NCBI GenBank assembly: GCA_943356415.1 | Contig: CALREW010000001.1 | Coordinates: 223,900-287,899 of the forward strand | Length of the DNA: 64,000 nucleotides | Reading direction: 5' to 3' | Source of the DNA: Candidatus Nomurabacteria bacterium | GTDB taxonomy: Bacteria; Patescibacteriota; Minisyncoccia; Phycocordibacterales; SBAW01 | In this document: positions 1 to 64,000 of the stretch, piece after piece | How the letters are laid out: each line of letters begins with the position of its first letter | Numbering within the stretch: the first letter of the stretch is position 1 | Translations under genes and position numbers: made by a program | The notes under the pieces: model-generated | Seen by the model: the letters and a program-made list of their open reading frames with translations, nothing else | What the model was told of the DNA's origin: nothing | The model's database searches: none

Positions 1-233
1 TTAAATGCGGTCGCGACTTTATCTACTTTTGTCTTAATTTCTATCTTCCGGAAACGTTCAACCCGCACGCCCTAACCCCGGTAGAAATAGATCGCCAGCA
101 TCTCTTTGGCATCCCAGTACCTAAATACCTTGCGTGGACTCAGCTGCAATTTCTGTATTTACCAAATTATCTTGCGTCAAAAAAACTCTCGCTGTTTATA
201 AACAACAGAAAAATAGAATCGTATTTTAGCTTC

Positions 234-536
234 GTGTTCGGGAACCTCTTTTCTCGGATTTCATACGAAGAGGCAATGGCCAGTATTGAACACTGCGTGC
301 GACAAAACACTGCGTGTGCTATTGATATCCCCATACGAAAAATTGGCCCCGCGCTTTTAGATCACGTGCTTTTTGTTCACGGGTTTGATGCTGAAAACTT
401 GTACGTATGCGACACCCTCACCGTGCCTGATCTTGAGTATCAGAAAATAAATCAATCGGTGCATTATTACAAACTATCTAGAAGCGTAATCAGGAAAAAC
501 TGGTCTATTTTTGGGAGAGTCTGGCGAGTGGAGTAA
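234..536 (+). CDS. hypothetical protein (100 aa, GTG start)
   Basis: Intact ORF in AT-richer backbone; no recognisable motif. Confidence 0.3.
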   Translation: MFGNLFSRISYEEAMASIEHCVRQNTACAIDIPIRKIGPALLDHVLFVHGFDAENLYVCDTLTVPDLEYQKINQSVHYYKLSRSVIRKNWSIFGRVWRVE

Positions 537-617
537 CCTCCCATTTTCGAAGCTGACACTTTTTAAAACCCGTGGTACAGTCTTCCCCGGTACCTCGCAC
601 ACAGGAGAAGTGCGCAC

Positions 618-1013
618 ATGTCTGACGTTCGTGGCGTTCCCAAACGCGACTTTTCCATCGTGTTCTGGGTTCATCTGGCGTTGATCCTGACCATCTGGGC
701 GTCGCCAGTCCTGTTCCCCTGGTCGGCGATTGCGATCGGGATTCCCCTCTACTACCTGCAGATCGGGGTTCTCGGAGAGTGTGTGCTGACAAGGGCCGAG
801 TTCGGCACCTTCAAGCCCACCTATGGCTTCTATGGCCATTACTCCAAGTACATCGGCCTCGGCCGCTACGCCCGGCAGATCGACTGGGCAACCGGATGGA
901 TCCTGCCAGGAGCACTCGGGATCCTGGGCTTCGTTCTCCAATACCTCGCAGGATTCGGCCCGGTTATCCGGATCGGTTTCCTACACCGTCTCGAACAATA
1001 CATCTTGCCGTAA
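618..1013 (+). CDS. small multi-TM membrane protein, DUF2784-like (tentative)
   Basis: ATG preceded by AGGAGA. Hydrophobic helices around a G-E-C-V-L-T-x-x-E motif resemble the C-P-L-T core of DUF2784. G+C-rich CDS followed by its own hairpin terminator. Confidence 0.45.
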   Translation: MSDVRGVPKRDFSIVFWVHLALILTIWASPVLFPWSAIAIGIPLYYLQIGVLGECVLTRAEFGTFKPTYGFYGHYSKYIGLGRYARQIDWATGWILPGALGILGFVLQYLAGFGPVIRIGFLHRLEQYILP

Positions 1014-1037
1014 CGTCCACTGTTCGGCAGCAAAAGG

Positions 1038-1075
1038 CCTCCCAACATCTATGGTTGGGAGGATCGTCGTTTTAA
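1038..1075 (+). terminator. intrinsic terminator
   Basis: cctcccaac-loop-gttgggagg followed by a T-tract directly after the stop at 1013. Confidence 0.55.
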
Positions 1076-1122
1076 TGGAACCGATGCCACTAAACTCTGC
1101 CCACTGGCGTTATACTTTTTAT

Positions 1123-1677
1123 ATGAGGAAGGGTAAAATAGTACACTTGAAAATAATAGGCGTCGTCGGGATGCTCGACAACCCACATGTAGGAGCGCGT
1201 TTGTGGCAGTTTATGGGGGAAGCATTTTTGCACGAGTTCCCCGACGCGACATTTACTACAGAACACTTATTCTACTTTCCCTGGCAGAAATCTAAGATAC
1301 AACGTCTTGCAGAGAAAATTTTAGACAAGCACGACACTGGGGAAGAACTTATTTTACTAGGACATAGCCTCGGTGGCATAATCGCATGCGCCATTGCTCC
1401 AAAATTCAAACACAGCAAAGTAAAGTGCGTCGTAACAGTAAGTTCTCCTCATAAACTACACTTCTTATACCGTTTCCTCGATGCTGAACCTACGCAACTT
1501 CCCTTTCCGGTGATTACCTTTGCAGATACTTTTGACACGGTAGTCCCGTCATTCCTCTCACGTTACCCGGGAAGCATCCATGGCAGCCTCCTTGCAGATC
1601 ACTTGTTCTGGTTTCTGTTTAGCAAACGTCCATCAACGATCATCGCAAAAAAGGTACGAGCCCTGGTTCCTAAGTAG
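1123..1677 (+). CDS. alpha/beta-hydrolase fold esterase/lipase-like
   Basis: G-H-S-L-G-G nucleophile-elbow motif. Upstream in-frame ATGs (1051/1075) lie inside the preceding terminator hairpin, so the start at 1123 is preferred. Confidence 0.5.
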   Translation: MRKGKIVHLKIIGVVGMLDNPHVGARLWQFMGEAFLHEFPDATFTTEHLFYFPWQKSKIQRLAEKILDKHDTGEELILLGHSLGGIIACAIAPKFKHSKVKCVVTVSSPHKLHFLYRFLDAEPTQLPFPVITFADTFDTVVPSFLSRYPGSIHGSLLADHLFWFLFSKRPSTIIAKKVRALVPK

Positions 1678-2012
1678 CCTTCTGCGCTTACTTTATCGAT
1701 GCGGGCAGCCGGCCCAGCAGCACGGACGGCGCATGCCTGATTTCAACTTCGAAAGACCTTTCTTAATTCTGATGCCTCTTGTCTCTAATTTCTTGCCAGA
1801 TGTAACCCAACATATCCACTCATTGCGAGCGAGCGGCGTAATATCCTTCCATACCGCCAACGCCGCAGGAGTTGCTGCAAGAGCTTTTCGTAGATCTGTG
1901 GGCAACGTATGTGCGACACCCGTGGAGACTCCTTTTTTAGCCATTGAGACTATCCTACCAAATCGCAGTAGAATGTATCCGCGTGAGAATCTTTCGACTC
2001 ATCGGAAACGCG

Positions 2013-2627
2013 ATGGCAGGCTCTCTTGACGTGGGTGTCGGGATGCTTATTGCCGCTTCCCTCTCCTTTGCATATGGCCTCGAGGTACACCCACCGTACG
2101 TTCTCGTTTTTGGCGCACTTTTTGCATTGCTGCCCGATTTCGACATTGTGCTACCGATACTCAAAGGAAACATCGAAGGAAATCACCGGCTTACACTATT
2201 TCACGCACCACTTCTTACGCTTGGGATTGTGGCTTTTTTTGGAGCCATCGGAAGTTTCTACGCAGGAAATATTTTCTGGCTGGTGTGTCCATTAGTCTGC
2301 GTACTGTGGCACTACATACACGACACTGAAGGTTGGTTTCTTGGAAACGGCGCCATCGCCTGGGCATGGCCCTATCGCAAAACAACATACACCTTTAAAG
2401 GCCCCACAATCCTTGAGGAAGGCTCCCATGACGAGTGGCTCACTACAAATTGGCTTAAACCAGCATCTCTTTCTATAAAAGAACTCGGGCTTGGTGCCCT
2501 GTTTGTCGGTGCAGCAATAGCGTTCTTTTATGGTTCATTCTGGGGATGCGTCGCTTTTGCGGCTGCCATTCTTTCAGTGATTGTGGCCTGGATTTCTTAT
2601 TCCTTCTTTTCAAGAGGGTTCTTCTGA
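2013..2627 (+). CDS. membrane-bound metal-dependent hydrolase (DUF457/YdjM-like)
   Basis: Several TM helices with His/Asp-containing segments (LFHAPLL, HYIHDTEGW) typical of the DUF457 family. The start is uncertain (ORF opens at 1944). Confidence 0.45.
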   Translation: MAGSLDVGVGMLIAASLSFAYGLEVHPPYVLVFGALFALLPDFDIVLPILKGNIEGNHRLTLFHAPLLTLGIVAFFGAIGSFYAGNIFWLVCPLVCVLWHYIHDTEGWFLGNGAIAWAWPYRKTTYTFKGPTILEEGSHDEWLTTNWLKPASLSIKELGLGALFVGAAIAFFYGSFWGCVAFAAAILSVIVAWISYSFFSRGFF

Positions 2628-2703
2628 ATTCTCCCTCCGATCAGCATCAACAAACGTTCACGGTGTTAGTAGATTCGTGGACGGAACGGGAAAGGAGGAA
2701 ACC

Positions 2704-3147
2704 ATGAAATCCTTGTTCCTCGCGGCAATCGCCCTCGCCGCAATCGGCACGCTGATGGGATGTTCACCTGAGCCCCCGGCAGTGCCTAACAATCCCCCGG
2801 CAGATCTCCGGACACTCACGAAGGAGGATTCGGCCGACTTCAAGCGGATGGCCGGGCAGATGAAGGAGGCGACGGGCACGCAGCTCGACGTCCTCGTCGT
2901 CGAAAATTTGGGACGCCGAAGCATCGAACAATATGCGGCAAGCGTCACCAAGCATTGGGCCATCGGTGAGACGGACCGGATCGTGCTCGTCCTCGCGGTG
3001 AAGGCGCGCGCCTTCAGGGTCGAGTACGGCCCGGATGCGCCTGAGAAATCCGTCGAGTACTTCAGACGCATCCTGGCCAACTTCGTCGGCTGGCTGCAAG
3101 GCGTGGCATGCTACCACGACGAACTCGGCACCACTTGCCGCGGGTAG
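2704..3147 (+). CDS. TPM-domain lipoprotein
   Basis: GGAGG 8 nt upstream of the ATG. Signal peptide with lipobox (LMGC). LVVENLGRRSIEQYAASV...RIVLVLAVKARAFRVEYG matches the TPM phosphatase-domain core. G+C-rich CDS. Confidence 0.55.
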   Translation: MKSLFLAAIALAAIGTLMGCSPEPPAVPNNPPADLRTLTKEDSADFKRMAGQMKEATGTQLDVLVVENLGRRSIEQYAASVTKHWAIGETDRIVLVLAVKARAFRVEYGPDAPEKSVEYFRRILANFVGWLQGVACYHDELGTTCRG

Positions 3148-3170
3148 CGTCACACACCGTCACTTTGGGC

Positions 3171-3220
3171 GGGACAGGAAGATTTGCTTCCTGTCCCTCG
3201 CGGGGTGGCGGTTTTTCTTT
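3171..3220 (+). terminator. intrinsic terminator
   Basis: Perfect 11-bp stem gggacaggaag/cttcctgtccc, then ggcggtttttcttt. Confidence 0.6.
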
Positions 3221-3276
3221 AGCATTAACAATCAGCACTTAGTTTAAAGAATGCTTCGAAACTCAACCCACAATAT

Positions 3277-3305
3277 TTGACAATACAAAAAATAAATGCA
3301 TAATA
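3277..3305 (+). promoter_or_regulatory. near-consensus sigma70-type promoter (TTGACA-N17-ATAATA)
   Basis: Exact TTGACA, a 17-nt spacer and ATAATA, ending 14 nt before the GTG at 3319. Confidence 0.5.
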
Positions 3306-3318
3306 TACTCGTGCCATC

Positions 3319-3888
3319 GTGCAGTATAAACTTTCTGTAGGAGAACGTCCTTTGGAAATTATCTACCCGGTGCCCAAAAGCCCCCATAGATTGGGACGTG
3401 TCGGGAAGCGGGAGTTTCAGGACTGGTATCAAAGCGTGATCGCGGCAAAAATGCTACTCGAACAAAGCCGCAGCGCGCAGGTACATGCAAAAGTACTCCT
3501 CCTGACCGCAACGAACATCGCAGGCCAAAAGCCTGAAATCGAAATCTATCTCGACGCACTGAAGGAACTCGGCGTCGAAGATGACGACACACTCGTCGTA
3601 AGAAAGGGTTTTGAGACCATTGGCCACCTGGAAGCGGCGATGGAAGTCGCACGCAAACATAAGGCACGGCTGGTTGTCATCTCAACTCTTTTGCACTCGC
3701 CACGAGTAAGGTGGTTGTGCCGAAGAAACAAGGAAGTCCATCACCGGACGGTGATTGGGATCCCCAGACCCAAAGAAGCCGTAACTGACTTAGTTCTGAG
3801 TGTTCTATTCCCTCTCATCGACATATGTGGTGGCAGGGCATGGTTCCTGGGCAAAGTTGGTGCGCGGCGCACTCACGGCAGACTGTAA
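3319..3888 (+). CDS. hypothetical protein, possible DUF218 (YdcF/SanA-like) domain
   Basis: The C-terminal half (ETIGHLEAA...LVVISTLLHSPRVRWL) resembles the DUF218 T-x-x-N / VTS-x-x-H-x-x-R core. GTG start almost leaderless; the true start may lie downstream. Confidence 0.35.
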   Translation: MQYKLSVGERPLEIIYPVPKSPHRLGRVGKREFQDWYQSVIAAKMLLEQSRSAQVHAKVLLLTATNIAGQKPEIEIYLDALKELGVEDDDTLVVRKGFETIGHLEAAMEVARKHKARLVVISTLLHSPRVRWLCRRNKEVHHRTVIGIPRPKEAVTDLVLSVLFPLIDICGGRAWFLGKVGARRTHGRL

Positions 3889-3904
3889 GAAGAGGCACCC
3901 AAGC

Positions 3905-3966
3905 TGCCACCCTAACGAGACGAAAAGCCAAAGCTTCGTCTCACGACGGGGTGGCGGTTTTTCAAT
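3905..3966. terminator. bidirectional terminator between convergent genes
   Basis: Nested hairpins gagacgaa...ttcgtctc and gccaccc...gggtggc, followed by ggttttt. Confidence 0.5.
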
Positions 3967-4016
3967 TGCATCGCTCGCTAATCCAACATGCTTCGTGCGC
4001 GTATTATTTTATGCGG

Positions 4017-5132
4017 CTAATTTTCAGTACTTACAACTCCAACATCATGAGTAAGATCGATGTGCTCAAAATTGTGCGCTTCACAATATTTTTTTTCAAA
4101 ATCGTCCAGACCGAAACAGAGGCGCGGAGCATTCGCGTGCGCTGCTTCCCTACGCAATTGCGTAAATGCCCACGACCAACACGCAACGCGCCCAACTGCC
4201 GTACCTGAAACCGCTGCGCAGGCATCTACCGTTGCGGTTGCGTCGTAGTTTGTGACTAACGGCGCCGCATATCCTACCCCCTTGAAGCAACTTTCAACCG
4301 CAGAAGAAGAGAGCGTTATTGCACTATCACAATGTGCTCCCATCAGTGAATACAATTCATGTCTTTCTTTTGAATCAAGTAGTCGACGCCACCAAAACGG
4401 CTGCCAAAACATACACGCGTCTTGATACTGACTACTTACGCTCGTGCATGGTTGAAGAAACTCGACACCAGAGGAAGGCTGTTTTGGTGCTGTCTCATTA
4501 AATTGCAACATAACGTGCAAGTTATATTCCATAAAAACTCCGCCGTAACAACCTAATCCCAAATCGGTATGACGCTCCAGATTTGCACATTGCGTCAAAG
4601 ATTCTTGTAAGGCATCCGACGTATATCCCATATAACTTTCAATCGCATGCCCTATGCCGTGGTCACAGGTTCTCCTCTCCGCAATAGAATCTTCCTCAGC
4701 GCATCGTCGCTCAAGTTGACTGAGGCCAGCTTGTAACCCACTGCCCTTTACAAGCGTGGTAAAAAAAGCGTGCCAACAGCCTTGTCCAAATTGGTTGTCG
4801 CACACCGTAAACCCTTCTACGGGTTCGCGTTTGTAGAGTGCTTCACCGAAGGTATGTGCTTCAACGTGTTGATCCAAAATTGAAAATCTTGAAATTCCAG
4901 ATGCAAGTTCCTCATACGCTGCCTTGCCGCCCATTTCAGCGATTCTGCCTTCCCAGTATGTGACTTCTTCACTGTAGTCAGTTTTTCCTAACGATACGTG
5001 ACGAATGAAGTGCGAAGGACTAAATGTCTTCCGCATCGTATCTGGAAGAACATATATAAGAACTCCCAAACAAACGAGTAAGGTTGCTAAAAGGAGCCAA
5101 GCCAGGCCCGAGCACCACCGCGACTTCGACAT
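4017..5132 (-). CDS. Cys-rich membrane-anchored hypothetical protein (371 aa)
   Basis: One N-terminal TM helix, then a domain with about 14 regularly spaced cysteines. No known catalytic motif. Confidence 0.45.
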   Translation of the reverse strand: MSKSRWCSGLAWLLLATLLVCLGVLIYVLPDTMRKTFSPSHFIRHVSLGKTDYSEEVTYWEGRIAEMGGKAAYEELASGISRFSILDQHVEAHTFGEALYKREPVEGFTVCDNQFGQGCWHAFFTTLVKGSGLQAGLSQLERRCAEEDSIAERRTCDHGIGHAIESYMGYTSDALQESLTQCANLERHTDLGLGCYGGVFMEYNLHVMLQFNETAPKQPSSGVEFLQPCTSVSSQYQDACMFWQPFWWRRLLDSKERHELYSLMGAHCDSAITLSSSAVESCFKGVGYAAPLVTNYDATATVDACAAVSGTAVGRVACWSWAFTQLRREAAHANAPRLCFGLDDFEKKYCEAHNFEHIDLTHDVGVVSTEN

Positions 5133-5220
5133 ACAAGCATAGTAACAAAGACGAACTCAGCAGCGAGAATCCATCGCAGATGCAAAATAATACCGTATAC
5201 AAACATGATACGATCGGAGC

Positions 5221-5886
5221 GTGAGACAGGTCGCACCATGGATCAGGCGTTCCCTCTGGCGTGCGTTTGCTATTGCAGTAGGGCTTATTTCTATAGTCTC
5301 GTGCATCATCTATGCCACCGCCCCTGAGTTCGTGCACACACTGGAAAATCAGGTACGAACCTACTTTTTAAACGAGGCGCCTGTTCCCTGTCTTGGGTTG
5401 GATAAGCGACCACGTTCAATATGCTGGAACAAAGAAATACACTCGGCACTTAAAAAGAGCGTCATTGCGGCCTTTAACGGCATCACAAGCTCGCTTATCC
5501 AAGTGCCAATTCTCATCGGCCTCTGGAAGTTCAAGCGACTTCTGTGGTGGGAAAAGACGCTGTTTTTCGTCTTCCCATTTATGCCGGCAATCATGTGGTT
5601 CTCCCCGCCCGAAGCAAAGGACAACCTGTTTTTGGCCCTTACTCTCATCACGTTGGTACCGGCCTGCAGGCAGCCCTATGAGATGTGGAGGGCGGGTACG
5701 AGAGGAGCGGTCGAGATTAAGTTCTTCGGCACCCAGTTGATCAATTGCGCCGTCTGGATGGCGTTCGCTTTTTCCATCGGAACATGGGTCGTTATCTTGT
5801 GCCAGTCGCTTATGACGCTCACGGTCATCGCCACCGTCGCGCTGTGGTGCTGGTACCGCGCCAAAGAACCTAACCCGCCGAAGTAG
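5221..5886 (+). CDS. hypothetical integral membrane protein
   Basis: Five to six predicted TM helices; no motif. Confidence 0.4.
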   Translation: MRQVAPWIRRSLWRAFAIAVGLISIVSCIIYATAPEFVHTLENQVRTYFLNEAPVPCLGLDKRPRSICWNKEIHSALKKSVIAAFNGITSSLIQVPILIGLWKFKRLLWWEKTLFFVFPFMPAIMWFSPPEAKDNLFLALTLITLVPACRQPYEMWRAGTRGAVEIKFFGTQLINCAVWMAFAFSIGTWVVILCQSLMTLTVIATVALWCWYRAKEPNPPK

Positions 5887-5978
5887 CTCACGCCACTTAC
5901 GGCTAACGCCTAACGGCTCATCGCCGCACTGAAGGTCGCCAATCCGGCCATCCACTGGTGCGGCGATCTTCTTTACCA

Positions 5979-6488
5979 CTACGACACGAGTTTCTCGACG
6001 ATATATTTGAAGTGTCTTTCCGATACCGGCATAACGGAGAGTCGCGAACCTTTTGCAAGAACCAACATACCGCCAAGTTCCCTTTCGGCTTTCAGCTCAA
6101 CAAGTGATACAGGGCGCTTAAACTTTTTTACAAACTGCACGTCCACACACATCCAGATAGGATTTTCTTTGGTCGACTTCGGATCATAGTGCTCGTCTTT
6201 CTTGTCCTGAGCCGTCAAATCAGCATGTGGCTTGCTTGCCACTTTTGCGATGCCATAAATACCTGGTTCTGCGACTGAGTGGTAGAAGAGGCAGAGGTCA
6301 CCTACTTTCATACCATCGCGTATAAAGTTGCGCGCTTGGTAGTTGCGTATCCCCGTCCACGGCACGCGTTTGTCACGCGCCAGGTCGTCTATCGAATACA
6401 TCGCTGCCTCAGTTTTGATAAGCCAGTAGTTCACGAAAGGAACTATAGCAGATGACTTACCTTGTCCTGGATACGAAAAAACCGCCAT
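5979..6488 (-). CDS. EVE (PUA-like) domain protein
   Basis: WLIKTE...YSIDDL...W.GIRNYQARNF.R.MKVGDL.LFYHS...GIYGIAKV...VDVQFVKKF.RPVSL.ELKA...VLAKGSRLSVMPV is the EVE-domain signature. Confidence 0.75.
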   Translation of the reverse strand: MAVFSYPGQGKSSAIVPFVNYWLIKTEAAMYSIDDLARDKRVPWTGIRNYQARNFIRDGMKVGDLCLFYHSVAEPGIYGIAKVASKPHADLTAQDKKDEHYDPKSTKENPIWMCVDVQFVKKFKRPVSLVELKAERELGGMLVLAKGSRLSVMPVSERHFKYIVEKLVS

Positions 6489-6523
6489 GAGGCGGCTCTT
6501 CGTTCTTCACTACCTAAACGGAC

Positions 6524-6778
6524 TTAGCTAAGGTGCTTGGAGACCAACTTGGTCATCTCAAACATGTTGACCTCTGCCTTTCCACCGAAGACAACCTTGA
6601 GCTTGTCGTCAGCCTTGATATTGCGCTTGTTCTTCGGGTCCTGAAGATCATGCTTCTTGATATATGCCCAAAGTGCCTTCACCACCTCCGAGCGAGGCAT
6701 CGGGCCCTTACCTACAACTGCCTCGAGCTCTTCGCTGAGCTTCATAGGCTTCATGAACGCTGAGTTTGCTTGTGCCAC
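6524..6778 (-). CDS. SWIB/MDM2 domain protein
   Basis: LSEELEAVVGK..MPRSEVVKALWAYIKKHDLQDPKNKRNIKADDKLKVVFG matches the SWIB domain. GTG start at 6778; the internal ATG at 6754 is also possible. Confidence 0.75.
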   Translation of the reverse strand: MAQANSAFMKPMKLSEELEAVVGKGPMPRSEVVKALWAYIKKHDLQDPKNKRNIKADDKLKVVFGGKAEVNMFEMTKLVSKHLS

Positions 6779-6882
6779 GAAAATATGACTTAGCTGTTAT
6801 TACGCCCTGTGCCCTCTAGTATATACGAGGGAGAAAATACGCAATAGGGCTATCCCGTTCACGGGAATAAAACTTAACTTAC

Positions 6883-6912
6883 TTGACAAGTAACTAAAAA
6901 TATAGTAAAAAC
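6883..6912 (+). promoter_or_regulatory. putative promoter for 6943..7374
   Basis: TTGACA followed by an AT-rich -10 region, then GAGGAG 8 nt before the ATG. Confidence 0.35.
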
Positions 6913-6942
6913 AGTTTTGGAGAAAAGATTGAGGAGAAGTCG

Positions 6943-7374
6943 ATGGCGCAAGCCACAGAGCCGAGATATCAGCTGCAGAGCGTCATGAGCTACGAAAATG
7001 CGCTCACGGTGGTTGACCGCCTTGCCGACGGCCTCGGCAAGGCGATTGACGAGAAGATCCGGCCGCTCGTCGCGGTCATGATCATGTGCGACATCGAGAC
7101 ACGGATGTCGTGCGAGGGGCATGCGACGCGCAGCCGACCGCACCCCTGGGTCACCGTGTCGCTCGGCCAAGAGGCGAAGCTCAACTGCCTGCTCGGCTGG
7201 CAGAATCGCCCGGGACCGGCGAACAACCCCAACCACAACCAGTGGGTGCTCGAGAGCCATCCACACGGATGGTGCGTCACCCCCCGGAACCTAGACCAGC
7301 CCCTCGACGTGCTCCAGCGCTACGCGCTCGAGTTCGCCGAACGAATCCAGTTGATGCTCAACATCTCGAGGTAA
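6943..7374 (+). CDS. hypothetical protein (143 aa, G+C-rich)
   Basis: Clean ORF with SD and a downstream hairpin plus T-tract. Cys/His-containing; no recognised family. Confidence 0.45.
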   Translation: MAQATEPRYQLQSVMSYENALTVVDRLADGLGKAIDEKIRPLVAVMIMCDIETRMSCEGHATRSRPHPWVTVSLGQEAKLNCLLGWQNRPGPANNPNHNQWVLESHPHGWCVTPRNLDQPLDVLQRYALEFAERIQLMLNISR

Positions 7375-7391
7375 GAAATCCTCGAGCCGAA

Positions 7392-7428
7392 CCCGTCCGC
7401 AGACTATCGCGGGCGGGTTTTGCATTTC
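7392..7428 (+). terminator. intrinsic terminator overlapping the last codons of the convergent SET gene
   Basis: cccgtccgc...gcgggcggg then ttttgcatttc. The right arm lies inside the SET C-terminal codons. Confidence 0.45.
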
Positions 7429-7880
7429 AGACACCGGCACCCTTTTGGCTTGATATGTTCGTTCCAATATTCCTTGCCGTAGTCGTACGTGAGCTCTTCG
7501 CCTTCCTTGATGTTGCGTCGCGCCATGATAAACACACGATGCTTGCGCACTTCAATCTCGCAGTTGGGGCGACACGAGTGATTGATGTACCCTGCTTTGT
7601 TTATCTTTGGCCGTCCATCGATAGTTACCTTCGAATTAACTTCGAAAAGATAGAGGCTATTGCTTGTATATTCTTCCGCCTGCGAAATAAAACGGCCGAC
7701 ATACTCAATGACACACGAACCCTTAGGTATTTCACTAAACGTATAGAGACCCAAGCCTGCACTTGAGCGCTTAACTTTCAAATCAAAGTTCCCGGGATCA
7801 AATTTTAACTTTCTTTTCTTGGGTTTCGTTTTCATAGCAGAAATTAAATGGGCGCGTCGTGTACGCGCCATATCTATCAA
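7404..7880 (-). CDS. SET-domain protein-lysine methyltransferase-like
   Basis: GLGLYTFSEIPKGSCVIEYVG..., NHSCRPNCEI, ELTYDYG.EYW and a C-terminal C.C..C post-SET cluster. ORF opens with TTG at 7880; the ATG at 7871 is the likely start. Confidence 0.7.
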   Translation of the reverse strand: MIDMARTRRAHLISAMKTKPKKRKLKFDPGNFDLKVKRSSAGLGLYTFSEIPKGSCVIEYVGRFISQAEEYTSNSLYLFEVNSKVTIDGRPKINKAGYINHSCRPNCEIEVRKHRVFIMARRNIKEGEELTYDYGKEYWNEHIKPKGCRCLKCKTRPR

Positions 7881-8008
7881 TGCACGTCTGCGAGTATACC
7901 AGAGCTTTTTTGGTTTGTAGATTTATTTCTGATTTTTAGTACGCTAGCTGCGGCGTTTATGTAAGCGGCCGCGGCTTCCCAGCGGTAAATGACAGACATG
8001 GAGCCATC

Positions 8009-8671
8009 ATGGCCCCGAGCACATCGCAGCAGTCTCCCCGGCGAATCATCGCTTCAGTGAGCGACAAGGGAGGCCTCGGCTTCCTCAAGCGCTTCACCGA
8101 CACTGGTGGCTGGCAGGTCATCTCCACCGGCGGCACGTTGAAGCAGCTCAAGGAGCTCGATGTCCCCTGCACCGACGTCGAAGAGATGACCGGCATGCCG
8201 GAGATGATGGGAGGGCGGGTGAAGACTCTCCATCCCATCATCCATGGTTCGGTGCTGGCACGCCCGAGCACCAACGACATGGACCAGCTCCGGATGTACG
8301 TCAACGGCCTCGGTCTTCCGGTGGCAGACGTCGTCCCCATCGAGCTGGTCGTCGTGAACTTCTACCCGTTCCGCGCAACGGTCGAGCTGTTCAAGGAAGA
8401 CAAGGTGAGCGACGCCGACGTTGTCGAGCAGATCGACATCGGAGGGCCCGCATTGGTGCGCGCCGCCGCTAAGGCGTGCAATGCCGACGGTGGACCGCTG
8501 GTGGTCGTGGACCCGAGGGACTACGAGTGGGTGGCAGACGCGCTGCTCTCCGGCACCATCCCACCCGAGTTGCGCAGGCAGCTCATGTACAAGGCCTACG
8601 CGGCGACGGCCGACTACGACATGGCCATCGCTGCCTGGACGATCACCCGTCTCGGCGGCAGCGCTCACTGA
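8009..8671 (+). CDS. stand-alone IMP cyclohydrolase (MGS-like, PurH N-terminal) domain protein
   Basis: IASVSDKGGL..., VISTGGT, GRVKTLHP.IHG, VVVNFYPF and IDIGGP.LVRAAAK match the PurH N-terminal domain. The ORF stops after about 220 aa with no AICAR transformylase domain. G+C-rich. Confidence 0.55.
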   Translation: MAPSTSQQSPRRIIASVSDKGGLGFLKRFTDTGGWQVISTGGTLKQLKELDVPCTDVEEMTGMPEMMGGRVKTLHPIIHGSVLARPSTNDMDQLRMYVNGLGLPVADVVPIELVVVNFYPFRATVELFKEDKVSDADVVEQIDIGGPALVRAAAKACNADGGPLVVVDPRDYEWVADALLSGTIPPELRRQLMYKAYAATADYDMAIAAWTITRLGGSAH

Positions 8672-8694
8672 CACGGTCGAAGAGGCAATGGAAC

Positions 8695-8732
8695 GGGCCG
8701 CCCGACATACTGTGGCGGCCCGTTCTCTTTTC
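8695..8732 (+). terminator. intrinsic terminator
   Basis: gggccgcc-loop-ggcggccc followed by gttctcttttc. Confidence 0.55.
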
Positions 8733-8831
8733 TAAATAAAATTGAAGTACTGAAACGAAAACCCCCCCGCCCGTGCGCTTGCGCGCTAGGCGAGGGGTTT
8801 CCCGTTTACGCGGTCGGGACCGCTTCCTACT

Positions 8832-9221
8832 TCAGGCTTCGCCGGCGATGCGATCGAGCGTGCCGAGCGCGGTGACCGTGGTGCGATCGCCCTTGCAGTC
8901 GCAGGCCAGCTCATGGACGTCGCCCTCGGTGAGGTGCGCCGCATCCATCGTGTCGCCGATCGTGTTCGGCACATCCTTGACGGCGCCCAACGCGTGCGCG
9001 GCCATCGCGACCGACTCGAGCGCCGAGCCACGCACCGGAAGAGCACGCAGTTCATCGAGCTCCAGCGTCTCGCCGAGGCTGATGGACTTCAGCTTGCTGA
9101 ACCCCGGGAACTTGATCCGGATGGCAGCGGCAGCCGCAGCGGCGATTTCCTGCTTCGTGACTTCCTTCGGGATGAAGCTGGTAGCGCCGGCCAGCGGCCG
9201 GGTAGCGAGTTTGGTCGTCAT
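8832..9221 (-). CDS. hypothetical protein (130 aa, G+C-rich)
   Basis: ATG 6 nt after AGGAGA. The longer ORF (to 9437) runs into AT-rich DNA and is less likely. No family recognised. Confidence 0.4.
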   Translation of the reverse strand: MTTKLATRPLAGATSFIPKEVTKQEIAAAAAAAIRIKFPGFSKLKSISLGETLELDELRALPVRGSALESVAMAAHALGAVKDVPNTIGDTMDAAHLTEGDVHELACDCKGDRTTVTALGTLDRIAGEA

Positions 9222-9372
9222 GACGGGTCTCCTCGAGTTGGTCAGGATAGGGGGAATCCCCACCTGCCATAGACGACTGGGCGCACTTTCGAACGTGTAC
9301 TCGCCCAATCCACTATTAATGCTAGCACCGACTATTTTACAGGCAAGCCTTAGCCTGTGCTGAACACACACC

Positions 9373-10005
9373 TTGCGGCATACTACGTTTGTGAACGAAT
9401 TCACAAAAAGAGAACTCGCCACTCTCAAACGTCTCAATACCCCTGCAAAAATCCAGGATTACCTCAACGCACTTGCCTTTAATTTTGAAAAGCGCGGAGA
9501 CACGCTGATGTCGCCGCGAAAAGTTCTCGAAAAGAAAGCGGCACATTGTTTTGAAGGGGCACTCTTTGCAGCAGCAACATTGTGGGTGAACGGCCACAAA
9601 CCACTACTCCTCGACCTTGTTCCTGATATGAAAAAAGATGATGCACATGTTGTTACTCTCTATAAAGTAAACGGGTATTGGGGGGCGATCTCAAAAACCA
9701 ACCACGCAGTACTTCGTTTCCGTGACCCCATCTACAAAACAGTGCGCGAACTCGCCCTCTCCTACTTTCACGAATACTTCCTCAATACCACGGGCGAGAA
9801 AACGTTGAAGACTTTTGCTGGTCCCATCGACATGAGTCGCTTTGGAACAGCATGGCTCACCGATGAGGACGATTTGATGTATCTGCACAAGAAATTCGAC
9901 CGTCTCCCCCACACCTCATTTGTGCCGACAAAAAATAAAAAACTGCTGCGTAAAGCCGACAATGTTGAACGTAAGGCTGGTTTAATTGTGGAACAAAAAA
10001 GATAG
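9373..10005 (+). CDS. hypothetical protein with a possible transglutaminase-like Cys/His/Asp core
   Basis: AHCFEGALFAAATL then DDAHVVTLY...GYWGAI resembles the papain/transglutaminase-like fold. TTG start; weak call. Confidence 0.4.
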   Translation: MRHTTFVNEFTKRELATLKRLNTPAKIQDYLNALAFNFEKRGDTLMSPRKVLEKKAAHCFEGALFAAATLWVNGHKPLLLDLVPDMKKDDAHVVTLYKVNGYWGAISKTNHAVLRFRDPIYKTVRELALSYFHEYFLNTTGEKTLKTFAGPIDMSRFGTAWLTDEDDLMYLHKKFDRLPHTSFVPTKNKKLLRKADNVERKAGLIVEQKR

Positions 10006-10127
10006 AGTTATTTACGTGGTACGCATTTTATAGCTCTGCTATAGTGCCCCTCGGAGAGGCTTGCGTAGGTGGCCTAGGACATAAAACGCGTTCGTGCGTA
10101 ACAACTGGAAACGACTGAGAGGACGTT

Positions 10128-11438
10128 ATGGCAAAGAGAAGATCGTACCGAGTCCTTGTCGTCGGAGGTGACGGCAGGGCGCACGCGCTTTACAAGGCGT
10201 GCGAAATGAGTCCGCTTGCAGGCGAAGTGCTCTGCACTCCTGGCAATGGTGGTATCCGTACCATGAAGCGCCGCGATGTCGGTGTCATGGACTTCGTCGG
10301 ACTCGTCGCGCTGTGCGCGAACGAAGCCATCGACATCGTGGTCGTGAGTCCCGAAGCACCGCTGTGCGGTGACGGCACGATGGGCATCGTCGACTACTTC
10401 AAGGAACATGCACCCGGCGTGATGGTCTTTGGGCCAAGTGCTGGCGCGGCGCGGCTCGAAGGCTCGAAGCGCTTCTGCAAGCAACTGTGCGTCGAGAACC
10501 TCATTCTCACGGCACGCTACGACGAAGTGACCGCGACCGAACAGATCGAGCGAGTTCTCGCGACCCACGGCGTTCCCACCGTCGTCAAGGAAGACGGGCT
10601 CGCCGGCGGCAAAGGCGTTACGGTCGCTATGACGGTCGAAGATGCTCGTGCCGCCGCCATTCGCGGCATTGTGAAGGGGCCGGTCATCATGGAAGACGTG
10701 GTCACTGGTCGCGAAGTGTCGTTCATCTGCCTCAGCGACGGCAAGGACGTTCTCCCGCTGCGACCGGCGCGCGACTATAAACGCGCGTTCGACAACGACA
10801 AGGGTCCGAACACCGGCGGCATGGGTTGCTACAGCCCACTGCCGGAGTACCCGGAAGACGGCCCGGTCTATGCGCAACTGCTCACCATGGCAAATGCCGT
10901 TGCCGATGGCATCGCAGTGGAAGACTTCCCCTTCGTGGGACTTCTCTACGTCGGCGCTATGGTGGACCGCGAAGGCACGCCCTGGCTTCTCGAGGTCAAT
11001 TGCCGCGGCGGCGACCCCGAGACCGAAGTATTGCTCAATGGCTTTAAGGGCGACTTCTTCGAGTACATCGTCGCGTGCTGCGAAGGCACACTCGCGGATA
11101 TGCCGACGCCGCAGTTTGCGGGGGCGTCAGCCTGCGTTGTAGTTGCTTCGGAGGGTTACCCCGAGAAGCCTGCGCCGCACGGCCTCATCTCGCAAGACTG
11201 GCTCGCCCACATGGCGGCTCGCGGCGTCGAGGTGTTCCACGCGGGCACGACCGAAATCGCCGAAGGCGTGAAGCCTACTGGGGGCCGCGTGTTGGTGCTC
11301 TGCGCCAACGCCGCAACACACGAAGAGGCGCGTCACAAGATCTACGACGCCCTCAACTCGATACCACACCCCTTCCCAGGGGCATGGTGGCGCACCGACA
11401 TAGCCAAAGGTGCCGCACAACTCGCGCTCGACTTGTAG
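10128..11438 (+). CDS. purD: phosphoribosylamine--glycine ligase
   Basis: RVLVVGGDGRAHAL N-terminus, ATP-grasp core, length 436 aa. G+C-rich. Confidence 0.85.
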   Translation: MAKRRSYRVLVVGGDGRAHALYKACEMSPLAGEVLCTPGNGGIRTMKRRDVGVMDFVGLVALCANEAIDIVVVSPEAPLCGDGTMGIVDYFKEHAPGVMVFGPSAGAARLEGSKRFCKQLCVENLILTARYDEVTATEQIERVLATHGVPTVVKEDGLAGGKGVTVAMTVEDARAAAIRGIVKGPVIMEDVVTGREVSFICLSDGKDVLPLRPARDYKRAFDNDKGPNTGGMGCYSPLPEYPEDGPVYAQLLTMANAVADGIAVEDFPFVGLLYVGAMVDREGTPWLLEVNCRGGDPETEVLLNGFKGDFFEYIVACCEGTLADMPTPQFAGASACVVVASEGYPEKPAPHGLISQDWLAHMAARGVEVFHAGTTEIAEGVKPTGGRVLVLCANAATHEEARHKIYDALNSIPHPFPGAWWRTDIAKGAAQLALDL

Positions 11439-11467
11439 TCGAAGCGCCAACCCAAACAAGGGCACGG

Positions 11468-11500
11468 CCCTCCTGCGCAAGCGGGAGGGCCGGGTTCTTT
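11468..11500. terminator. bidirectional terminator (purD / glucokinase convergent)
   Basis: ccctcc tgcgcaagc gggaggg followed by a T-tract. Confidence 0.5.
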
Positions 11501-11509
11501 CTACTTCTT

Positions 11510-12385
11510 CTATTTGCTCTTCAGCGCGTACGCGAGTGCGCCGTGCAGTCCTGCGGCATCACCAAGTTTTGCGAGCGCAAACGCAGGCGTGCGCGGCAAA
11601 AAGTTCAAATGCTCGCGCACCATGCGCTCAACGTCACGTATTGGTATTGAATTTTCACCGAGCATGATGGAGCCGCCCATCACCACCACGTCTGGCGACC
11701 AATGCAATATCGTGTTGGTAACACCAACGGCAAGCGTATGTGCTAATTCACCAATAATCTTTGCATCACTTAAATATTTTGGTGCGATATTGAAGCGACG
11801 TTCAATAGCAGAGCCCGATGCAAGCGTTTCTAGTTCTCCCTTTCCTTCCGCATCAAACGTATTCATATCTACCACTTGATGTCCGGGTTCAAACCCAACC
11901 GCTTTCATATCAATACGTCCTTCAACGATACGTGCGCCACCGATACCCGTTGAAACAGTGAGGTATGCAACGATCGGGTGCCCGCGCCCCGCACCGTAGA
12001 CAGCTTCACCAAGACCTGCGAGCGCTGCGTCGTTTTCCAAGCGTATCGGACACATAAACATATCGCGCATTTTCTCGACCAGCGGCTTTTCAGACCACAA
12101 GGGCAAATGGGGGCTCGAATAAAGCGTAGTACCGCCAGAAGCGAGAATGCCTGCAATGCCAACAACCACTAAACGTGGTGATTCGCCGTTAAGTGCACGC
12201 GCTCCCAGCTCACCTGCAAGCTTCATCGCTTGATCAAAGTCCTGAATATTTGGCGCAACAACGGGTTCTTCAAGCGTCACGCCATCGCGACAAACTGCCG
12301 CGCGCATTTTAGTACCACCCATGTCAAAGAGGAGGATGGGTCCAGACGTACTGGGAAGGCGGTTTTTTCTAAGGAATTGCATCAT
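11510..12385 (-). CDS. ROK-family glucokinase
   Basis: ILLFDMGGTKMR N-terminus, LENDA.ALAGLGE, and a Gly-rich ATPase fold. Confidence 0.75.
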   Translation of the reverse strand: MMQFLRKNRLPSTSGPILLFDMGGTKMRAAVCRDGVTLEEPVVAPNIQDFDQAMKLAGELGARALNGESPRLVVVGIAGILASGGTTLYSSPHLPLWSEKPLVEKMRDMFMCPIRLENDAALAGLGEAVYGAGRGHPIVAYLTVSTGIGGARIVEGRIDMKAVGFEPGHQVVDMNTFDAEGKGELETLASGSAIERRFNIAPKYLSDAKIIGELAHTLAVGVTNTILHWSPDVVVMGGSIMLGENSIPIRDVERMVREHLNFLPRTPAFALAKLGDAAGLHGALAYALKSK

Positions 12386-13389
12386 ATGGCGGTCGGTGAA
12401 GATTCAAAGAGTGTTTGCATCCGCTTCCACATGCGTGCATCGTTCTGAACTTCTTTCATGTAGTACCACCATTCTGCACCCCAGAGGTACTGCTCGCTAA
12501 AACCAGTTTGTCTCGCGAATGCAAGTATCTCCTCTATCGTATCAGGACTCATCCGCGCCAACTGTTCATCGCGCGACGCTTGGGCAATCGGCTTGTTGAG
12601 CCACGGCTCAAGTCCAAGTTCGATAAGTAATGATGGCTTTTTGCCGTACAAAAATTCGATAACGTTTTGCTTAATACGGAAAAACCACGGACCAATGGGG
12701 TAACGTATGGATCCAAACGGGTTGTACCACACATAGAGATAAACGCTTGTCCCAAACACGTCTCCTGCCTGCCAAGAGCCGTGCCACTTCCCCATTTCAC
12801 CAGAGTCAGTTACTAAAACTTTTTTGTTGGGCGCAAGCGTGTGCACCAGGTCAACTTCTTTTTTGAGAAATACCGGGTCAAATTCACCGCAGTATTGCGG
12901 GGCAAACTTCAAGTACGGTTCATTCTCGACTTGGAAATACTTCAAGTTGGGTGCGTCTTTGTAGCGCATCACGACTGCCGTGATATATTCGAGCACCTTT
13001 GCATCGCGCTCTTCTTTCGAAAGGTTGAGCGCCCAATCAGGCACGTGACACTCAGGCCACCCTGGTGCACGTCGACCGACCGCAAGTATCACGTCAGCTC
13101 CCTTCATCTCTGCCATCTGTACTTGGTAGTCGAGGTCTGCAAAGCCAAAGACTCCGTTTTTTGGCTCTACCATGGGCCAATGCGCGGAGAGGCGCAGATG
13201 CTCGGGCTTAAGCTCGGTCAAGATACCGTAATACACATCTTTCCAATTGAGACCGAGTTCTTCGGAATGGAGCTTGCTAAAGGAGAGGCCGTACGTGATG
13301 TCTTTTGGTATATCACGATGCGACAGCGCGTACCCTAAAACAAATAAGGTAGCGAGCACGGCGAGGATACTATAAACGGCTTTTCGCAT
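12382..13389 (-). CDS. membrane-anchored glycoside hydrolase (clan GH-A, GH5-like)
   Basis: N-terminal TM anchor; a VENEP acid/base motif and aromatic-rich TIM-barrel segments. The start at 13389 avoids overlap with the upstream gene (ORF opens at 13425). Confidence 0.5.
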   Translation of the reverse strand: MRKAVYSILAVLATLFVLGYALSHRDIPKDITYGLSFSKLHSEELGLNWKDVYYGILTELKPEHLRLSAHWPMVEPKNGVFGFADLDYQVQMAEMKGADVILAVGRRAPGWPECHVPDWALNLSKEERDAKVLEYITAVVMRYKDAPNLKYFQVENEPYLKFAPQYCGEFDPVFLKKEVDLVHTLAPNKKVLVTDSGEMGKWHGSWQAGDVFGTSVYLYVWYNPFGSIRYPIGPWFFRIKQNVIEFLYGKKPSLLIELGLEPWLNKPIAQASRDEQLARMSPDTIEEILAFARQTGFSEQYLWGAEWWYYMKEVQNDARMWKRMQTLFESSPTAI

Positions 13390-13393
13390 GTGA

Positions 13394-14311
13394 TTAGACG
13401 AACAAGAACGCAACGCCGATGACAATGCAGATAACTCCTACAAGCTTGTGCGGAAATTTGTGAGGATGTATCTCGCCGTGAAAGATATCCGGAAATACAT
13501 TGCCGAAAACGTATGCAAACGCTAAGAGAAAGACAAATTGAAGTCCTGAGAGCGCGTTTACGATGGAGACTGAACCAAGTTGTATTGCAAAGAGGACAAG
13601 CGCGAAAGCAACACCCGCAAGTACTTTGTTAAACACCACCACTGACCGCAGGCCTTTCGACGAGCTGTGGTAACCACGATGTATGGCCGCCCACGTACCA
13701 GGGAGTGCGAGTAGCAAAAGTGCCCCGACAACATTGGCCATGCGTGTCCAAAAAAATCCATCAATAAACGACGTCTCGGCAAAAATAAGTTTTATAAGGA
13801 ATGCAGAGAGGCCGAAAAGTGCTCCACCGAGAAGCGCATAGAGAAAAGAGGGCGTCGTAAAACGAAAGTGCGAAATAAAAAGCGTACCAACAACCAAAAA
13901 GATAAAGGCCAGTACGAACGATGCAGGAAGTGGCGTATCAAGCCAGGTGTGTTCAAGGATAAACGCCATAAGCGCTGACGTTCCGCCAACAACCGGTATC
14001 ACGTCCGAGGGATTCGTGAGCTTAAGCGCCGTATAGAGCAATACGATTGAGGCAATATAAGACGCGGCCGTTAACAGTGAGAGCCCGAGCACTACATACG
14101 ATGGTATCGATATATATCCAAACGGAACCAACACCAGCACAAATCCAGACAATAGACTTACGTAAAATGCGTACACCACCGGCTTGCCGATGCCTCCACT
14201 GCGCGCAAGAACGTATTTATCAATAACAACCGTGGCTGCGTTAATAGCCTGTGCCAATACAACGAGACTCACCCATATAGCCATTGTCGATGTGAGGAAT
14301 GTCTCAGGCAT
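13394..14311 (-). CDS. DMT/EamA-like permease
   Basis: About 10 TM helices arranged as two repeated halves; no other motif. Confidence 0.45.
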   Translation of the reverse strand: MPETFLTSTMAIWVSLVVLAQAINAATVVIDKYVLARSGGIGKPVVYAFYVSLLSGFVLVLVPFGYISIPSYVVLGLSLLTAASYIASIVLLYTALKLTNPSDVIPVVGGTSALMAFILEHTWLDTPLPASFVLAFIFLVVGTLFISHFRFTTPSFLYALLGGALFGLSAFLIKLIFAETSFIDGFFWTRMANVVGALLLLALPGTWAAIHRGYHSSSKGLRSVVVFNKVLAGVAFALVLFAIQLGSVSIVNALSGLQFVFLLAFAYVFGNVFPDIFHGEIHPHKFPHKLVGVICIVIGVAFLFV

Positions 14312-14326
14312 GAGAGAAATAACGTA

Positions 14327-15508
14327 CTAAAGTGCGTTCGCGCGTGCGATGGTTTCAAACACGCGAGCAGACGCTCTTACCGTACGAGTAAGCGTAGCAT
14401 AATCTATCGCTACCAAACCAAATCGCGGCCAAAATCCTTCAGCCCATTCGTAATTATCAAGAAGCGACCAGTGTAAATACCCTCGCACATCGGCGCCGTC
14501 AGTTATTGCGCGGTGTACTGCACCAACATATCCGGTGATGTAGGAGGCGCGATGTACATCTTTACTATCGGCAAGTCCGCTTTCCGTTATGTAGATGGGC
14601 ACGTTATACCGAACAAGGCCCACACTCAATCGATAGAGCGACTCGGGGTGTATCTCCCACCCCATGTCTGAGCGAGGAGCGTCTTTGGCTGCACGCTTCC
14701 CAATGGGATGATGAAAATAATGGTTAAGACCAATAAAGTCGTGACATCCTTTGGTCTTTAAAAGAAAGCGGTGATTCCAGAACCAATCCAAAAATCCCGC
14801 CAGATACCGTGCCAATACATTTTCTGCAGGATCAAAATCAATATTATGGGTTGCGATGCCAACTTGTACGTTTGAGTTCGTCGCTTTGATAGCTCGGTAT
14901 GCGGCGACGTGCGCTTTCATAAGTGCCGACAATACACGCAGGTAGGAAATAAGGTTACGCGCAAACGGCGGAAATTTACCTTTTAAGTATCCGTCGCCCG
15001 CAAAAACTTGCGGTTCATTGATGGTCATCCAAAATTCCGCCTCGCTACCTAGTCGATCAACAACAAAGCTGCAGTACCGTGCAAACACTTGCGCGGCACC
15101 TGCATGTAAAAATCCACCTCTTTCTGAGAACCACATCGGCTGCGTAAAGTGCCACAGTGTGACAAACGGAGTTAGTCCGCGCGCTTTTAGTGCACGCAAC
15201 ACTGCGCGGTAGTGCTCAATCTCTTTTTCATCAAACTTCCCTTCTTCAGGTTCGATACGGGACCACTCTATAGAAAAACGGTGTGCGTTGTGGCCAAGAT
15301 CTTTTGCGATATCAAAATCCGATTCAAAGCGACTGTAGTGATCGCATGCACGTCCGCATAGCGGCGCTTTTCCTTGCCGTGCCGCTTCAGCCCAATCGTT
15401 GTTAGAAATACCACCTTCAACTTGGAATGAGGCGGTACTAGCGCCCCACAGAAATCCCTCCGGAAAAGAACGAACTTCTCCTATTTTTTTATTTTCCACT
15501 TCTTCCAT
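14327..15508 (-). CDS. GH1 beta-glucosidase
   Basis: FPEGFLWGASTASFQVEGG, TINEP and ITESG catalytic motifs. Confidence 0.85.
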   Translation of the reverse strand: MEEVENKKIGEVRSFPEGFLWGASTASFQVEGGISNNDWAEAARQGKAPLCGRACDHYSRFESDFDIAKDLGHNAHRFSIEWSRIEPEEGKFDEKEIEHYRAVLRALKARGLTPFVTLWHFTQPMWFSERGGFLHAGAAQVFARYCSFVVDRLGSEAEFWMTINEPQVFAGDGYLKGKFPPFARNLISYLRVLSALMKAHVAAYRAIKATNSNVQVGIATHNIDFDPAENVLARYLAGFLDWFWNHRFLLKTKGCHDFIGLNHYFHHPIGKRAAKDAPRSDMGWEIHPESLYRLSVGLVRYNVPIYITESGLADSKDVHRASYITGYVGAVHRAITDGADVRGYLHWSLLDNYEWAEGFWPRFGLVAIDYATLTRTVRASARVFETIARANAL

Positions 15509-16065
15509 TATCCGATTACAGAAAGACCACCGAGATCTTCTTTTGCGATACTTGTGTAGTTTGAATTCCGCATCAAAGCAGGAACACCATTGTCTTCAAC
15601 AATGTAGTAGGCCATGCCGTGCATCCGACGAATAGGCTCGTAGTCTGCGTGTGGCTTTGATGGATCGTTCGAAGGACTGTCGTCGATGGTTACAAGAAGG
15701 CCTGAACCGGTATTTACCAAAATATGTCCGTAGCCTATGGGCATTTCAAGAACGTCGCCTGCTTTTACGTGTACCACTCTGACATCTTCAAGTGCTTCAT
15801 CCTCCGCGCTCGCGCGTTTCTGGAACAGGGCGATTCCTTCACCTGCAAGTATCCGATACGTCTCTTTAAAGTCCCACGTATGATAGTGACCGAGCGTCTT
15901 TATATACTCACGACCCGCTCGCCCAGGCTCCCAGATAGTGACGTTTCCTTTCTCGGGTCCACCGCGGAGCATGTGATAGAAGGTCTCTGGTGCGGGAGCC
16001 TCCGGCTCAAGGAGTACCTCTTTCATAGCCTCGTGCGTGCGCGTTGAATACGGGTTTGATGTCAT
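15508..16065 (-). CDS. cupin-type glucose-6-phosphate isomerase (archaeal cPGI-like)
   Basis: T-L-G-H-Y-H...E-T-Y metal-binding motif of the cupin PGIs; about 185 aa. Confidence 0.65.
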   Translation of the reverse strand: MTSNPYSTRTHEAMKEVLLEPEAPAPETFYHMLRGGPEKGNVTIWEPGRAGREYIKTLGHYHTWDFKETYRILAGEGIALFQKRASAEDEALEDVRVVHVKAGDVLEMPIGYGHILVNTGSGLLVTIDDSPSNDPSKPHADYEPIRRMHGMAYYIVEDNGVPALMRNSNYTSIAKEDLGGLSVIG

Positions 16066-16076
16066 GGCAGAAATTA

Positions 16077-16107
16077 TACCCCGTGAGATAGGCTATCTCA
16101 TGGGGTA
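16077..16107 (-). promoter_or_regulatory. inverted repeat TACCCCGTGAGATA-ggc-TATCTCATGGGGTA overlapping the cPGI promoter
   Basis: 14-bp arms with one mismatch, 12 nt upstream of the cPGI ATG. On the sense strand the proximal arm runs into TATAAT. Confidence 0.5.
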
Positions 16108-16263
16108 TACGCCATCTACGCGCACGACGGGCATCTGCGCTCGCTCGGCATTGACATATACAAAAGGGTGTAGTACTTTGCCTCTTGCCTACGGGGCATT
16201 TTTTATGACCGTACGTGCTTGGGGAAAGACCCCAAGCTGCACACCACACTGCGAGGAAGCAAC

Positions 16264-16668
16264 GTGACCAATCAGACCCCCGGCACCGCCGGTTCGAAGA
16301 TCGCCGTCATCATCGCCAACATCAACGGCATCAAGGTTCCCACGCACAACAACAAGTCGGGCGCCCGCAAGGCCCTGCTGAGCGCCATCGGCGGCGACAA
16401 TGCCAAGCTGCTCGAGACCTCCACCAAGGTGGAGCTCGGCGAGGTCAAGACCGCCATCGGCGGCCTGCTCAGCAAGATGTACAACACGCCGGCGGCGATC
16501 GTGCGCTCCGGCATCGCCGAGGAGCCCGCGCTCTCGAACTTCCGGAAGTTCGCGATGCTGAAGGACCTCGACTTCGATCTGACCGACGAGCTCGGCTGGA
16601 TCTGGCGGGCGGCCGAGACGCCGCGCAGCGACCGCCTCGGCGACGAGCGCGCCGGCGCTCCCCGCTGA
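16264..16668 (+). CDS. hypothetical protein (134 aa, G+C-rich)
   Basis: GTG with GAGGAAG 6 nt upstream; the alternative TTG at 16219 is in AT-rich DNA. No family recognised. Confidence 0.4.
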   Translation: MTNQTPGTAGSKIAVIIANINGIKVPTHNNKSGARKALLSAIGGDNAKLLETSTKVELGEVKTAIGGLLSKMYNTPAAIVRSGIAEEPALSNFRKFAMLKDLDFDLTDELGWIWRAAETPRSDRLGDERAGAPR

Positions 16669-16749
16669 CCTGCGTCTTCGCCTCAGTGCAAGACGGGAGG
16701 GCCCTCTTCGGAGGGCCCTTTTCAGTTAAAGTGCGCTACACTTTTACCT

Positions 16750-17469
16750 ATGACACTTACCCTTATTACACTCGCAACCGTTCTCTCTACCCTCTTCGGA
16801 GGACTCTTTGCACTTAAGTTTCGCGACAAACTACACCTTATATTAGGTTTTAGCGCAGGCGCTGTTATCGGTGTCGCTTTTTTTGATCTCCTCCCTGAGG
16901 CGCTCGAACTCTCGGCAAGCTCCTATGACACATCAGTAGTAACCGGCATTGTTGCATTGGGTTTTCTTTTCTATATGGTGCTCGACCGCATTGTCACACT
17001 TCATGCGCACGACCATGACGAAGACGGTCACTCACACCGCGGCACCCTCGGCGCAGGTTCGTTCGCACTCCACAGCTTTCTTGACGGCATCGCCATCGGT
17101 CTCGCCTTCCAAGTATCAGCTGCTGTTGGTGTTGTCGTTGCCGTAGCGGTGTTGGTGCACGATTTTTCAGACGGCATTAACACCGTGAGCGCCATATTGC
17201 GAAGCGGCGGCACAAAAGCGCGCGCATTTGGTTGGCTCATTGCCGGTGCCATGGCTCCCGTCCTCGGCGTCATTGCAACCCGTTTCTTTATGCTCAACAC
17301 AGGCACTCTCGGACTGGTACTCGCAAGCTTCTGTGGATTCTTTCTCTATATAGGAGCGTCCGACCTTCTCCCAGAGAGCCACCACCAGCATCCAACATGG
17401 CTAACAAGTGGCATGACCCTCCTTGGCGTAGGGGCACTCTACGTAGCCATCACGCTTACTGGCATATAA
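16750..17469 (+). CDS. ZIP-family metal transporter
   Basis: HDFSDGI..., HHQH, a His-rich loop (HAHDHDEDGHSH) and 8 TM helices. Confidence 0.75.
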   Translation: MTLTLITLATVLSTLFGGLFALKFRDKLHLILGFSAGAVIGVAFFDLLPEALELSASSYDTSVVTGIVALGFLFYMVLDRIVTLHAHDHDEDGHSHRGTLGAGSFALHSFLDGIAIGLAFQVSAAVGVVVAVAVLVHDFSDGINTVSAILRSGGTKARAFGWLIAGAMAPVLGVIATRFFMLNTGTLGLVLASFCGFFLYIGASDLLPESHHQHPTWLTSGMTLLGVGALYVAITLTGI

Positions 17470-17536
17470 AACTTGCACGTTTTTCAAGCGGTGTTTTGAT
17501 AAAGGAAGCAGTATCACGTAGCCGGGGGAACATATT

Positions 17537-17797
17537 ATGTCGCTTCGCCTGCAGCTCAGGGACTACCGTCTCACGACGGCGGAAATCCTGTACTTCATGC
17601 TCGACCACCGTCACCTCCTGCAGACGTACATCTGGCAGGAACTCGACATCGCGCCTCGATTCCCTGTTCTGACGAAATTCCTGGATTTCTGGCAGAACAA
17701 TCTCGATGGCAAGCTCTTCGAGGTGAAGGTCGCAAGCGCCGGGCTCATCCAGCCCGCCGAATTCAAGTATGCGGAGATGCTCCGCACGCTCCACTGA
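17537..17797 (+). CDS. Usg-family protein
   Basis: YRLTTAEILYFMLDH..LLQTYIWQ..D.AP.FP.L..FL.FW...L.G matches the Usg family (PF06233) as recalled from memory. G+C-rich. Confidence 0.5.
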   Translation: MSLRLQLRDYRLTTAEILYFMLDHRHLLQTYIWQELDIAPRFPVLTKFLDFWQNNLDGKLFEVKVASAGLIQPAEFKYAEMLRTLH

Positions 17798-17842
17798 CCA
17801 CTTCCACGCGCCCCCGCAAACTGCTGCGGGGGCGAGGCGCTT

Positions 17843-19060
17843 TTAGGACTGCATTTTCTTCATAACGATAAAAAGGGTCGCCCAAGAACAAACAATAAGG
17901 GTCGAGCCAATAAGAAGCGGCGCTTGTATGCCGAGCACACTTGAACCGACCCCAGCGATAAGCGGCGCGAGTCCTTGCGAGAGCGCTAAGAGCGAGCCGT
18001 TTATGCCGAGCGCTGCTCCCTGCTTTTGTGGAGATACTCCTTTACTCACCAGCGCCGTCATATTTGCCATCGTGAGGCCGTTGCCGATAGCAACAAGCGG
18101 CAACACCATATACATCAAAGCGAGCGTCGGGATAAACGGATAGAGCGCGAGGCCAGAGGCAACCATCAACATCGAGACGCGCAATATTTGCTTCTCATGA
18201 AAACGTCGCGTGAGTAGGCGCAAAATGACCAACTGCGTAAAGACAATAAAAATGCCGGAGGTGGCAAAAAATGTTCCGACTCCGGCTTCAGAGAGGTGGA
18301 ACTTTGCAACAACGAGCACTCCTATAAATGAGGTAAAGAACGAAAAGCCTGCAAGAAAAAGAAAGCTCGTGAGGTATACCAAGCGCGCGTCAACATCGGT
18401 GAGTGCCGCACGGATATTGTGTATGCCTTTGAGCCATGTAAATGCGTGCGCTTCCCTTCTGTTGTGATGCGTTTCTGGCAAAAAAAGCGAAACGGAAATG
18501 ACGTTAAAAATGCCGAGAATACCCGCGACGTAAAATGGAGAAGCCGCGACGCCGGTAAGTGCCGATATCCATCCACCAAGAAGCGGTCCGAGAATAAAAC
18601 CGATCCCAAAAGCTGCACCAATAAGACCAAAATTCTTTGCTCGATCTTTCGGGTCAGTAACATCCGCAATGGTCGCCTGCGCGATGGCAAAGTTTCCACC
18701 AGCAAGCCCTGCAACCATGCGGCTGATAAATATAAGGGCAAGCGAACCTATCGTTATTGAAAAGGCAAACAACAAGTTTGAAAGCGCTAATACGGCAACA
18801 CCTACGGTGAGAAGTTTTTTGCGTCCATACACATCGGAAAGCTCACCAAGTATCGGCGCCGCGATAAATTGCATAAACCCAAAGACCGAAACAATGAGTC
18901 CCGCAAGCAAAAGTTGCATGCTCGTCGAATACCCCTGGAGTAAAAATGCAGGAGACGACGGTTCAGTAAAGAGAACAGGGATGAGAGGAAAAATCATCCC
19001 AAACCCGATCATGTCGATAAGGAGTGTGCCGAAAAGTATTGGTATTGCTCGTTTTGCCAT
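17843..19060 (-). CDS. MFS transporter (drug:H+ antiporter-like)
   Basis: 12 TM helices; the G.LSD..GRK motif between TM2 and TM3. Confidence 0.75.
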
Positions 19061-19138
19061 TCGTGCAGTTTAGCAGAAACGTTCGCGGGCCGGCCTCTCG
19101 TGGAGGCCGGCCCGTTTCGAACATGGTTGGTCCGTGGG

Positions 19139-20131
19139 CTACATGCCCATGAACTCGCGTTGGAATGTGGCGAGTGGCATCTGCGTGAGCCGCTCGAAGA
19201 TGGTGTGGTAGAGGCCCGTGGTCTGCGCGAGCACGTCCTTGGGCACGTACTGCTCGCGTACCCATGCGTAGTCGGCGTTCACCTCAGGCTTCCTGCGCTG
19301 GATGCCGAGCGTGCGCCCCCAGGTGCGGACGAACTCCTTGTCGTGGGACTTCGGTGTCCGGCCCTCACGCAGTGCGAGGTTCCAGTCGGTCTCGTCCCAG
19401 AAGCGGCTCGAGTCCGGCGTCAGATATTCATCGCCGAGAACAAGACGACGATCCTTGTCATAGCCGAACTCGAACTTCGTGTCGGCGATGATGACCTGGC
19501 GAAGCGCAGCGTGTATCCGGCCGACCTTGTAGATCTCCCATGCGAGATCACCGAGCTCGCCGCCGTACTTCTCGTCGACCGACTGCGCCGTGATGTGCTC
19601 GTCGTGACCCACCGTGACCTTGGTCGTCGGTGTGAAGAGCGGATTGTCGAACTGCGACCCATCCACCAGACCAGGAGGAAGCGAATGGCCGCACAACAGG
19701 TGCTTCGGCGCCGTTTCCTTGTAGGCGGTGAGTCCCGAGCCCGTGAGATAACCCCGGATGATGCACTCGACCGGGATCATCTCGAGCTTGCGGACGACGA
19801 CCGCGCGTGCGTGAAGGTCGCCCTTGTTGAGCTGGGCCTTCGGGAGATACTTGTCGATCTCAGCGCCTGCGGCGACGAAATCGGTCAGCACACCGTTGGG
19901 GTTCAGGAGAGCCTTGTCCCAGAAGACCTTGAGCGCCGTCAGGATTTCGCCCTTGTCGCGCACAAAATCCCCGAGCACGAAGTCGAAGATCGAGATGCGG
20001 TCGCTCGCGACAACCAGCATGAGGTCGTCGTGTCCCGGCAGTTCGTAGCTGTCGCGGACCTTACCACGATTCAACAGCTTGAGGCCGGGAACCTTCGGAC
20101 CGAACGTTGTCATGTCCACCATGAACTTCCC
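19139..20131 (-). CDS. purC: SAICAR synthetase, long form
   Basis: GKVRDSY, DRIS.FD, PVECI.RGY, KFEFG and LGDE.LTPDSSRFW. Start uncertain (20113, 20131 or 20215). G+C-rich. Confidence 0.8.
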   Translation of the reverse strand, partial: GKFMVDMTTFGPKVPGLKLLNRGKVRDSYELPGHDDLMLVVASDRISIFDFVLGDFVRDKGEILTALKVFWDKALLNPNGVLTDFVAAGAEIDKYLPKAQLNKGDLHARAVVVRKLEMIPVECIIRGYLTGSGLTAYKETAPKHLLCGHSLPPGLVDGSQFDNPLFTPTTKVTVGHDEHITAQSVDEKYGGELGDLAWEIYKVGRIHAALRQVIIADTKFEFGYDKDRRLVLGDEYLTPDSSRFWDETDWNLALREGRTPKSHDKEFVRTWGRTLGIQRRKPEVNADYAWVREQYVPKDVLAQTTGLYHTIFERLTQMPLATFQREFMGM

Positions 20132-20272
20132 CATTACACAGTATTGATGCTGCACACCCTGCAGCTGGTACATACAACCCACTGGTGAGCCTAAACAACC
20201 AGTGCCAAATTGCAAACGAAAACGCCGGCCCCCGAATGCAGAGGGCCGGCGTCGTATTTCAGGCGGCGAGGT

Positions 20273-21691
20273 CTAGACCTCGCCGCGGGCGATCGCGGGG
20301 GCGATGCCGATGTAATTGAGCGGCGTGATGCGCATGATTTCCGCCTTCACGCCGTCGTTAACGTCGAGCGTGGCCACGAAGGACCGGAGGTCGTCGAGGC
20401 TCACCGCCTTCCCACGCGCCACATCCTTGAGGATGTTGTAGGCACCGCCGACGCCTTCGCGCCGGAGGATGACCTGGATCGCCTCGGTGATGACCTCGGG
20501 GTGTTCCCAGAGCGCCTTGGCCATGGCCTCAGCATTCGGGGACGACTTACCGAGACCACGCATGACCGCCTTGTAGGCGATCAGGCTCCAGCCGAACGCG
20601 ATGCCGAAGTTGCGCATCACAGTGGAGTCCGAGAGATCGCGCTGGAGGCGCGACTTGGTGAGCTTGCGGGCGAAGAGTTCAAACAGCGCGTTCGCGAGCT
20701 CGAGGTTGCCTTCCCCATTCTCCCAGTCGATCGGGTTGACCTTGTGGGGCATGGCAGACGATCCCGACTCACTCGCCACAGCGCGCTGCGTGATCCAGCC
20801 GTCGCTGATGTAGCGCCACGTATCCTGCGCCAGATCTTCGACGATGTTGTTGATGCGGATCATCACCTGGAACAGCTCGGCATAGCTGTCGTGCGGTTCG
20901 ATCTGCGTGGTGTAGTGGTTTGCCACGATAACCGGATCGCTCGACGTGAAGCGGCTGAGCGTCGCGATGAAGCTCGATGCAAACTTCGGCCAGTCCACGT
21001 TCGGAAACGCAACGAACTCTGCGTTGTGGTTGCCAGTGGCACCGGAGAACTTGGCGTCTATGGTAACCCGGTACAGCTTGTTGAGCTCCCGTTCGAGGCG
21101 TTCCTTGAACACGCGCATTTCCTTGCCGAACGTCGTTGGCGACGCCGACTGACCGTGCGTGCGTGCGAGCATCGGAAGCTCCGCATGCTCGACCGAGAGT
21201 TTCTCGAGCGTGTCGTTTAGCTCGAAGAGCTGCGGCAGAATGACCTTCGAGATGGCATCGCACAGCATGAGCGCGTACGCGCAGCTGTTGATGTCCTCGG
21301 AGGTACGGCCGAAGTGTAGCCACGGCAACAGGTCCGCCATCGAGGTCTGCCGCAGCTTCATCTGAAGCCAGAGCTCGACGGACTGCACGTCGTGGTTTGT
21401 GGGGCCGAGCTTCATCTCGCCGTCCACATAGCCTTTGCGTTCGATTTGCTGAATGACGATGGCGTCGTCGAGCGAGAAATCGGCCACGAGCTTGTCGAGG
21501 AATTCCGCCTCGCTTTCGGTGAGCGGACGCACCGGCACCCCGGGGAAATCCGCGAGATGCTCGATGAACGCGACCTTGACGGTCACGCGATACCGCACGA
21601 GCGCGCCTTCGCTCATGCGCTGCGCTAGAGCTGCGACCGCCTTTGCATAGCGCCCGTCAACCGACGAGAGCCTCTCCAGTGGATGTGCCAT
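20273..21691 (-). CDS. purB: adenylosuccinate lyase
   Basis: SPVDGRY N-terminus, HFG.TSEDIN and THGQ.A.PTT.GKE signature; 472 aa. G+C-rich, with its own terminator. Confidence 0.85.
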   Translation of the reverse strand: MAHPLERLSSVDGRYAKAVAALAQRMSEGALVRYRVTVKVAFIEHLADFPGVPVRPLTESEAEFLDKLVADFSLDDAIVIQQIERKGYVDGEMKLGPTNHDVQSVELWLQMKLRQTSMADLLPWLHFGRTSEDINSCAYALMLCDAISKVILPQLFELNDTLEKLSVEHAELPMLARTHGQSASPTTFGKEMRVFKERLERELNKLYRVTIDAKFSGATGNHNAEFVAFPNVDWPKFASSFIATLSRFTSSDPVIVANHYTTQIEPHDSYAELFQVMIRINNIVEDLAQDTWRYISDGWITQRAVASESGSSAMPHKVNPIDWENGEGNLELANALFELFARKLTKSRLQRDLSDSTVMRNFGIAFGWSLIAYKAVMRGLGKSSPNAEAMAKALWEHPEVITEAIQVILRREGVGGAYNILKDVARGKAVSLDDLRSFVATLDVNDGVKAEIMRITPLNYIGIAPAIARGEV

Positions 21692-21944
21692 CTCTTAACC
21701 CTCTTCCTTCTTCAAAAAACGTTGTATCCCTTGCTCCATAAACGCGGAGCAACCAAACGGACTCTACTAGAGTCCAACGAACAAGTCTAGACAAACCTTT
21801 AGTTTAATTTCATATTGTCCTTATGCGGCATATATACCGCGGTATGGATACGGGCTGTACGCCTTCGATCGTCAAGATCGAGGCGCTTGCCTATGTCTAT
21901 AGCCGTGGTGTTTTGCAAAGCTAATCTCCTACGCACAGGAAGCT

Positions 21945-21990
21945 CTCGAAACCCCTCGGCTGGATGCGAAGCCGAGGGGTTTTCGTTTCC
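21945..21990 (+). terminator. hairpin plus T-tract inside the purB/GNAT divergent leader
   Basis: aaacccctcggc tggatgcga agccgaggggtttt cgtttcc. Confidence 0.4.
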
Positions 21991-22026
21991 AGCATGACTG
22001 ATCCTTAACAAGAGAAGGCCAAACCG

Positions 22027-22641
22027 ATGAGCAAGCGTATCAACCGCGTGGTTTTCAAAGACCACCCGAAGTCGAAAGTATTTCTCTCGCCTATCGAGAT
22101 GGGCGACGTCGATCGCTACTACGCGTGGACCAACGACCACGACGTAACTCGCTTCCTGATGATCCGCTTCCCCACCACACGCAAGCAGGAAGAGACCTGG
22201 TGTGCGGGGTCAGCGGCCAGTGCCCAACTGGAGAACATCGTGTTGGCGATTATCGAGAAGAAAGGGGGCACACACATCGGAAGCATCGGGTTGCATCGCA
22301 TCAGTTGGGGCAACCGTTCGGCAACAACGGGTGCGATGATCGGCGACAAACGCTTCTGGGGTGCAGGCTACGGCAGCCACGCCAAAGTGCTCCTGTTGAA
22401 GTACGCCTTCGACGAACTCGGGCTGCACTCCATTGAGTCCCGGGTAGCCGCCTTCAATGGCCGGAGCGCTGCCTACAACAAGAAGTGCGGCTACCTCGAA
22501 GTTGGTCGCATGCCGGAGCGGACATTCCGCGACGGAAAATTCCACGACGAAATCGTCATGGAGACACGGCCCACATTGTTCCGTCCTATCTGGAAGAGTT
22601 TCGAGGCCGGCACGTTCGGACCCTCGAAGCGCAAGAAATAG
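22027..22641 (+). CDS. GNAT N-acetyltransferase (RimJ/RimL-like)
   Basis: Acetyl-CoA-binding fold (IGSIGLHRI...R/Q..G.G.G..A). G+C-rich. Confidence 0.65.
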   Translation: MSKRINRVVFKDHPKSKVFLSPIEMGDVDRYYAWTNDHDVTRFLMIRFPTTRKQEETWCAGSAASAQLENIVLAIIEKKGGTHIGSIGLHRISWGNRSATTGAMIGDKRFWGAGYGSHAKVLLLKYAFDELGLHSIESRVAAFNGRSAAYNKKCGYLEVGRMPERTFRDGKFHDEIVMETRPTLFRPIWKSFEAGTFGPSKRKK

Positions 22642-22762
22642 CTTCGTACGAAAATGATGGACGCCCCCGCGACTGCGGGGGCGTTTTCATTTGAACTAAC
22701 CCTACTAAAAAGTCTGAGGGCCCGGCGGTGAAGCCGGGCCCTCGAACCTCTCGAGTCTAAGA

Positions 22763-23839
22763 CTAGCTGTGCAGCGGGACTGGCACCAGCTCGTTGTGGA
22801 GAACCTCCGGCGATCGGCCGCCACGGCCCGGGCGGATCATGGTGAGGCGGACCGCAAGCAGCTGAGGGCCCTCCGCCCTCCACGCTTCAACGATCCTCAA
22901 CGCCCGCTTGATGGCGTTGTCGATCGCTTCCTTCTCCGTCATGATCTTGCTCGTCCACTCGCCTTCGGAGCCAGGCCAGTTGAACGTGTACGTCGCGCCG
23001 TTGATCGAATCAGCGCGGAGCGACGTCATCTTCCACGGATGAGCGCCGATCTCGCAGAGCCGCCCTTCAAGTTCACGAGCAGGCTGCGCGAACGTCCGCA
23101 TAGCCCACTCGGTGTATTTCGAAACCAACTCCCATTCCAGCACGCGCTCACCTTCGATACCAACGGCGTTGACGATGCGTGCGACGCCAGCGAGGGCATC
23201 GTGCCGCACCGCCAAGTCTTTGGCGAACGCGACTGTTGCCGTATCGCAGACGTCGTTGTGAACATCTGCCTTTGAGAGCTCAACCATCGCGAGCATCATC
23301 CGAGCGCGGCGTGATGGATCCGCACGGAAGTTATTGTCGCGGATGAGCCGCGAGATGAGCTCGTGATGGACCACTTGGTCGGCGCACTTAGCCGCTTCCA
23401 CCAGAAAACGGCAGAGCTCGTCGGCTTCGGCCTCGTCTTCACTCTCCGCCCACCGACGCACGACGAGCGTGAGCAGCTTTTCGCGTGTTTTCAAATGGGG
23501 CGACTTGTTGTCCGAAGGCAGGAGCGTGTAGATCTCCATGATCTCCTTGAGCTGCTCCACCCTAACGGCGACCATCATCTGTTCCGCCGGCTGACGCGCC
23601 TTACGACCAGCTTCGCGGTTCTTCTCGTAGATCGCAGCCAGCAAGTAGCCAACGTGCCCCGAAATGATCCCGTCGACTTTCTTGTCCTCCGCGTCAGAGA
23701 CGTCTTGCGCGGCCAGCCCGAGGACGATCTCGCGGAGCCGCACGACACGCTCCTCGTGCGAGAGCTCCTTGAGCGCCAGCCACGTTACGCCATCAAGTGG
23801 GTTGAAGATTTCGTCCAACCGCTTCAGGTGGTCCTTCAT
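22763..23839 (-). CDS. hypothetical protein (358 aa, G+C-rich)
   Basis: ATG 7 nt after GGAGA. Predicted mostly helical N-terminal part and a mixed C-terminal part. No family recognised. Confidence 0.45.
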   Translation of the reverse strand: MKDHLKRLDEIFNPLDGVTWLALKELSHEERVVRLREIVLGLAAQDVSDAEDKKVDGIISGHVGYLLAAIYEKNREAGRKARQPAEQMMVAVRVEQLKEIMEIYTLLPSDNKSPHLKTREKLLTLVVRRWAESEDEAEADELCRFLVEAAKCADQVVHHELISRLIRDNNFRADPSRRARMMLAMVELSKADVHNDVCDTATVAFAKDLAVRHDALAGVARIVNAVGIEGERVLEWELVSKYTEWAMRTFAQPARELEGRLCEIGAHPWKMTSLRADSINGATYTFNWPGSEGEWTSKIMTEKEAIDNAIKRALRIVEAWRAEGPQLLAVRLTMIRPGRGGRSPEVLHNELVPVPLHS

Positions 23840-24057
23840 TTCACGTCTCCTCTGTGACCGTAGCCACGGTAGCCTTATCCCCGTAGGGCAAGGTGGCAGT
23901 GGGGCATATCCCTTCTGCCAACGAAAGCACAAGCGCTTCCGGCAACACTGTACAACGCTAGTTTAACTTCGTCAAAACATATTTTTATCCTGACCATTCC
24001 ATACCTCTCTGGTATAGTCGACTTCGGAAAGGCGCTCATATAGAGCGGACGGGAAAC

Positions 24058-25155
24058 ATGGGCAAGGCCATTGGCATCCTCGGCGGTGGCCAGCTTGGCC
24101 GCATGACCGCCGCGGCCGCTGCGAAGCTCGGCGTCAAGACGGTCGTCTACTGCAAGAGCGAGGAGGAATGCGGGACGTTCATCGCGTGGAAGAAAATCAT
24201 CGCGGACTATGACAACGAGAAGGCGCTCCTCGAGTTCGCAAGCCTCGTCGACGTCATCACCTGCGAATGGGAAAGCGTCGACAAGCGCACGCTCGAGTTT
24301 CTCGAGCGTCTCGGACGCAAGCCCGTGAACCCAAGCTCGCTTGTCTTCGCTACGGCGCAAGACCGGCTGCTCGAGAAGAGGGCTGCCCAAGCGGTGGGTA
24401 TGGAGACGGCGAAATTCTGGGCGTTTCAAACCCCCCAGGAGCTCCATGACGCTGGCTTCTTTGTCGGCTTCCCCGCCATCATGAAGACCCGCTTCGGCGG
24501 CTACGACGGCAAGGGACAGCGGCGTGTGAAAAGCGTCGAAGAAGCCCGACGCGCATGGGAAGAACTCGGGCACGTCCCCTGCATCCTCGAAGCATTCGTC
24601 AACTTCAAGCACGAGGCGTCCATCATGGTCTACCGCAACAGTCGCGGCAAGACCGGCTGCTTCCCCATGGTGGTCAACACGCATGAGAACGGCATCCTCC
24701 GACAGACATTGTTCCACCAAGAAGCGTTCGGTGGAGCACCGTTCTGGACGAAGCATGAACAAGGGCCGAAGCGGCTCGCCGAGCAACTGAAACTCGTTGG
24801 TCTCACCTGTGTGGAGCTTTTCTTCACACAAGACGAGAAGTTCATTTTCAACGAGATGGCTCCGCGGCCGCACAACAGCTACCACTGGACAATCGAAGGC
24901 TGCAACGTCAGCCAGTTCGAGCAGCTGGTCCGCATCCTCGCAGATCTGCCGCTCGTCGAGCCGTACAGTCCGTTTCGTTCGGTCACTATGACCAACCTAC
25001 TCGGACACGAAGCTGACAAGAGCGTGCCAGCGCTTCTGAGCCTGCCTAAAGTTTCGGTGACGCTGTACGACAAGCCTCACCGAGATCCAAAGCCCGGTGA
25101 ACCGCCTCGCAAACGCGGGCACTGGGTCGCCGTCGAGCCGTATCATCGTCACTGA
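24058..25155 (+). CDS. purK: N5-carboxyaminoimidazole ribonucleotide synthase
   Basis: IGILGGGQLGRM N-terminus and ATP-grasp core; 365 aa. G+C-rich. Confidence 0.75.
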   Translation: MGKAIGILGGGQLGRMTAAAAAKLGVKTVVYCKSEEECGTFIAWKKIIADYDNEKALLEFASLVDVITCEWESVDKRTLEFLERLGRKPVNPSSLVFATAQDRLLEKRAAQAVGMETAKFWAFQTPQELHDAGFFVGFPAIMKTRFGGYDGKGQRRVKSVEEARRAWEELGHVPCILEAFVNFKHEASIMVYRNSRGKTGCFPMVVNTHENGILRQTLFHQEAFGGAPFWTKHEQGPKRLAEQLKLVGLTCVELFFTQDEKFIFNEMAPRPHNSYHWTIEGCNVSQFEQLVRILADLPLVEPYSPFRSVTMTNLLGHEADKSVPALLSLPKVSVTLYDKPHRDPKPGEPPRKRGHWVAVEPYHRH

Positions 25156-25224
25156 GGCTCCGACCTATCGCAACGAAAGGCCGCCCGTCTGGGCGGCCTT
25201 TTCGCGTGGTATAGACTAATTCGT

Positions 25225-26289
25225 ATGCAACAGTTTTCTCTCTACCACCACAACACCTTATGCTGGCAGGCCATTACTTCGGCACTTGAGTCGGCAACGC
25301 AGACCATAGACATCGAACATTTTATTTTCAAACAAGGTGGCATCGGTGACGAGCTGCTTTCTATCCTGTATCGCAAAGCAGCTGCGGGTGTGAAAGTACG
25401 TTTATTGCTCGACGCTATCGGCAGCGATGAGCTTGCGGTAAGCAATCTTGTAGCAAGGTGCACGGATGCAGGTATCGAGCTGCGTTTTTTTAACTCCATC
25501 ATTCCCCTCCGACTCAGTCACCACACGCCTATTTTCTTCCGCGATCACCAAAAGCTTATCGTGGTAGACAAGCGCACCGGCCTCACTGGCGGCGTGTGTA
25601 TCGACGAGCGCATGCGCGCGTGGCGCGACACGCTTATCATTTTTGAAGGAGCCGCTGTTTCTGATATGCAGCGAGCGTTTGACTGCATGTGGAAGATTGC
25701 CCACAAAGAAATGCGCCTACGTGACATGCCGAAATATAAAGTGGCGCCCGAACAATATCTTCTCGATATTCCCTTCTCTCTGCGACGCCCTGCCTACCGC
25801 GCACTTCGTCGAGCCATTCGTGCTGCAAAACGATATATCTACCTTGAAACCCCATACTTTGTTCCGCCGCATCTTTTGGTGAGACTCCTCAAAAGCGCGC
25901 GACGCAGAGGAGTAGACGTGCGTCTTATCCTTCCGGAGCGCTCAGATGCGAGCATCGCCGACCTCGCGGCTGAGAGCTATTTTGAAAATCTGCTCACCGC
26001 CGGCGTACGCATCTATCGCTACATACCTTCAACCTTACACGCCAAGATAGCAGTTATCGATGGCTCGTTTTCTATGCTCGGAAGCCACAACCTCGACCAC
26101 CTCAGTTTCCAATACAACTTCGAAGGAAGTCTCATTTCAAACGATAGCGCGCTGGCAAAAGTACTTACCGAACAACTTACGGTGGATATGGCGCACAGTT
26201 CCGAGTTGCAGTTTGCGCAGTGGTATAAACGCGGCTATGTCGCTCGTTTTATGGAAACGCTTATCTGGCCGCTCAGTTTTTTGATGTAA
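25225..26289 (+). CDS. phospholipase D-family protein (cardiolipin synthase-like)
   Basis: Two HKD motifs (HQKLIVVD..., HAKIAVID...GSHNLD). Confidence 0.75.
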   Translation: MQQFSLYHHNTLCWQAITSALESATQTIDIEHFIFKQGGIGDELLSILYRKAAAGVKVRLLLDAIGSDELAVSNLVARCTDAGIELRFFNSIIPLRLSHHTPIFFRDHQKLIVVDKRTGLTGGVCIDERMRAWRDTLIIFEGAAVSDMQRAFDCMWKIAHKEMRLRDMPKYKVAPEQYLLDIPFSLRRPAYRALRRAIRAAKRYIYLETPYFVPPHLLVRLLKSARRRGVDVRLILPERSDASIADLAAESYFENLLTAGVRIYRYIPSTLHAKIAVIDGSFSMLGSHNLDHLSFQYNFEGSLISNDSALAKVLTEQLTVDMAHSSELQFAQWYKRGYVARFMETLIWPLSFLM

Positions 26290-26333
26290 GAGTAACGATC
26301 ACCAGTAGGGTCCTGGCGCGTTAGACTATATAT

Positions 26334-26870
26334 ATGAAAGCAACAATCGCTATTGCCCTTGTTCTAGTGCTGCTCGCCGGAGGCGCCTATTGGTATATGC
26401 ATAAAGCGGCAACGGCAAAAAGTATTGCAAAAATAAGTTCATTTGAGGAATGCGGAGCCCTCTATCCAGTGATGGAAAGCTACCCGCCAAGATGTGCCAC
26501 TCCAGATGGTCGCTCCTTTACGCAAGACGTTGGAAACGAGCTTTCAAAAATGGACCTCATCACCATAGACGCACCACGTCCTACGGCCAAAATCTCTTCA
26601 CCGCTTACCGTCACTGGGAAAGCTCGCGGCACCTGGTATTTCGAAGCGAGCTTTCCCGTTGAACTTCAAGACGCGCAAGGAAATGTGATTGTTCAAACTC
26701 ATGCCGAAGCACAAAGTGACTGGATGACTGAAGACTTTGTGCCATACAAACTCACTCTCACCTTCCCCACACAACCAGCAGGGAGTCACGGCAAACTTAT
26801 CTTGCGCAAAGACAACCCATCGGGCGACCCTGCCAAAGATGACTCGCTTGTTGTTCCCGTTGTTTTCTAA
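26334..26870 (+). CDS. Gmad2 immunoglobulin-like domain protein
   Basis: N-terminal TM/signal anchor; GKARGTWYFEASFPVELQDAQGNVI pattern. Confidence 0.55.
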   Translation: MKATIAIALVLVLLAGGAYWYMHKAATAKSIAKISSFEECGALYPVMESYPPRCATPDGRSFTQDVGNELSKMDLITIDAPRPTAKISSPLTVTGKARGTWYFEASFPVELQDAQGNVIVQTHAEAQSDWMTEDFVPYKLTLTFPTQPAGSHGKLILRKDNPSGDPAKDDSLVVPVVF

Positions 26871-26955
26871 GCAGAGTTATCCACAGCCTACGTTTTCTCA
26901 AAAAATAAAGGACATCTCGTAAAGAGATGTCCTTTATTTGTCCTTTACGACGCCT

Positions 26956-27492
26956 CTAGTTACCGTCTGGGCGCACCTGCCCTTCTGTTTTTGCCGAAAC
27001 ATCGAGCTTGAGGCTCTCTGCCCTCCACCCAATGGCATTGGCAATAAGCTGCATAACGTTACCTACCGCTGCAATGGCAAGGACCAAAATGAGGTACCAA
27101 GAGAACGCAAAGGCGTAATAGGCGAAAACAACGACGAGTGTCGCCCACATACCCGTACACCACGGACACTGAAGAAGGTCCGAAATAGTCCTCAGTGGTC
27201 CCCCGGGGTACGCAGAGCGCTCTACATAGACCCTTCCATCGTCTCCAAGGAGCTCTCGACTTCGCAAAAAGCTATCTCGTAAGAACTGGGTAATCTTGTC
27301 GTACACCACCAAACGGGTGATGCGGAAAATGGCGAGTGAAATCAAAGCAAAGTCTGCCAGGGGTATGTAGCGCGGTATGACCCGGTAGGCCGCATAGAAG
27401 TACCAAAGCGAAAGCCCAAGAAGAACGGCAAAAAGAGCGGAAAAGATGAGGTTCCAAAAATTCTGATCGTCCTTTGGGCGAATGGTATTCAT
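26956..27492 (-). CDS. DUF1360 membrane protein
   Basis: LADFALISLAIFRITRLVVYDKIT ... CPWCTGMWA signature. Confidence 0.55.
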   Translation of the reverse strand: MNTIRPKDDQNFWNLIFSALFAVLLGLSLWYFYAAYRVIPRYIPLADFALISLAIFRITRLVVYDKITQFLRDSFLRSRELLGDDGRVYVERSAYPGGPLRTISDLLQCPWCTGMWATLVVVFAYYAFAFSWYLILVLAIAAVGNVMQLIANAIGWRAESLKLDVSAKTEGQVRPDGN

Positions 27493-27962
27493 ACAAAAAG
27501 CTTACTGCGTTACGGTTTTGAGTGCTAGCGCTACAGGTTTGCGAAAACCGAACACCGGTAACCAAAACCGAGCTGAAGTGGGACAAAACCAACGTCGCAC
27601 AACACGTTTTTTATAGCAAAGTGGGAGGACTTGACCACTTATCTCTTTGTGTGTCCCTAAAAACGCCTGTTTTTAAACCTATTTTAAAGAGAAACCGTAA
27701 AAAATATTGACTCTCGCTCACAATAGTTACCTTGTGCCCATTTTTTACTTATCAACAAGGCAAAAATGGCCGTTGTTGACGATAATAGACGTCCGACCGA
27801 AACACGCGAAAAATGGCCAGAATGCTATACTTTAGACACATCCAACCGTTCCATTCAGACACCTTTTTTACGCTTTCCAACTACAAGAGAAAACGTCCTT
27901 GTACGTGAGAAAAATCGTTCAAGCACGCGCAAAAAATCACTACCAGCGAAACGAACAGCTAC

Positions 27963-30900
27963 ATGCCACTCACGCAGAAAATAAAAAAGCGCAACGGTGA
28001 AATCGCTGATTTCCATCGTGAAAAAATCGCCATCGCAATAAGCAAAGCGTTTCTTTCTGTTCTTCGCGATCCACACACTGAAGAGTCTGCCGCAATCGGT
28101 CGCACGGTGATTGAAGCGATCGAGCGCAAGTACGGTGAGAACCCGTCCATCATTCCTTCGGTTGAAGATATTCAAGACCTCGTAGAAAACGCACTCATGA
28201 GTCGTGGGTACTTTGCGGTTGCAAAGCACTACATCATCTATCGATACGAACATCAGAAAGAACGCGAGGCACGCAAAGAAGAAGTAAAACAACTTATCGC
28301 AACGCGTCAGTTGTCGGTGCGCAAGCGTGACGGACGCACGGAAGCATTTTCTTTGGAAAAAGTTCGTACGTCGCTCATGTTCGCGGTCGCCGGACAATCC
28401 GGCATCGACATCGACACGCTCGTGCGCCAAGTTGAAATGGAAGTGTTCGACGGTATCGAAACAAAAGACATCACGCGCACCCTCATCATGGTGACGCGTT
28501 CGATGATCGAAATTGAACCGGGCTACTCCAAAGTTGCAGCACGCCTCCTTCTCTCTTCTATTAATGGAGAGACTATGGGGCATGGCTTTGACTACACGCA
28601 GTTCGATGCACTCTATCGCCAAGCGTTTATTGCAAACGTCCGCAAAGCAGTTGAGTTGAAGAAGCTCGATCCAGAGCTTCTTACCTTTGATCTTGAAGCT
28701 ATCGCTAAGATGCTACGCCCGGAACGCGATGACAACCTGCTCTATCTCGGTCTACAAACCCTCGCCGACCGCTACTTTGTACGTGTGTCAGATAAAGGAG
28801 CGCTTCTTGAGAGTCCTCAATACTTCTTTATGCGTGTGGCCATGGGACTTGCCCTCGCTGAGAAAAAGGAAGTACGTATGAAATGGACCGAGGAGTTCTA
28901 CGACGTTATGTCACAACTTCACTATGTTCCTTCTACCCCGACCCTCTTTAACGCTGGTACTCCAGTAGCCCAGCTCTCCTCTTGTTACCTCAACACGGTG
29001 ATGGATGACTTGAGCCACATATTTAAGGTATATGGCGATAACGCTCAGCTCTCCAAGTGGACGGGCGGCATCGGCACCGACTACACCAACCTCCGCGGCA
29101 CGGGCGCCCGTATTGGTTCTACGACCGGCATGACCAGCCAGGGCGTCGTTCCCTTCCTTAAGATCTCAAACGACGTCACGGTGGCTATTAACCGTTCGGG
29201 ACGCCGCCGCGGTGCCACCTGCGCATACCTCGAGACCTGGCACTACGACATCGAAGACTTCATCGAACTTCGCAAGAACACCGGTGACGAGCGCCGCCGC
29301 ACCCACGACATGAACACGGCCAACTGGGTGCCGGACCTCTTTATGAAGCGCATCCGTGAAGATGGCGAATGGACACTCTTCTCTCCTGAAGAAGTTCCTG
29401 AACTCCACCACCTCTACGGTCGCGCATTTGAAGAAGCGTACGTTGCCGCAGAAGCTCGCGCTGATCAAAAGTCGATCAAGCTCTTCAAGCGCATGAAAGC
29501 GCGTGATCTCTGGAAGAAGATGCTCACACAGCTCTTCGAGACTGGACATCCGTGGATTACGTTCAAAGATCCGTCCAACATTCGCTCTCCGCAAGATCAC
29601 GCTGGTGTCGTGCATAACTCCAACCTCTGCACCGAAATCACACTCAACACCTCTGCTGAAGAAACCGCAGTCTGCAACCTCGGTTCCGTTAACTTTGCAC
29701 GTCACATAAAGGAAGGAGCGTTCGACGGCGAGAAAGTTGCTCGCACGGTCACAACCGCGATGCGCATGCTCGACAACGTTATCGACATCAACTTCTACCC
29801 CACCAAGGAAGCAAAGACTTCCAACATGCGTCATCGCCCGGTTGGTCTTGGCATCATGGGTTTCCAAGATGCGCTCTATCAACTCGGTATCAACTTCGAC
29901 AGCAATGAATGCGTAGACTTCGCAGACCGTTCGATGGAAATCGTTTCCTACTACGCAATACTCGGCTCTTCGCAACTTGCCAAAGAACGCGGTGCGTACG
30001 AATCGTTCAAAGGTTCCAAATGGGATCGCAACATCTTCCCGGTGGACACACTCGGTCTTCTTGAGCGCGAGCGCGGTGAAGCTATCGCCACCAACCGCAC
30101 AGAGCGCCTCGACTGGAGCGTAGTGCGCGCGTCGGTCAAAGAAAACGGCATGCGAAACAGTAACTGCATGGCTATCGCTCCGACTGCAACTATCTCCAAT
30201 ATCTCTGGCTGCACCGCAACCATTGAGCCCATGTACAAAAACATCTACGTCAAATCAAACATCTCAGGAGACTTCACAGTGGTAAATCCTTACCTCATTG
30301 AGGATCTCCGCCGCCTCGGCCTTTGGGATGCGGAGATGCTGGGTAAGCTGAAGTACCACGATGGCTCCATTGCACAGATACTCGAAATACCAGAAGAGAT
30401 ACGCGCCCGCTATAAAGAGACCTTCGAAGTAGATATGCAGTGGGTCATCAACGCCGCCGCCCATCGTGGCAAGTGGATAGACCAGTCGCAGTCCCTCAAC
30501 ATTTACTTTAAAGGCCAGTCAGGCAAGGACCTCTCGGATATCTATTTCCTAGCCTGGAATATGGGCCTTAAAACGACCTATTACCTCCGTACCGTTGCCG
30601 CCTCACAGGTTGAAAAGTCTACCGTCAGCATCGCTGAACACGGCGCAACCCACCTCCGCAAAAAGGATGAATCCTCTAATTCCTCAATGCCAGCACCAGT
30701 CACCCCCGTTGTCCCAATAGCTGCTTCGTCCATTCATGCGCAGTCTCCGGTTGTTGAAGGCGTAAAGATGAGTGCCGTTGCAGCCGCTGTTGGTGTCATT
30801 GCACCTATGTCCTCGGCAGCATCTATAACCACCGCCGTTAATGCCGCAAAGGCTGTCCACGTCCCTGGTGCAGAAGCCATTGCTTCGCCTATCAAAGCTG

Positions 30901-30989
30901 CTGATGTTACCCCGGTTCCCGTTGCTCAACCAAAAAAGGAGTACAAGATAGAAGTCATTGGAGACGCAGTGTGCGAAGCGTGCGAGTAA
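27963..30989 (+). CDS. nrdA: ribonucleoside-diphosphate reductase alpha subunit, with ATP-cone and a long C-terminal tail
   Basis: N-terminal ATP-cone and the NLCTEI active-site loop. An Ala/Val/Pro-rich C-terminal extension of about 110 aa ends in C-E-A-C-E. Confidence 0.85.
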   Translation: MPLTQKIKKRNGEIADFHREKIAIAISKAFLSVLRDPHTEESAAIGRTVIEAIERKYGENPSIIPSVEDIQDLVENALMSRGYFAVAKHYIIYRYEHQKEREARKEEVKQLIATRQLSVRKRDGRTEAFSLEKVRTSLMFAVAGQSGIDIDTLVRQVEMEVFDGIETKDITRTLIMVTRSMIEIEPGYSKVAARLLLSSINGETMGHGFDYTQFDALYRQAFIANVRKAVELKKLDPELLTFDLEAIAKMLRPERDDNLLYLGLQTLADRYFVRVSDKGALLESPQYFFMRVAMGLALAEKKEVRMKWTEEFYDVMSQLHYVPSTPTLFNAGTPVAQLSSCYLNTVMDDLSHIFKVYGDNAQLSKWTGGIGTDYTNLRGTGARIGSTTGMTSQGVVPFLKISNDVTVAINRSGRRRGATCAYLETWHYDIEDFIELRKNTGDERRRTHDMNTANWVPDLFMKRIREDGEWTLFSPEEVPELHHLYGRAFEEAYVAAEARADQKSIKLFKRMKARDLWKKMLTQLFETGHPWITFKDPSNIRSPQDHAGVVHNSNLCTEITLNTSAEETAVCNLGSVNFARHIKEGAFDGEKVARTVTTAMRMLDNVIDINFYPTKEAKTSNMRHRPVGLGIMGFQDALYQLGINFDSNECVDFADRSMEIVSYYAILGSSQLAKERGAYESFKGSKWDRNIFPVDTLGLLERERGEAIATNRTERLDWSVVRASVKENGMRNSNCMAIAPTATISNISGCTATIEPMYKNIYVKSNISGDFTVVNPYLIEDLRRLGLWDAEMLGKLKYHDGSIAQILEIPEEIRARYKETFEVDMQWVINAAAHRGKWIDQSQSLNIYFKGQSGKDLSDIYFLAWNMGLKTTYYLRTVAASQVEKSTVSIAEHGATHLRKKDESSNSSMPAPVTPVVPIAASSIHAQSPVVEGVKMSAVAAAVGVIAPMSSAASITTAVNAAKAVHVPGAEAIASPIKAADVTPVPVAQPKKEYKIEVIGDAVCEACE

Positions 30990-31073
30990 AAATCAGATAA
31001 TAGAAAGTAGAAATCAGAATATTATAGAAAAACGCTCTTCCTCTCTACTATCTAATCTCTAAATTCTACTCAT

Positions 31074-32108
31074 ATGGCCATACAGAGAAATGCCCCGCCC
31101 GTAGACGTCAACCAACGCCGCATCATGGGCGGTACTGAAGCCGACGTCATCCAGCTGTATCCCATGAAGCACAAGTTCGCTTGGGAGTACTACAACACCG
31201 CCAACGCCAACCACTGGCTTCCGACCGAAATCTCCATGCAGCTCGATATCGAGCAATGGAAATCCCCGACCGCGCTTTCTGCTGACGAAAGGCGGGCGTT
31301 CGAGACCGTGCTCGGTTTCTTCACCACCGCAGACTCCATCGCCGCAAACAACATCGTGATGGGTTTCTACAAGCACGTCTCCTCGCCTGAGGTGCGCATG
31401 TACTTGCTGCGCCAGGCATACGAAGAGGCCATCCACACACACGCGTACCAATACATCGTTGAATCGCTCGGTCTCAACCAGGCCAAGATCTTCAACATGT
31501 ACCGCGAGATTGACTCCATCTACAACAAAGAGGAGTTTATCCTCGGCTTCAACGAAGGTATCTTCGACGGCGACTTCAAGATGGACACGTTCGAGAATAA
31601 ACAAAAGTTCCTTGAGAACTGGTGTGTATTCTCACTTATCCTCGAAGGTATCTTCTTCTATTCGTCCTTTGCGGTAATGCTCGGCTTCCAGCGCCAACAC
31701 AAACTGACTGGCTCTGCAGAGCAGATTCAATACATCATGCGCGACGAGTCGATGCACCTAAACTTCGGCGTTGAAGTCATCAACACCATCAAGGAAGAAA
31801 ATCCGGAACTTTGGACCAATGACTTCGCTCGCAAAATTATCGAGCTCGTTAAGAAGGCCGTGGTGCTTGAATATACGTTCGCTAAAGAAGTCTTCCCGAC
31901 CGGCATCTTCGGTATGAACGCCGATGGCTTCAAGCAGTACATCGAGTACATCGCCGACCGCCGCTTGCAGCGCGTAGGCCTCACACCGCAATACAACGTC
32001 CAAAACCCATTCCCCTGGATGTCTGAAGCGATTGACCTATCCAAGGAGAAGAACTTCTTCGAAACCAGGGTCATCGAATATCAGGTCGGTGGTCAACTAA
32101 ACTGGTAA
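31074..32108 (+). CDS. nrdB: ribonucleoside-diphosphate reductase beta subunit
   Basis: E..H iron ligands (EEAIHTHAYQYI, DESMHLNFG) and the radical-site Tyr context. Confidence 0.85.
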   Translation: MAIQRNAPPVDVNQRRIMGGTEADVIQLYPMKHKFAWEYYNTANANHWLPTEISMQLDIEQWKSPTALSADERRAFETVLGFFTTADSIAANNIVMGFYKHVSSPEVRMYLLRQAYEEAIHTHAYQYIVESLGLNQAKIFNMYREIDSIYNKEEFILGFNEGIFDGDFKMDTFENKQKFLENWCVFSLILEGIFFYSSFAVMLGFQRQHKLTGSAEQIQYIMRDESMHLNFGVEVINTIKEENPELWTNDFARKIIELVKKAVVLEYTFAKEVFPTGIFGMNADGFKQYIEYIADRRLQRVGLTPQYNVQNPFPWMSEAIDLSKEKNFFETRVIEYQVGGQLNW

Positions 32109-32247
32109 CTAGAACTTTCTAAAAGTCTCACCTGCTGTGTTGCGGGGCCCCAAGCACTCGTCACCGTATACGAGATACGTCTCCTCGTACTTATCCCCGC
32201 GCCTTGCATCTGAAAACTTTTAGAGAGTTCCGAGACTCCAAACACAT

Positions 32248-32646
32248 ATGCGACATATCACATTTCGACTAAAGGGCGGACAGCTTCTAAAAGAAGAAAT
32301 TGAGCTACAAGCGAAGAATATTCCTGCAGGAGTCTTGCTTTCTGTCGTCGGCGCCCTTGAGAACGTGAATCTGCGTATGGCAGGTGCAACGCCTGACCGA
32401 CAAGATATTCGAAATCTTGAAGGTCCTTTTGAAATCGTCTCGGGTATCGGAACAGTTTCAAGTAGTGGATGCCACCTCCACCTTTCTGTTTCTGACAAAG
32501 AAGGAAGGGTACTGGGAGGCCACCTCAAGGAGGGTTGTCGTGTTGGGGTAACGGTGGAGGTGGTTATAGGTGTACTTGAAGGCACGACTTACAGACGAAC
32601 CCTGGACGAAGACACAGGGTTTAAAGAGTTAGAAACCCAAACATGA
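32248..32646 (+). CDS. PPC (DUF296) domain protein
   Basis: GPFEIVSGIGTVS..G.HLHLSVSD.EGRVLGGHL core. Stop overlaps the next start (ATGA). Confidence 0.55.
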   Translation: MRHITFRLKGGQLLKEEIELQAKNIPAGVLLSVVGALENVNLRMAGATPDRQDIRNLEGPFEIVSGIGTVSSSGCHLHLSVSDKEGRVLGGHLKEGCRVGVTVEVVIGVLEGTTYRRTLDEDTGFKELETQT

Positions 32647-33125
32647 CCCAGCACGACAGTGAGACGCCGGCAGAAGGTAAGCAGGTTATAACTGCGTGCG
32701 CGTTTATTCATCACAACTTTGATGGCGTAGAGAAAGTTTTTCTACCCAAGCGTGCTGCGACGAAGAAGTTTCTGCCGAATGTGTTTGAGCTACCTGGCGG
32801 ACATATAGACTTCGGTGAAGATATTGTAGAAGGATTGAAGCGCGAAGTGATGGAGGAACACGGTATGAATATCTCCGTGGGAGACCCGTTTGCGGTTTTT
32901 ACGTATCTAAACAAAGTAAAAGGCTCGCACTCCGTTGAGGCAGTGTATTTTGCCTCCTTCACCGACCCGCTCGAAAATATCCGCCTAAACCCAGAAGACC
33001 ATTCAGAGTACCGTTGGGCAGCTGAAGAAGAAATTGAGGCTTTAACGGAACTAAGCGGCGAAGAGCGAGACAATACCTACAAGGGCTTTGCTCTCCTTCG
33101 CGGCGAACCTCATATATTTGGGTGA
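32643..33125 (+). CDS. Nudix hydrolase
   Basis: Nudix box GGHIDFGEDIVEGLKREVMEEHG. Confidence 0.7.
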   Translation: MTQHDSETPAEGKQVITACAFIHHNFDGVEKVFLPKRAATKKFLPNVFELPGGHIDFGEDIVEGLKREVMEEHGMNISVGDPFAVFTYLNKVKGSHSVEAVYFASFTDPLENIRLNPEDHSEYRWAAEEEIEALTELSGEERDNTYKGFALLRGEPHIFG

Positions 33126-33128
33126 TGT

Positions 33129-33656
33129 ATGAATAAGGAAGACCGACAAAATCTCACCGCCCTCATTGAGGCAAACGGAGGTGCCGATTGGTGGGACCCG
33201 CAGGAGTTTCAGGCTTCTGTTCGCGCAAAACTCCCCACACAGCTCCAGATACTTTCTGTTCCTCCGTCTCCTGCATCAAACTACAATTGTTTCGTATACG
33301 CCCTCGGCCTCGAAGGTCGTAAGGCATTCCTTGGAGGCAATAACCCAGTCCAAAAGGAATTTATTCAACATCTCCTAAATAAAGGTGTACTCGGGCTAGT
33401 TGAAAAGCCTACAGAAGGTGATCTTATTTTTTATAAAGATGAAGGTGGCACAATAACCCACGGCGGGATTGTAAGCGCCGGCGGAAAAATATCTTCAAAA
33501 TGGATGTGGGGCGCACTCTTCTCCCACGAAACCTGGGATGTTCCTTCTTCTTTCGGAGATATTGTTTTCTATACAAACAGACCTCTACCTGAAGTGCTAG
33601 AAAAAGAATACGAGGATTACAAAAACAGTGGAGCCATCATTAATCCAATTCAATAA
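33129..33656 (+). CDS. papain-fold Cys/His hydrolase-like protein (NlpC/P60 or CHAP-type), tentative
   Basis: Y-N-C-F-V-Y-A-L-G, then GDLIFY...ITHGGIV, follows the Cys...His order of NlpC/P60. Family not certain. Confidence 0.35.
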   Translation: MNKEDRQNLTALIEANGGADWWDPQEFQASVRAKLPTQLQILSVPPSPASNYNCFVYALGLEGRKAFLGGNNPVQKEFIQHLLNKGVLGLVEKPTEGDLIFYKDEGGTITHGGIVSAGGKISSKWMWGALFSHETWDVPSSFGDIVFYTNRPLPEVLEKEYEDYKNSGAIINPIQ

Positions 33657-34099
33657 TGGCTGAACATTTTAAAATTATGCCAGCGGTGTTCTTAGTTCTT
33701 ATCAAGGACGGTACCGTTCTACTTGCTCGGCGAGCCAATACTGGCCATCAAGATGGAAACTACGGCCTCCCTGCTGGGCACCTCGAGCAAGGAGAGTCAG
33801 TGCGTGAAGGCATTGTTCGTGAAGCGCGGGAGGAGGTAGCCGTTATTCTCGAGACTGAGGATATGAGCGTCGTACACGTCATGCAGCGCAACAAAGATGT
33901 TCCAGGTAAGGAATACGTAGACTTCTATCTCACTGCCAATCACTGGGCCGGTGAACCTAAAAATAACGAGCCCGAAAAGTGCGACGACGTCGCTTGGTTT
34001 CCACTCGACAACTTGCCTCCAAACACTATTCCCTACGTGCGCCAAGCCATAGACTGCATCCGCCGCAATCAACACTTCTCCGAATTCAACTTCAACTAA
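33656..34099 (+). CDS. Nudix hydrolase
   Basis: Nudix box GHLEQGESVREGIVREAREEVAV. Start overlaps the previous stop (TAATGG). Confidence 0.7.
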   Translation: MAEHFKIMPAVFLVLIKDGTVLLARRANTGHQDGNYGLPAGHLEQGESVREGIVREAREEVAVILETEDMSVVHVMQRNKDVPGKEYVDFYLTANHWAGEPKNNEPEKCDDVAWFPLDNLPPNTIPYVRQAIDCIRRNQHFSEFNFN

Positions 34100-34177
34100 C
34101 AAAGCTAGCGTATTTAAAAAAACACACTCCTTGTCGCTATAGAGACAAGGAGTGTGTTTTTGCTTTTACCTAATGAA

Positions 34178-34636
34178 TTAGGCCGCTTTGGGCAAATCTC
34201 TCTCTATCATATGGTCACCCAAGATGCTCTCTATCTCATGCATGCGCTCATTCGCATCAAACGAGTCCTTCGTCTCACTAGAAAGCAACCGATCGAATGT
34301 GGGGGCAACTGCATCAAGTGCTCCTTTAAGCTTTTCTGCCGCTTTTGGGTCTGAAAGAGTCGCAAGATGCGCCTTTAAAGCACTTTGGTACGCAGCCGCC
34401 TCTTCCTTTATAAAAGGCATTTGCTCTTCTCCACCTTCAAGATTACCGAATGCAACTTTAAAGTAATTGGCTGAGGTTGCGACATTCTGTGGAATGATTC
34501 TAATCGCCAACTCGAAACCTTTTTTAGCACGCACCTGATCTCGACTAAGTCCTGAGTCATTCGCCTCTATGCGAGGAGGTCTATTCATGTTCATAGCAAT
34601 AACTATATGCCGGCCTGCTTCGTTTGCAATAGGCAC
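34178..34636 (-). CDS. hypothetical protein (152 aa)
   Basis: Intact ORF upstream of truB; no motif. Confidence 0.35.
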   Translation of the reverse strand: MPIANEAGRHIVIAMNMNRPPRIEANDSGLSRDQVRAKKGFELAIRIIPQNVATSANYFKVAFGNLEGGEEQMPFIKEEAAAYQSALKAHLATLSDPKAAEKLKGALDAVAPTFDRLLSSETKDSFDANERMHEIESILGDHMIERDLPKAA

Positions 34637-34644
34637 ATTCGCCT

Positions 34645-35412
34645 TTATTTCAAGGCTTTTTCGGCAGTGTGTTCCCCTACTTTAGTACGCAAAATATGGA
34701 GCGCGAGCGCTGGTACACCCAAAGATTCACCGAGGCGATTTGCGATACTTCTCATATAGGAGCCACTCGAGCACGAGACGCGTACCGAAACGCATGGGTA
34801 TTCGCGCGTACCGTCGGCAAATAGTTTCTGCTTCCATAAGCGCATCACTTCTTCTTGTCTAAAATCTCCCTGCACCCGATCGATAGAATCCTCGATATAG
34901 GCGAGTAGTTGTGGTTCTTTAATTTTGTATCCTTTCTCAAGATCAATCTGGTGGATGGTCACCGTGCGCTGGGGCAGCATCATTGCTTCAATCGCGCCAC
35001 TGCGCGCCCACGACCACAGCGACTTTCCTTCTACCGTCTTGCTTGAAAACGGCGGGTACTCTTGGCTCAGCGTTCCTCGAAATTGGTTTAAGCCCATTCG
35101 TACTTCTTTGAGGCTAAGTCCCTCTGGTTCAGCCGCTTGCCGCACTTTACCGAGGATGTCGTAGGAGTCGGTCGAAAATCCGAAAAGAATATCGAGTACG
35201 TACTCTTTTGAAAGTTCCAGGTATTCGTCGCGTCTTTTGTTTTCAGGACCCACCAAACACAGCAATACCCCCTCGGCCATAGGGTCGAGACGACCGGCGT
35301 ACGAGAGCACTTCGGTCGCATATTGGGGCTTCTGGACACGCAGGCGCTCCAAGCGCTCCCGGGGTGTTTCCCCGAGCTGTTTGTATAGATTGACTACGCC
35401 CGCGCTTTTCAT
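34645..35412 (-). CDS. truB: tRNA pseudouridine(55) synthase
   Basis: GRLDPMAEGVLL catalytic Asp motif and TruB fold; 255 aa. Confidence 0.8.
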   Translation of the reverse strand: MKSAGVVNLYKQLGETPRERLERLRVQKPQYATEVLSYAGRLDPMAEGVLLCLVGPENKRRDEYLELSKEYVLDILFGFSTDSYDILGKVRQAAEPEGLSLKEVRMGLNQFRGTLSQEYPPFSSKTVEGKSLWSWARSGAIEAMMLPQRTVTIHQIDLEKGYKIKEPQLLAYIEDSIDRVQGDFRQEEVMRLWKQKLFADGTREYPCVSVRVSCSSGSYMRSIANRLGESLGVPALALHILRTKVGEHTAEKALK

Positions 35413-35438
35413 ACGTTTCTGCTACAATAGCTCACAAC

Positions 35439-36689
35439 ATGGCAGATAGCCAAAAAAAGCTTTCTACTGAGGCCTATAAGGGTGTTCGCGACTTCTACCC
35501 CGAGGAACAAGCGGTTCAGAACTTCATGTTCGACACGCTCAAACGCTTTGTTGAAAAAGTGGGGTACGTTGAGTATGGCGCCTCCATTCTTGAGCCAGCC
35601 GAGCTCTACCGCAGCAAGGGGGCAGAAAATGCCGAGATGGTAAACGAGCAGACGTACACCTTCACCGATCGAGGTGACCGCGAAGTAACGCTGCGCCCTG
35701 AGATGACCCCAACCGTTGCCCGCATGGTGGCGGCAAGGCGTCGCGACTTGGGCTTCCCGCTTCGTCTCTACTCGATCCCAAATGTCTTCCGCTATGAGCG
35801 CCCGCAAAAAGGACGCCTCCGCGAACACTGGCAACTTAACGTCGACATTTTCGGTACTAAATCCTCATATGCAGATGCGGAGATACTCGGTGTTGCATAC
35901 GGCATCATGCGAACCTTTGGTGCTAAAGAGAGCGATTTTGTTATCAAAGTAGGTTCACGCTCATACCTTGATGCATTTGCAAAGGAGCGTGGTTTAACTG
36001 ACGAGCAGTACAAAACTCTGCGTCGTCTTCTTGATGCAAAGGACAAGATGACCGCTCAAGAATTTGAAGCGGGCTTAAGTGAGCTCGAGATAGAACCAGG
36101 CATGCTTTCTGCAGACAATCCTCCTGCAGATATCGAACAGATGCTGAAAGAGTTTGCCGCTGCAAATATCAACAATATTGTGTACGACCCATCTATTGTT
36201 CGCGGCTTCGACTACTACACTGGCATGGTGTTTGAAGTCTTTAATACCAACCCAGAAAATAGACGTGCCCTCTTCGGTGGTGGCCGCTACGACAACCTCA
36301 CCGCGCTCTTTGACGACGAGCCGTGCCCTGGCGTTGGTTTTGGTATGGGCGACGTTACGCTGCGGGATTTCCTTGCTTCTCGCAATCTTATCCCGGCATA
36401 TGTGCCACCCACACACGTCTACATTGCGATTACTTCACCAGAACTTGCCGGCAAGGCGCAGACGTTTGCCGGAGACTTACGCGAGGCCGGTGTTAACGTT
36501 GCGATCGACTTTGGCGACAGAAAACTTGCAGACCAGATACGCATGGCAAGCAAGCACAAAATCCGTCACCTTATCGTGCTCGGTGAAGATGAAATCACCT
36601 CGGGCAATATCAAAATAAAGGATATGGAGTCTGGCGATGAGAGTCTGCTCTCTAAAGCAGATGTTGCTGCGTTCTTGCTTAAGGCGTAA
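35439..36689 (+). CDS. hisS: histidine--tRNA ligase
   Basis: GVRDFYPEE, class II motifs 1-3 and a C-terminal anticodon-binding domain. Confidence 0.85.
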   Translation: MADSQKKLSTEAYKGVRDFYPEEQAVQNFMFDTLKRFVEKVGYVEYGASILEPAELYRSKGAENAEMVNEQTYTFTDRGDREVTLRPEMTPTVARMVAARRRDLGFPLRLYSIPNVFRYERPQKGRLREHWQLNVDIFGTKSSYADAEILGVAYGIMRTFGAKESDFVIKVGSRSYLDAFAKERGLTDEQYKTLRRLLDAKDKMTAQEFEAGLSELEIEPGMLSADNPPADIEQMLKEFAAANINNIVYDPSIVRGFDYYTGMVFEVFNTNPENRRALFGGGRYDNLTALFDDEPCPGVGFGMGDVTLRDFLASRNLIPAYVPPTHVYIAITSPELAGKAQTFAGDLREAGVNVAIDFGDRKLADQIRMASKHKIRHLIVLGEDEITSGNIKIKDMESGDESLLSKADVAAFLLKA

Positions 36690-36700
36690 CAATCTTCCGT

Positions 36701-37282
36701 ATGGCCGCGCCGCGTAAAATTACTTTTGACATTGAGACGTCTAATGAATTTATAGGCGGAGATTTCAACCCACTAAAACTCGATTTAGCACTTGTTGGTA
36801 TCCACGATAGCGCGAATGACGAATACTCAAGCTACACCCAGGAAGAACTGCCGAAGCTCTGGCCTATTATCGAAAAGGCCGACATCCTGATCGGCTACAA
36901 CTCAGACCACTTCGATATTCCCTTGCTCGGCAAATACTATCCGGGTGACCTCACCAAAATAAAGAGTATCGACCTGCTCAAAGAAGTGCGCGCCGTGCTT
37001 GGACGCCGTCTTAAACTCGATTCTCTTGCCGAGGCAACCTTGGGACGGAAAAAGATAGGCGACGGCCTTCAATCCATCCGCTGGTGGAAGGAGGGCAAAG
37101 TAGAGGAAGTTCGTAAGTATTGCATCGAAGACGTCCGTATCACTAAAGATATCTACGACTACGCGCGTGCGAACAAACGCCTTAAATATATGGATTACGA
37201 AGGTGTGCGTGAGATAAAAATAGACTCATCAAAATGGGAGAAGGGGGCGGATCATGCACTCACTCATACGTTGCCATTTTAA
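36701..37282 (+). CDS. DEDD-type 3'-5' exonuclease-like protein
   Basis: FDIETS (Exo I), YNSDHFDIPLL (Exo II), YCIEDVRITKDIYDY (Exo III). Confidence 0.55.
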   Translation: MAAPRKITFDIETSNEFIGGDFNPLKLDLALVGIHDSANDEYSSYTQEELPKLWPIIEKADILIGYNSDHFDIPLLGKYYPGDLTKIKSIDLLKEVRAVLGRRLKLDSLAEATLGRKKIGDGLQSIRWWKEGKVEEVRKYCIEDVRITKDIYDYARANKRLKYMDYEGVREIKIDSSKWEKGADHALTHTLPF

Positions 37283-37303
37283 CGTTACGCTACGACTGAG
37301 TAG

Positions 37304-38086
37304 TTAGAGGCTGGCGGCAAGAATAATAAGAGCGGCCAGTCCGAGCCGATACCAGACAAACGGCAATAAAGAATGCGTACGCAAAAACTTGAGCATAAAG
37401 TGGATGGCCGTAAAGCCTGAAATAAACGCCGCAAGCGCGGCAATAGCAATCGGAGTTGCATCCGCACCCAGCGTCCCACTTTGGTTGAGTTCGAGTAGAC
37501 CCTTCAGTCCCGCGCCAAAAATAAGCGGTGCAGAAAGTAAGAACGCAAAACGCGTAGCTGCCTCACGGGTAAGTCCCACTAAAAGACCTCCGACAATGGA
37601 CATACCGGAGCGACTCATGCCGGGAATAAGTGCGAGCGCTTGGAAGAGTCCTACAAGAAATCCTTTTTTCGCAGAAAGTTCAGCCCTCCCATTTGCATAT
37701 CGCTCTCCAATGATAAAAAGTGCTGAGCCAGCGATAAGCCCAGCTGCTACCCAAAGCGAACTGCGAAATGTGGTGGCAATCGCTCCTTCGGCAAAAAAAC
37801 CAACCGCTGCAGCGGGTATCGTGCCGAGGATAAGTGCAAAAAGAAGCGTTCGTTCCTCACGTTCACCGCGCAAGGTTCCGACTACGATGTCGACAATATC
37901 TCGAAAGAAATAAACGACCACCGCCAGCACCGCGGCCATATTAAGGACGGCGTCTACGGCCAACCCTGAGGAAATCTGTAGGCCTAGGAGGTCTCGAACG
38001 ACTATGAGGTGCCCAGTTGAGGATACCGGCAAAAACTCAGTAAGGCCTTCTACAAGGCCCAATATAAGGCCGTCTATTAGGGTCAT
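37304..38086 (-). CDS. uppP: undecaprenyl-diphosphatase
   Basis: LGLVEGLTEFLPVSSTGHL signature and 8 TM helices. Confidence 0.8.
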   Translation of the reverse strand: MTLIDGLILGLVEGLTEFLPVSSTGHLIVVRDLLGLQISSGLAVDAVLNMAAVLAVVVYFFRDIVDIVVGTLRGEREERTLLFALILGTIPAAAVGFFAEGAIATTFRSSLWVAAGLIAGSALFIIGERYANGRAELSAKKGFLVGLFQALALIPGMSRSGMSIVGGLLVGLTREAATRFAFLLSAPLIFGAGLKGLLELNQSGTLGADATPIAIAALAAFISGFTAIHFMLKFLRTHSLLPFVWYRLGLAALIILAASL

Positions 38087-38136
38087 TTGTGCTAGAATCG
38101 TACCATACCCGTATAGGGAGATAAGCCTTAAAACAC

Positions 38137-38856
38137 ATGACTAGAGACCAACTACTCGTCCCCATCGCTATCATCGTCGCCGGCGTCATCATTGCGGTCG
38201 CCGTCTACTTTATTAATCGCAAAGCAGTAACTGTTCCCCCAGGCCAAGTAAACAACACGGCGGTACGTGCGTACGACCCGTCACAAGACCATATCTTCGG
38301 TAACCCAAGCGCCCCAATAAAAATCATCGAATACTCGGACATGGAGTGCCCGCACTGCAAAACCTACGCCGTAACGCTTAAGGCGCTTGTCGAAGAGTAC
38401 GGACCGACTGGGGAAATCGCTTGGGTGTATCGCCACTTCCCTATTGTTGAACTTCACGCAAAAGCGCCAAAGGAATCTGAAGCTGCAGAATGCGCCGCAG
38501 ACGTAGGCGGTGGAGACGCGGCATTCTTCAAATTTATCGATCGCGTGTATGAAGTAACTCCATCAAACAACGGACTCGACTTGGCAGCACTTCCTGATAT
38601 TGCAGCAGCAGTTGGAATCGACAAAGAAAAATTCAAAGCCTGCCTTGATAGCAATAAATACAAAGACAAGGTTGCTTCACAGGTAAAAGAAGCGCTCGAC
38701 CTTGGCATCCGCGGCACCCCGCACAGCTTTATCTCGGTTGCAGGCAACTTCCTTCCTGTCGAAGGAGCACAGTCGGTAAGCGCTATGCGCTCGGCTCTAA
38801 ACGCCATCATCGCCGAACTCCACAATACGACTGGCACGTCTACGCCCACTCAATAA
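38137..38856 (+). CDS. DsbA-like thiol:disulfide oxidoreductase
   Basis: TM anchor plus a CPHC thioredoxin-fold active site. Confidence 0.7.
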   Translation: MTRDQLLVPIAIIVAGVIIAVAVYFINRKAVTVPPGQVNNTAVRAYDPSQDHIFGNPSAPIKIIEYSDMECPHCKTYAVTLKALVEEYGPTGEIAWVYRHFPIVELHAKAPKESEAAECAADVGGGDAAFFKFIDRVYEVTPSNNGLDLAALPDIAAAVGIDKEKFKACLDSNKYKDKVASQVKEALDLGIRGTPHSFISVAGNFLPVEGAQSVSAMRSALNAIIAELHNTTGTSTPTQ

Positions 38857-38868
38857 GAGGAGGCTGTC

Positions 38869-39723
38869 CTACTCGTCCGCTCCTTCACTCTCGTCTACAA
38901 GACCGAGGCGATAAATATCGAACGAATTTTCCCCTTCAAACATGTCAGAGGGGTTAGGAAGAAATACGCGCGTGCGTGATATTTCTGTCGTTGCATCGTT
39001 AATGAGTCGGTGGAAGACAGCAAACTCATGCCGGCACTGCGTAAAATCAAGCGCGTAGCGACGGAGCTGTTTTTTACCGTCTGCATTCCGAGACTTCTTG
39101 CACTCGTACACGATAAAGCGTCGCACCGGTCTGCCAAGGAGCGCTTTGACCGTGTAGTAATTAAAAAGTGCTTGTATGACAAAGAGCGTCTTCGCTTCTT
39201 TAAGGCTGCTGTAGCTGTCGACAAATTTATGATCAACAATATCGACCTCGCCAGGGTAGCCTTTTGATTCGACGACCAAGTCTGAAACTGCCTTAAGGGG
39301 CAACGCAAGTCCTTCTACTTCCGTTGACGCCTTTACTTCAACAGCAAGCACTTTGTGTTTCGGTGCCTTTTCAAGATAAAAACCAATGACTTGGGTATAT
39401 TCGCGCTCCATATGAGCACGCTTTTTCTTTTTTTCTGCACGAGTTTTATGGCGACCAAAGTTGATATCAAAGTCGGCTATCGACTGCAGATATGAGAGCC
39501 CTGCGGCTATAGCCACCTCCTTGTCTGCACCTTCATAAAAGTGCTGTAGCGCCAGGTGTCCCGCACGACCCACGTAAGACGCTGGGCCAGATGGGGTGTC
39601 ATATACGTGCTCTACGTAGCGTTTGTACCAGGCCAGAGGGTTCCTGAGGTACGCCATAAGAGAGGAGTGGCTCCAATGGCCTATTGGGGCCTTTCTATAA
39701 GGCTTTCTAACCTCATCCTCCAT
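38869..39723 (-). CDS. PD-(D/E)XK nuclease superfamily protein (Cas4/RecB-nuclease-like)
   Basis: GRAGHLALQ, DIVDHK, and Q-x-x-x-Y (IQALFNYY) spacing typical of RecB-family nuclease domains. Confidence 0.45.
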   Translation of the reverse strand: MEDEVRKPYRKAPIGHWSHSSLMAYLRNPLAWYKRYVEHVYDTPSGPASYVGRAGHLALQHFYEGADKEVAIAAGLSYLQSIADFDINFGRHKTRAEKKKKRAHMEREYTQVIGFYLEKAPKHKVLAVEVKASTEVEGLALPLKAVSDLVVESKGYPGEVDIVDHKFVDSYSSLKEAKTLFVIQALFNYYTVKALLGRPVRRFIVYECKKSRNADGKKQLRRYALDFTQCRHEFAVFHRLINDATTEISRTRVFLPNPSDMFEGENSFDIYRLGLVDESEGADE

Positions 39724-39828
39724 ACCCTTGCAGTATAGCCTTATTTGACAATATATATTTTAGTATGTATAGTTAGCTCGAATGTTAGGTGCGGCGTCCT
39801 GCCTCACCCCTTCAAAGAGAGACGATCG

Positions 39829-40521
39829 ATGCCGAAAAGAATGACCATCCTGGTCATGGTTGCCGTGGCGCTGATTGCTGCGCTGGCAACCTTCCTTCTG
39901 TTGGGACCCCGAACTGATGTGTTCGCCCAGAACACTACAGGCAAGGCCCAGGCGACCACTCCGTTCGTGCGGCACATCGCCAATCCGCCGACCTTCACGT
40001 ATGCCGGGAAGGTGAAAGTCCCCGCCCAGGCGAAGTTTCACCTCAACGCGGACTTCTGGGCCAAGCGATTCTCCCGCGGGTTCAAAATGGCCGTGTCGAT
40101 CGAAGATAACCTCCGGGTCAGCAATAACCGGATGGAATACTTCTACGATTTGGTGGAACTGCCCACACCCGCCGCCACGCTGAAGGTTAGCTACGTCAGC
40201 GGCCGCACGCACGACGAAGACCTCAGAGGTCAGTTCAAGGTCAAGCCCGTCACGCTGGGACAGTTCTTCTATCTGCACACCCTGCAGCCCAATGGCGAGA
40301 AGGGGCTGCTGCGGACCCAGCACGACAAGGACTGCCGATTCTTCGAGGACATCGCGTGCGTGAACATCGTTCACTACACTCTCGCCGACGGGACGGTCGC
40401 CATGTTCCGCTCGCTTTGGATGCGCGGCGAGGGTGGCTGGAGCTTCACCTTCGGCGGCCTGTGCGACCAGTATCGCAACAGTGGATGCGACCGGCATGGT
40501 TCTGCCGTGGTCCACCCCTGA
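39829..40521 (+). CDS. secreted hypothetical protein (230 aa, G+C-rich)
   Basis: ATG with an upstream purine-rich SD; N-terminal signal peptide; four Cys in the C-terminal region. The ORF opens at 39745 in AT-rich DNA. No family recognised. Confidence 0.45.
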   Translation: MPKRMTILVMVAVALIAALATFLLLGPRTDVFAQNTTGKAQATTPFVRHIANPPTFTYAGKVKVPAQAKFHLNADFWAKRFSRGFKMAVSIEDNLRVSNNRMEYFYDLVELPTPAATLKVSYVSGRTHDEDLRGQFKVKPVTLGQFFYLHTLQPNGEKGLLRTQHDKDCRFFEDIACVNIVHYTLADGTVAMFRSLWMRGEGGWSFTFGGLCDQYRNSGCDRHGSAVVHP

Positions 40522-40584
40522 CACCCCTTCGCTGACTTCGGTCAGCGCGCACCGCCGCCTTCTTTCGAAGGCGGCGGGTTTCGT

Positions 40585-41858
40585 TTAATAACTTCTTAGA
40601 CGCTTAGCTTTATCGTGCGTGCGTATTCGTTCAAGTGCCTTTGCTTCAATCTGACGTATACGCTCGCGAGTCACACCAAACTCCTTCCCCACTTCTTCAA
40701 GAGTGTGATACACGCCATTGATAAGGCCGTGTCTCATTTCTAATATCTTCCTCTCTTTGGGCGACAACTCATCCATAATCTCACCAAGTTGGTCCGCAAG
40801 AATGCGGCGCGCTACTTCCTGGTCAGGAGAGAGAATTTTGTCATCCTTAATGAAGTCCCCGAGTACTGACTTACCTTCATCTTCATCACCCACTGGCGAC
40901 TCAAGCGAAACAGTATCCTGGTCAATTTTTTCTATTTGATAGATCTTGTCTACGTCGACACCCATTTCAAGTGCAATCTCTTCCGGCATCGGATCGCGAC
41001 CGAGATCTTGGCTCAAACGACGAACAATCTGCTTATATTTTGCGATGGTCTCAACCATGTGCACTGGGATGCGGATGGTGCGGGATTGGTCAGCAAGCGC
41101 ACGCGTAATAGCCTGACGTATCCACCAGGTCGCATAAGTGCTGAACTTATACCCTTTGGTGTAGTCAAACTTTTCTACCGCCTTAAAGAGACCGAGATTT
41201 CCTTCTTGGATTAAGTCGAGAAGTGTGAGGTCCGGGCTTCGGCCGACATACTTTTTTGCAATCGAAACCACCAAGCGGAGGTTAGCGCGGGCAAGAAGAT
41301 TTTTTGCTTCTTCATCACCTTCAGTGATGCGCTTAGCTAAGTCGCGTTCTTCTTGTGCATTGAGGAGTGGGTAGCGACCTATCTCACGGAGATACATTTG
41401 GATCGAGTCATAGGAAGAGTCACCGCGTGAGTAAGTGTTTGGTTCTTCTTCAGCAACATCGAGCATTCCGCCGCCTTCAAGGACGTCGATGGCTGCTGTT
41501 GAAAGCTTCTCGTACAACTCTTCAAGAAACGCGACGTCGTCTTCAATCGTAGGAAATTGCTTCAATATTTCGTCATAGGTAACAAAACCGCGTTCGCGGC
41601 CGTGTGCGAGGAGCGCTTGAGCTTTCTTCTCTTTTTCAGCAGCCTTCTTATCAACCTTAACTGGGACGACTTTTACTTTCGCCGCAGCCTTTACAACTTT
41701 CTTTTTTGGCAAAACTTTTGCACGACGAGATGCCGCCAATGACGAGAGGCGTTTACGCTGCGAAGCACCCGCGCGGGCTCCTTTTGCCTTGGCGCGCGGC
41801 TTTTGCATCTTTTTTGCCCCGCTTGCACGGGTGGATTTCTTTTTTGCCTTCTTAGCCA
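40585..41858 (-). CDS. rpoD: RNA polymerase sigma-70 factor with Lys-rich N-terminal extension
   Basis: Regions 1.2 to 4.2 present (DLIQEGN..., helix-turn-helix 4.2). The ORF opens with GTG at 41907, but the ATG at 41858 (MAKKAKKK) is the likely start. Confidence 0.85.
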
Positions 41859-41874
41859 TACTTGAGTGTGAAGT

Positions 41875-41935
41875 ATACCCCGTGAGATAAGCGATTCCAA
41901 GAACCACTTTTTGCGAACTTTTTATCTCACGGGGT
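41875..41935 (-). promoter_or_regulatory. inverted repeat TACCCCGTGAGATA-N33-TATCTCACGGGGTA in the rpoD leader/promoter
   Basis: Exact 14-bp arms, the same as at 16077..16107. On the sense strand the proximal arm runs into TATACT, 13 nt before the ATG. Confidence 0.5.
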
Positions 41936-41976
41936 AGATCTTATTGGACTACTAAAATGCTACTGTCGACCGTCTG

Positions 41977-43680
41977 TTATGCGCCGTGCTTGCGTCGTGA
42001 AAGTTTTTGTAATTCGTCGACGAGCGCGTCTTTTTCTTCAGTATTTCCTTCTATTTCCGCTTGTTTAATTTCCCTCCGTAACGCCTCGAGTCTCCGATTG
42101 ACAAGTTCCTCGTCAACGGAGGCCATAAGTTCACCAACACTTGCTGGTGTACCATCCCGCTCTAACGAGAACAATAATCGTTCGCGATACGTGGCTGCCG
42201 CTTCTTCAGCTTCTGCCAATTGCTCCGGACTAAGTTGTGTCCGTAGTGAATTGACCGCTTCAACATCGTTGAGCACAAACACAAGCGCCGCCGCATGGAT
42301 TAGACGGCTCAGCGGCTCGTCTGCCAATGCCTCTGGATTCGCAATCTTCTCTTCCTTTTTCGGCAACCGCGCGGCGGCAACAGAAGCCCGCACTGACTCT
42401 TCAGGAAGGTCGAGTGCCCGAGCAGCAATCTGGGTGAAATGCGCCTGATCCATAGCCGAACTCATGGTGGCAATGAGTGGTATGACTTCTTCTTCAGCGA
42501 CACGACGCACGGCGCGTTCATCCTTGCCTTCTTTCCGAGCACTTTCAAGGAAGTATTCAACCGCGGTCTTTGCTTCACGCACCGCTTTGCGCAAATCTTC
42601 GACGCTCTCGCGCCCAACATCTGCCGGATCTTTCCCCGAAGGAAACGCCGCGACACGCACATCAAACCCCTCCGCAATGGCAAGCTGTGCCGAGCGCAAT
42701 GCCGACTTCTGTCCTGCCGCGTCTGAGTCGAGTGCAAGAACTAAGCGTTTGGCTAAATGCGATATGGCCTTGAGATGCTCAATCGTGAGCGCCGTACCCG
42801 AAGCAGCAACCGCTGTTGGAAAACCGCTTTGATGCATCATGAGCAAGTCCATCTGCCCTTCGACCAATATGGCGAAGTCGTGCCGGCGCATCGTGGCTTT
42901 TGCCTTATCGAGGCCGTAGAGAACTTTTGATTTTCGAAAGAGCGGTGTCTCTGGTGAATTCACGTACTTTGCCGGAGCGTCCCCTTCTTTGACGGGCATA
43001 TCCTTCATGTTCTCAAAGTGCCGTCCAGAGAATGCAATAATGCGTCCTCCAACATCGCCGATTGGGAACATGATGCGTCCCCGGAAACGATCGTAGATGG
43101 TTGATTCGCCTCCTTTGTCCGCCTTAATAGCCAGCCCAGACTGAAGCAATTCTGCATCCGTGAACCCTTTGCCGCGCAGATTTTCCGTTAGTGAGCGCCA
43201 TTCAGGAGCTGCGTAACCGATACGCCATTTGGCGATGGTGTCATCAGTTAACCCGCGCTTTTTCAGATATTCGCGTACGTCCTCGCGCGTACCTAAAACT
43301 TCTTCGAAGTGTTTGGTTGCTTTCTCGTGAAGTTCGTAGAGCCTTTCTTTTTCATCACGACTCGGTCCCCGCTCACCTTTGTATTCCGTGAGTGGAACGC
43401 CCGCACGTTCTGCAAGCGCTTTGAGTGCATCGCGGAACTCGAGACCATCTATTTTTTCAACGAACGTAAAGATGTCGCCTTTCTCACCGCACCCAAAGCA
43501 GTAAAACGTTCCACGCTCAGGTGAGACGTAAAAAGACGCTGTCCGCTCTTTATGGAACGGGCATCGAGCGCGAAGGCTTTTGCCTGCGCGCTCGAGCTTT
43601 ACGTAGCCGCCAACCACATCAGCAATCGGGAGTCGGTCCTTAATTTGCTCGGTAGTAGTGTCGGCCATATGTATGAGCAA
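41977..43680 (-). CDS. dnaG: DNA primase
   Basis: CPFHKERTASF...YCFGCG zinc finger, TOPRIM domain (EGQMD). Confidence 0.85.
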   Translation of the reverse strand: MLIHMADTTTEQIKDRLPIADVVGGYVKLERAGKSLRARCPFHKERTASFYVSPERGTFYCFGCGEKGDIFTFVEKIDGLEFRDALKALAERAGVPLTEYKGERGPSRDEKERLYELHEKATKHFEEVLGTREDVREYLKKRGLTDDTIAKWRIGYAAPEWRSLTENLRGKGFTDAELLQSGLAIKADKGGESTIYDRFRGRIMFPIGDVGGRIIAFSGRHFENMKDMPVKEGDAPAKYVNSPETPLFRKSKVLYGLDKAKATMRRHDFAILVEGQMDLLMMHQSGFPTAVAASGTALTIEHLKAISHLAKRLVLALDSDAAGQKSALRSAQLAIAEGFDVRVAAFPSGKDPADVGRESVEDLRKAVREAKTAVEYFLESARKEGKDERAVRRVAEEEVIPLIATMSSAMDQAHFTQIAARALDLPEESVRASVAAARLPKKEEKIANPEALADEPLSRLIHAAALVFVLNDVEAVNSLRTQLSPEQLAEAEEAAATYRERLLFSLERDGTPASVGELMASVDEELVNRRLEALRREIKQAEIEGNTEEKDALVDELQKLSRRKHGA

Positions 43681-43750
43681 TACCGTGTTAGAGCAGTAGA
43701 CGCTAGGCGTTGTAAGCTCCCTAAAAGCTATCCACCTAAAGCCTCACTCC

Positions 43751-50605
<6,855 letters not shown>

Positions 50606-50950
50606 GGTTTGCGTTTAGCGGTGGGTAAGGGGCACCAAATAAGCGCACTTTTATAAACAGAAAAAGGAAGTCGGAGAACGCATAAGTCCTCCACTTCGTG
50701 GGTGTTCGCGAACCGCTATAAGAGTGGCAAAGCGCCACAGATGTCTTTTGAAACCTAGCTGGTTGCCCTCCCGCAACTCATCCGCGCTCCCTGTAGGTTT
50801 ACCCCATTGTACTCACGCTAACCTCACTGTCAAATGGCTGTCCACAGACCTCATTTTCTTCTCTCCAATTATTGACTTTTGAATAAAAAATTGTATTATT
50901 ACTTCAGGAGGTCAGTAGGCGGTAACCATATAAGACCGCTGAAATAAAAG

Positions 50951-51166
50951 ATGGGCGTCTCAAATGAGCCCGGCATCGACCGGGGCGAACTGGGCAGCGG
51001 AACCATCGTTCCGACCTGGCCGTCGCGCAAGTATCGGCGTTTCAACGATCCGCTCAACTGGCGGTTTATCTTCACCATCGGGATCGGCATCGTCGGCATC
51101 GGCGTCGCCACGGGCTGGTTCTTCTTCTCCCTGGTGACGCTGGGTCGCTTCAAGAAGAAGTCGTAA
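50951..51166 (+). CDS. small membrane protein (71 aa, G+C-rich), hypothetical
   Basis: One TM helix and a Lys-rich C-terminus; the SD is distant (about 36 nt). Weak. Confidence 0.3.
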   Translation: MGVSNEPGIDRGELGSGTIVPTWPSRKYRRFNDPLNWRFIFTIGIGIVGIGVATGWFFFSLVTLGRFKKKS

Positions 51167-51218
51167 GACTTCAGCGTTCGCGCAGATGCGCGGCCTTCAC
51201 AGGCCGCGCATTGCTCGT

Positions 51219-51869
51219 TTATACCCCGCCACTGCGTCTCCGCGCACGCCAAGCATCTATCTCTTTGTGATTGCCCGAAAGTAATACTTTTGGAACGCGA
51301 TGCTTCTTTCCTTTATGCACAAAAACTTCTGGTCTGGTGTACACATCGTGGGACGCCACTCGACTCTCTTCTATTGATTCAAATTTTCCCAGTACACCGG
51401 GAATATGGCGCGCCGTAGCATCGATGATTGCAAGCGCCGGTACTTCCCCGCCAGTGAGCACGTAGGGACCCACTGAAACTTCTTCCGCTTTTAATATCTT
51501 CGTTGCGCGCGCGTCGATGCCTTCATAGCGACCGCAAACGATAATCACTTGGTCAAACTTCTTTACGAGCGTCTTTGCGTACGCATTGGTGAGAAGTTTT
51601 CCTCCAGCAGACGTCATAATGACTTTCGTCTTTGCGCCTTTCTTCTTTGCCTTTTCCACTGCGCGAACAATAGATTCCGCTTCAAGCACCATGCCAGGAC
51701 CTCCGCCGTAGGGACGAAAGTCCACTTGGCTCCATTTGTGCTTCGAGGAGTCGCGCATCTGATGTGCTTTTACCTTAACGAGCTTGGCCTTCTGTGCGCG
51801 ACCAAGAATCGACGCATTGGTATACGCCTCAATCGTCTCGGGAAAAAGAGTTATGACGTCGAATCTCAT
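51219..51869 (-). CDS. trmD: tRNA (guanine37-N1)-methyltransferase
   Basis: MRFDVITLFPE N-terminus and SPOUT-knot motifs. Confidence 0.8.
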   Translation of the reverse strand: MRFDVITLFPETIEAYTNASILGRAQKAKLVKVKAHQMRDSSKHKWSQVDFRPYGGGPGMVLEAESIVRAVEKAKKKGAKTKVIMTSAGGKLLTNAYAKTLVKKFDQVIIVCGRYEGIDARATKILKAEEVSVGPYVLTGGEVPALAIIDATARHIPGVLGKFESIEESRVASHDVYTRPEVFVHKGKKHRVPKVLLSGNHKEIDAWRARRRSGGV

Positions 51870-51881
51870 AGGGGCACCCTA

Positions 51882-52502
51882 CTATTCTTTCCAGAAAATA
51901 TCACGGCGTACTAGATCGTTTGAAATCACCTCAACAAAACGCTTCATAACTGGGTACTGCGCGACCGGCTTAAATTTGTTTGAAACGTTCATTTCGTACG
52001 TAATCTTCAAACGCTTAAGGGACTTCTCATTGACCGGATCGAGTAATTCAAAAAGCGGTTCCATCTTATCGATGGCGTATGCAAAATGACTCTCGGGAGT
52101 TTTTTGTTCCTCGTATTCAATCCAGTAGTCGTAGCCGATTTTTTGTAGCGGAGGCGGCAACGCTGCAAATACTTCATTTGCCGCAGCCTGCTCTCGCTCT
52201 ACATCCTCATTTGTCTTATGGTACGTAACAATATCTCCGTGCTTTATCTCGCCAAAGTCATGAAAGAGAAGGATGCTTTTAACCTTTTGTGCATCAAGCG
52301 AAGGGCCAATCGGCTCTACTTCCAAAAAGTAGTGCGCCAAAAATGTAATGGCGAAGACATGTTCCGCGACTGATTCAGCGTGGAGATTTTTATCACGCGC
52401 CGTTCCATACCGAATCGTTTTCTTCAACGCATAGGCACTTACTAATTGATGTGCAATGGTGAGGATTTCTTCGTCTGTGCAGGTCAGTGGCGATGTGTCC
52501 AT
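51882..52502 (-). CDS. HD-domain phosphohydrolase (YfbR-like 5'-deoxynucleotidase)
   Basis: ESVAEH...LLFHDFGEIKHGD...DKMEP motifs. Confidence 0.65.
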   Translation of the reverse strand: MDTSPLTCTDEEILTIAHQLVSAYALKKTIRYGTARDKNLHAESVAEHVFAITFLAHYFLEVEPIGPSLDAQKVKSILLFHDFGEIKHGDIVTYHKTNEDVEREQAAANEVFAALPPPLQKIGYDYWIEYEEQKTPESHFAYAIDKMEPLFELLDPVNEKSLKRLKITYEMNVSNKFKPVAQYPVMKRFVEVISNDLVRRDIFWKE

Positions 52503-52506
52503 AGAG

Positions 52507-52932
52507 TTATCGTAATTCCTCGCGCAATTTCATCCAAAGTTTCCCCATTTCATTGCGACCCAAACCGTCGAGACCATCGCCCCAAAAACGGTCGGCCTGG
52601 TGCTTTACGATTGTCTGCTCTCCCGACGCCACGAGCGCCTCGTGCACATCGGCATGCTGCTCGAGCTTTGCACGGAATAGCTCTTCCATTACCTCAAGCT
52701 TGCGGTCATCCCAATCGAGGATCTGCATCTGCTTATGCTGCTGCGATACCTCCCATGCAAGGTAAGCACTGCGGGCTGCAAGCACTTCTTCGATAATGGC
52801 CGGATCCTCGTACCGCTGCGCGTGGTACGCGTGCTCAACCGTCGGATAGACATATCCTTGAAATTCGAGCATGTGGCCAGAAAACGGCGCAAAATATTTC
52901 TCGAAAGTCTCAAATGGCAATATATCCCTCAT
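52507..52932 (-). CDS. NADAR (YbiA/DUF1768) domain protein
   Basis: F.PFSGH...F.GYVYPTVEHAYHAQ...ADRFWGDGLDG.G.N.MGKLWM. The upstream ORF extension to 53214 runs through G+C-rich DNA and is unlikely to be coding. Confidence 0.6.
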   Translation of the reverse strand: MRDILPFETFEKYFAPFSGHMLEFQGYVYPTVEHAYHAQRYEDPAIIEEVLAARSAYLAWEVSQQHKQMQILDWDDRKLEVMEELFRAKLEQHADVHEALVASGEQTIVKHQADRFWGDGLDGLGRNEMGKLWMKLREELR

Positions 52933-53028
52933 TGCACCATTACAGTGCCATACTTTGCACCACCTCGACAGGTGCGTTACGGTGACTGAGATTGCACACC
53001 ACAGAGGACCTTGGCTGGAGGTTAATCC

Positions 53029-53208
53029 ATGTTCATTCGACATCTCGCTATCGCGCTCGTTGCGTGCACTGTTTGCACCGGCTGCGACACGGTGGCCAAG
53101 CTTGTCACCGCACTTGCCGACAGCGAGACCAGGCCGCCGGCCTGGGACAAGCCAACCGGCAGCTATCATCCAGACAGGCTCAGAAAGGGCTACACGCCCC
53201 CGAAGTAG
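53029..53208 (+). CDS. 59-aa putative lipoprotein, not in the supplied ORF track
   Basis: GGAGG 8 nt upstream of the ATG; translation MFIRHLAIALVACTVCTGCDT...; followed by a hairpin plus T-tract. G+C-rich. Confidence 0.35.
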   Translation: MFIRHLAIALVACTVCTGCDTVAKLVTALADSETRPPAWDKPTGSYHPDRLRKGYTPPK

Positions 53209-53280
53209 AGCCACTCGATCGAGACGAAAAACGCCCCACGGGTTTCCCGGGGGCGTCTTTCCATTTTGACGAAAGAAAAT

Positions 53281-53652
53281 TTAAAGCTCGAGCTCGGCCA
53301 TGGCCTCGTCCACAGTCTTCATGGTGTGCGTTTGTGGTTCGCTGCGATACGTCGTCGGGGCTCCTGCTTCAGCAGTGTCAGAAGTTCGTGATGGACCCTT
53401 TCCACCTTCAGGTTCGTTTATTTTGAGATTAACGCGGGCGTTGTGCTTCATACCAACAACGCGAAGGAGCGTACGGATAGCCTTTGCCGTATTGCCCTGG
53501 CGACCGATAACCTTACCCATGTCGTCTGGGTGAATGTCGAGTGTGAGGAGTACCCCCATCTCATCAACCACACGGTGTATCTTTACGCTCTCAGGCTGAT
53601 CAACAAGACCCTTTATCACAAACTCCAAAAACTCCTGATCCTTCTCAGTCAT
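53281..53652 (-). CDS. KH-domain RNA-binding protein (YlqC-like)
   Basis: VIGRQGNTAKAIRTLL is a GXXG KH motif, and the gene sits between rpsP and trmD as in many bacteria. Confidence 0.65.
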   Translation of the reverse strand: MTEKDQEFLEFVIKGLVDQPESVKIHRVVDEMGVLLTLDIHPDDMGKVIGRQGNTAKAIRTLLRVVGMKHNARVNLKINEPEGGKGPSRTSDTAEAGAPTTYRSEPQTHTMKTVDEAMAELEL

Positions 53653-53720
53653 TGCAGTATCTTACGGATATATAAAGGCACTCAGTAAATTGTAGCAGAA
53701 CTCGCCCAAGAAAAGCCGGG

Positions 53721-54137
53721 TTATTCAGCTGCAGCTTCAGTCGCAGCGGGGGCTTCCGGAGCAGCTTCGGCTACGACAGGCTCAGCAGCTACCTCAGCCA
53801 CCGGCGCCTCTTCAGAAACCACGGGGGCTGCTGGTGCAGTTTCAGCAACCACTTCAGGTTTAGCAACTGTCTTCTTAGGAAGGACGTTACGCTTTTTGCC
53901 CTCAACAATGCCCTTTGAAACAAGGAGGTTGTGGACCGTATCTGAAACCTGAGCACCCTGGCTCATCCAGTGCTTGATGCGTTCGGCTTCAAGTTCAACA
54001 CGATCGGTGCGTGCATCATAGGAACCAACCATCTCGAGGTATTTGCCGGTCTTTGGGCCCTTTTTGCTATCCAATACAAGCACGCGGAACGAGGGGTCGT
54101 TCTTGCGGCCACGGCGCTGTAGACGAATCGTTAACAT
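53721..54137 (-). CDS. rpsP: 30S ribosomal protein S16 with Ala/Pro/Glu-rich C-terminal tail
   Basis: MLTIRLQRRGRKN..FRVLV.DS core; the start at 54137 is preferred over the ORF opening at 54233. Confidence 0.75.
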   Translation of the reverse strand: MLTIRLQRRGRKNDPSFRVLVLDSKKGPKTGKYLEMVGSYDARTDRVELEAERIKHWMSQGAQVSDTVHNLLVSKGIVEGKKRNVLPKKTVAKPEVVAETAPAAPVVSEEAPVAEVAAEPVVAEAAPEAPAATEAAAE

Positions 54138-54184
54138 GGGCGCCATCGTAACAGACATGAGAAGCGGGGTCAAACGAAGAACGG

Positions 54185-54230
54185 CGGCCACAGGGGCCGC
54201 CGTCGCTGGTGCCGGGTCCACCCGGCGGAT
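54185..54230 (-). terminator. orphan tandem-hairpin terminator on the minus strand
   Basis: gccgggtggacccggc, ggcggcccctgtggccgcc, then gttcttcgtttg. It lies immediately upstream of rpsP with no coding ORF feeding into it. Confidence 0.35.
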
Positions 54231-54560
54231 CAAGATCGTAAAGTACGGATACGCGGCGTAAAGGTACCGCTCCGTTGCGTGGCGTTGGTTTGACCAGAGT
54301 GGTCACACCTCAGCATTCGAGTTCAAGCATTCAATCCAACGAGTGGTAGAGAACGGATTGAAACACGGACGCTTCGTCGATGCCGGAGATACACACCTCG
54401 ATATCTTGAGATGTAACCCCTCCGATTCCCCGCGGGCTCTCGCCGCACACATGATTGAGTGACAAACCAGTCGCCCATGTGTGGCACATACGTCTCGAAC
54501 AAAGAAAAATATAAAGCACATCGTCCACAATGCAAGCCCATATGCTATAGTTTTCCACAT

Positions 54561-56564
54561 ATGGCAGGTCATCGCGCTCCCCGCGGGCGCGCTTCAGGTG
54601 CCGGCAACGGCGCGTCGCACACATCTGACAAGAGTGCTCCTCTCCCTCGAAAGAAAGAATTTGAGGGCATTATTGCCGTGAGCGCACGCGGCACTGGCTA
54701 CCTGACGTGGGAGGCAAGTGAGACGCTCGGCGATATCGAAATCCCGAAAGATAAACTCGCTCCGGCACTAAATGGCGACACCGTGCAGGTAAAAACCCTC
54801 ACGGTGGTTCAAGGCCGCATGCAAGGCGAAGTAACTAAGGTTATTGAGCGCGCAAAAGAAGCGTTCGTGGGTAATGTCGCCGAGCGTGACGGCATCCAAG
54901 TATTGGTACCCGATGACAAGCGAGTGTACTTGCCTATCCGTATTGAAACTGACAAAAAAATAATCCCAGGGACTAAAGTGTTGGTGCACCTTTCTGGGTG
55001 GGACGAAAAAGGACCAGTGGGATACATCGAAGAAGTCATCGGGCGCGCAGGAGAACACCGTGTCGAAATGAACGCAATTGTTCTTGAACACGGTTTTCGT
55101 ACTGACTTCCCTGCCGAAGTCGCGCGCGAAGCGCGCGAAATAGAAGAGAATCACACCCAAAGCATCGCTACAGAAGCGCCAAATCGCCTCGACTTCCGCG
55201 ACACCACCACCTTCACCATCGACCCAGTTGATGCCAAAGACTTTGACGACGCACTTTCAATCAAAGAACTGCCTGATGGTCTGTATGAAATAGGTATCCA
55301 TATCGCCGACGTAACCTTCTTTGTACGTCCCGGCATGGCGCTTGAAAACGAGGCGCGCAAACGCGCAACAAGTATCTATCTTGTTGATGCGACCATCCCC
55401 ATGCTTCCACATGAGCTTTCAGGAAACGTATGTTCATTGCGCGAAGCAGAAGACCGCCTCACCTATGCCGCCATTTTCATAGTAGATAAAGAAGGACGCG
55501 TAAAAGAACGCACCTTTGCTCGCACCATCATCAACTCAAACAAACGCTTCACCTACGAAGAGGCGCAAGGCGTACTCGATGCAAAGAAGGGTCCGTATCT
55601 GCACGAGCTCACGACGCTGCGCGATATTGCTCGCAAACTGAACGCACAGCGCAAACGTGAAGGCGCGATCGAGTTTGACCAAGACGAAGTAAAATTTGTC
55701 CTCGATGACCGAGGTGTTCCTATCAAAGTGGTACGCAAGGTGCGCATTGAGACCAACAGCCTTATCGAGGAGTTTATGTTGCTCGCAAACCGTGAAGTAG
55801 CCGCCTACGTCAGCAAACTTGCAGAGAAAGTGCCCGAGCAAAAAATGGCGTTTATTTACCGCATCCACGATATTCCAAAAGAAGATCGCATTGAAGAACT
55901 CTCGACGTACCTGCGCGCTATTGGCTACGAACTCGAAAAGAAAAAAGGTAAGCGTCTCACGGCTCGCGATATCAACGAACTATTTGCAGAAATAGCTGGC
56001 ACCCCCGAAGAGCAGCTTATCAAGACGGCTACCATCCGCTCTATGGCTAAAGCCATCTATTCGACGCGAAATATCGGACACTTCGGTCTCTCTTTCACGT
56101 ACTACACACACTTCACATCTCCCATCCGCCGCTATCCTGACATGTTGGTACATCGCGCACTCTCCACGCACCTGCACGGCGAGCCAATAGGCCGCGACGA
56201 ATACACGACACTCGAAAAGCTTGCGCTCCACTCTTCAGAACAAGAAGCGAAGGCGGTATCTGCAGAACGCGACTCCATCAAATACAAACAGGTTGAGTAT
56301 CTTGCACCGAAAATTGGTCAAACATTCGATGCGCTTGTTTCAGGCGTTGCCGACTGGGGCGTCTACGTTGAAGAAGCTGAATCAAAAGCCGACGGGCTTA
56401 TCCGTGTGCGCTCGCTTGGTGGTGATTATTTTCAGTACGACAAAAAGAAATACGCAATGGTGGGCTCGCGCACCGGCAAAAAGTTTAGTCTTGGTGACAA
56501 AGTAAAAGTAAAACTAATCGGTGCAGACCTCGCGACACGCCAACTTGAGTTCGCACTAGCTTAA
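54561..56564 (+). CDS. rnr: ribonuclease R
   Basis: Cold-shock/OB N-terminus, RNB catalytic domain (DFDDALS...) and S1 C-terminus. The ATG at 54561 is preferred to the ORF opening at 54459. Confidence 0.8.
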   Translation: MAGHRAPRGRASGAGNGASHTSDKSAPLPRKKEFEGIIAVSARGTGYLTWEASETLGDIEIPKDKLAPALNGDTVQVKTLTVVQGRMQGEVTKVIERAKEAFVGNVAERDGIQVLVPDDKRVYLPIRIETDKKIIPGTKVLVHLSGWDEKGPVGYIEEVIGRAGEHRVEMNAIVLEHGFRTDFPAEVAREAREIEENHTQSIATEAPNRLDFRDTTTFTIDPVDAKDFDDALSIKELPDGLYEIGIHIADVTFFVRPGMALENEARKRATSIYLVDATIPMLPHELSGNVCSLREAEDRLTYAAIFIVDKEGRVKERTFARTIINSNKRFTYEEAQGVLDAKKGPYLHELTTLRDIARKLNAQRKREGAIEFDQDEVKFVLDDRGVPIKVVRKVRIETNSLIEEFMLLANREVAAYVSKLAEKVPEQKMAFIYRIHDIPKEDRIEELSTYLRAIGYELEKKKGKRLTARDINELFAEIAGTPEEQLIKTATIRSMAKAIYSTRNIGHFGLSFTYYTHFTSPIRRYPDMLVHRALSTHLHGEPIGRDEYTTLEKLALHSSEQEAKAVSAERDSIKYKQVEYLAPKIGQTFDALVSGVADWGVYVEEAESKADGLIRVRSLGGDYFQYDKKKYAMVGSRTGKKFSLGDKVKVKLIGADLATRQLEFALA

Positions 56565-56627
56565 ACGAAAACGGAGGCCCTGCTGGGCCTCCGGGTTTGA
56601 GGAGGGGGTGAACGGAGGCGTTGCCGC

Positions 56628-56891
56628 CTAGTTCTTGGTGTTCTCGCCGCCGAGGTCCTCGATCGCAATGAGGACGCGCGAGGGGATCTCGTTGAGATCC
56701 TTGGGTCCGAGGGTCTCGGTGCCTGGGCTAGCCTCAGTGCCGCTGCTGAGCCAGCGCTTCAGGCTCCAGCTGCCATCCGGCTTGACCGTGCCGCGGTAGC
56801 TATAGTCGTTGACCGTAATGGCCACAGTCGTCCCACCGACGACTGGTGCGGCGGCCGCAGTGGCCAATCCGCTTGGTGATGCCTGTGTCAT
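56628..56891 (-). CDS. hypothetical protein (88 aa, G+C-rich)
   Basis: ATG 6 nt after AGGAAA; shares a bidirectional terminator with rnr. Confidence 0.35.
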   Translation of the reverse strand: MTQASPSGLATAAAAPVVGGTTVAITVNDYSYRGTVKPDGSWSLKRWLSSGTEASPGTETLGPKDLNEIPSRVLIAIEDLGGENTKN

Positions 56892-57089
56892 TTTCCTGAA
56901 TACTCCCCGTGGGAACTGCCGCGACCAGATGCGCGGTATTGTCATAGAACACCCGGGACGCAACGCTCGTCAAGACACTATTTGCGACACCTTCACCTTT
57001 TTGCTTTAGTTATCGTAGGTAGAGTAAGTTGCGTACGCGTCAAATGATTCAGTGAAAAGACCGGCCAAGGAGCCGGAAGGAGGTGACGC

Positions 57090-57368
57090 ATGTGCGTCGA
57101 CAACATACGAACGAGTACCCGGTTGCACATCAAGGTGCCTGGCGGAGTGACGGACGAGGTCTTCATCGACGTCCACACCTTTCTCGCATCTCGTGGAAAA
57201 GTAACCGAGAGTCAGCGTAGTGATCGGTACGACCCCAGTCTCATCATCGTGCAGTTCGATCATGAGCAGGACGAGCGTGAACTGATCGAAGCGCTACAGA
57301 TGGAACTGCGGACAAATCAGGGAGTTGATACTAATGTGGAAATTCAACCACCCCGCACGGCCGGATAA
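57090..57368 (+). CDS. hypothetical protein (92 aa, G+C-rich)
   Basis: AGGAGGTG 5 nt before the ATG; downstream GC hairpin. Confidence 0.4.
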   Translation: MCVDNIRTSTRLHIKVPGGVTDEVFIDVHTFLASRGKVTESQRSDRYDPSLIIVQFDHEQDERELIEALQMELRTNQGVDTNVEIQPPRTAG

Positions 57369-57428
57369 GCCGTTCCAAAGGGCCTGCCACCAAATCGATC
57401 CCCTTCGATCGGCAGGCCCTCAGCGCGT

Positions 57429-59681
57429 CTACTTTGCTACCGCCACCGCTTCCTCAAATTTCACCGACAATAATTTGGAGGCGCCCTCTGCACCCATCGT
57501 CACTCCATAAAGCACACTTGCACGAGACATCGTCTCGCGGTTATGAGTTATCACAATAAGTTGCGAGTGCTTCGCCAACGTTTCAATCATGTCACCGTAG
57601 CGGCGGCTGTTTGCCTCGTCGAGCGCAGCATCAGTTTCATCGAGTATCAAAAACGGTGGCGGGTTCACCTGGCTCATCGCGAAGATAAGCGCGATTGAAG
57701 TAAGTGCTCTCTCGCCACCCGAGAGCATGTGGAGGCCTTTGATACGCTTGTGCGGAAGCGAAACGCCAATTTCAATACCCTCTTCAATCTCCTCTTCGGG
57801 TTCTTCCTCCGGGGCATCCTCACCACCTTCTTCGGGTGCGCCTCGACGGCGCTTCGCTTCGCGAACCAAATTGAGGCTTGCCTCTCCACCGCCAAACATC
57901 ACTTTGAAAAACTCACTGAACGCATCGTTTACTTTTACGAGACCGGTATTGAAACGCGTCGTGAGCGTTGCGGTAAGTTCGTCAATAAGGCTACGCAGCG
58001 ATACTTGTGACGCGGCGAGGTCAGAGAGTTCGCGCTCAAGAAATTCATCGCGTTCTTTAGCTTCACGATGCTCTTTGAGTACCTCCTCCGAAGACGCACC
58101 TCCTTCGCTTTCGAGTTTTATTTTCATCTTCTCCAACTTGCGGCGACGCTCTTCCTGTACCGAGCGCTCCTCCGTCATCGCTTCAGCAGAAGACACCGGG
58201 TATTCCCCGTACGTCAAAAGCTCACGACCGATCAAGACAGCGCCTTCTTCTCGCTCCCGTTTAAAATCGTCTTCCTCACGAGAGAGCATCGCCTCCTTCG
58301 AGGAAATCGAGAGGATCGTTTGCTCTACCTCGCTGCGCTCGGTCATAAGGGTGAAGAGTTCTCGTTCAGCCTCACGTGCCCCTGCTTGCGCATCTTCCAT
58401 TTCTTTACGCATCGCTGAAACACGACTGCGTAGTGCCTTTTCTTCCTCTTCAGCCGAAGAGAGTTCTTTCGTAAGTTCGGTTATGCGCACTCTGCGCTCT
58501 TCAGCTTCTTTTGTTACCTGAGGCAATTCACCTGCTTCTTCTGGTTTTACCGACTGAGCAAAGCGCTCTGCGACGGAAAGTGCTTCAGTGACTGCGGCAG
58601 AAAGAAGTTCGAGTGTGCCCTTTTCACGGGCTTCCTTTAACCGACCAACAAGGTCAGAGAGAAACGTGCGCACTGACTTCAATGGCACCGTTGCAGCATC
58701 TTCATCTTGCGCGCGGCGAGAAAGCTCCGAGAGACGGCGAGAGAGAAACGCGTACTCGCCTTCAACGCGCGAAAGATCGCGAAGAAGACCCTCCTTGCGG
58801 TCACCCGCTTTACGCATGTCTGCCTCAAGCGCCATAACGGCAGAACTTCCCTTTGTTGCGGCTCCTGCTGCATCAAGTTCCGCACGTAGCGCAGAGATAC
58901 GATTGTCCATCGCTGCACGTTTAGTCTCTGGCTCGTGGCGCGCTTCTTTCAATTCCTCGCGACTATGGGTGAGATACAGGTCTTCGCGCCTCAAATACTC
59001 GCGGTACCGCTCTGAGAGTTCTGCACGCAAAATATTTACCTCTTCTATTTTCTTTACCTGGCGCTCAAGAAACCGCAGGTGTGGCGCAAGTTCGCGACGC
59101 AGGCTTTCAACCTGGCCCATATTTTCTCCAGTCTTCTGCAGTTTCCGTTCAGCTTCCTCACGCTTATAGAGATAGGCTTTAAGACCGAGCGCGTCCTCGA
59201 GCATTTCTCGGCGCTCGCGGTTAGTGGCAGAGAGAATGCGATCTGCTTCACCTTGGGAAATAATATGGTGTCCAGAAGCACCGATATTTGCCTGGGCCAA
59301 TAATTCTGCAATGTCACGCAAACGCACCGACGTACCATTAAGGAGATAGTCATTGACGCCATCACGATGAACGACACGCTCGATAGACACTTCATCAAAG
59401 TCGATATTGAAAAGACGGTCACCATTGTCAAAAAGTAGTTTTACCGCCGCACGATTGCCGCGAGGCACGAGTTTTGAGCCACCGAAAATAAGATCTTCGC
59501 CGCGCTTACCGCGCATGCTCTTCATTGACTGCTCGCCGAGTACAAAGCGGAAGCTCTCGGCAACGTTTGATTTGCCTGAACCGTTTGGACCCACAATCGA
59601 GGTGATAGTGGTTCCAAAATCGAGCGTTGTCTTTTTGGCGAACGACTTAAAGCCGTTAAGCTCTATGCTCTTGAGGCGCAT
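57429..59681 (-). CDS. smc: SMC-like chromosome partition ATPase (short, 750 aa)
   Basis: N-terminal Walker A (GPNGSGKSN), C-terminal signature LSGGE and Walker B, and a central coiled coil. No recognisable hinge. Confidence 0.7.
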   Translation of the reverse strand: MRLKSIELNGFKSFAKKTTLDFGTTITSIVGPNGSGKSNVAESFRFVLGEQSMKSMRGKRGEDLIFGGSKLVPRGNRAAVKLLFDNGDRLFNIDFDEVSIERVVHRDGVNDYLLNGTSVRLRDIAELLAQANIGASGHHIISQGEADRILSATNRERREMLEDALGLKAYLYKREEAERKLQKTGENMGQVESLRRELAPHLRFLERQVKKIEEVNILRAELSERYREYLRREDLYLTHSREELKEARHEPETKRAAMDNRISALRAELDAAGAATKGSSAVMALEADMRKAGDRKEGLLRDLSRVEGEYAFLSRRLSELSRRAQDEDAATVPLKSVRTFLSDLVGRLKEAREKGTLELLSAAVTEALSVAERFAQSVKPEEAGELPQVTKEAEERRVRITELTKELSSAEEEEKALRSRVSAMRKEMEDAQAGAREAERELFTLMTERSEVEQTILSISSKEAMLSREEDDFKREREEGAVLIGRELLTYGEYPVSSAEAMTEERSVQEERRRKLEKMKIKLESEGGASSEEVLKEHREAKERDEFLERELSDLAASQVSLRSLIDELTATLTTRFNTGLVKVNDAFSEFFKVMFGGGEASLNLVREAKRRRGAPEEGGEDAPEEEPEEEIEEGIEIGVSLPHKRIKGLHMLSGGERALTSIALIFAMSQVNPPPFLILDETDAALDEANSRRYGDMIETLAKHSQLIVITHNRETMSRASVLYGVTMGAEGASKLLSVKFEEAVAVAK

Positions 59682-59731
59682 TGCCCGCTATTGTAACAAA
59701 GAAAAAAGCCCCCTTGAGGGCCCTCTTCTGC

Positions 59732-60427
59732 CTACCAAGCTTTGGACTCTAAGGCATTCCGCGCCGCATCAGTCTCAGCCTCCTGCTTAGACTTGCCTTC
59801 TCCTTCTGCCACAAGCACCTCTTTCAAATAAACACCCACCACGAAACGTTTGTCGTGATCGGGACCAGTCTCGCGAATAGTTGCGTACGTAGGAGTCGCT
59901 CCTTCTTTGTCTTGTGCCTTCTCTTGGAAATGACTCTTCGGATCAAGCCACAGCTTTTTCTCAAGTATCTCTTCTATTTTGGTGAAGAGAACCTGCGAGA
60001 TAAAGCGGTCTGCAGCTTCAAAACCCTGATCAAGATAGACAGCCCCAACAAGTGCTTCAAAGGTATTCGCAAGCAAAAAGGCACGAGCGCGGCCAGTGTC
60101 TTTTGCTTCTCCCTTCGAGAGAAGTAAGTAGTCATTCATCTTGAGCGACGCTGCGGTCTCTGAGAGCGTGTTGGTGTTCACGAGAGCGCTACGCAGTGCC
60201 GTGAGGTCACCTTCGTTTTTTTCTGGAAATTTATTGTAGAGAAATGCGGTGGTCGCGAGCTCAAGAACCGCATCCCCTAAAAACTCAAGGCGCTCATTGT
60301 GTTCCAGCTTTTCAGAGCGGTGTTCGTTTAGGTATGAGCGGTGCGTAAACGCGCAACGCAAAAGCGCCTCGTCGCGAAAGACGAGGCCGACACTTCGTTC
60401 GAACTCACTAAAATCTTTATCGTTCAT
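59732..60427 (-). CDS. rnc: ribonuclease III
   Basis: ERLEFLGDAVLEL signature and a C-terminal dsRBD. Confidence 0.8.
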   Translation of the reverse strand: MNDKDFSEFERSVGLVFRDEALLRCAFTHRSYLNEHRSEKLEHNERLEFLGDAVLELATTAFLYNKFPEKNEGDLTALRSALVNTNTLSETAASLKMNDYLLLSKGEAKDTGRARAFLLANTFEALVGAVYLDQGFEAADRFISQVLFTKIEEILEKKLWLDPKSHFQEKAQDKEGATPTYATIRETGPDHDKRFVVGVYLKEVLVAEGEGKSKQEAETDAARNALESKAW

Positions 60428-60432
60428 ATCAA

Positions 60433-61380
60433 TTAGCGTTTCCGGTTCTTCGGTCGCTCAGTTACTCGAGGCATCTGAGAGGCCATCTCATCACCCACCA
60501 ACTTTCCCACCGCAAGCGTCACAATCGGCAACATGTCGCCGTAGAAGTTGAGATCGAGGCAATCTTTCACCTTAAACCAACGCGCATCATCGAGACCCCC
60601 TTTCTCTTCAAGCGTAATGTCGTCGTAGGGCGCTTCAGCCAAAAAGTATGTGACGTGTTTGCGCTTCTTTCCCACCTCTGGGTCTGACGCAATGTACTCG
60701 TTTTCTCCTATCTTCTCTTTCAACTCAACATCGAGCCCGAGTTCTTCTTTCATCTCGCGAATCGTTCCCTGCTCGATCGTCTCTCCTTCTTCAATCTTTC
60801 CTTTAGAGAGGGTCCAATGTCCGAAGATATCGTGAACGAGGGCCAGATAGACTTCGCCGTTATGGCGCGCGTATACCACTGCGCCACCGAGGTTTAGAAC
60901 GGGCATTTCCTCGTACGGAATTTCCTTTTTCTTTTTCTTGCTGGTCTCGTCTTTCCCAGGCTCGCCAAGTTCTTTGTACACCGCGCCAAGAACGCCGTTT
61001 ACAAACTTACCTGAAGTGTCTCCACCGTAACTTTTTGCCAGCTCTATCGCCTCATTGATGGCGACTTTTGCAGGCACTTGGTTTCGGTCTGAGAAAAGAA
61101 GCTCGTAGAGGCCGAGGCGCAATATATTGCGGTCGACCATAGCGATACGGTCGATAGGCCACTCAGGAGCGGCTTTTTCTATAACGAGATCGAGGTCCGG
61201 CCGGCGCGAAAGAATACCGCGCAGGAGTTCCTGCATAAACGGTACATCGCCTGCTTTAGGCGCGAACTCATTGGCATTGCGAATAAGCGCCTCGAGAGTT
61301 GCTTCCTGCGGCAATTCGCGGAAGTCCCACTCGAAGAGGGTTTGCATTACTACGGACCGTGAGAGGTGCCGATTCGCCAT
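60433..61380 (-). CDS. nusB: NusB-like antitermination domain fused to a Nudix hydrolase domain
   Basis: The N-terminal ~150 aa are NusB-like (R..AR..A.Q.L...). The C-terminal part carries a Nudix box (GKIEEGETIEQGTIREMKEELG). Confidence 0.6.
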   Translation of the reverse strand: MANRHLSRSVVMQTLFEWDFRELPQEATLEALIRNANEFAPKAGDVPFMQELLRGILSRRPDLDLVIEKAAPEWPIDRIAMVDRNILRLGLYELLFSDRNQVPAKVAINEAIELAKSYGGDTSGKFVNGVLGAVYKELGEPGKDETSKKKKKEIPYEEMPVLNLGGAVVYARHNGEVYLALVHDIFGHWTLSKGKIEEGETIEQGTIREMKEELGLDVELKEKIGENEYIASDPEVGKKRKHVTYFLAEAPYDDITLEEKGGLDDARWFKVKDCLDLNFYGDMLPIVTLAVGKLVGDEMASQMPRVTERPKNRKR

Positions 61381-61435
61381 GTCAATCAGTCAAAAGAGCG
61401 TTCAATGAACCTAATAGACCTGAAGGAGAACGGGG

Positions 61436-61660
61436 CTACTTCGCAGATTTCTTCGCTGCGCGCTTGATGGTCTTTGCGGCCTTTTTCGAGGCTGCACCGG
61501 CCATAGACTTACCGCGATACGAACCGCACGAAGGGCATGCACGATGGCGCATCGTTGGCGCTCCGCAGGAAGCACAATTCGCCACCGCAGCGGACACCAA
61601 CGCGTGGTGCGACCGGCGGTTGCGGGTATGAGCCCTGGTGTGGCGCATTCGGACTACCAT
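61436..61660 (-). CDS. rpmF: 50S ribosomal protein L32 (C4 zinc-ribbon form)
   Basis: MRHTRAHTRNRRSHHAL then C..C...C..C and a Lys-rich tail. The ORF opens at 61732 but the conserved start is near 61660. Confidence 0.6.
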   Translation of the reverse strand: MVVRMRHTRAHTRNRRSHHALVSAAVANCASCGAPTMRHRACPSCGSYRGKSMAGAASKKAAKTIKRAAKKSAK

Positions 61661-61805
61661 AAAGGGCACTATAGCCAAACCGTGCTTAAAACGCAACGCC
61701 AGACACCTGTATATGTTGTGAGGAAAAATCAATGCGCCGCCCGGAGGGGTCCGGACGGCGCGTGTAGGGCGGGCTTGGAGTCCGCTCTATATATTGTTGC
61801 CGAGC

Positions 61806-62066
61806 TCAGTGGCTCGGCGCGATGACAGGCGCCTTGACGCGCCGCAGCGCGAGGATATCTGGCGATGCCAGGGCGAAGTTGTCGCAAGTCTTGGGCGGCT
61901 TGTCGACATCAGCCCGTTTCCGGCAGCCAAACTTGCACTGCTTGCCGATGGTGACTTCGACACCATCGCAGCTCCTGCACGGCACATCGGGCGAAAACGC
62001 ACCGATGAAAAATGCAGTTGCCTTTTCGTCGACTGGCCCTGAGCCAGCGATCATACCCGTACTCAT
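61806..62066 (-). CDS. small four-Cys protein (C-x2-C...C-x3-C), DUF1289/YdhL-like? (G+C-rich)
   Basis: GGAGTG SD and ATG; PCRSCDG...CKFGC cysteine pattern. Confidence 0.35.
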   Translation of the reverse strand: MSTGMIAGSGPVDEKATAFFIGAFSPDVPCRSCDGVEVTIGKQCKFGCRKRADVDKPPKTCDNFALASPDILALRRVKAPVIAPSH

Positions 62067-62175
62067 CTCAGTTCACTCCCCAAACGCGATTGACACTTTT
62101 TTACAGCCCGCTTGTATCGCCTCAGCGACCTTCCCGAACTGCAAGCCTTAACTGTAGGCCGACAATTGGCCCTAG

Positions 62176-62769
62176 TCAACCGTGACAAAAACTCCGGCGG
62201 TGGATGTCGCAGAGACCAAATGTCCTCATAGCATCCTTATGTATTTTCGTCCCATACCCTTTGTGTATCTCAAATCCGTACTGCGGATACATAGAGGCAA
62301 ACCTTTTCATCAAACGGTCACGGCGTACTTTTGCCGCAATAGATGCAAGTGCAATCACTGGCTGAGACGCATCTCCACGAATAATGGTCTCCTGCCTTTT
62401 GTAATGGGAAGGTGCACGCAAGCCTCCATCTAGTAGTACGAGTGACTCCTCTGGGTCTGTATCGAGTCGCGACAGCGCACGATTGAGCGCTGACGTAACC
62501 GCCCAAACAATGCCACGACGGTCTATTACTTCGTTTGATGAATACTGGACTGAAAAACGGATGAGGCCACTTTGCTGCCAAGACTTCATGCGTCCGTACC
62601 ACTCCTCGCGCGCAGCTTCATTCAGCTGCTTACTATCACGCACGCCGGAGAGAAGTGTCTGATCAAAATGAGGCATCAAAAGTACCCCCCCTACTGAGAC
62701 AGGGCCGGCCAATGGGCCCCTACCTGCCTCATCAATCCCGATAAGATATGCCGCCACGCCTATAAGCAT
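62176..62769 (-). CDS. rnhB: ribonuclease HII
   Basis: IGIDEAGRGPLAGPV catalytic motif. The start at 62769 is preferred; the ORF opening at 62907 would overlap dnaE. Confidence 0.75.
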   Translation of the reverse strand: MLIGVAAYLIGIDEAGRGPLAGPVSVGGVLLMPHFDQTLLSGVRDSKQLNEAAREEWYGRMKSWQQSGLIRFSVQYSSNEVIDRRGIVWAVTSALNRALSRLDTDPEESLVLLDGGLRAPSHYKRQETIIRGDASQPVIALASIAAKVRRDRLMKRFASMYPQYGFEIHKGYGTKIHKDAMRTFGLCDIHRRSFCHG

Positions 62770-62802
62770 ACGTGACTTCGATGCTTCGACTATAATCGGG
62801 AC

Positions 62803-64000
62803 ATGTCTGGCTTTTCCCCGCTTCACGTCCACTCGCACTACTCCCTTCTTAAGGCGTTGCCTAAAGTTCCCAACCTTATCGCTAAAGCAAAGTCCGTCGG
62901 CGTCCACGCGCTTGCACTTACCGATATAGACAACCTCTACGGCGCCATCGAGTTTTACAAAGAGTGCAGAGAAGAGGACATCAAGCCTATTTTAGGTCTC
63001 GACGTAACATTGGAAGACAGAAAACGTCTTGTGCTTCTCGCTGAAAACAATACGGGGTACCAGAACTTGATGAGCATCGTGACGAAAACGCACGATGTTG
63101 AAGCAACTGGGGTACCACTTACGCCTCAGTTGCTAAGCGAACACAAAGATGGGCTGCTCGCGCTTGAAATAGCTACTGGTACGCCGGAGACATATCGTTC
63201 TATTTTTGATGCAAAAAATTGGTACGCCGCAGGCACTGTCGCACTGCCAGAAATTTACTACCTCGAACCAGATGACCGACGTGCGTGGGAAACAATATGT
63301 GCCATCGAACACCGCGGCGCACGCGACGAAGGCGGCATAACCTCAGGTGACGATGACTTCTACTTCCCTGCTGAAGCAGAAATGGAACGACGCTTCAGTC
63401 CTGAGCAACTCGCAAAAACAATCGAGGTAGCAGATAGGTGCGATGTCGAACTTACCATCGGCAAATTCATTTTCCCCGAATTTCCACTTCCGCCTGGCAA
63501 AACGACGGACGAACTGTTACGCGAACTCTGCCTCGAAGGACTCAAAGCCCGCGGTCTTACCGGCCGTGCTGACGTCCTCGAGCGTCTTGAATACGAGCTT
63601 GGCATCATCAAATTTAAAGGCTATGCCGCGTACTTCCTCGTGGTAGAAGACCTCATCCGTTTTGCGCGCGAACGCAATATCTACAACAACATCCGCGGAT
63701 CTGTCGCAGGCTCTATGACGACCTATCTGCTCCAAATTACGAAAATAGACCCACTCGAATATCAGATTCCCTTTGAGCGTTTCCTTAACCCTGAACGTCC
63801 ATCTGCGCCCGACGTTGATATGGACTTCGCCGACGATAGGCGTGACGAAGTGATTGAATACGCCAGAACTAAATACGGTGAAGATAAAGTTGCGCAGATA
63901 GGAACGTTCGGCACCATGCTCGCGCGCGGTGTCGTTCGCGACGTTGCGCGCGCGATGGGTTTCCCCTACGGCTTAGGTGACGCCATCGCAAAACAAATAC
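62803..64000 (+). CDS. dnaE: DNA polymerase III alpha subunit, 5' part (continues beyond the window)
   Basis: My own translation from the ATG at 62803 reads MSGFSPLHVHSHYSLLKAL...ALTDIDNLYG, the PHP domain. It is open to the window end and is not in the ORF track. Confidence 0.75.
   Translation, partial: MSGFSPLHVHSHYSLLKALPKVPNLIAKAKSVGVHALALTDIDNLYGAIEFYKECREEDIKPILGLDVTLEDRKRLVLLAENNTGYQNLMSIVTKTHDVEATGVPLTPQLLSEHKDGLLALEIATGTPETYRSIFDAKNWYAAGTVALPEIYYLEPDDRRAWETICAIEHRGARDEGGITSGDDDFYFPAEAEMERRFSPEQLAKTIEVADRCDVELTIGKFIFPEFPLPPGKTTDELLRELCLEGLKARGLTGRADVLERLEYELGIIKFKGYAAYFLVVEDLIRFARERNIYNNIRGSVAGSMTTYLLQITKIDPLEYQIPFERFLNPERPSAPDVDMDFADDRRDEVIEYARTKYGEDKVAQIGTFGTMLARGVVRDVARAMGFPYGLGDAIAKQI

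Follow-up and report, generated by a model that had tools for sequence, protein, structure and literature searches.

The cluster described here occupies positions 32248-34099 on the + strand of the window (the whole 64,000-nucleotide stretch of DNA that was analysed), which comes from a Patescibacteria genome of the Parcubacteria/Paceibacteria type. The open reading frame listing gave four consecutive genes of 132, 160, 175 and 147 aa, encoding a PCC/DUF296 (PPC) domain protein, a first Nudix hydrolase (NudA), a DUF7689 protein and a second Nudix hydrolase (NudB). The junction between the PCC and NudA genes, AACATGACC, is a 4-nt ATGA overlap, the NudA and DUF7689 genes are separated by a 3-nt gap (TGAtgtATG), and the DUF7689 and NudB genes overlap by 1 nt (TAATG); coordinates and junctions read exactly as in the initial annotation. 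These are genuine genes: the products of three of them score well over threshold for Pfam domains, and for the fourth 35 clusters of close homologs and about 970 of distant ones were found. Their three consecutive joins form the tightest run of junctions within the window, and the four genes are probably co-transcribed. Because tight junctions are common in this genome, of which 92% is coding (11 of 34 co-directional pairs are at most 5 nt apart), this tightness supports co-transcription but supports a shared function only weakly.

Upstream of the cluster lie, on the same strand, the genes for the large and small subunits of a class I ribonucleotide reductase (RNR), nrdA (27963-30989; ATP-cone and Ribonuc_red_lgN/lgC) and nrdB (31074-32108; Ribonuc_red_sm), for which precomputed Pfam matches were taken from an identical copy of the locus (L001). 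More generally, the genes around the cluster are of the housekeeping kind (RNR, TruB, HisRS, BacA). Scanning of positions 31900-32248 showed no strong terminator between nrdB and the PCC gene, and no sigma-70-like match on the + strand was found in this interval or near the cluster. The spacer is structured (32112-32230, + strand): a repeat search found an inverted repeat, GAACTTTCTAAAAGT / ACTTTTAGAGAGTTC, whose 15-nt arms are separated by 89 nt and occur nowhere else in the window, and the predicted RNA fold has an energy of -42.7 kcal/mol (z = -4.8), with an equally good fold in 0 of 200 shuffled sequences. A canonical intrinsic terminator was ruled out at 32112-32230, as no T run follows; the element may act in the processing or stability of RNA or be bound by a protein. 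Downstream of the cluster, the terminator scan found a hairpin of 18 pairs followed by GCTTTT at 34118-34161, and the inverted-repeat search showed it to be a palindrome with 22-nt arms, 95% complementary, without spacer and with an A run on one side and a T run on the other. This strong hairpin is probably a bidirectional intrinsic terminator, which ends both the cluster and a convergent gene of 152 aa (34178-34636, - strand). Rfam and ARAGORN detected no RNA genes or riboswitches in the whole window.

The first gene (32248-32646, + strand) belongs to the PCC/DUF296 family, as indicated by its match to Pfam PF03479 (E = 1.2e-25, 90.6 bits against a cutoff of 25). Its nearest solved structures are 2p6y, 2hx0 and 2nmu, and its orthologs are found across Patescibacteria with 60-78% identity, while a scan of viral contigs for relatives found none. 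The protein contains a His76-x-His78...His92 motif (codons 32473-32475, 32479-32481 and 32521-32523), all three histidines of which are invariant among 24 orthologs and form a putative zinc site. The same HxH-x13-H spacing is found in LmiA (H85/H87/H101), a PCC/DUF296 protein of E. coli O157 that has a 3-His site and acts as a DNA-binding virulence regulator (PMC7667037). With LmiA, the structural-genomics proteins 2p6y and 2hx0 and the PPC domain found in plant AHL proteins, the present protein has in common the strong Pfam match and the putative zinc site; unlike this group, it has no AT-hook.

NudA (32643-33125, + strand) and NudB (33656-34099, + strand) are both members of the Nudix superfamily (PF00293), as assessed by the presence of the box GX5EX7REUXEEXGU together with a Pfam score exceeding the gathering cutoff. 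In NudA the box is complete (G53-M75, GHIDFGEDIVEGLKREVMEEHGM, 32799-32867) and the NUDIX match has an E value of 6e-15 (55.8 bits against 21.1). In NudB (G41-V63, GHLEQGESVREGIVREAREEVAV, 33776-33844), the last Gly of the box is replaced by Ala while all Glu and Arg positions are kept, and the protein matches both NUDIX (E = 3.5e-20, 72.8 bits) and NUDIX_4 (35.3 bits against a cutoff of 35). The two proteins are different Nudix enzymes, as had been proposed: their similarity is limited to 44% identity over 41 residues. Three Nudix domains were counted in 67 genes of this genome, one of them fused to NusB.

The closest solved relatives of NudA are MutT2, plant NUDX1 and NUDT15 (E ~1e-6), and those of NudB are NUDX1/geranyl diphosphate phosphohydrolase, an entry described as a 'MutT' ADPR pyrophosphatase, NUDT15 and E. 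coli MutT (E from 1e-13 to 3e-8). Both proteins thus resemble most closely enzymes of the MutT/NUDT1/NUDT15 type, with which they share the Nudix box and a small single-domain build, and whose role in nucleotide-pool sanitation would fit a location beside RNR; the Ala in place of the final Gly of the box sets NudB alone apart from this group. Neither protein reached an NCBIfam equivalog cutoff. Scores with the MutT equivalogs TIGR00586 / NF008044 were 33.7 bits for NudA and 39.9 bits for NudB, against 97.9 bits, and the two proteins are MutT-like only in the sense of their nearest relatives. NADH pyrophosphatases are marked by the motif SQPWPFPxS and CoA pyrophosphatases by an upstream NuCoA motif, while a Pro located 16 residues past the box is said (the observation being ascribed to Dunn et al. 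1999) to mark ADPR pyrophosphatases. This Pro is absent from both sequences, and the scores were far below the NCBIfam cutoffs for nudF (16.5 against 248), NAD diphosphatase (15.2 and 36.7 against 158) and CoA pyrophosphatase (17.1 against 134). The ADP-ribose, NADH and CoA pyrophosphatase subfamilies were therefore excluded on the basis of the scores and of the absent motifs. This speaks against the nucleotide-linked, for example ADP-ribosylated, substrate that had been suggested for the cluster, and no Nudix substrate is assignable from the sequences of NudA and NudB.

The third gene (33129-33656, + strand) encodes a protein of 175 aa that had been described as a papain-fold enzyme on the basis of its YNCFVYALG and ITHGGIV motifs. 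Both motifs are present, and their Cys54 (33288-33290) and His111 (33459-33461) are kept in homologs. Profile searches assigned the protein to the Pfam family DUF7689 (PF24738; E = 3.8e-7, 31.3 bits against a gathering cutoff of 22.6), with which its homologs are also annotated and of which it is a plain member, with nothing to set it apart. The same type of search did not place it in NLPC_P60 (PF00877; 13.2 bits against a cutoff of 23), and searches of the PDB by sequence or with DUF7689 profiles returned nothing meaningful. At the level of the fold the papain-like assignment stands: the protein has a papain-like alpha+beta core with a conserved Cys at the N-terminus of a helix and a His on the following beta-strand, and Foldseek comparison with NlpC/P60 proteins gave marginal similarity (best E = 6e-3, TM 0.2-0.4). 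In papain-like enzymes, a His, Asn, Asp, Glu or Gln located some 12 residues beyond the His is expected as the third catalytic residue. In DUF7689 this position, as placed by spacing and predicted strand order, is held by an invariant but atypical Ser (S123, 33495-33497), 12 residues past H111 on the next predicted strand. We compared the family with the NlpC/P60 enzymes Bacillus cereus YkfC (PDB 3h41), E. coli MepS/Spr, LytE and SagA. DUF7689 differs from these by the invariant Ser, found in an S-K-W motif, in place of His, Asn or Asp, by an additional segment of two helices at the N-terminus, in which R6, L9 and W21-W22 are conserved, and by the lack of cell-wall-binding domains and of a cell-wall gene context. 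The protein thus appears to be a cytoplasmic and remote Cys-His enzyme of the NlpC/P60 fold. A role as a secreted cell-wall hydrolase was rejected, since there is neither a signal peptide nor a wall-binding domain.

The DUF7689 family is large (about 970 clusters at 50% identity) and is found in Patescibacteria and in Gallionella and Contendobacter MAGs. It was not found in 50,697 phage records and occurs on one plasmid only, from an endosymbiont. Fusions with a PemK/MazF toxin, with the putative endonuclease DUF1780 or with a C39-like peptidase occur among the homologs, and one homolog (P0049, a single cluster on 2 short contigs) is fused to a Nudix domain. One distant homolog (P0104) looks secreted. 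A recent horizontal insertion of the present gene is weakly suggested by its GC content (0.42-0.47 compared with ~0.50) and is not claimed. A literature search on DUF7689 returned no papers.

Neighbourhood surveys were started both from DUF7689 loci and from PCC orthologs. The first covered 83 distinct DUF7689 loci from species-representative genomes (GTDB) and metagenome contigs. No PCC gene was found near DUF7689 at any of them (0/83), and Nudix genes accounted for 2 of its 141 immediate neighbours, which is the background rate (4 of 616 among the other genes; Fisher p = 0.31). A Nudix gene adjoins DUF7689 in two loci (L006 and L106) and lies at most 3 genes away in a third one (L052); these partners share no more than 29% identity with each other and with NudA and NudB. 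The only recurrent partner of DUF7689 is a gene for a GFA-family zinc protein, which adjoins it in 13 of the 83 loci with gaps of 2-18 nt (p = 2e-9). No GFA gene is present in the window.

The second survey covered five other, independent Patescibacteria contexts, in which PCC orthologs (62-73% identical) have house-cleaning genes within a few genes: Nudix genes (8 in all), a YfbR-like HD gene, a MazG-like gene, NTPase_I-T and His_Phos_1. A Nudix gene lies at most 2 genes from the PCC ortholog in four of the five contexts. Nudix genes made up 8 of the 58 genes in these contexts, against 6 of 757 in the background (p = 9e-7), a figure that concerns five contexts only and a background drawn from other Patescibacteria lineages, in which Nudix genes were detected by another method. 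None of the Nudix genes beside PCC orthologs is an ortholog of NudA or NudB (identity of 31% or less), and DUF7689 was absent from all five contexts. Searchable papers do not describe this recurrent placement of patescibacterial PCC genes beside Nudix, MazG, HD and ITPase genes; in the literature on DUF296, the LmiA paper alone was of relevance, and one paper names both DUF296 and Nudix, but incidentally.

The initial annotation had proposed that the four proteins form one dedicated pathway acting on an ADP-ribosylated, nucleotidylated or other nucleotide-linked molecule, in which the Nudix enzymes would cut a pyrophosphate, the papain-fold enzyme an amide or ester, and the PCC protein would bind nucleic acid or the substrate. 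The three tightly coupled junctions and the single terminator agree with this proposal, as do the natural DUF7689-Nudix fusion and the Nudix genes near DUF7689 in the three loci mentioned above. The surveys argue against it: the same gene set was not found together in unrelated genomes, PCC genes and DUF7689 never met, either at the 83 DUF7689 loci or in the 5 PCC contexts, Nudix adjacency was at background, the Nudix partners are mutually unrelated subtypes, and the partner that does recur is GFA. To this are added the absence of any near-cutoff match to an ADP-ribose, NADH or CoA model and the missing Pro after the box. By co-location, the dedicated four-part pathway is largely refuted, and we consider it very unlikely. 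What survives of the co-location proposal is a weaker version, carried by the fusion and two adjacencies, in which DUF7689 works with whichever Nudix enzyme is at hand in a minority of lineages, on a conjugate containing a diphosphate and an amide or thioester (e.g. an acyl or peptidyl compound activated with CoA or a nucleotide), with the PCC protein as a regulator only. The Nudix genes on both sides of DUF7689 in the present cluster, separated from it by a 3-nt gap and a 1-nt overlap, would be consistent with such a link. We nevertheless hold it to be unlikely, as there is no statistical enrichment, the Nudix partners are not orthologous, the genome is itself rich in Nudix domains, and the fusion could be an artefact of gene calling or assembly.

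A bolder form of this idea is that a PCC-led Nudix array recruited the DUF7689 Cys-His-Ser hydrolase to dismantle conjugates containing a pyrophosphate and an amide or thioester, that the pairing arose independently in the fusion protein, and that the PCC proteins of Patescibacteria are dedicated house-cleaning regulators or partners. We think this rather improbable; if true, such a partnership would be the first physiological role of the PCC/DUF296 domain, which is widespread in bacteria, outside virulence regulation. Finally, the cluster might be a conflict or defence module (toxin-antitoxin or anti-phage) with the papain-fold or Nudix proteins as effectors. NudA and NudB match the PADLOC candidate PDC-S07 (E = 2e-14 and 1e-11), and the fusions of DUF7689 homologs to PemK/MazF, DUF1780 and a C39-like peptidase point in the same direction. 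However, PDC-S07 is a single-gene Nudix profile of 135 residues without curated cutoff, and the match may reflect the Nudix fold only, while the PCC and DUF7689 proteins have no PADLOC match. The absence of DUF7689 from the phage records and its occurrence on one plasmid only, the housekeeping surroundings, and the conservation of PCC orthologs across orders, unlike that of fast-evolving conflict genes, also argue against this explanation, which we regard as extremely improbable.

The cluster is thus probably a lineage-specific, PCC-led array for nucleotide house-cleaning behind nrdAB, in which DUF7689 is an unrelated passenger, and not a conserved multi-component system. The gene structure, the assignments to families and folds, the conserved residues and the statistics on gene neighbourhoods are observations, whereas all substrates and the role of the PCC protein are inferred. 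The compounds hydrolysed by NudA and NudB would be (d)NTPs that are non-canonical or in surplus, or related diphosphates, a role that fits the location of the two genes beside the reductase that produces dNTPs. By analogy with LmiA, the PCC protein may be a small DNA-binding regulator of the array, or else an accessory factor. In DUF7689, Cys54 at the helix N-terminus would be the nucleophile and His111 on the next strand the base, Ser123 occupying the third position of the triad; the enzyme would work apart from NudA and NudB, cutting a small cytoplasmic substrate at an amide or thioester bond. While the four-part system for nucleotide-linked substrates does not hold up, two incremental leads remain. 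One is that DUF7689, a broad and apparently cytoplasmic family with a likely NlpC/P60 fold, an invariant Cys-His-Ser set and a specific GFA partner, offers a start for the assignment of a function. The other is that the repeated occurrence of the highly conserved patescibacterial PCC gene beside Nudix, MazG, HD and ITPase genes hints at a part in the quality control of nucleotide pools, in organisms that rely on nucleotide salvage.

ORF calling recovered the four + strand genes exactly where the initial annotation had placed them: PCC (32248-32646, 132 aa), NudA (32643-33125, 160 aa), DUF7689 (33129-33656, 175 aa) and NudB (33656-34099, 147 aa). Along the cluster, successive genes overlap at ATGA, are separated by 3 nt (TGAtgtATG) and overlap at TAATG; these three junctions are the tightest run in the window. 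Spacings of 5 nt or less were found for 11 of the 34 co-directional pairs in the window, where coding density is 92% and GC content 52.6%; the triple tight junction alone is not strong evidence of shared function. The DUF7689 gene has the lowest GC content of the cluster, which is a weak signal. Upstream lie the genes for the large and small subunits of class I ribonucleotide reductase (nrdAB, 27963-32108, +). A scan of the 139-nt spacer between nrdB and PCC gave no terminator-like or promoter-like match. This spacer is structured (32112-32230), with a 15-nt inverted repeat that is unique within the window, lacks a T run and has its arms 89 nt apart; it folds into a long hairpin (-42.7 kcal/mol, z = -4.8), far better than shuffled sequence. 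On the 3' side of the NudB gene, a palindromic hairpin with a 22-bp stem and flanking A and T runs (34118-34161) faces a convergent 152-aa gene (34178-34636, -; no Pfam match) and therefore probably terminates both.

NudA and NudB both contain a Pfam NUDIX domain (E = 6e-15 and 3.5e-20, respectively) with an intact Nudix box; the relationship between the two is only distant, in line with the initial description of two different Nudix hydrolases. Neither reached an NCBIfam equivalog cutoff. Their nearest solved relatives belong to the MutT2, plant NUDX1, NUDT15 and MutT type. The proposal that the cluster acts on an ADP-ribosylated molecule was not borne out: both proteins scored far below the cutoffs of the ADP-ribose, NADH and CoA pyrophosphatase models, and the motifs known for these subfamilies are absent from both.

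We compared DUF7689 neighborhoods, collected from 17 GTDB species-representative loci, 80 metagenome loci and several contigs obtained by exact look-up; removal of duplicates left 83 distinct loci. A PCC gene was near DUF7689 in 0 of the 83, and the exact four-gene order was found only in identical copies from the same organism (L001 and L002), so that within the sampled data the four genes are not co-located in other genomes. NUDIX domains were found in 2 of 141 immediate neighbors (Pfam). Since Nudix proteins represent 6 of the 757 proteins called in these loci, this adjacency is at background (Fisher p = 0.31). Only one partner clearly recurred: a zinc protein of the GFA family (PF04828, about 115-135 aa), adjacent in 13 of 83 loci (among them L007, at 4657-5522; L017, L059, L080, L087-L089, L091, L093-L095 and L098), on either side and with gaps of 2-18 nt. 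All GFA genes in the sampled loci adjoin DUF7689 (p = 2e-9), and the two form a two-gene module; the window contains no GFA gene. The remaining neighbors were mixed (methyltransferases, GrpB, APH, AAA_33/zeta-toxin-like kinases, nucleoside deoxyribosyltransferase, peptidase S9). No consistent theme emerged from fusions of DUF7689, each a single cluster: to a Nudix domain (P0049, 344 aa, on two short contigs) and, on one short contig each, to a C39-like peptidase (P0038), a PemK/MazF-like domain (P0056) and the putative endonuclease DUF1780 (P0129). On a 126,716-bp contig of Candidatus Paceibacteria CJ05B_2.98 (L006/L014/L015), a block comprising an EF-G-like GTPase, ornithine decarboxylase, two DUF421, DUF7689 and Nudix genes is duplicated in mirror image; this is either a genuine inverted repeat of large size or a palindrome produced by assembly.

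The DUF7689 protein itself matched its Pfam family with 31.3 bits (cutoff 22.6) and NlpC/P60 only below threshold. A first search gave 35 close homologues, all of about 175 aa, and an exhaustive profile search gave 974 clusters at 50% identity (E ≤ 1e-3). Named members occur in Patescibacteria (Kaiser-, Pacei-, Sacchari-, Nomura- and Vogelbacteria), in Gallionella and Candidatus Contendobacter MAGs and on one Candidatus Megaira plasmid; none was found in phage records. The Cys and His initially singled out proved to be invariant in 105 diverse relatives (C54 and H111), the only other such residue being S123; conservation is 90% or more at K124, W125, H133, P139 and G143. C54 starts a helix; H111 is part of a strand, and the next strand carries S123, 12 residues further on. 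The third catalytic residue of NlpC/P60 enzymes such as MepS shows the same 12-residue spacing, and C54, H111 and S123 would thus make up a candidate triad. The N-terminus is hydrophilic and without signal peptide, and the enzyme should therefore be cytoplasmic. Most likely, it is a thiol amidase or thioesterase acting there on a small substrate. A distant homologue, P0104, has a tandem double DUF7689/NlpC_P60 and a signal-peptide-like N-terminus.

The lead gene was confirmed as PCC/DUF296 (Pfam, E = 1.2e-25), with the structural-genomics proteins 2p6y and 2hx0 as closest structures. Orthologs with 60-78% identity occur in many Patescibacteria lineages, and the triad H76-x-H78...H92 is invariant. 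In LmiA, a DUF296 protein of E. coli O157 and reportedly a DNA-binding regulator (PMC7667037), a putative zinc site has the same spacing. We examined five independent contexts of orthologs 62-73% identical to PCC (L109, L111, L113, L114 and L118): SecA - methyltransferase - PCC - tRNA_bind - NUDIX - 147 aa - HD (YfbR-like) ... NUDIX; NUDIX - 128 aa - hydrolase - NUDIX - PCC - 89 aa - glyoxalase; SecA - PCC - AAA_18 - NUDIX - His_Phos_1; SecA - PCC - HD ... NTPase_I-T; and, in a Moranbacteria MAG, PCC - DUF1653 - NUDIX - MazG-like - 90 aa - NUDIX - DUF1761 - NUDIX. The orthologs lie downstream of SecA in three relatives and abut variable Nudix/MazG-like/HD (YfbR-like)/NTPase_I-T/His_Phos_1 arrays. 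Nudix genes were about 20-fold enriched (8/58 genes versus a background of 6/757, p = 9e-7), in a small sample of five contexts and with a background drawn from other lineages, and stood within two genes of PCC in 4 of 5 contexts. They are not orthologs of NudA or NudB, and DUF7689 was absent from all five contexts. Even so, the pattern is a consistent one, PCC accompanying variable arrays of nucleotide house-cleaning hydrolases.

PCC, Nudix and DUF7689 are all catalogued and their arrangement is not conserved; the cluster is an unremarkable operon, specific to its lineage and made up of genes of known kinds. It is probably a local version of a PCC-led house-cleaning array behind nrdAB, likely transcribed with or after these genes, in which NudA and NudB most likely hydrolyze (d)NTP-type substrates that are noncanonical or in excess, PCC may regulate or assist the array, and DUF7689 is probably an unrelated passenger inserted between the two Nudix genes. 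The dedicated four-gene pathway for a nucleotide-linked substrate proposed initially is quite improbable, its gene order being confined to the identical copies among the sampled loci. A looser pairing of DUF7689 with Nudix is kept alive by fusion P0049 and is somewhat less improbable, though still unlikely, given the background-level adjacency and the fact that the Nudix proteins adjacent or fused to DUF7689 across lineages share at most 29% identity with each other and with NudA and NudB. Both Nudix proteins also match PADLOC PDC-S07, as a defense module might, but such matches may merely reflect the common Nudix fold, and we give this reading hardly any credence. According to literature searches, the fold of DUF7689 with its invariant Cys-His-Ser set, its GFA partner and the association of PCC with house-cleaning hydrolases are modestly new and incremental.

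Elsewhere, the 64-kb window contained no tRNA genes (ARAGORN) and no Rfam families at gathering threshold. It includes a single ORF of 2284 aa (43751-50605, -) and, among its approximately 67 genes, a third Nudix domain, carried by a 315-aa fusion protein (60433-61380, -) that combines a complete NusB (PF01029, E = 1.2e-34) with a C-terminal NUDIX (E = 9e-17).

Follow-up and report, generated by a model that had tools for sequence, protein, structure and literature searches.

A NusB antitermination factor carrying a Nudix domain, widely conserved in Parcubacteria

The fused gene and its neighbors

The window (the whole stretch of DNA analyzed, 64 kb) encodes a two-domain NusB-Nudix protein on its minus strand, between the genes for ribosomal protein L32 and RNase III. 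The following features were assigned, in window coordinates:

57429..59681, minus strand: smc, the next gene downstream after rnc
59732..60427, minus strand: rnc (RNase III), with Ribonuclease_3 and dsrm domains; its start lies 5 nt past the nusB-nudix stop codon
60433..61380, minus strand: nusB-nudix ORF, 315 aa plus stop codon, ATG start, uninterrupted, with both Pfam domains in one frame
60967..61380, minus strand: NusB domain, aa 1-138, seven helices (PF01029, TIGR01951, PDB sequence matches, Foldseek)
60907..60966, minus strand: tether, aa 139-158, GEPGKDETSKKKKKEIPYEE, with a flexible stretch at about aa 139-152 and low pLDDT
60493..60906, minus strand: Nudix domain, aa 159-296, of the Ap4A-hydrolase (NUDT2-like) type (PF00293, profile search, Foldseek)
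60733..60801, minus strand: Nudix box, aa 194-216, GKIEEGETIEQGTIREMKEELGL, canonical on direct reading of the sequence
60436..60492, minus strand: C-terminal tail, aa 297-315, variable and basic, probably disordered (pLDDT 48-61), weakly conserved or missing among homologues
61392..61400, minus strand: BoxA-like core CGCUCUUUU (element GCUCUUUU), ending 12 nt upstream of the ATG, as read from the sequence
61436..61660, minus strand: rpmF (ribosomal protein L32; PF01783, E=8.5e-14), upstream, its own start codon uncertain

The two Pfam matches are far beyond chance, with PF01029 (NusB) spanning aa 7-136 (E=1.2e-34; 120 bits vs 23.1) and PF00293 (NUDIX) spanning aa 170-278 (E=9e-17; 61.8 bits vs 21.1). 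The Nudix box, G194-x5-E200-x7-R208-E209-M-K-E212-E213-L-G215-L216, is an exact GX5EX7REUXEEXGU, and the protein scores 125.9 bits against the NCBIfam equivalog TIGR01951 (nusB), the cut-off being 88.35. These results bear out the sequence-only reading, which had described one ORF with a NusB domain, a Lys-rich linker (SKKKKKE, aa 147-153) and a canonical Nudix box; the neighbors it named, rnc and smc, both lie downstream on the same strand. In the predicted structure (pLDDT 90.9), most of the NusB and Nudix domains score 84-98 and aa 141-150 average 53. The LGEPGKDE segment of the tether is close to invariant among near relatives.

The possibility of a missed stop codon, raised by the same reading, or of a frameshift finds some support in the linker DNA, which is poly-A-rich and homopolymer-rich, and in two related loci that at first seemed split. 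However, the frame is continuous throughout 215 full-length fusions recovered from NCBI, JGI, ENA and Logan assemblies, it is identical through the linker in 120 of the 120 homologues listed, and both split loci are explained, L040 containing a run of N and L043 being recoded with UGA=Trp. With hundreds of independent assemblies carrying the fusion, an assembly or sequencing artifact is ruled out as next to inconceivable. The NusB-Nudix fusion is a real and widely conserved Parcubacteria gene. Both domains are present in all 120 homologue clusters listed (70-96% identity; 297-334 aa), some 55 more representatives of clusters, with identities as low as about 30%, are likewise two-domain proteins, and all named sources of fusions belong to the Parcubacteria group. 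Searching related genomes, as had been advised, thus found the same architecture repeatedly; of the 80 loci that matched best among species-representative genomes, 47 have it.

Few transcription factors of bacteria are as conserved as NusB or as seldom decorated with extra domains. The architecture was rightly called unusual, as the PDB gave no two-domain match of NusB plus Nudix and our literature search found no paper describing a NusB-Nudix fusion.

The order rpmF-nusB-rnc occurs in nearly all of the 80 related loci, fused or not, and most of them also have rnhB upstream and smc downstream. In the window, the end of rpmF (61436) lies 55 nt upstream of the nusB-nudix start codon. A stand-alone nusB occupies the rpmF-rnc position in 33 of the 80 loci with no adjoining Nudix gene, and no second NusB was found within the 64-kb window. 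Since sister lineages place their stand-alone nusB at the same position, the fused protein is the housekeeping NusB of its lineage with an added domain, a positional orthologue of stand-alone nusB. An adjacent-gene ("Rosetta stone") origin was rejected because rnc follows directly in the stand-alone loci.

Many stand-alone Parcubacteria NusBs also end in Y(K/R)E(L/I)GEPGKD and a K/E-rich tail; the GEPGKD motif and the K-rich tail are therefore older than the fusion. On whether the fusion arose once, a neighbor-joining tree of the NusB domain gave eight parsimony changes between the fused and stand-alone states, but with a domain of only 141 aa the tree is weak. Rfam returned no match for the rnhB-rpmF gap or for the window as a whole. 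The same window contains two separate stand-alone Nudix genes, and rpoB-rpoC forms a single 2284-aa ORF in this genome.

Identity of the two domains

PDB sequence matches of the NusB domain were to Thermotoga, Aquifex and E. coli NusB (E=7e-22 to 2e-17), and Foldseek aligned it with E. coli NusB (3imq; TM 0.91, rmsd 1.8 Å) and also with M. tuberculosis NusB (1eyv). The predicted fold is all-helical, with pLDDT mostly above 90 over its seven helices. In NusB, F122 stacks on U8 of BoxA and the acidic E81 also contacts U8 (PMC3177189). These residues align with F126 and D83, which are conserved in 100% and 97% of the fusion family, respectively. The NusB part retains its fold and, judged by alignment, its BoxA-contacting residues. 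It thus resembles the stand-alone NusBs of E. coli, Aquifex, Thermotoga and M. tuberculosis in equivalog family, all-helical fold and BoxA-contact residues; it differs from them by an extra 175 aa, made up of the GEPGKD/K-rich tether and the Nudix domain, and at two positions, where Y18 (the nusB5 position) is F16, still aromatic, and D118 is T122.

RsmB (Sun), a 16S rRNA methyltransferase, follows the same design logic, with an N-terminal NusB-like RNA-binding domain and an enzyme domain acting on rRNA, and is a precedent for a NusB-like domain that delivers an enzyme to rRNA. The N-terminal domain gave weak matches to the N-terminus of RsmB, and it could accordingly be an RsmB-like targeting module for an RNA-directed Nudix enzyme, with the canonical NusB elsewhere in the genome. 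We consider this very improbable, as RsmB models reach only 24-61 bits (cut-offs 269-540) whereas the nusB equivalog is above its cut-off, and as the gene holds the position of stand-alone nusB in sister lineages, with no further NusB in the window. That no assembly contributes two of the 80 loci is weak evidence in the same direction. The enzyme part of RsmB is a SAM methyltransferase, a domain which the fusion lacks, and its NusB-like domain is not the NusB of the cell.

For the Nudix domain, the top matches of a profile search were the Aquifex Ap4A hydrolase 3i7u (E=1e-19), CT771 (1.4e-15), the C. elegans enzyme 1kt9 (8e-14), human NUDT2 (1.5e-13) and Thermus Ndx1 (2e-13). The top Foldseek matches agree, with 3i7u at TM 0.88 and rmsd 2.0 Å and the Ap4A/Ap6A hydrolases as a group at TM 0.84-0.88. 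Sequence and modeled fold both assign the domain to the Ap4A-hydrolase (NUDT2-like) type, at an identity to Ap4A hydrolases of only about 25-28%. In human NUDT2, K42, Y82 and K89 form the P1-phosphate site, and an aromatic residue after the box stacks adenine (PMC4734340, PMC2425470). K193, Y229 and K241 of the fusion align with these three and Y280 with the second stacking Tyr/Phe; across the fusion family, conservation of these putative phosphate-binding and adenine-stacking residues, which are assigned by alignment, is 76-98%. The Lys/Tyr/Lys site and the stacking aromatic are thus shared with the Ap4A/ApnA hydrolases (3i7u, which is Aquifex aq_158, 1kt9, NUDT2, Ndx1 and Chlamydia CT771). 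Those enzymes, however, are small and stand-alone with invariant catalytic glutamates, whereas in the fusion family the domain is attached to NusB and the glutamates are often gone.

None of the NCBIfam equivalog cut-offs was reached by the Nudix domain. RppH was rejected as its identity (17-30 bits vs cut-offs of 116-259), as was the 8-oxo-dGTPase MutT (TIGR00586/PRK10776, 26-33 bits vs 97.9 and 148). Mycobacterial MutT1/Rv2985 is a diadenosine-polyphosphate and 8-oxo-(d)GTP enzyme. It ranks high by both fold and sequence and is also a two-domain fusion (Nudix plus histidine phosphatase), but it has another fusion partner and another domain order, and its NCBIfam model scored 39 bits vs a cut-off of 475.

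The next-best sequence matches after the Ap4A hydrolases and MutT1 were the Nudix domains of Dcp2. In Dcp2, as in the fusion, an N-terminal helical domain precedes the Nudix domain, and the Foldseek alignments to it span 259-268 columns; the superposition is poor (rmsd 12 Å), and the likeness is therefore one of architecture only. RppH, Nudt2 and Dcp2 share the Nudix fold with the fusion and act on RNA 5' ends, an activity that is putative for the fusion. Nudt2, which is itself an Ap4A hydrolase, also cleaves caps and pppRNA, taking off 5' phosphates, and Np4N caps are a substrate of RppH (PMC9283932).

A tblastn search of the Nudix domain against INPHARED gave no match that would point to phage origin. 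Of the short, seemingly stand-alone Nudix matches from the search of representatives, P0228 proved to be a contig-edge fragment of a fusion. P0258 (on a 601-bp contig) and P0202 are apparent chimeras, in which the N-terminal half resembles a generic Nudix protein and the C-terminal half is of the fusion type. P0261 is truly stand-alone, and its surroundings resemble a mobile element.

Nudix box and putative pocket in the fusion family

The catalytic box is complete in the protein of the window, and across the family it is often degraded. Among 74 non-redundant fusions, all four glutamates are present in 20 (27%), 35 retain two or fewer, and E209 is kept in 35%. E213, the main metal-binding glutamate, is retained in 78-86% of members. 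REx2EE is intact in 97 of 122 fusions at 70% identity or more, in 18 of 43 at 50-70% and in 9 of 50 below 50%. The losses are spread across the tree, and RKEE forms occur among the nearest relatives of the query; catalysis may survive in members in which E209 alone has changed (RKEE, RVEE).

Even in the box-degenerate members, D184, W189, T190, K193, Y229, Y245, W268 and Y280 are 90-97% conserved. Degenerate members have a Nudix/NusB divergence ratio of 1.28 and canonical ones of 1.27, and the two domains co-diverge (r=0.72). From the alignments, the property conserved across the family looks like binding of a nucleotide or 5' end, not hydrolysis. Since the catalytic glutamates are dispensable and the putative pocket is not, ligand binding beside NusB would be the selected property.

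These patterns bear on whether the two domains work together at all. A chance fusion in a streamlined genome may have joined NusB to a house-cleaning Ap4A/NTP pyrophosphohydrolase that acts on the free nucleotide pool with no functional link to antitermination, as would fit the flexible tether, the fully canonical box in the window's protein and the other fusion of this genome, rpoB-rpoC. A pure enzyme should retain its catalytic residues, however, and only about a quarter of the non-redundant members have all four glutamates. The Nudix domain is nonetheless retained where the box is lost, shows no faster divergence there than in canonical members, has preserved the residues of its putative pocket and diverges in step with NusB, and the window alone already holds two stand-alone Nudix genes. 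We regard independent functions as unlikely.

Some known Nudix domains lack catalysis and mediate contacts between proteins (PMC5389931), and the degenerate catalytic residues of many members would also suit a domain that has no nucleotide ligand and serves only for docking, for instance to the ribosome, RNA polymerase or RNase III; rnc is the next gene in nearly all of the 80 loci. The best-conserved residues, however, form no new surface but are, by alignment, the counterparts of those that bind phosphate and stack adenine in Ap4A hydrolases, and most members still have E213, which makes pure docking distinctly improbable.

The sequence-only reading had suggested that antitermination could be coupled to nucleotide hydrolysis. 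This is plausible in the present genome, where the box is intact, but it extends poorly to the family, which often loses the catalytic glutamates and keeps the putative ligand-binding residues.

A BoxA-like element and the possible role of the fusion

A lone 7-mer in a single window, such as that found just upstream of nusB-nudix, proves nothing by itself. Across loci, the 60 nt preceding nusB contain the motif G[TC]TCTTT in 15 of 47 fusion loci against a background of 1.7% (p~1e-15), and in a comparison with the upstream regions of neighboring genes it was found in 14 of 46 vs 3 of 152 (Fisher p=9e-8). The core is present in just about 30% of fusion loci and is degraded in the close relative L084. 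This enrichment suggests autoregulation, for which the control of Nus factors via BoxA provides a precedent (PMC5725501). No promoter-like site was found between rpmF and nusB-nudix, and the element is therefore placed inside the transcript; a position near the transcript 5' end, which would have favored the 5'-end idea, was thus rejected. The window and the fusion loci examined contain no rRNA operon, 16S genes occurring only in four stand-alone-NusB loci. A BoxA in the rrn leader was clear in one of the three lineages checked, all with stand-alone NusB; that leader has GUUCUUUAU.

The interpretation we favor, tentatively and at a little short of an even chance, is a housekeeping NusB to which a module for binding a nucleotide polyphosphate or RNA 5' end is tethered; in this genome the module appears to be hydrolytic. 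The NusB part would work with S10 on BoxA RNA in the rRNA antitermination complex and probably also on the BoxA-like element of its own mRNA. The S10 gene, rpsJ, is absent from the window. The tether would keep the Nudix part within a few nanometres of BoxA-bound nascent RNA and RNA polymerase. Because the Mg2+-binding catalytic box is complete and the phosphate- and adenine-binding residues align, the Nudix part of this protein is expected to be an active pyrophosphohydrolase for an adenine-nucleotide polyphosphate. Candidate substrates are Ap4A or another free dinucleoside polyphosphate, or else an RNA 5' end linked to polyphosphate (ppp- or Np4-capped). Selection would act on ligand binding next to NusB, with hydrolysis retained in some lineages, this one included.

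A bolder and rather doubtful version has the Nudix domain as a reader and not primarily as an enzyme. The domain would bind either an alarmone resembling Ap4A or the 5' end, polyphosphate or capped, of nascent RNA that contains BoxA, and would thereby gate the NusB-S10-BoxA antitermination complex, with catalysis kept in some lineages only, as a reset. If this were true, Parcubacteria would have a transcription elongation factor that senses nucleotides and couples rRNA synthesis, as well as its own autoregulation, to the nucleotide state of the cell.

Degenerate-box Nudix domains serve elsewhere as ligand- or RNA-binding modules of nucleic-acid regulators, as in NrtR and CFIm25, and most members of the fusion family have a degenerate box. 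CFIm25, a Nudix protein of an RNA-processing complex, binds Ap4A with no detectable hydrolysis (PMC2425470). A comparable non-catalytic sensor, in which an alarmone-like nucleotide (Ap4A, perhaps (p)ppGpp or ATP) switches NusB and hydrolysis, where kept, resets it, would account for the wide loss of catalytic residues beside a conserved putative pocket; the NrtR Nudix domain is among the Foldseek structural matches, and the pTM of 0.75 of the predicted model hints at a defined arrangement of the domains. Against this, the box is intact in the query and most close relatives, and hydrolysis is therefore probably selected there; moreover, both ligand and allostery are hypothetical. The partner domain in NrtR is a winged helix and CFIm25 has none, whereas here the partner is NusB and the query box is intact. 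A sensor of this kind seems improbable to us, and it overlaps with the favored interpretation without excluding it.

Under the favored interpretation of a NusB with a tethered ligand-binding module, the repeated loss of catalytic residues along with a retained putative pocket points to a role in regulation or in RNA-end binding. Such a role would be a new link of rRNA antitermination to nucleotide or alarmone signaling or to RNA 5'-end chemistry, and would offer a testable handle on Ap4A-type molecules in bacteria and on the control of ribosome synthesis in the CPR. A whole radiation of uncultivated, genome-reduced bacteria appears to have attached a nucleotide-binding domain of the Ap4A-hydrolase type to NusB and to have long retained it. 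In public annotation the fusion proteins are labeled just "NusB", and the extra domain has thus been overlooked.

The nusB-nudix gene and its distribution

The sequence-only reading had described a NusB domain, a Lys-rich linker and a canonical Nudix box within one ORF near rnc and smc, and this architecture was confirmed by ORF, Pfam and NCBIfam analysis. The features concerned are:

60433..61380, minus strand: nusB-nudix, a single uninterrupted frame with an ATG start, 315 aa
57429..59681, minus strand: SMC, 750 aa, with SMC_N at aa 3-735
61392..61400, minus strand: BoxA-like element CGCUCUUUU, ending 12 nt upstream of the nusB-nudix ATG
61733..62175: gene-poor rnhB-rpmF gap of ~440 nt, with a sigma70-like promoter match at 62179..62151 (minus strand)

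The protein matches PF01029 (NusB) at aa 7-136 (E=1.2e-34) and PF00293 (NUDIX) at aa 170-278 (E=9e-17), and scores 125.9 bits against the nusB equivalog TIGR01951 (cut-off 88.35). The Lys-rich stretch SKKKKKE occupies aa 147-153, and G194-KIEEG-E200-TIEQGTI-R208-E209-M-K-E212-E213-L-G215-L216 is an exact match to the Nudix box GX5EX7REUXEEXGU. The rnc gene starts 5 nt past the stop codon and is followed by smc; rpmF (L32) ends 55 nt upstream, with rnhB further upstream.

A missed stop codon had been raised as an artefactual origin of the fusion, which is now virtually excluded. Among the matches listed from a search of 5.8 billion proteins, at least 120 homologue clusters (297-334 aa, 70-96% identity) were found in NCBI, JGI, ENA and Logan assemblies, and all 120 listed contain both Pfam domains. 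Where named, they belong to Candidatus Adlerbacteria, Paceibacterota or Patescibacteria, and source annotations, where present, read only “NusB”. An exhaustive HMMER search of 1.84 billion representatives of 50%-identity clusters added ~55 full-length fusions with identity down to ~30%. The suggested search of related genomes, using one genome per GTDB species, recovered the fusion in 47 of the best 80 loci, labelled Kaiser-, Nomura-, Zambryski-, Niyogi-, Ryan- and Komeilibacteria, “Paceibacterota” and Parcubacteria. Adlerbacteria and Komeilibacteria both fall within NCBI's Parcubacteria group; several MAG labels (Saccharibacteria, Acetobacteraceae, Bdellovibrionales) look unreliable.

Two apparently split genes among these loci are explained. 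One (L040) contains a run of N. The other (L043:5983-6930, contig CAZWMQ010000003.1, GC 28.5%) contains in-frame TGA at three positions where the family invariably has Trp (W74, W189, W268), so UGA appears to be translated as Trp in this Patescibacteria-like genome (code-4-like) and not as the Gly of code 25. In a further locus (L042:1457-2164), a fusion-type NusB turns into unrelated sequence immediately past its linker (…PVKKLGG) and continues beyond the edge of a contig of 2.2 kb; the likely cause is a frameshift or sequencing error, since tblastn still aligns query residues 1-210. Full-text literature searches found no paper on a NusB-Nudix fusion, and Foldseek found no such two-domain architecture among solved structures.

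A NusB half associated with a BoxA-like element

The order rpmF-nusB-rnc is maintained in nearly all of the best 80 loci, with or without a Nudix domain on NusB, and most have rnhB upstream and smc downstream. In 33 of the 80, including Yanofsky-, Moran-, Staskawicz-, Azam- and Wildermuthbacteria, a stand-alone nusB of 140-180 aa occupies the same position, making the fusion the positional orthologue of ordinary nusB. Joining of neighbouring genes was rejected as its origin because in these stand-alone loci rnc follows nusB directly and no Nudix gene lies nearby; the fusion arose instead through domain addition. Many stand-alone NusBs of Parcubacteria likewise terminate in the “linker” motif Y(K/R)E(L/I)GEPGKD with a K/E-rich tail; the motif is a feature of the lineage that is older than the fusion, and the Nudix domain was attached to it. 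An NJ tree, which is weak, implies eight changes between fused and stand-alone states.

The NusB half belongs to the NusB family, showing every testable defining feature. Foldseek superposed its predicted fold on that of E. coli NusB at a TM of 0.91 and an rmsd of 1.8 Å. F126 is invariant and D83 is 97% conserved in the fusion family; they align with NusB F122 and E81, which stack on or hydrogen-bond BoxA U8 in the Aquifex NusB-NusE-BoxA structure, and an E. coli NusB F122D mutant is defective (PMC3177189). The query is thus predicted to be the housekeeping NusB, and no second NusB was found within the 64-kb window. The fusion may work like RsmB, in which a NusB-like domain delivers an enzyme to rRNA, but it is not an RsmB member, and an RsmB-like targeting role with the true NusB elsewhere in the genome is very improbable.

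The BoxA-like element has the core GCUCUUU, which it shares with the rrn BoxA of E. coli and with the consensus GYTCTTTAANA (PMC5725501). Since a single 7-mer means little alone, its position was assessed across loci. The 60 nt preceding nusB contain G[TC]TCTTT in 15 of 47 fusion loci versus 1.7% of random windows (p~1e-15), and in 3 of 32 stand-alone loci versus 1.5%. Within the same loci, the core precedes nusB in 14/46 cases compared with 3/152 for the regions upstream of rpmF, rnc, smc and rnhB (Fisher p=9e-8). Among close relatives the element reads AGUUCUUUUCC in L085 and AGCUCCUUCAACAA in L086, and is degraded in L084. No promoter-like site was found between rpmF and nusB-nudix, placing the element inside an rpmF-nusB-rnc transcript. 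Among Nus-factor genes, suhB has been shown to be autoregulated through BoxA, and the same has been proposed for nusE and nusB (PMC5725501). The element is consistent with such autoregulation of nusB-nudix, and supports a NusB domain that may still read BoxA.

Four stand-alone-NusB loci (L051, L059, L078, L079) have a 16S rRNA gene downstream of nusB-rnc, at a distance of a few kb. The rrn BoxA was inspected in three such genomes and is clear in one, L078, whose leader has the BoxA-like sequence GAGUUCUUUAUAUAA at position -129 relative to the 5' end of 16S; the L051 and L059 leaders have no clear BoxA.

An Ap4A-hydrolase-like Nudix domain with variable catalytic residues

The fused Nudix domain falls below every NCBIfam equivalog cut-off (MutT1, 39 bits versus 475; RppH models, 17-30 versus 116-259; MutT, 26-33 versus 98-148), and RppH or MutT identity was therefore rejected. 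A profile built from 36 fused Nudix domains ranked, among solved structures, Aquifex Ap4A hydrolase first (E=1e-19), followed by Chlamydia CT771, C. elegans and human Ap4A hydrolases, Thermus Ap6A hydrolase Ndx1, mycobacterial MutT1/Rv2985 and Dcp2. Foldseek returned the same list (3i7u, TM 0.88, rmsd 2.0 Å), and the NrtR Nudix domain was also among its matches. Dcp2 shares the succession of a helical N-terminal domain and a Nudix domain, but superposes over 259-268 columns only at an rmsd of 12 Å. The query model (pLDDT 90.9, low only at aa 141-150 and the C-terminal tail) has a pTM of 0.75, which hints at a defined domain arrangement.

Query D184, H188, W189, K193, E209, Y229, K241 and Y280 align with human NUDT2 D33, H37, W38, K42, E58, Y82, K89 and the Phe of LAQFKE. 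Ap4A hydrolases hold the P1 phosphate with the His, K42 and Y82, to which Plasmodium adds its counterpart of K89, and they stack adenine between two aromatic residues, the loop-5 Tyr and a further Tyr/Phe (PMC4734340, PMC2425470). The Nudix half is assigned to the Ap4A-hydrolase subfamily, with predicted activity, on the basis of its sequence, its fold and the aligned pocket residues.

Nudix glutamates bind catalytic metal ions (PMC9283932). Among 215 full-length fusions, REx2EE is intact in 97/122 at ≥70% identity to the query, 18/43 at 50-70% and 9/50 below 50%. In a non-redundant set of 74 (65% identity), 20 members have all of Glu 200, 209, 212 and 213, 19 have three of them, and 35 have at most two. 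Retention is 35% for E209, whose replacements are K (13 members), V (11), I (10) and A (8); it is 66% for R208, 66% for E212 and 78% for E213. Even the query's closest relatives show E209 changed to K (14/121) or G (6/121). Box-intact and box-degenerate forms are interspersed on the weak NJ tree, indicating repeated losses. Box-degenerate members nevertheless keep D184 (93%), W189 (94%), T190 (93%), K193 (96%), Y229 (90%), Y245 (94%), W268 (96%) and Y280 (97%). Their Nudix/NusB divergence ratio is 1.28, versus 1.27 in box-intact members, and the two domains co-diverge (r=0.72). The simplest reading is that a putative binding pocket is selected family-wide, with catalysis only in some lineages, including that of the window.

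Loss of catalytic residues while the domain is retained speaks against an independent house-cleaning enzyme, which we regard as unlikely even though the box is intact here. The fused domain is not the only Nudix enzyme of the genome, as two stand-alone genes lie in the window, both weakly MutT-like and below every equivalog cut-off:

32625..33122, plus strand: stand-alone Nudix gene, 166 aa
33644..34096, plus strand: stand-alone Nudix gene, 151 aa

A pure ligand sensor would resemble NrtR and CFIm25, in which a Nudix reader sits within a nucleic-acid regulator; CFIm25, lacking two of the glutamates, binds Ap4A with undetectable hydrolysis (PMC2425470). The fusion belongs to neither family, and this reading, which overlaps with the composite one favoured below, is equally unlikely in its pure form. 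A protein-docking module, for a domain whose putative pocket residues are so widely kept, is less probable still.

A genuine stand-alone relative of the fused domain (P0261, L082:4001-4453; 150 aa, 45% identity, canonical box) has genes for an integrase, a DNA methylase and a Rep_O-like protein around it, a setting that resembles a mobile or phage-like element. Two short Nudix proteins, P0202 and P0258 (L083), combine a generic N-terminal half (W..PGG type) with a half near-identical to the fused family from the Nudix-box helix onward; as P0258 lies on a very short contig, both may be assembly chimeras or recombinants.

A proposed role and the surrounding genes

We tentatively favour, at somewhat less than even odds, a composite in which NusB sits on BoxA and a tethered Nudix domain binds or hydrolyses an adenine-nucleotide polyphosphate, free or at an RNA 5' end. 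Its basis is a housekeeping NusB with BoxA-contact residues, the BoxA-like element that precedes the gene, the close spacing to rnc within the operon, a tether with a flexible part of ~14 residues and an intact catalytic box in the Ap4A-hydrolase-type domain. Together with S10, the NusB part would act on BoxA both within the rRNA antitermination complex and in its own mRNA, holding the Nudix part beside nascent RNA and polymerase, where it would bind and, in this genome, probably hydrolyse its ligand. That ligand could be free Ap4A-like dinucleotides or the 5' end, ppp- or Np4-capped, of the transcript that carries BoxA. Ap4A-like dinucleotides can be used by RNA polymerase as cap-forming initiators. 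Nudt2 and RppH provide a precedent for 5'-end chemistry on RNA (PMC9283932). That nucleotide sensing by NusB gates rRNA antitermination is conceivable, if rather doubtful.

Within the rnhB-rpmF gap, a strong terminator-like hairpin (61761..61734, minus strand; 12 bp, 10 GC, then ATTGATTTTT) lies just before rpmF. The gap, with no Rfam match, could be a leader, an attenuator or a small unannotated gene. Across all 64 kb, no Rfam family reached the gathering threshold and ARAGORN found no tRNA gene (1..64000).

RNase HII and RNase III genes lie on either side of the fusion. An RNA/nucleotide metabolism cluster nearby (51882..56564) encodes a YfbR-like HD-domain 5'-nucleotidase, a NADAR-domain protein, a KhpA-like KH protein and S16; its RNase R/II (RNB) gene runs the other way, on the opposite strand. 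The window also holds a second fusion of transcription-machinery genes:

43751..50605, minus strand: rpoB-rpoC fused ORF (RNA polymerase beta-beta'), 2284 aa, with Rpb2 domains at aa 20-1047 and Rpb1 domains from aa 1065

Bacterial SMC proteins are usually well over 1000 aa, and the coiled coil of the window's SMC is much shorter than expected; homologues in related loci are likewise short (~730-870 aa in complete ORFs).
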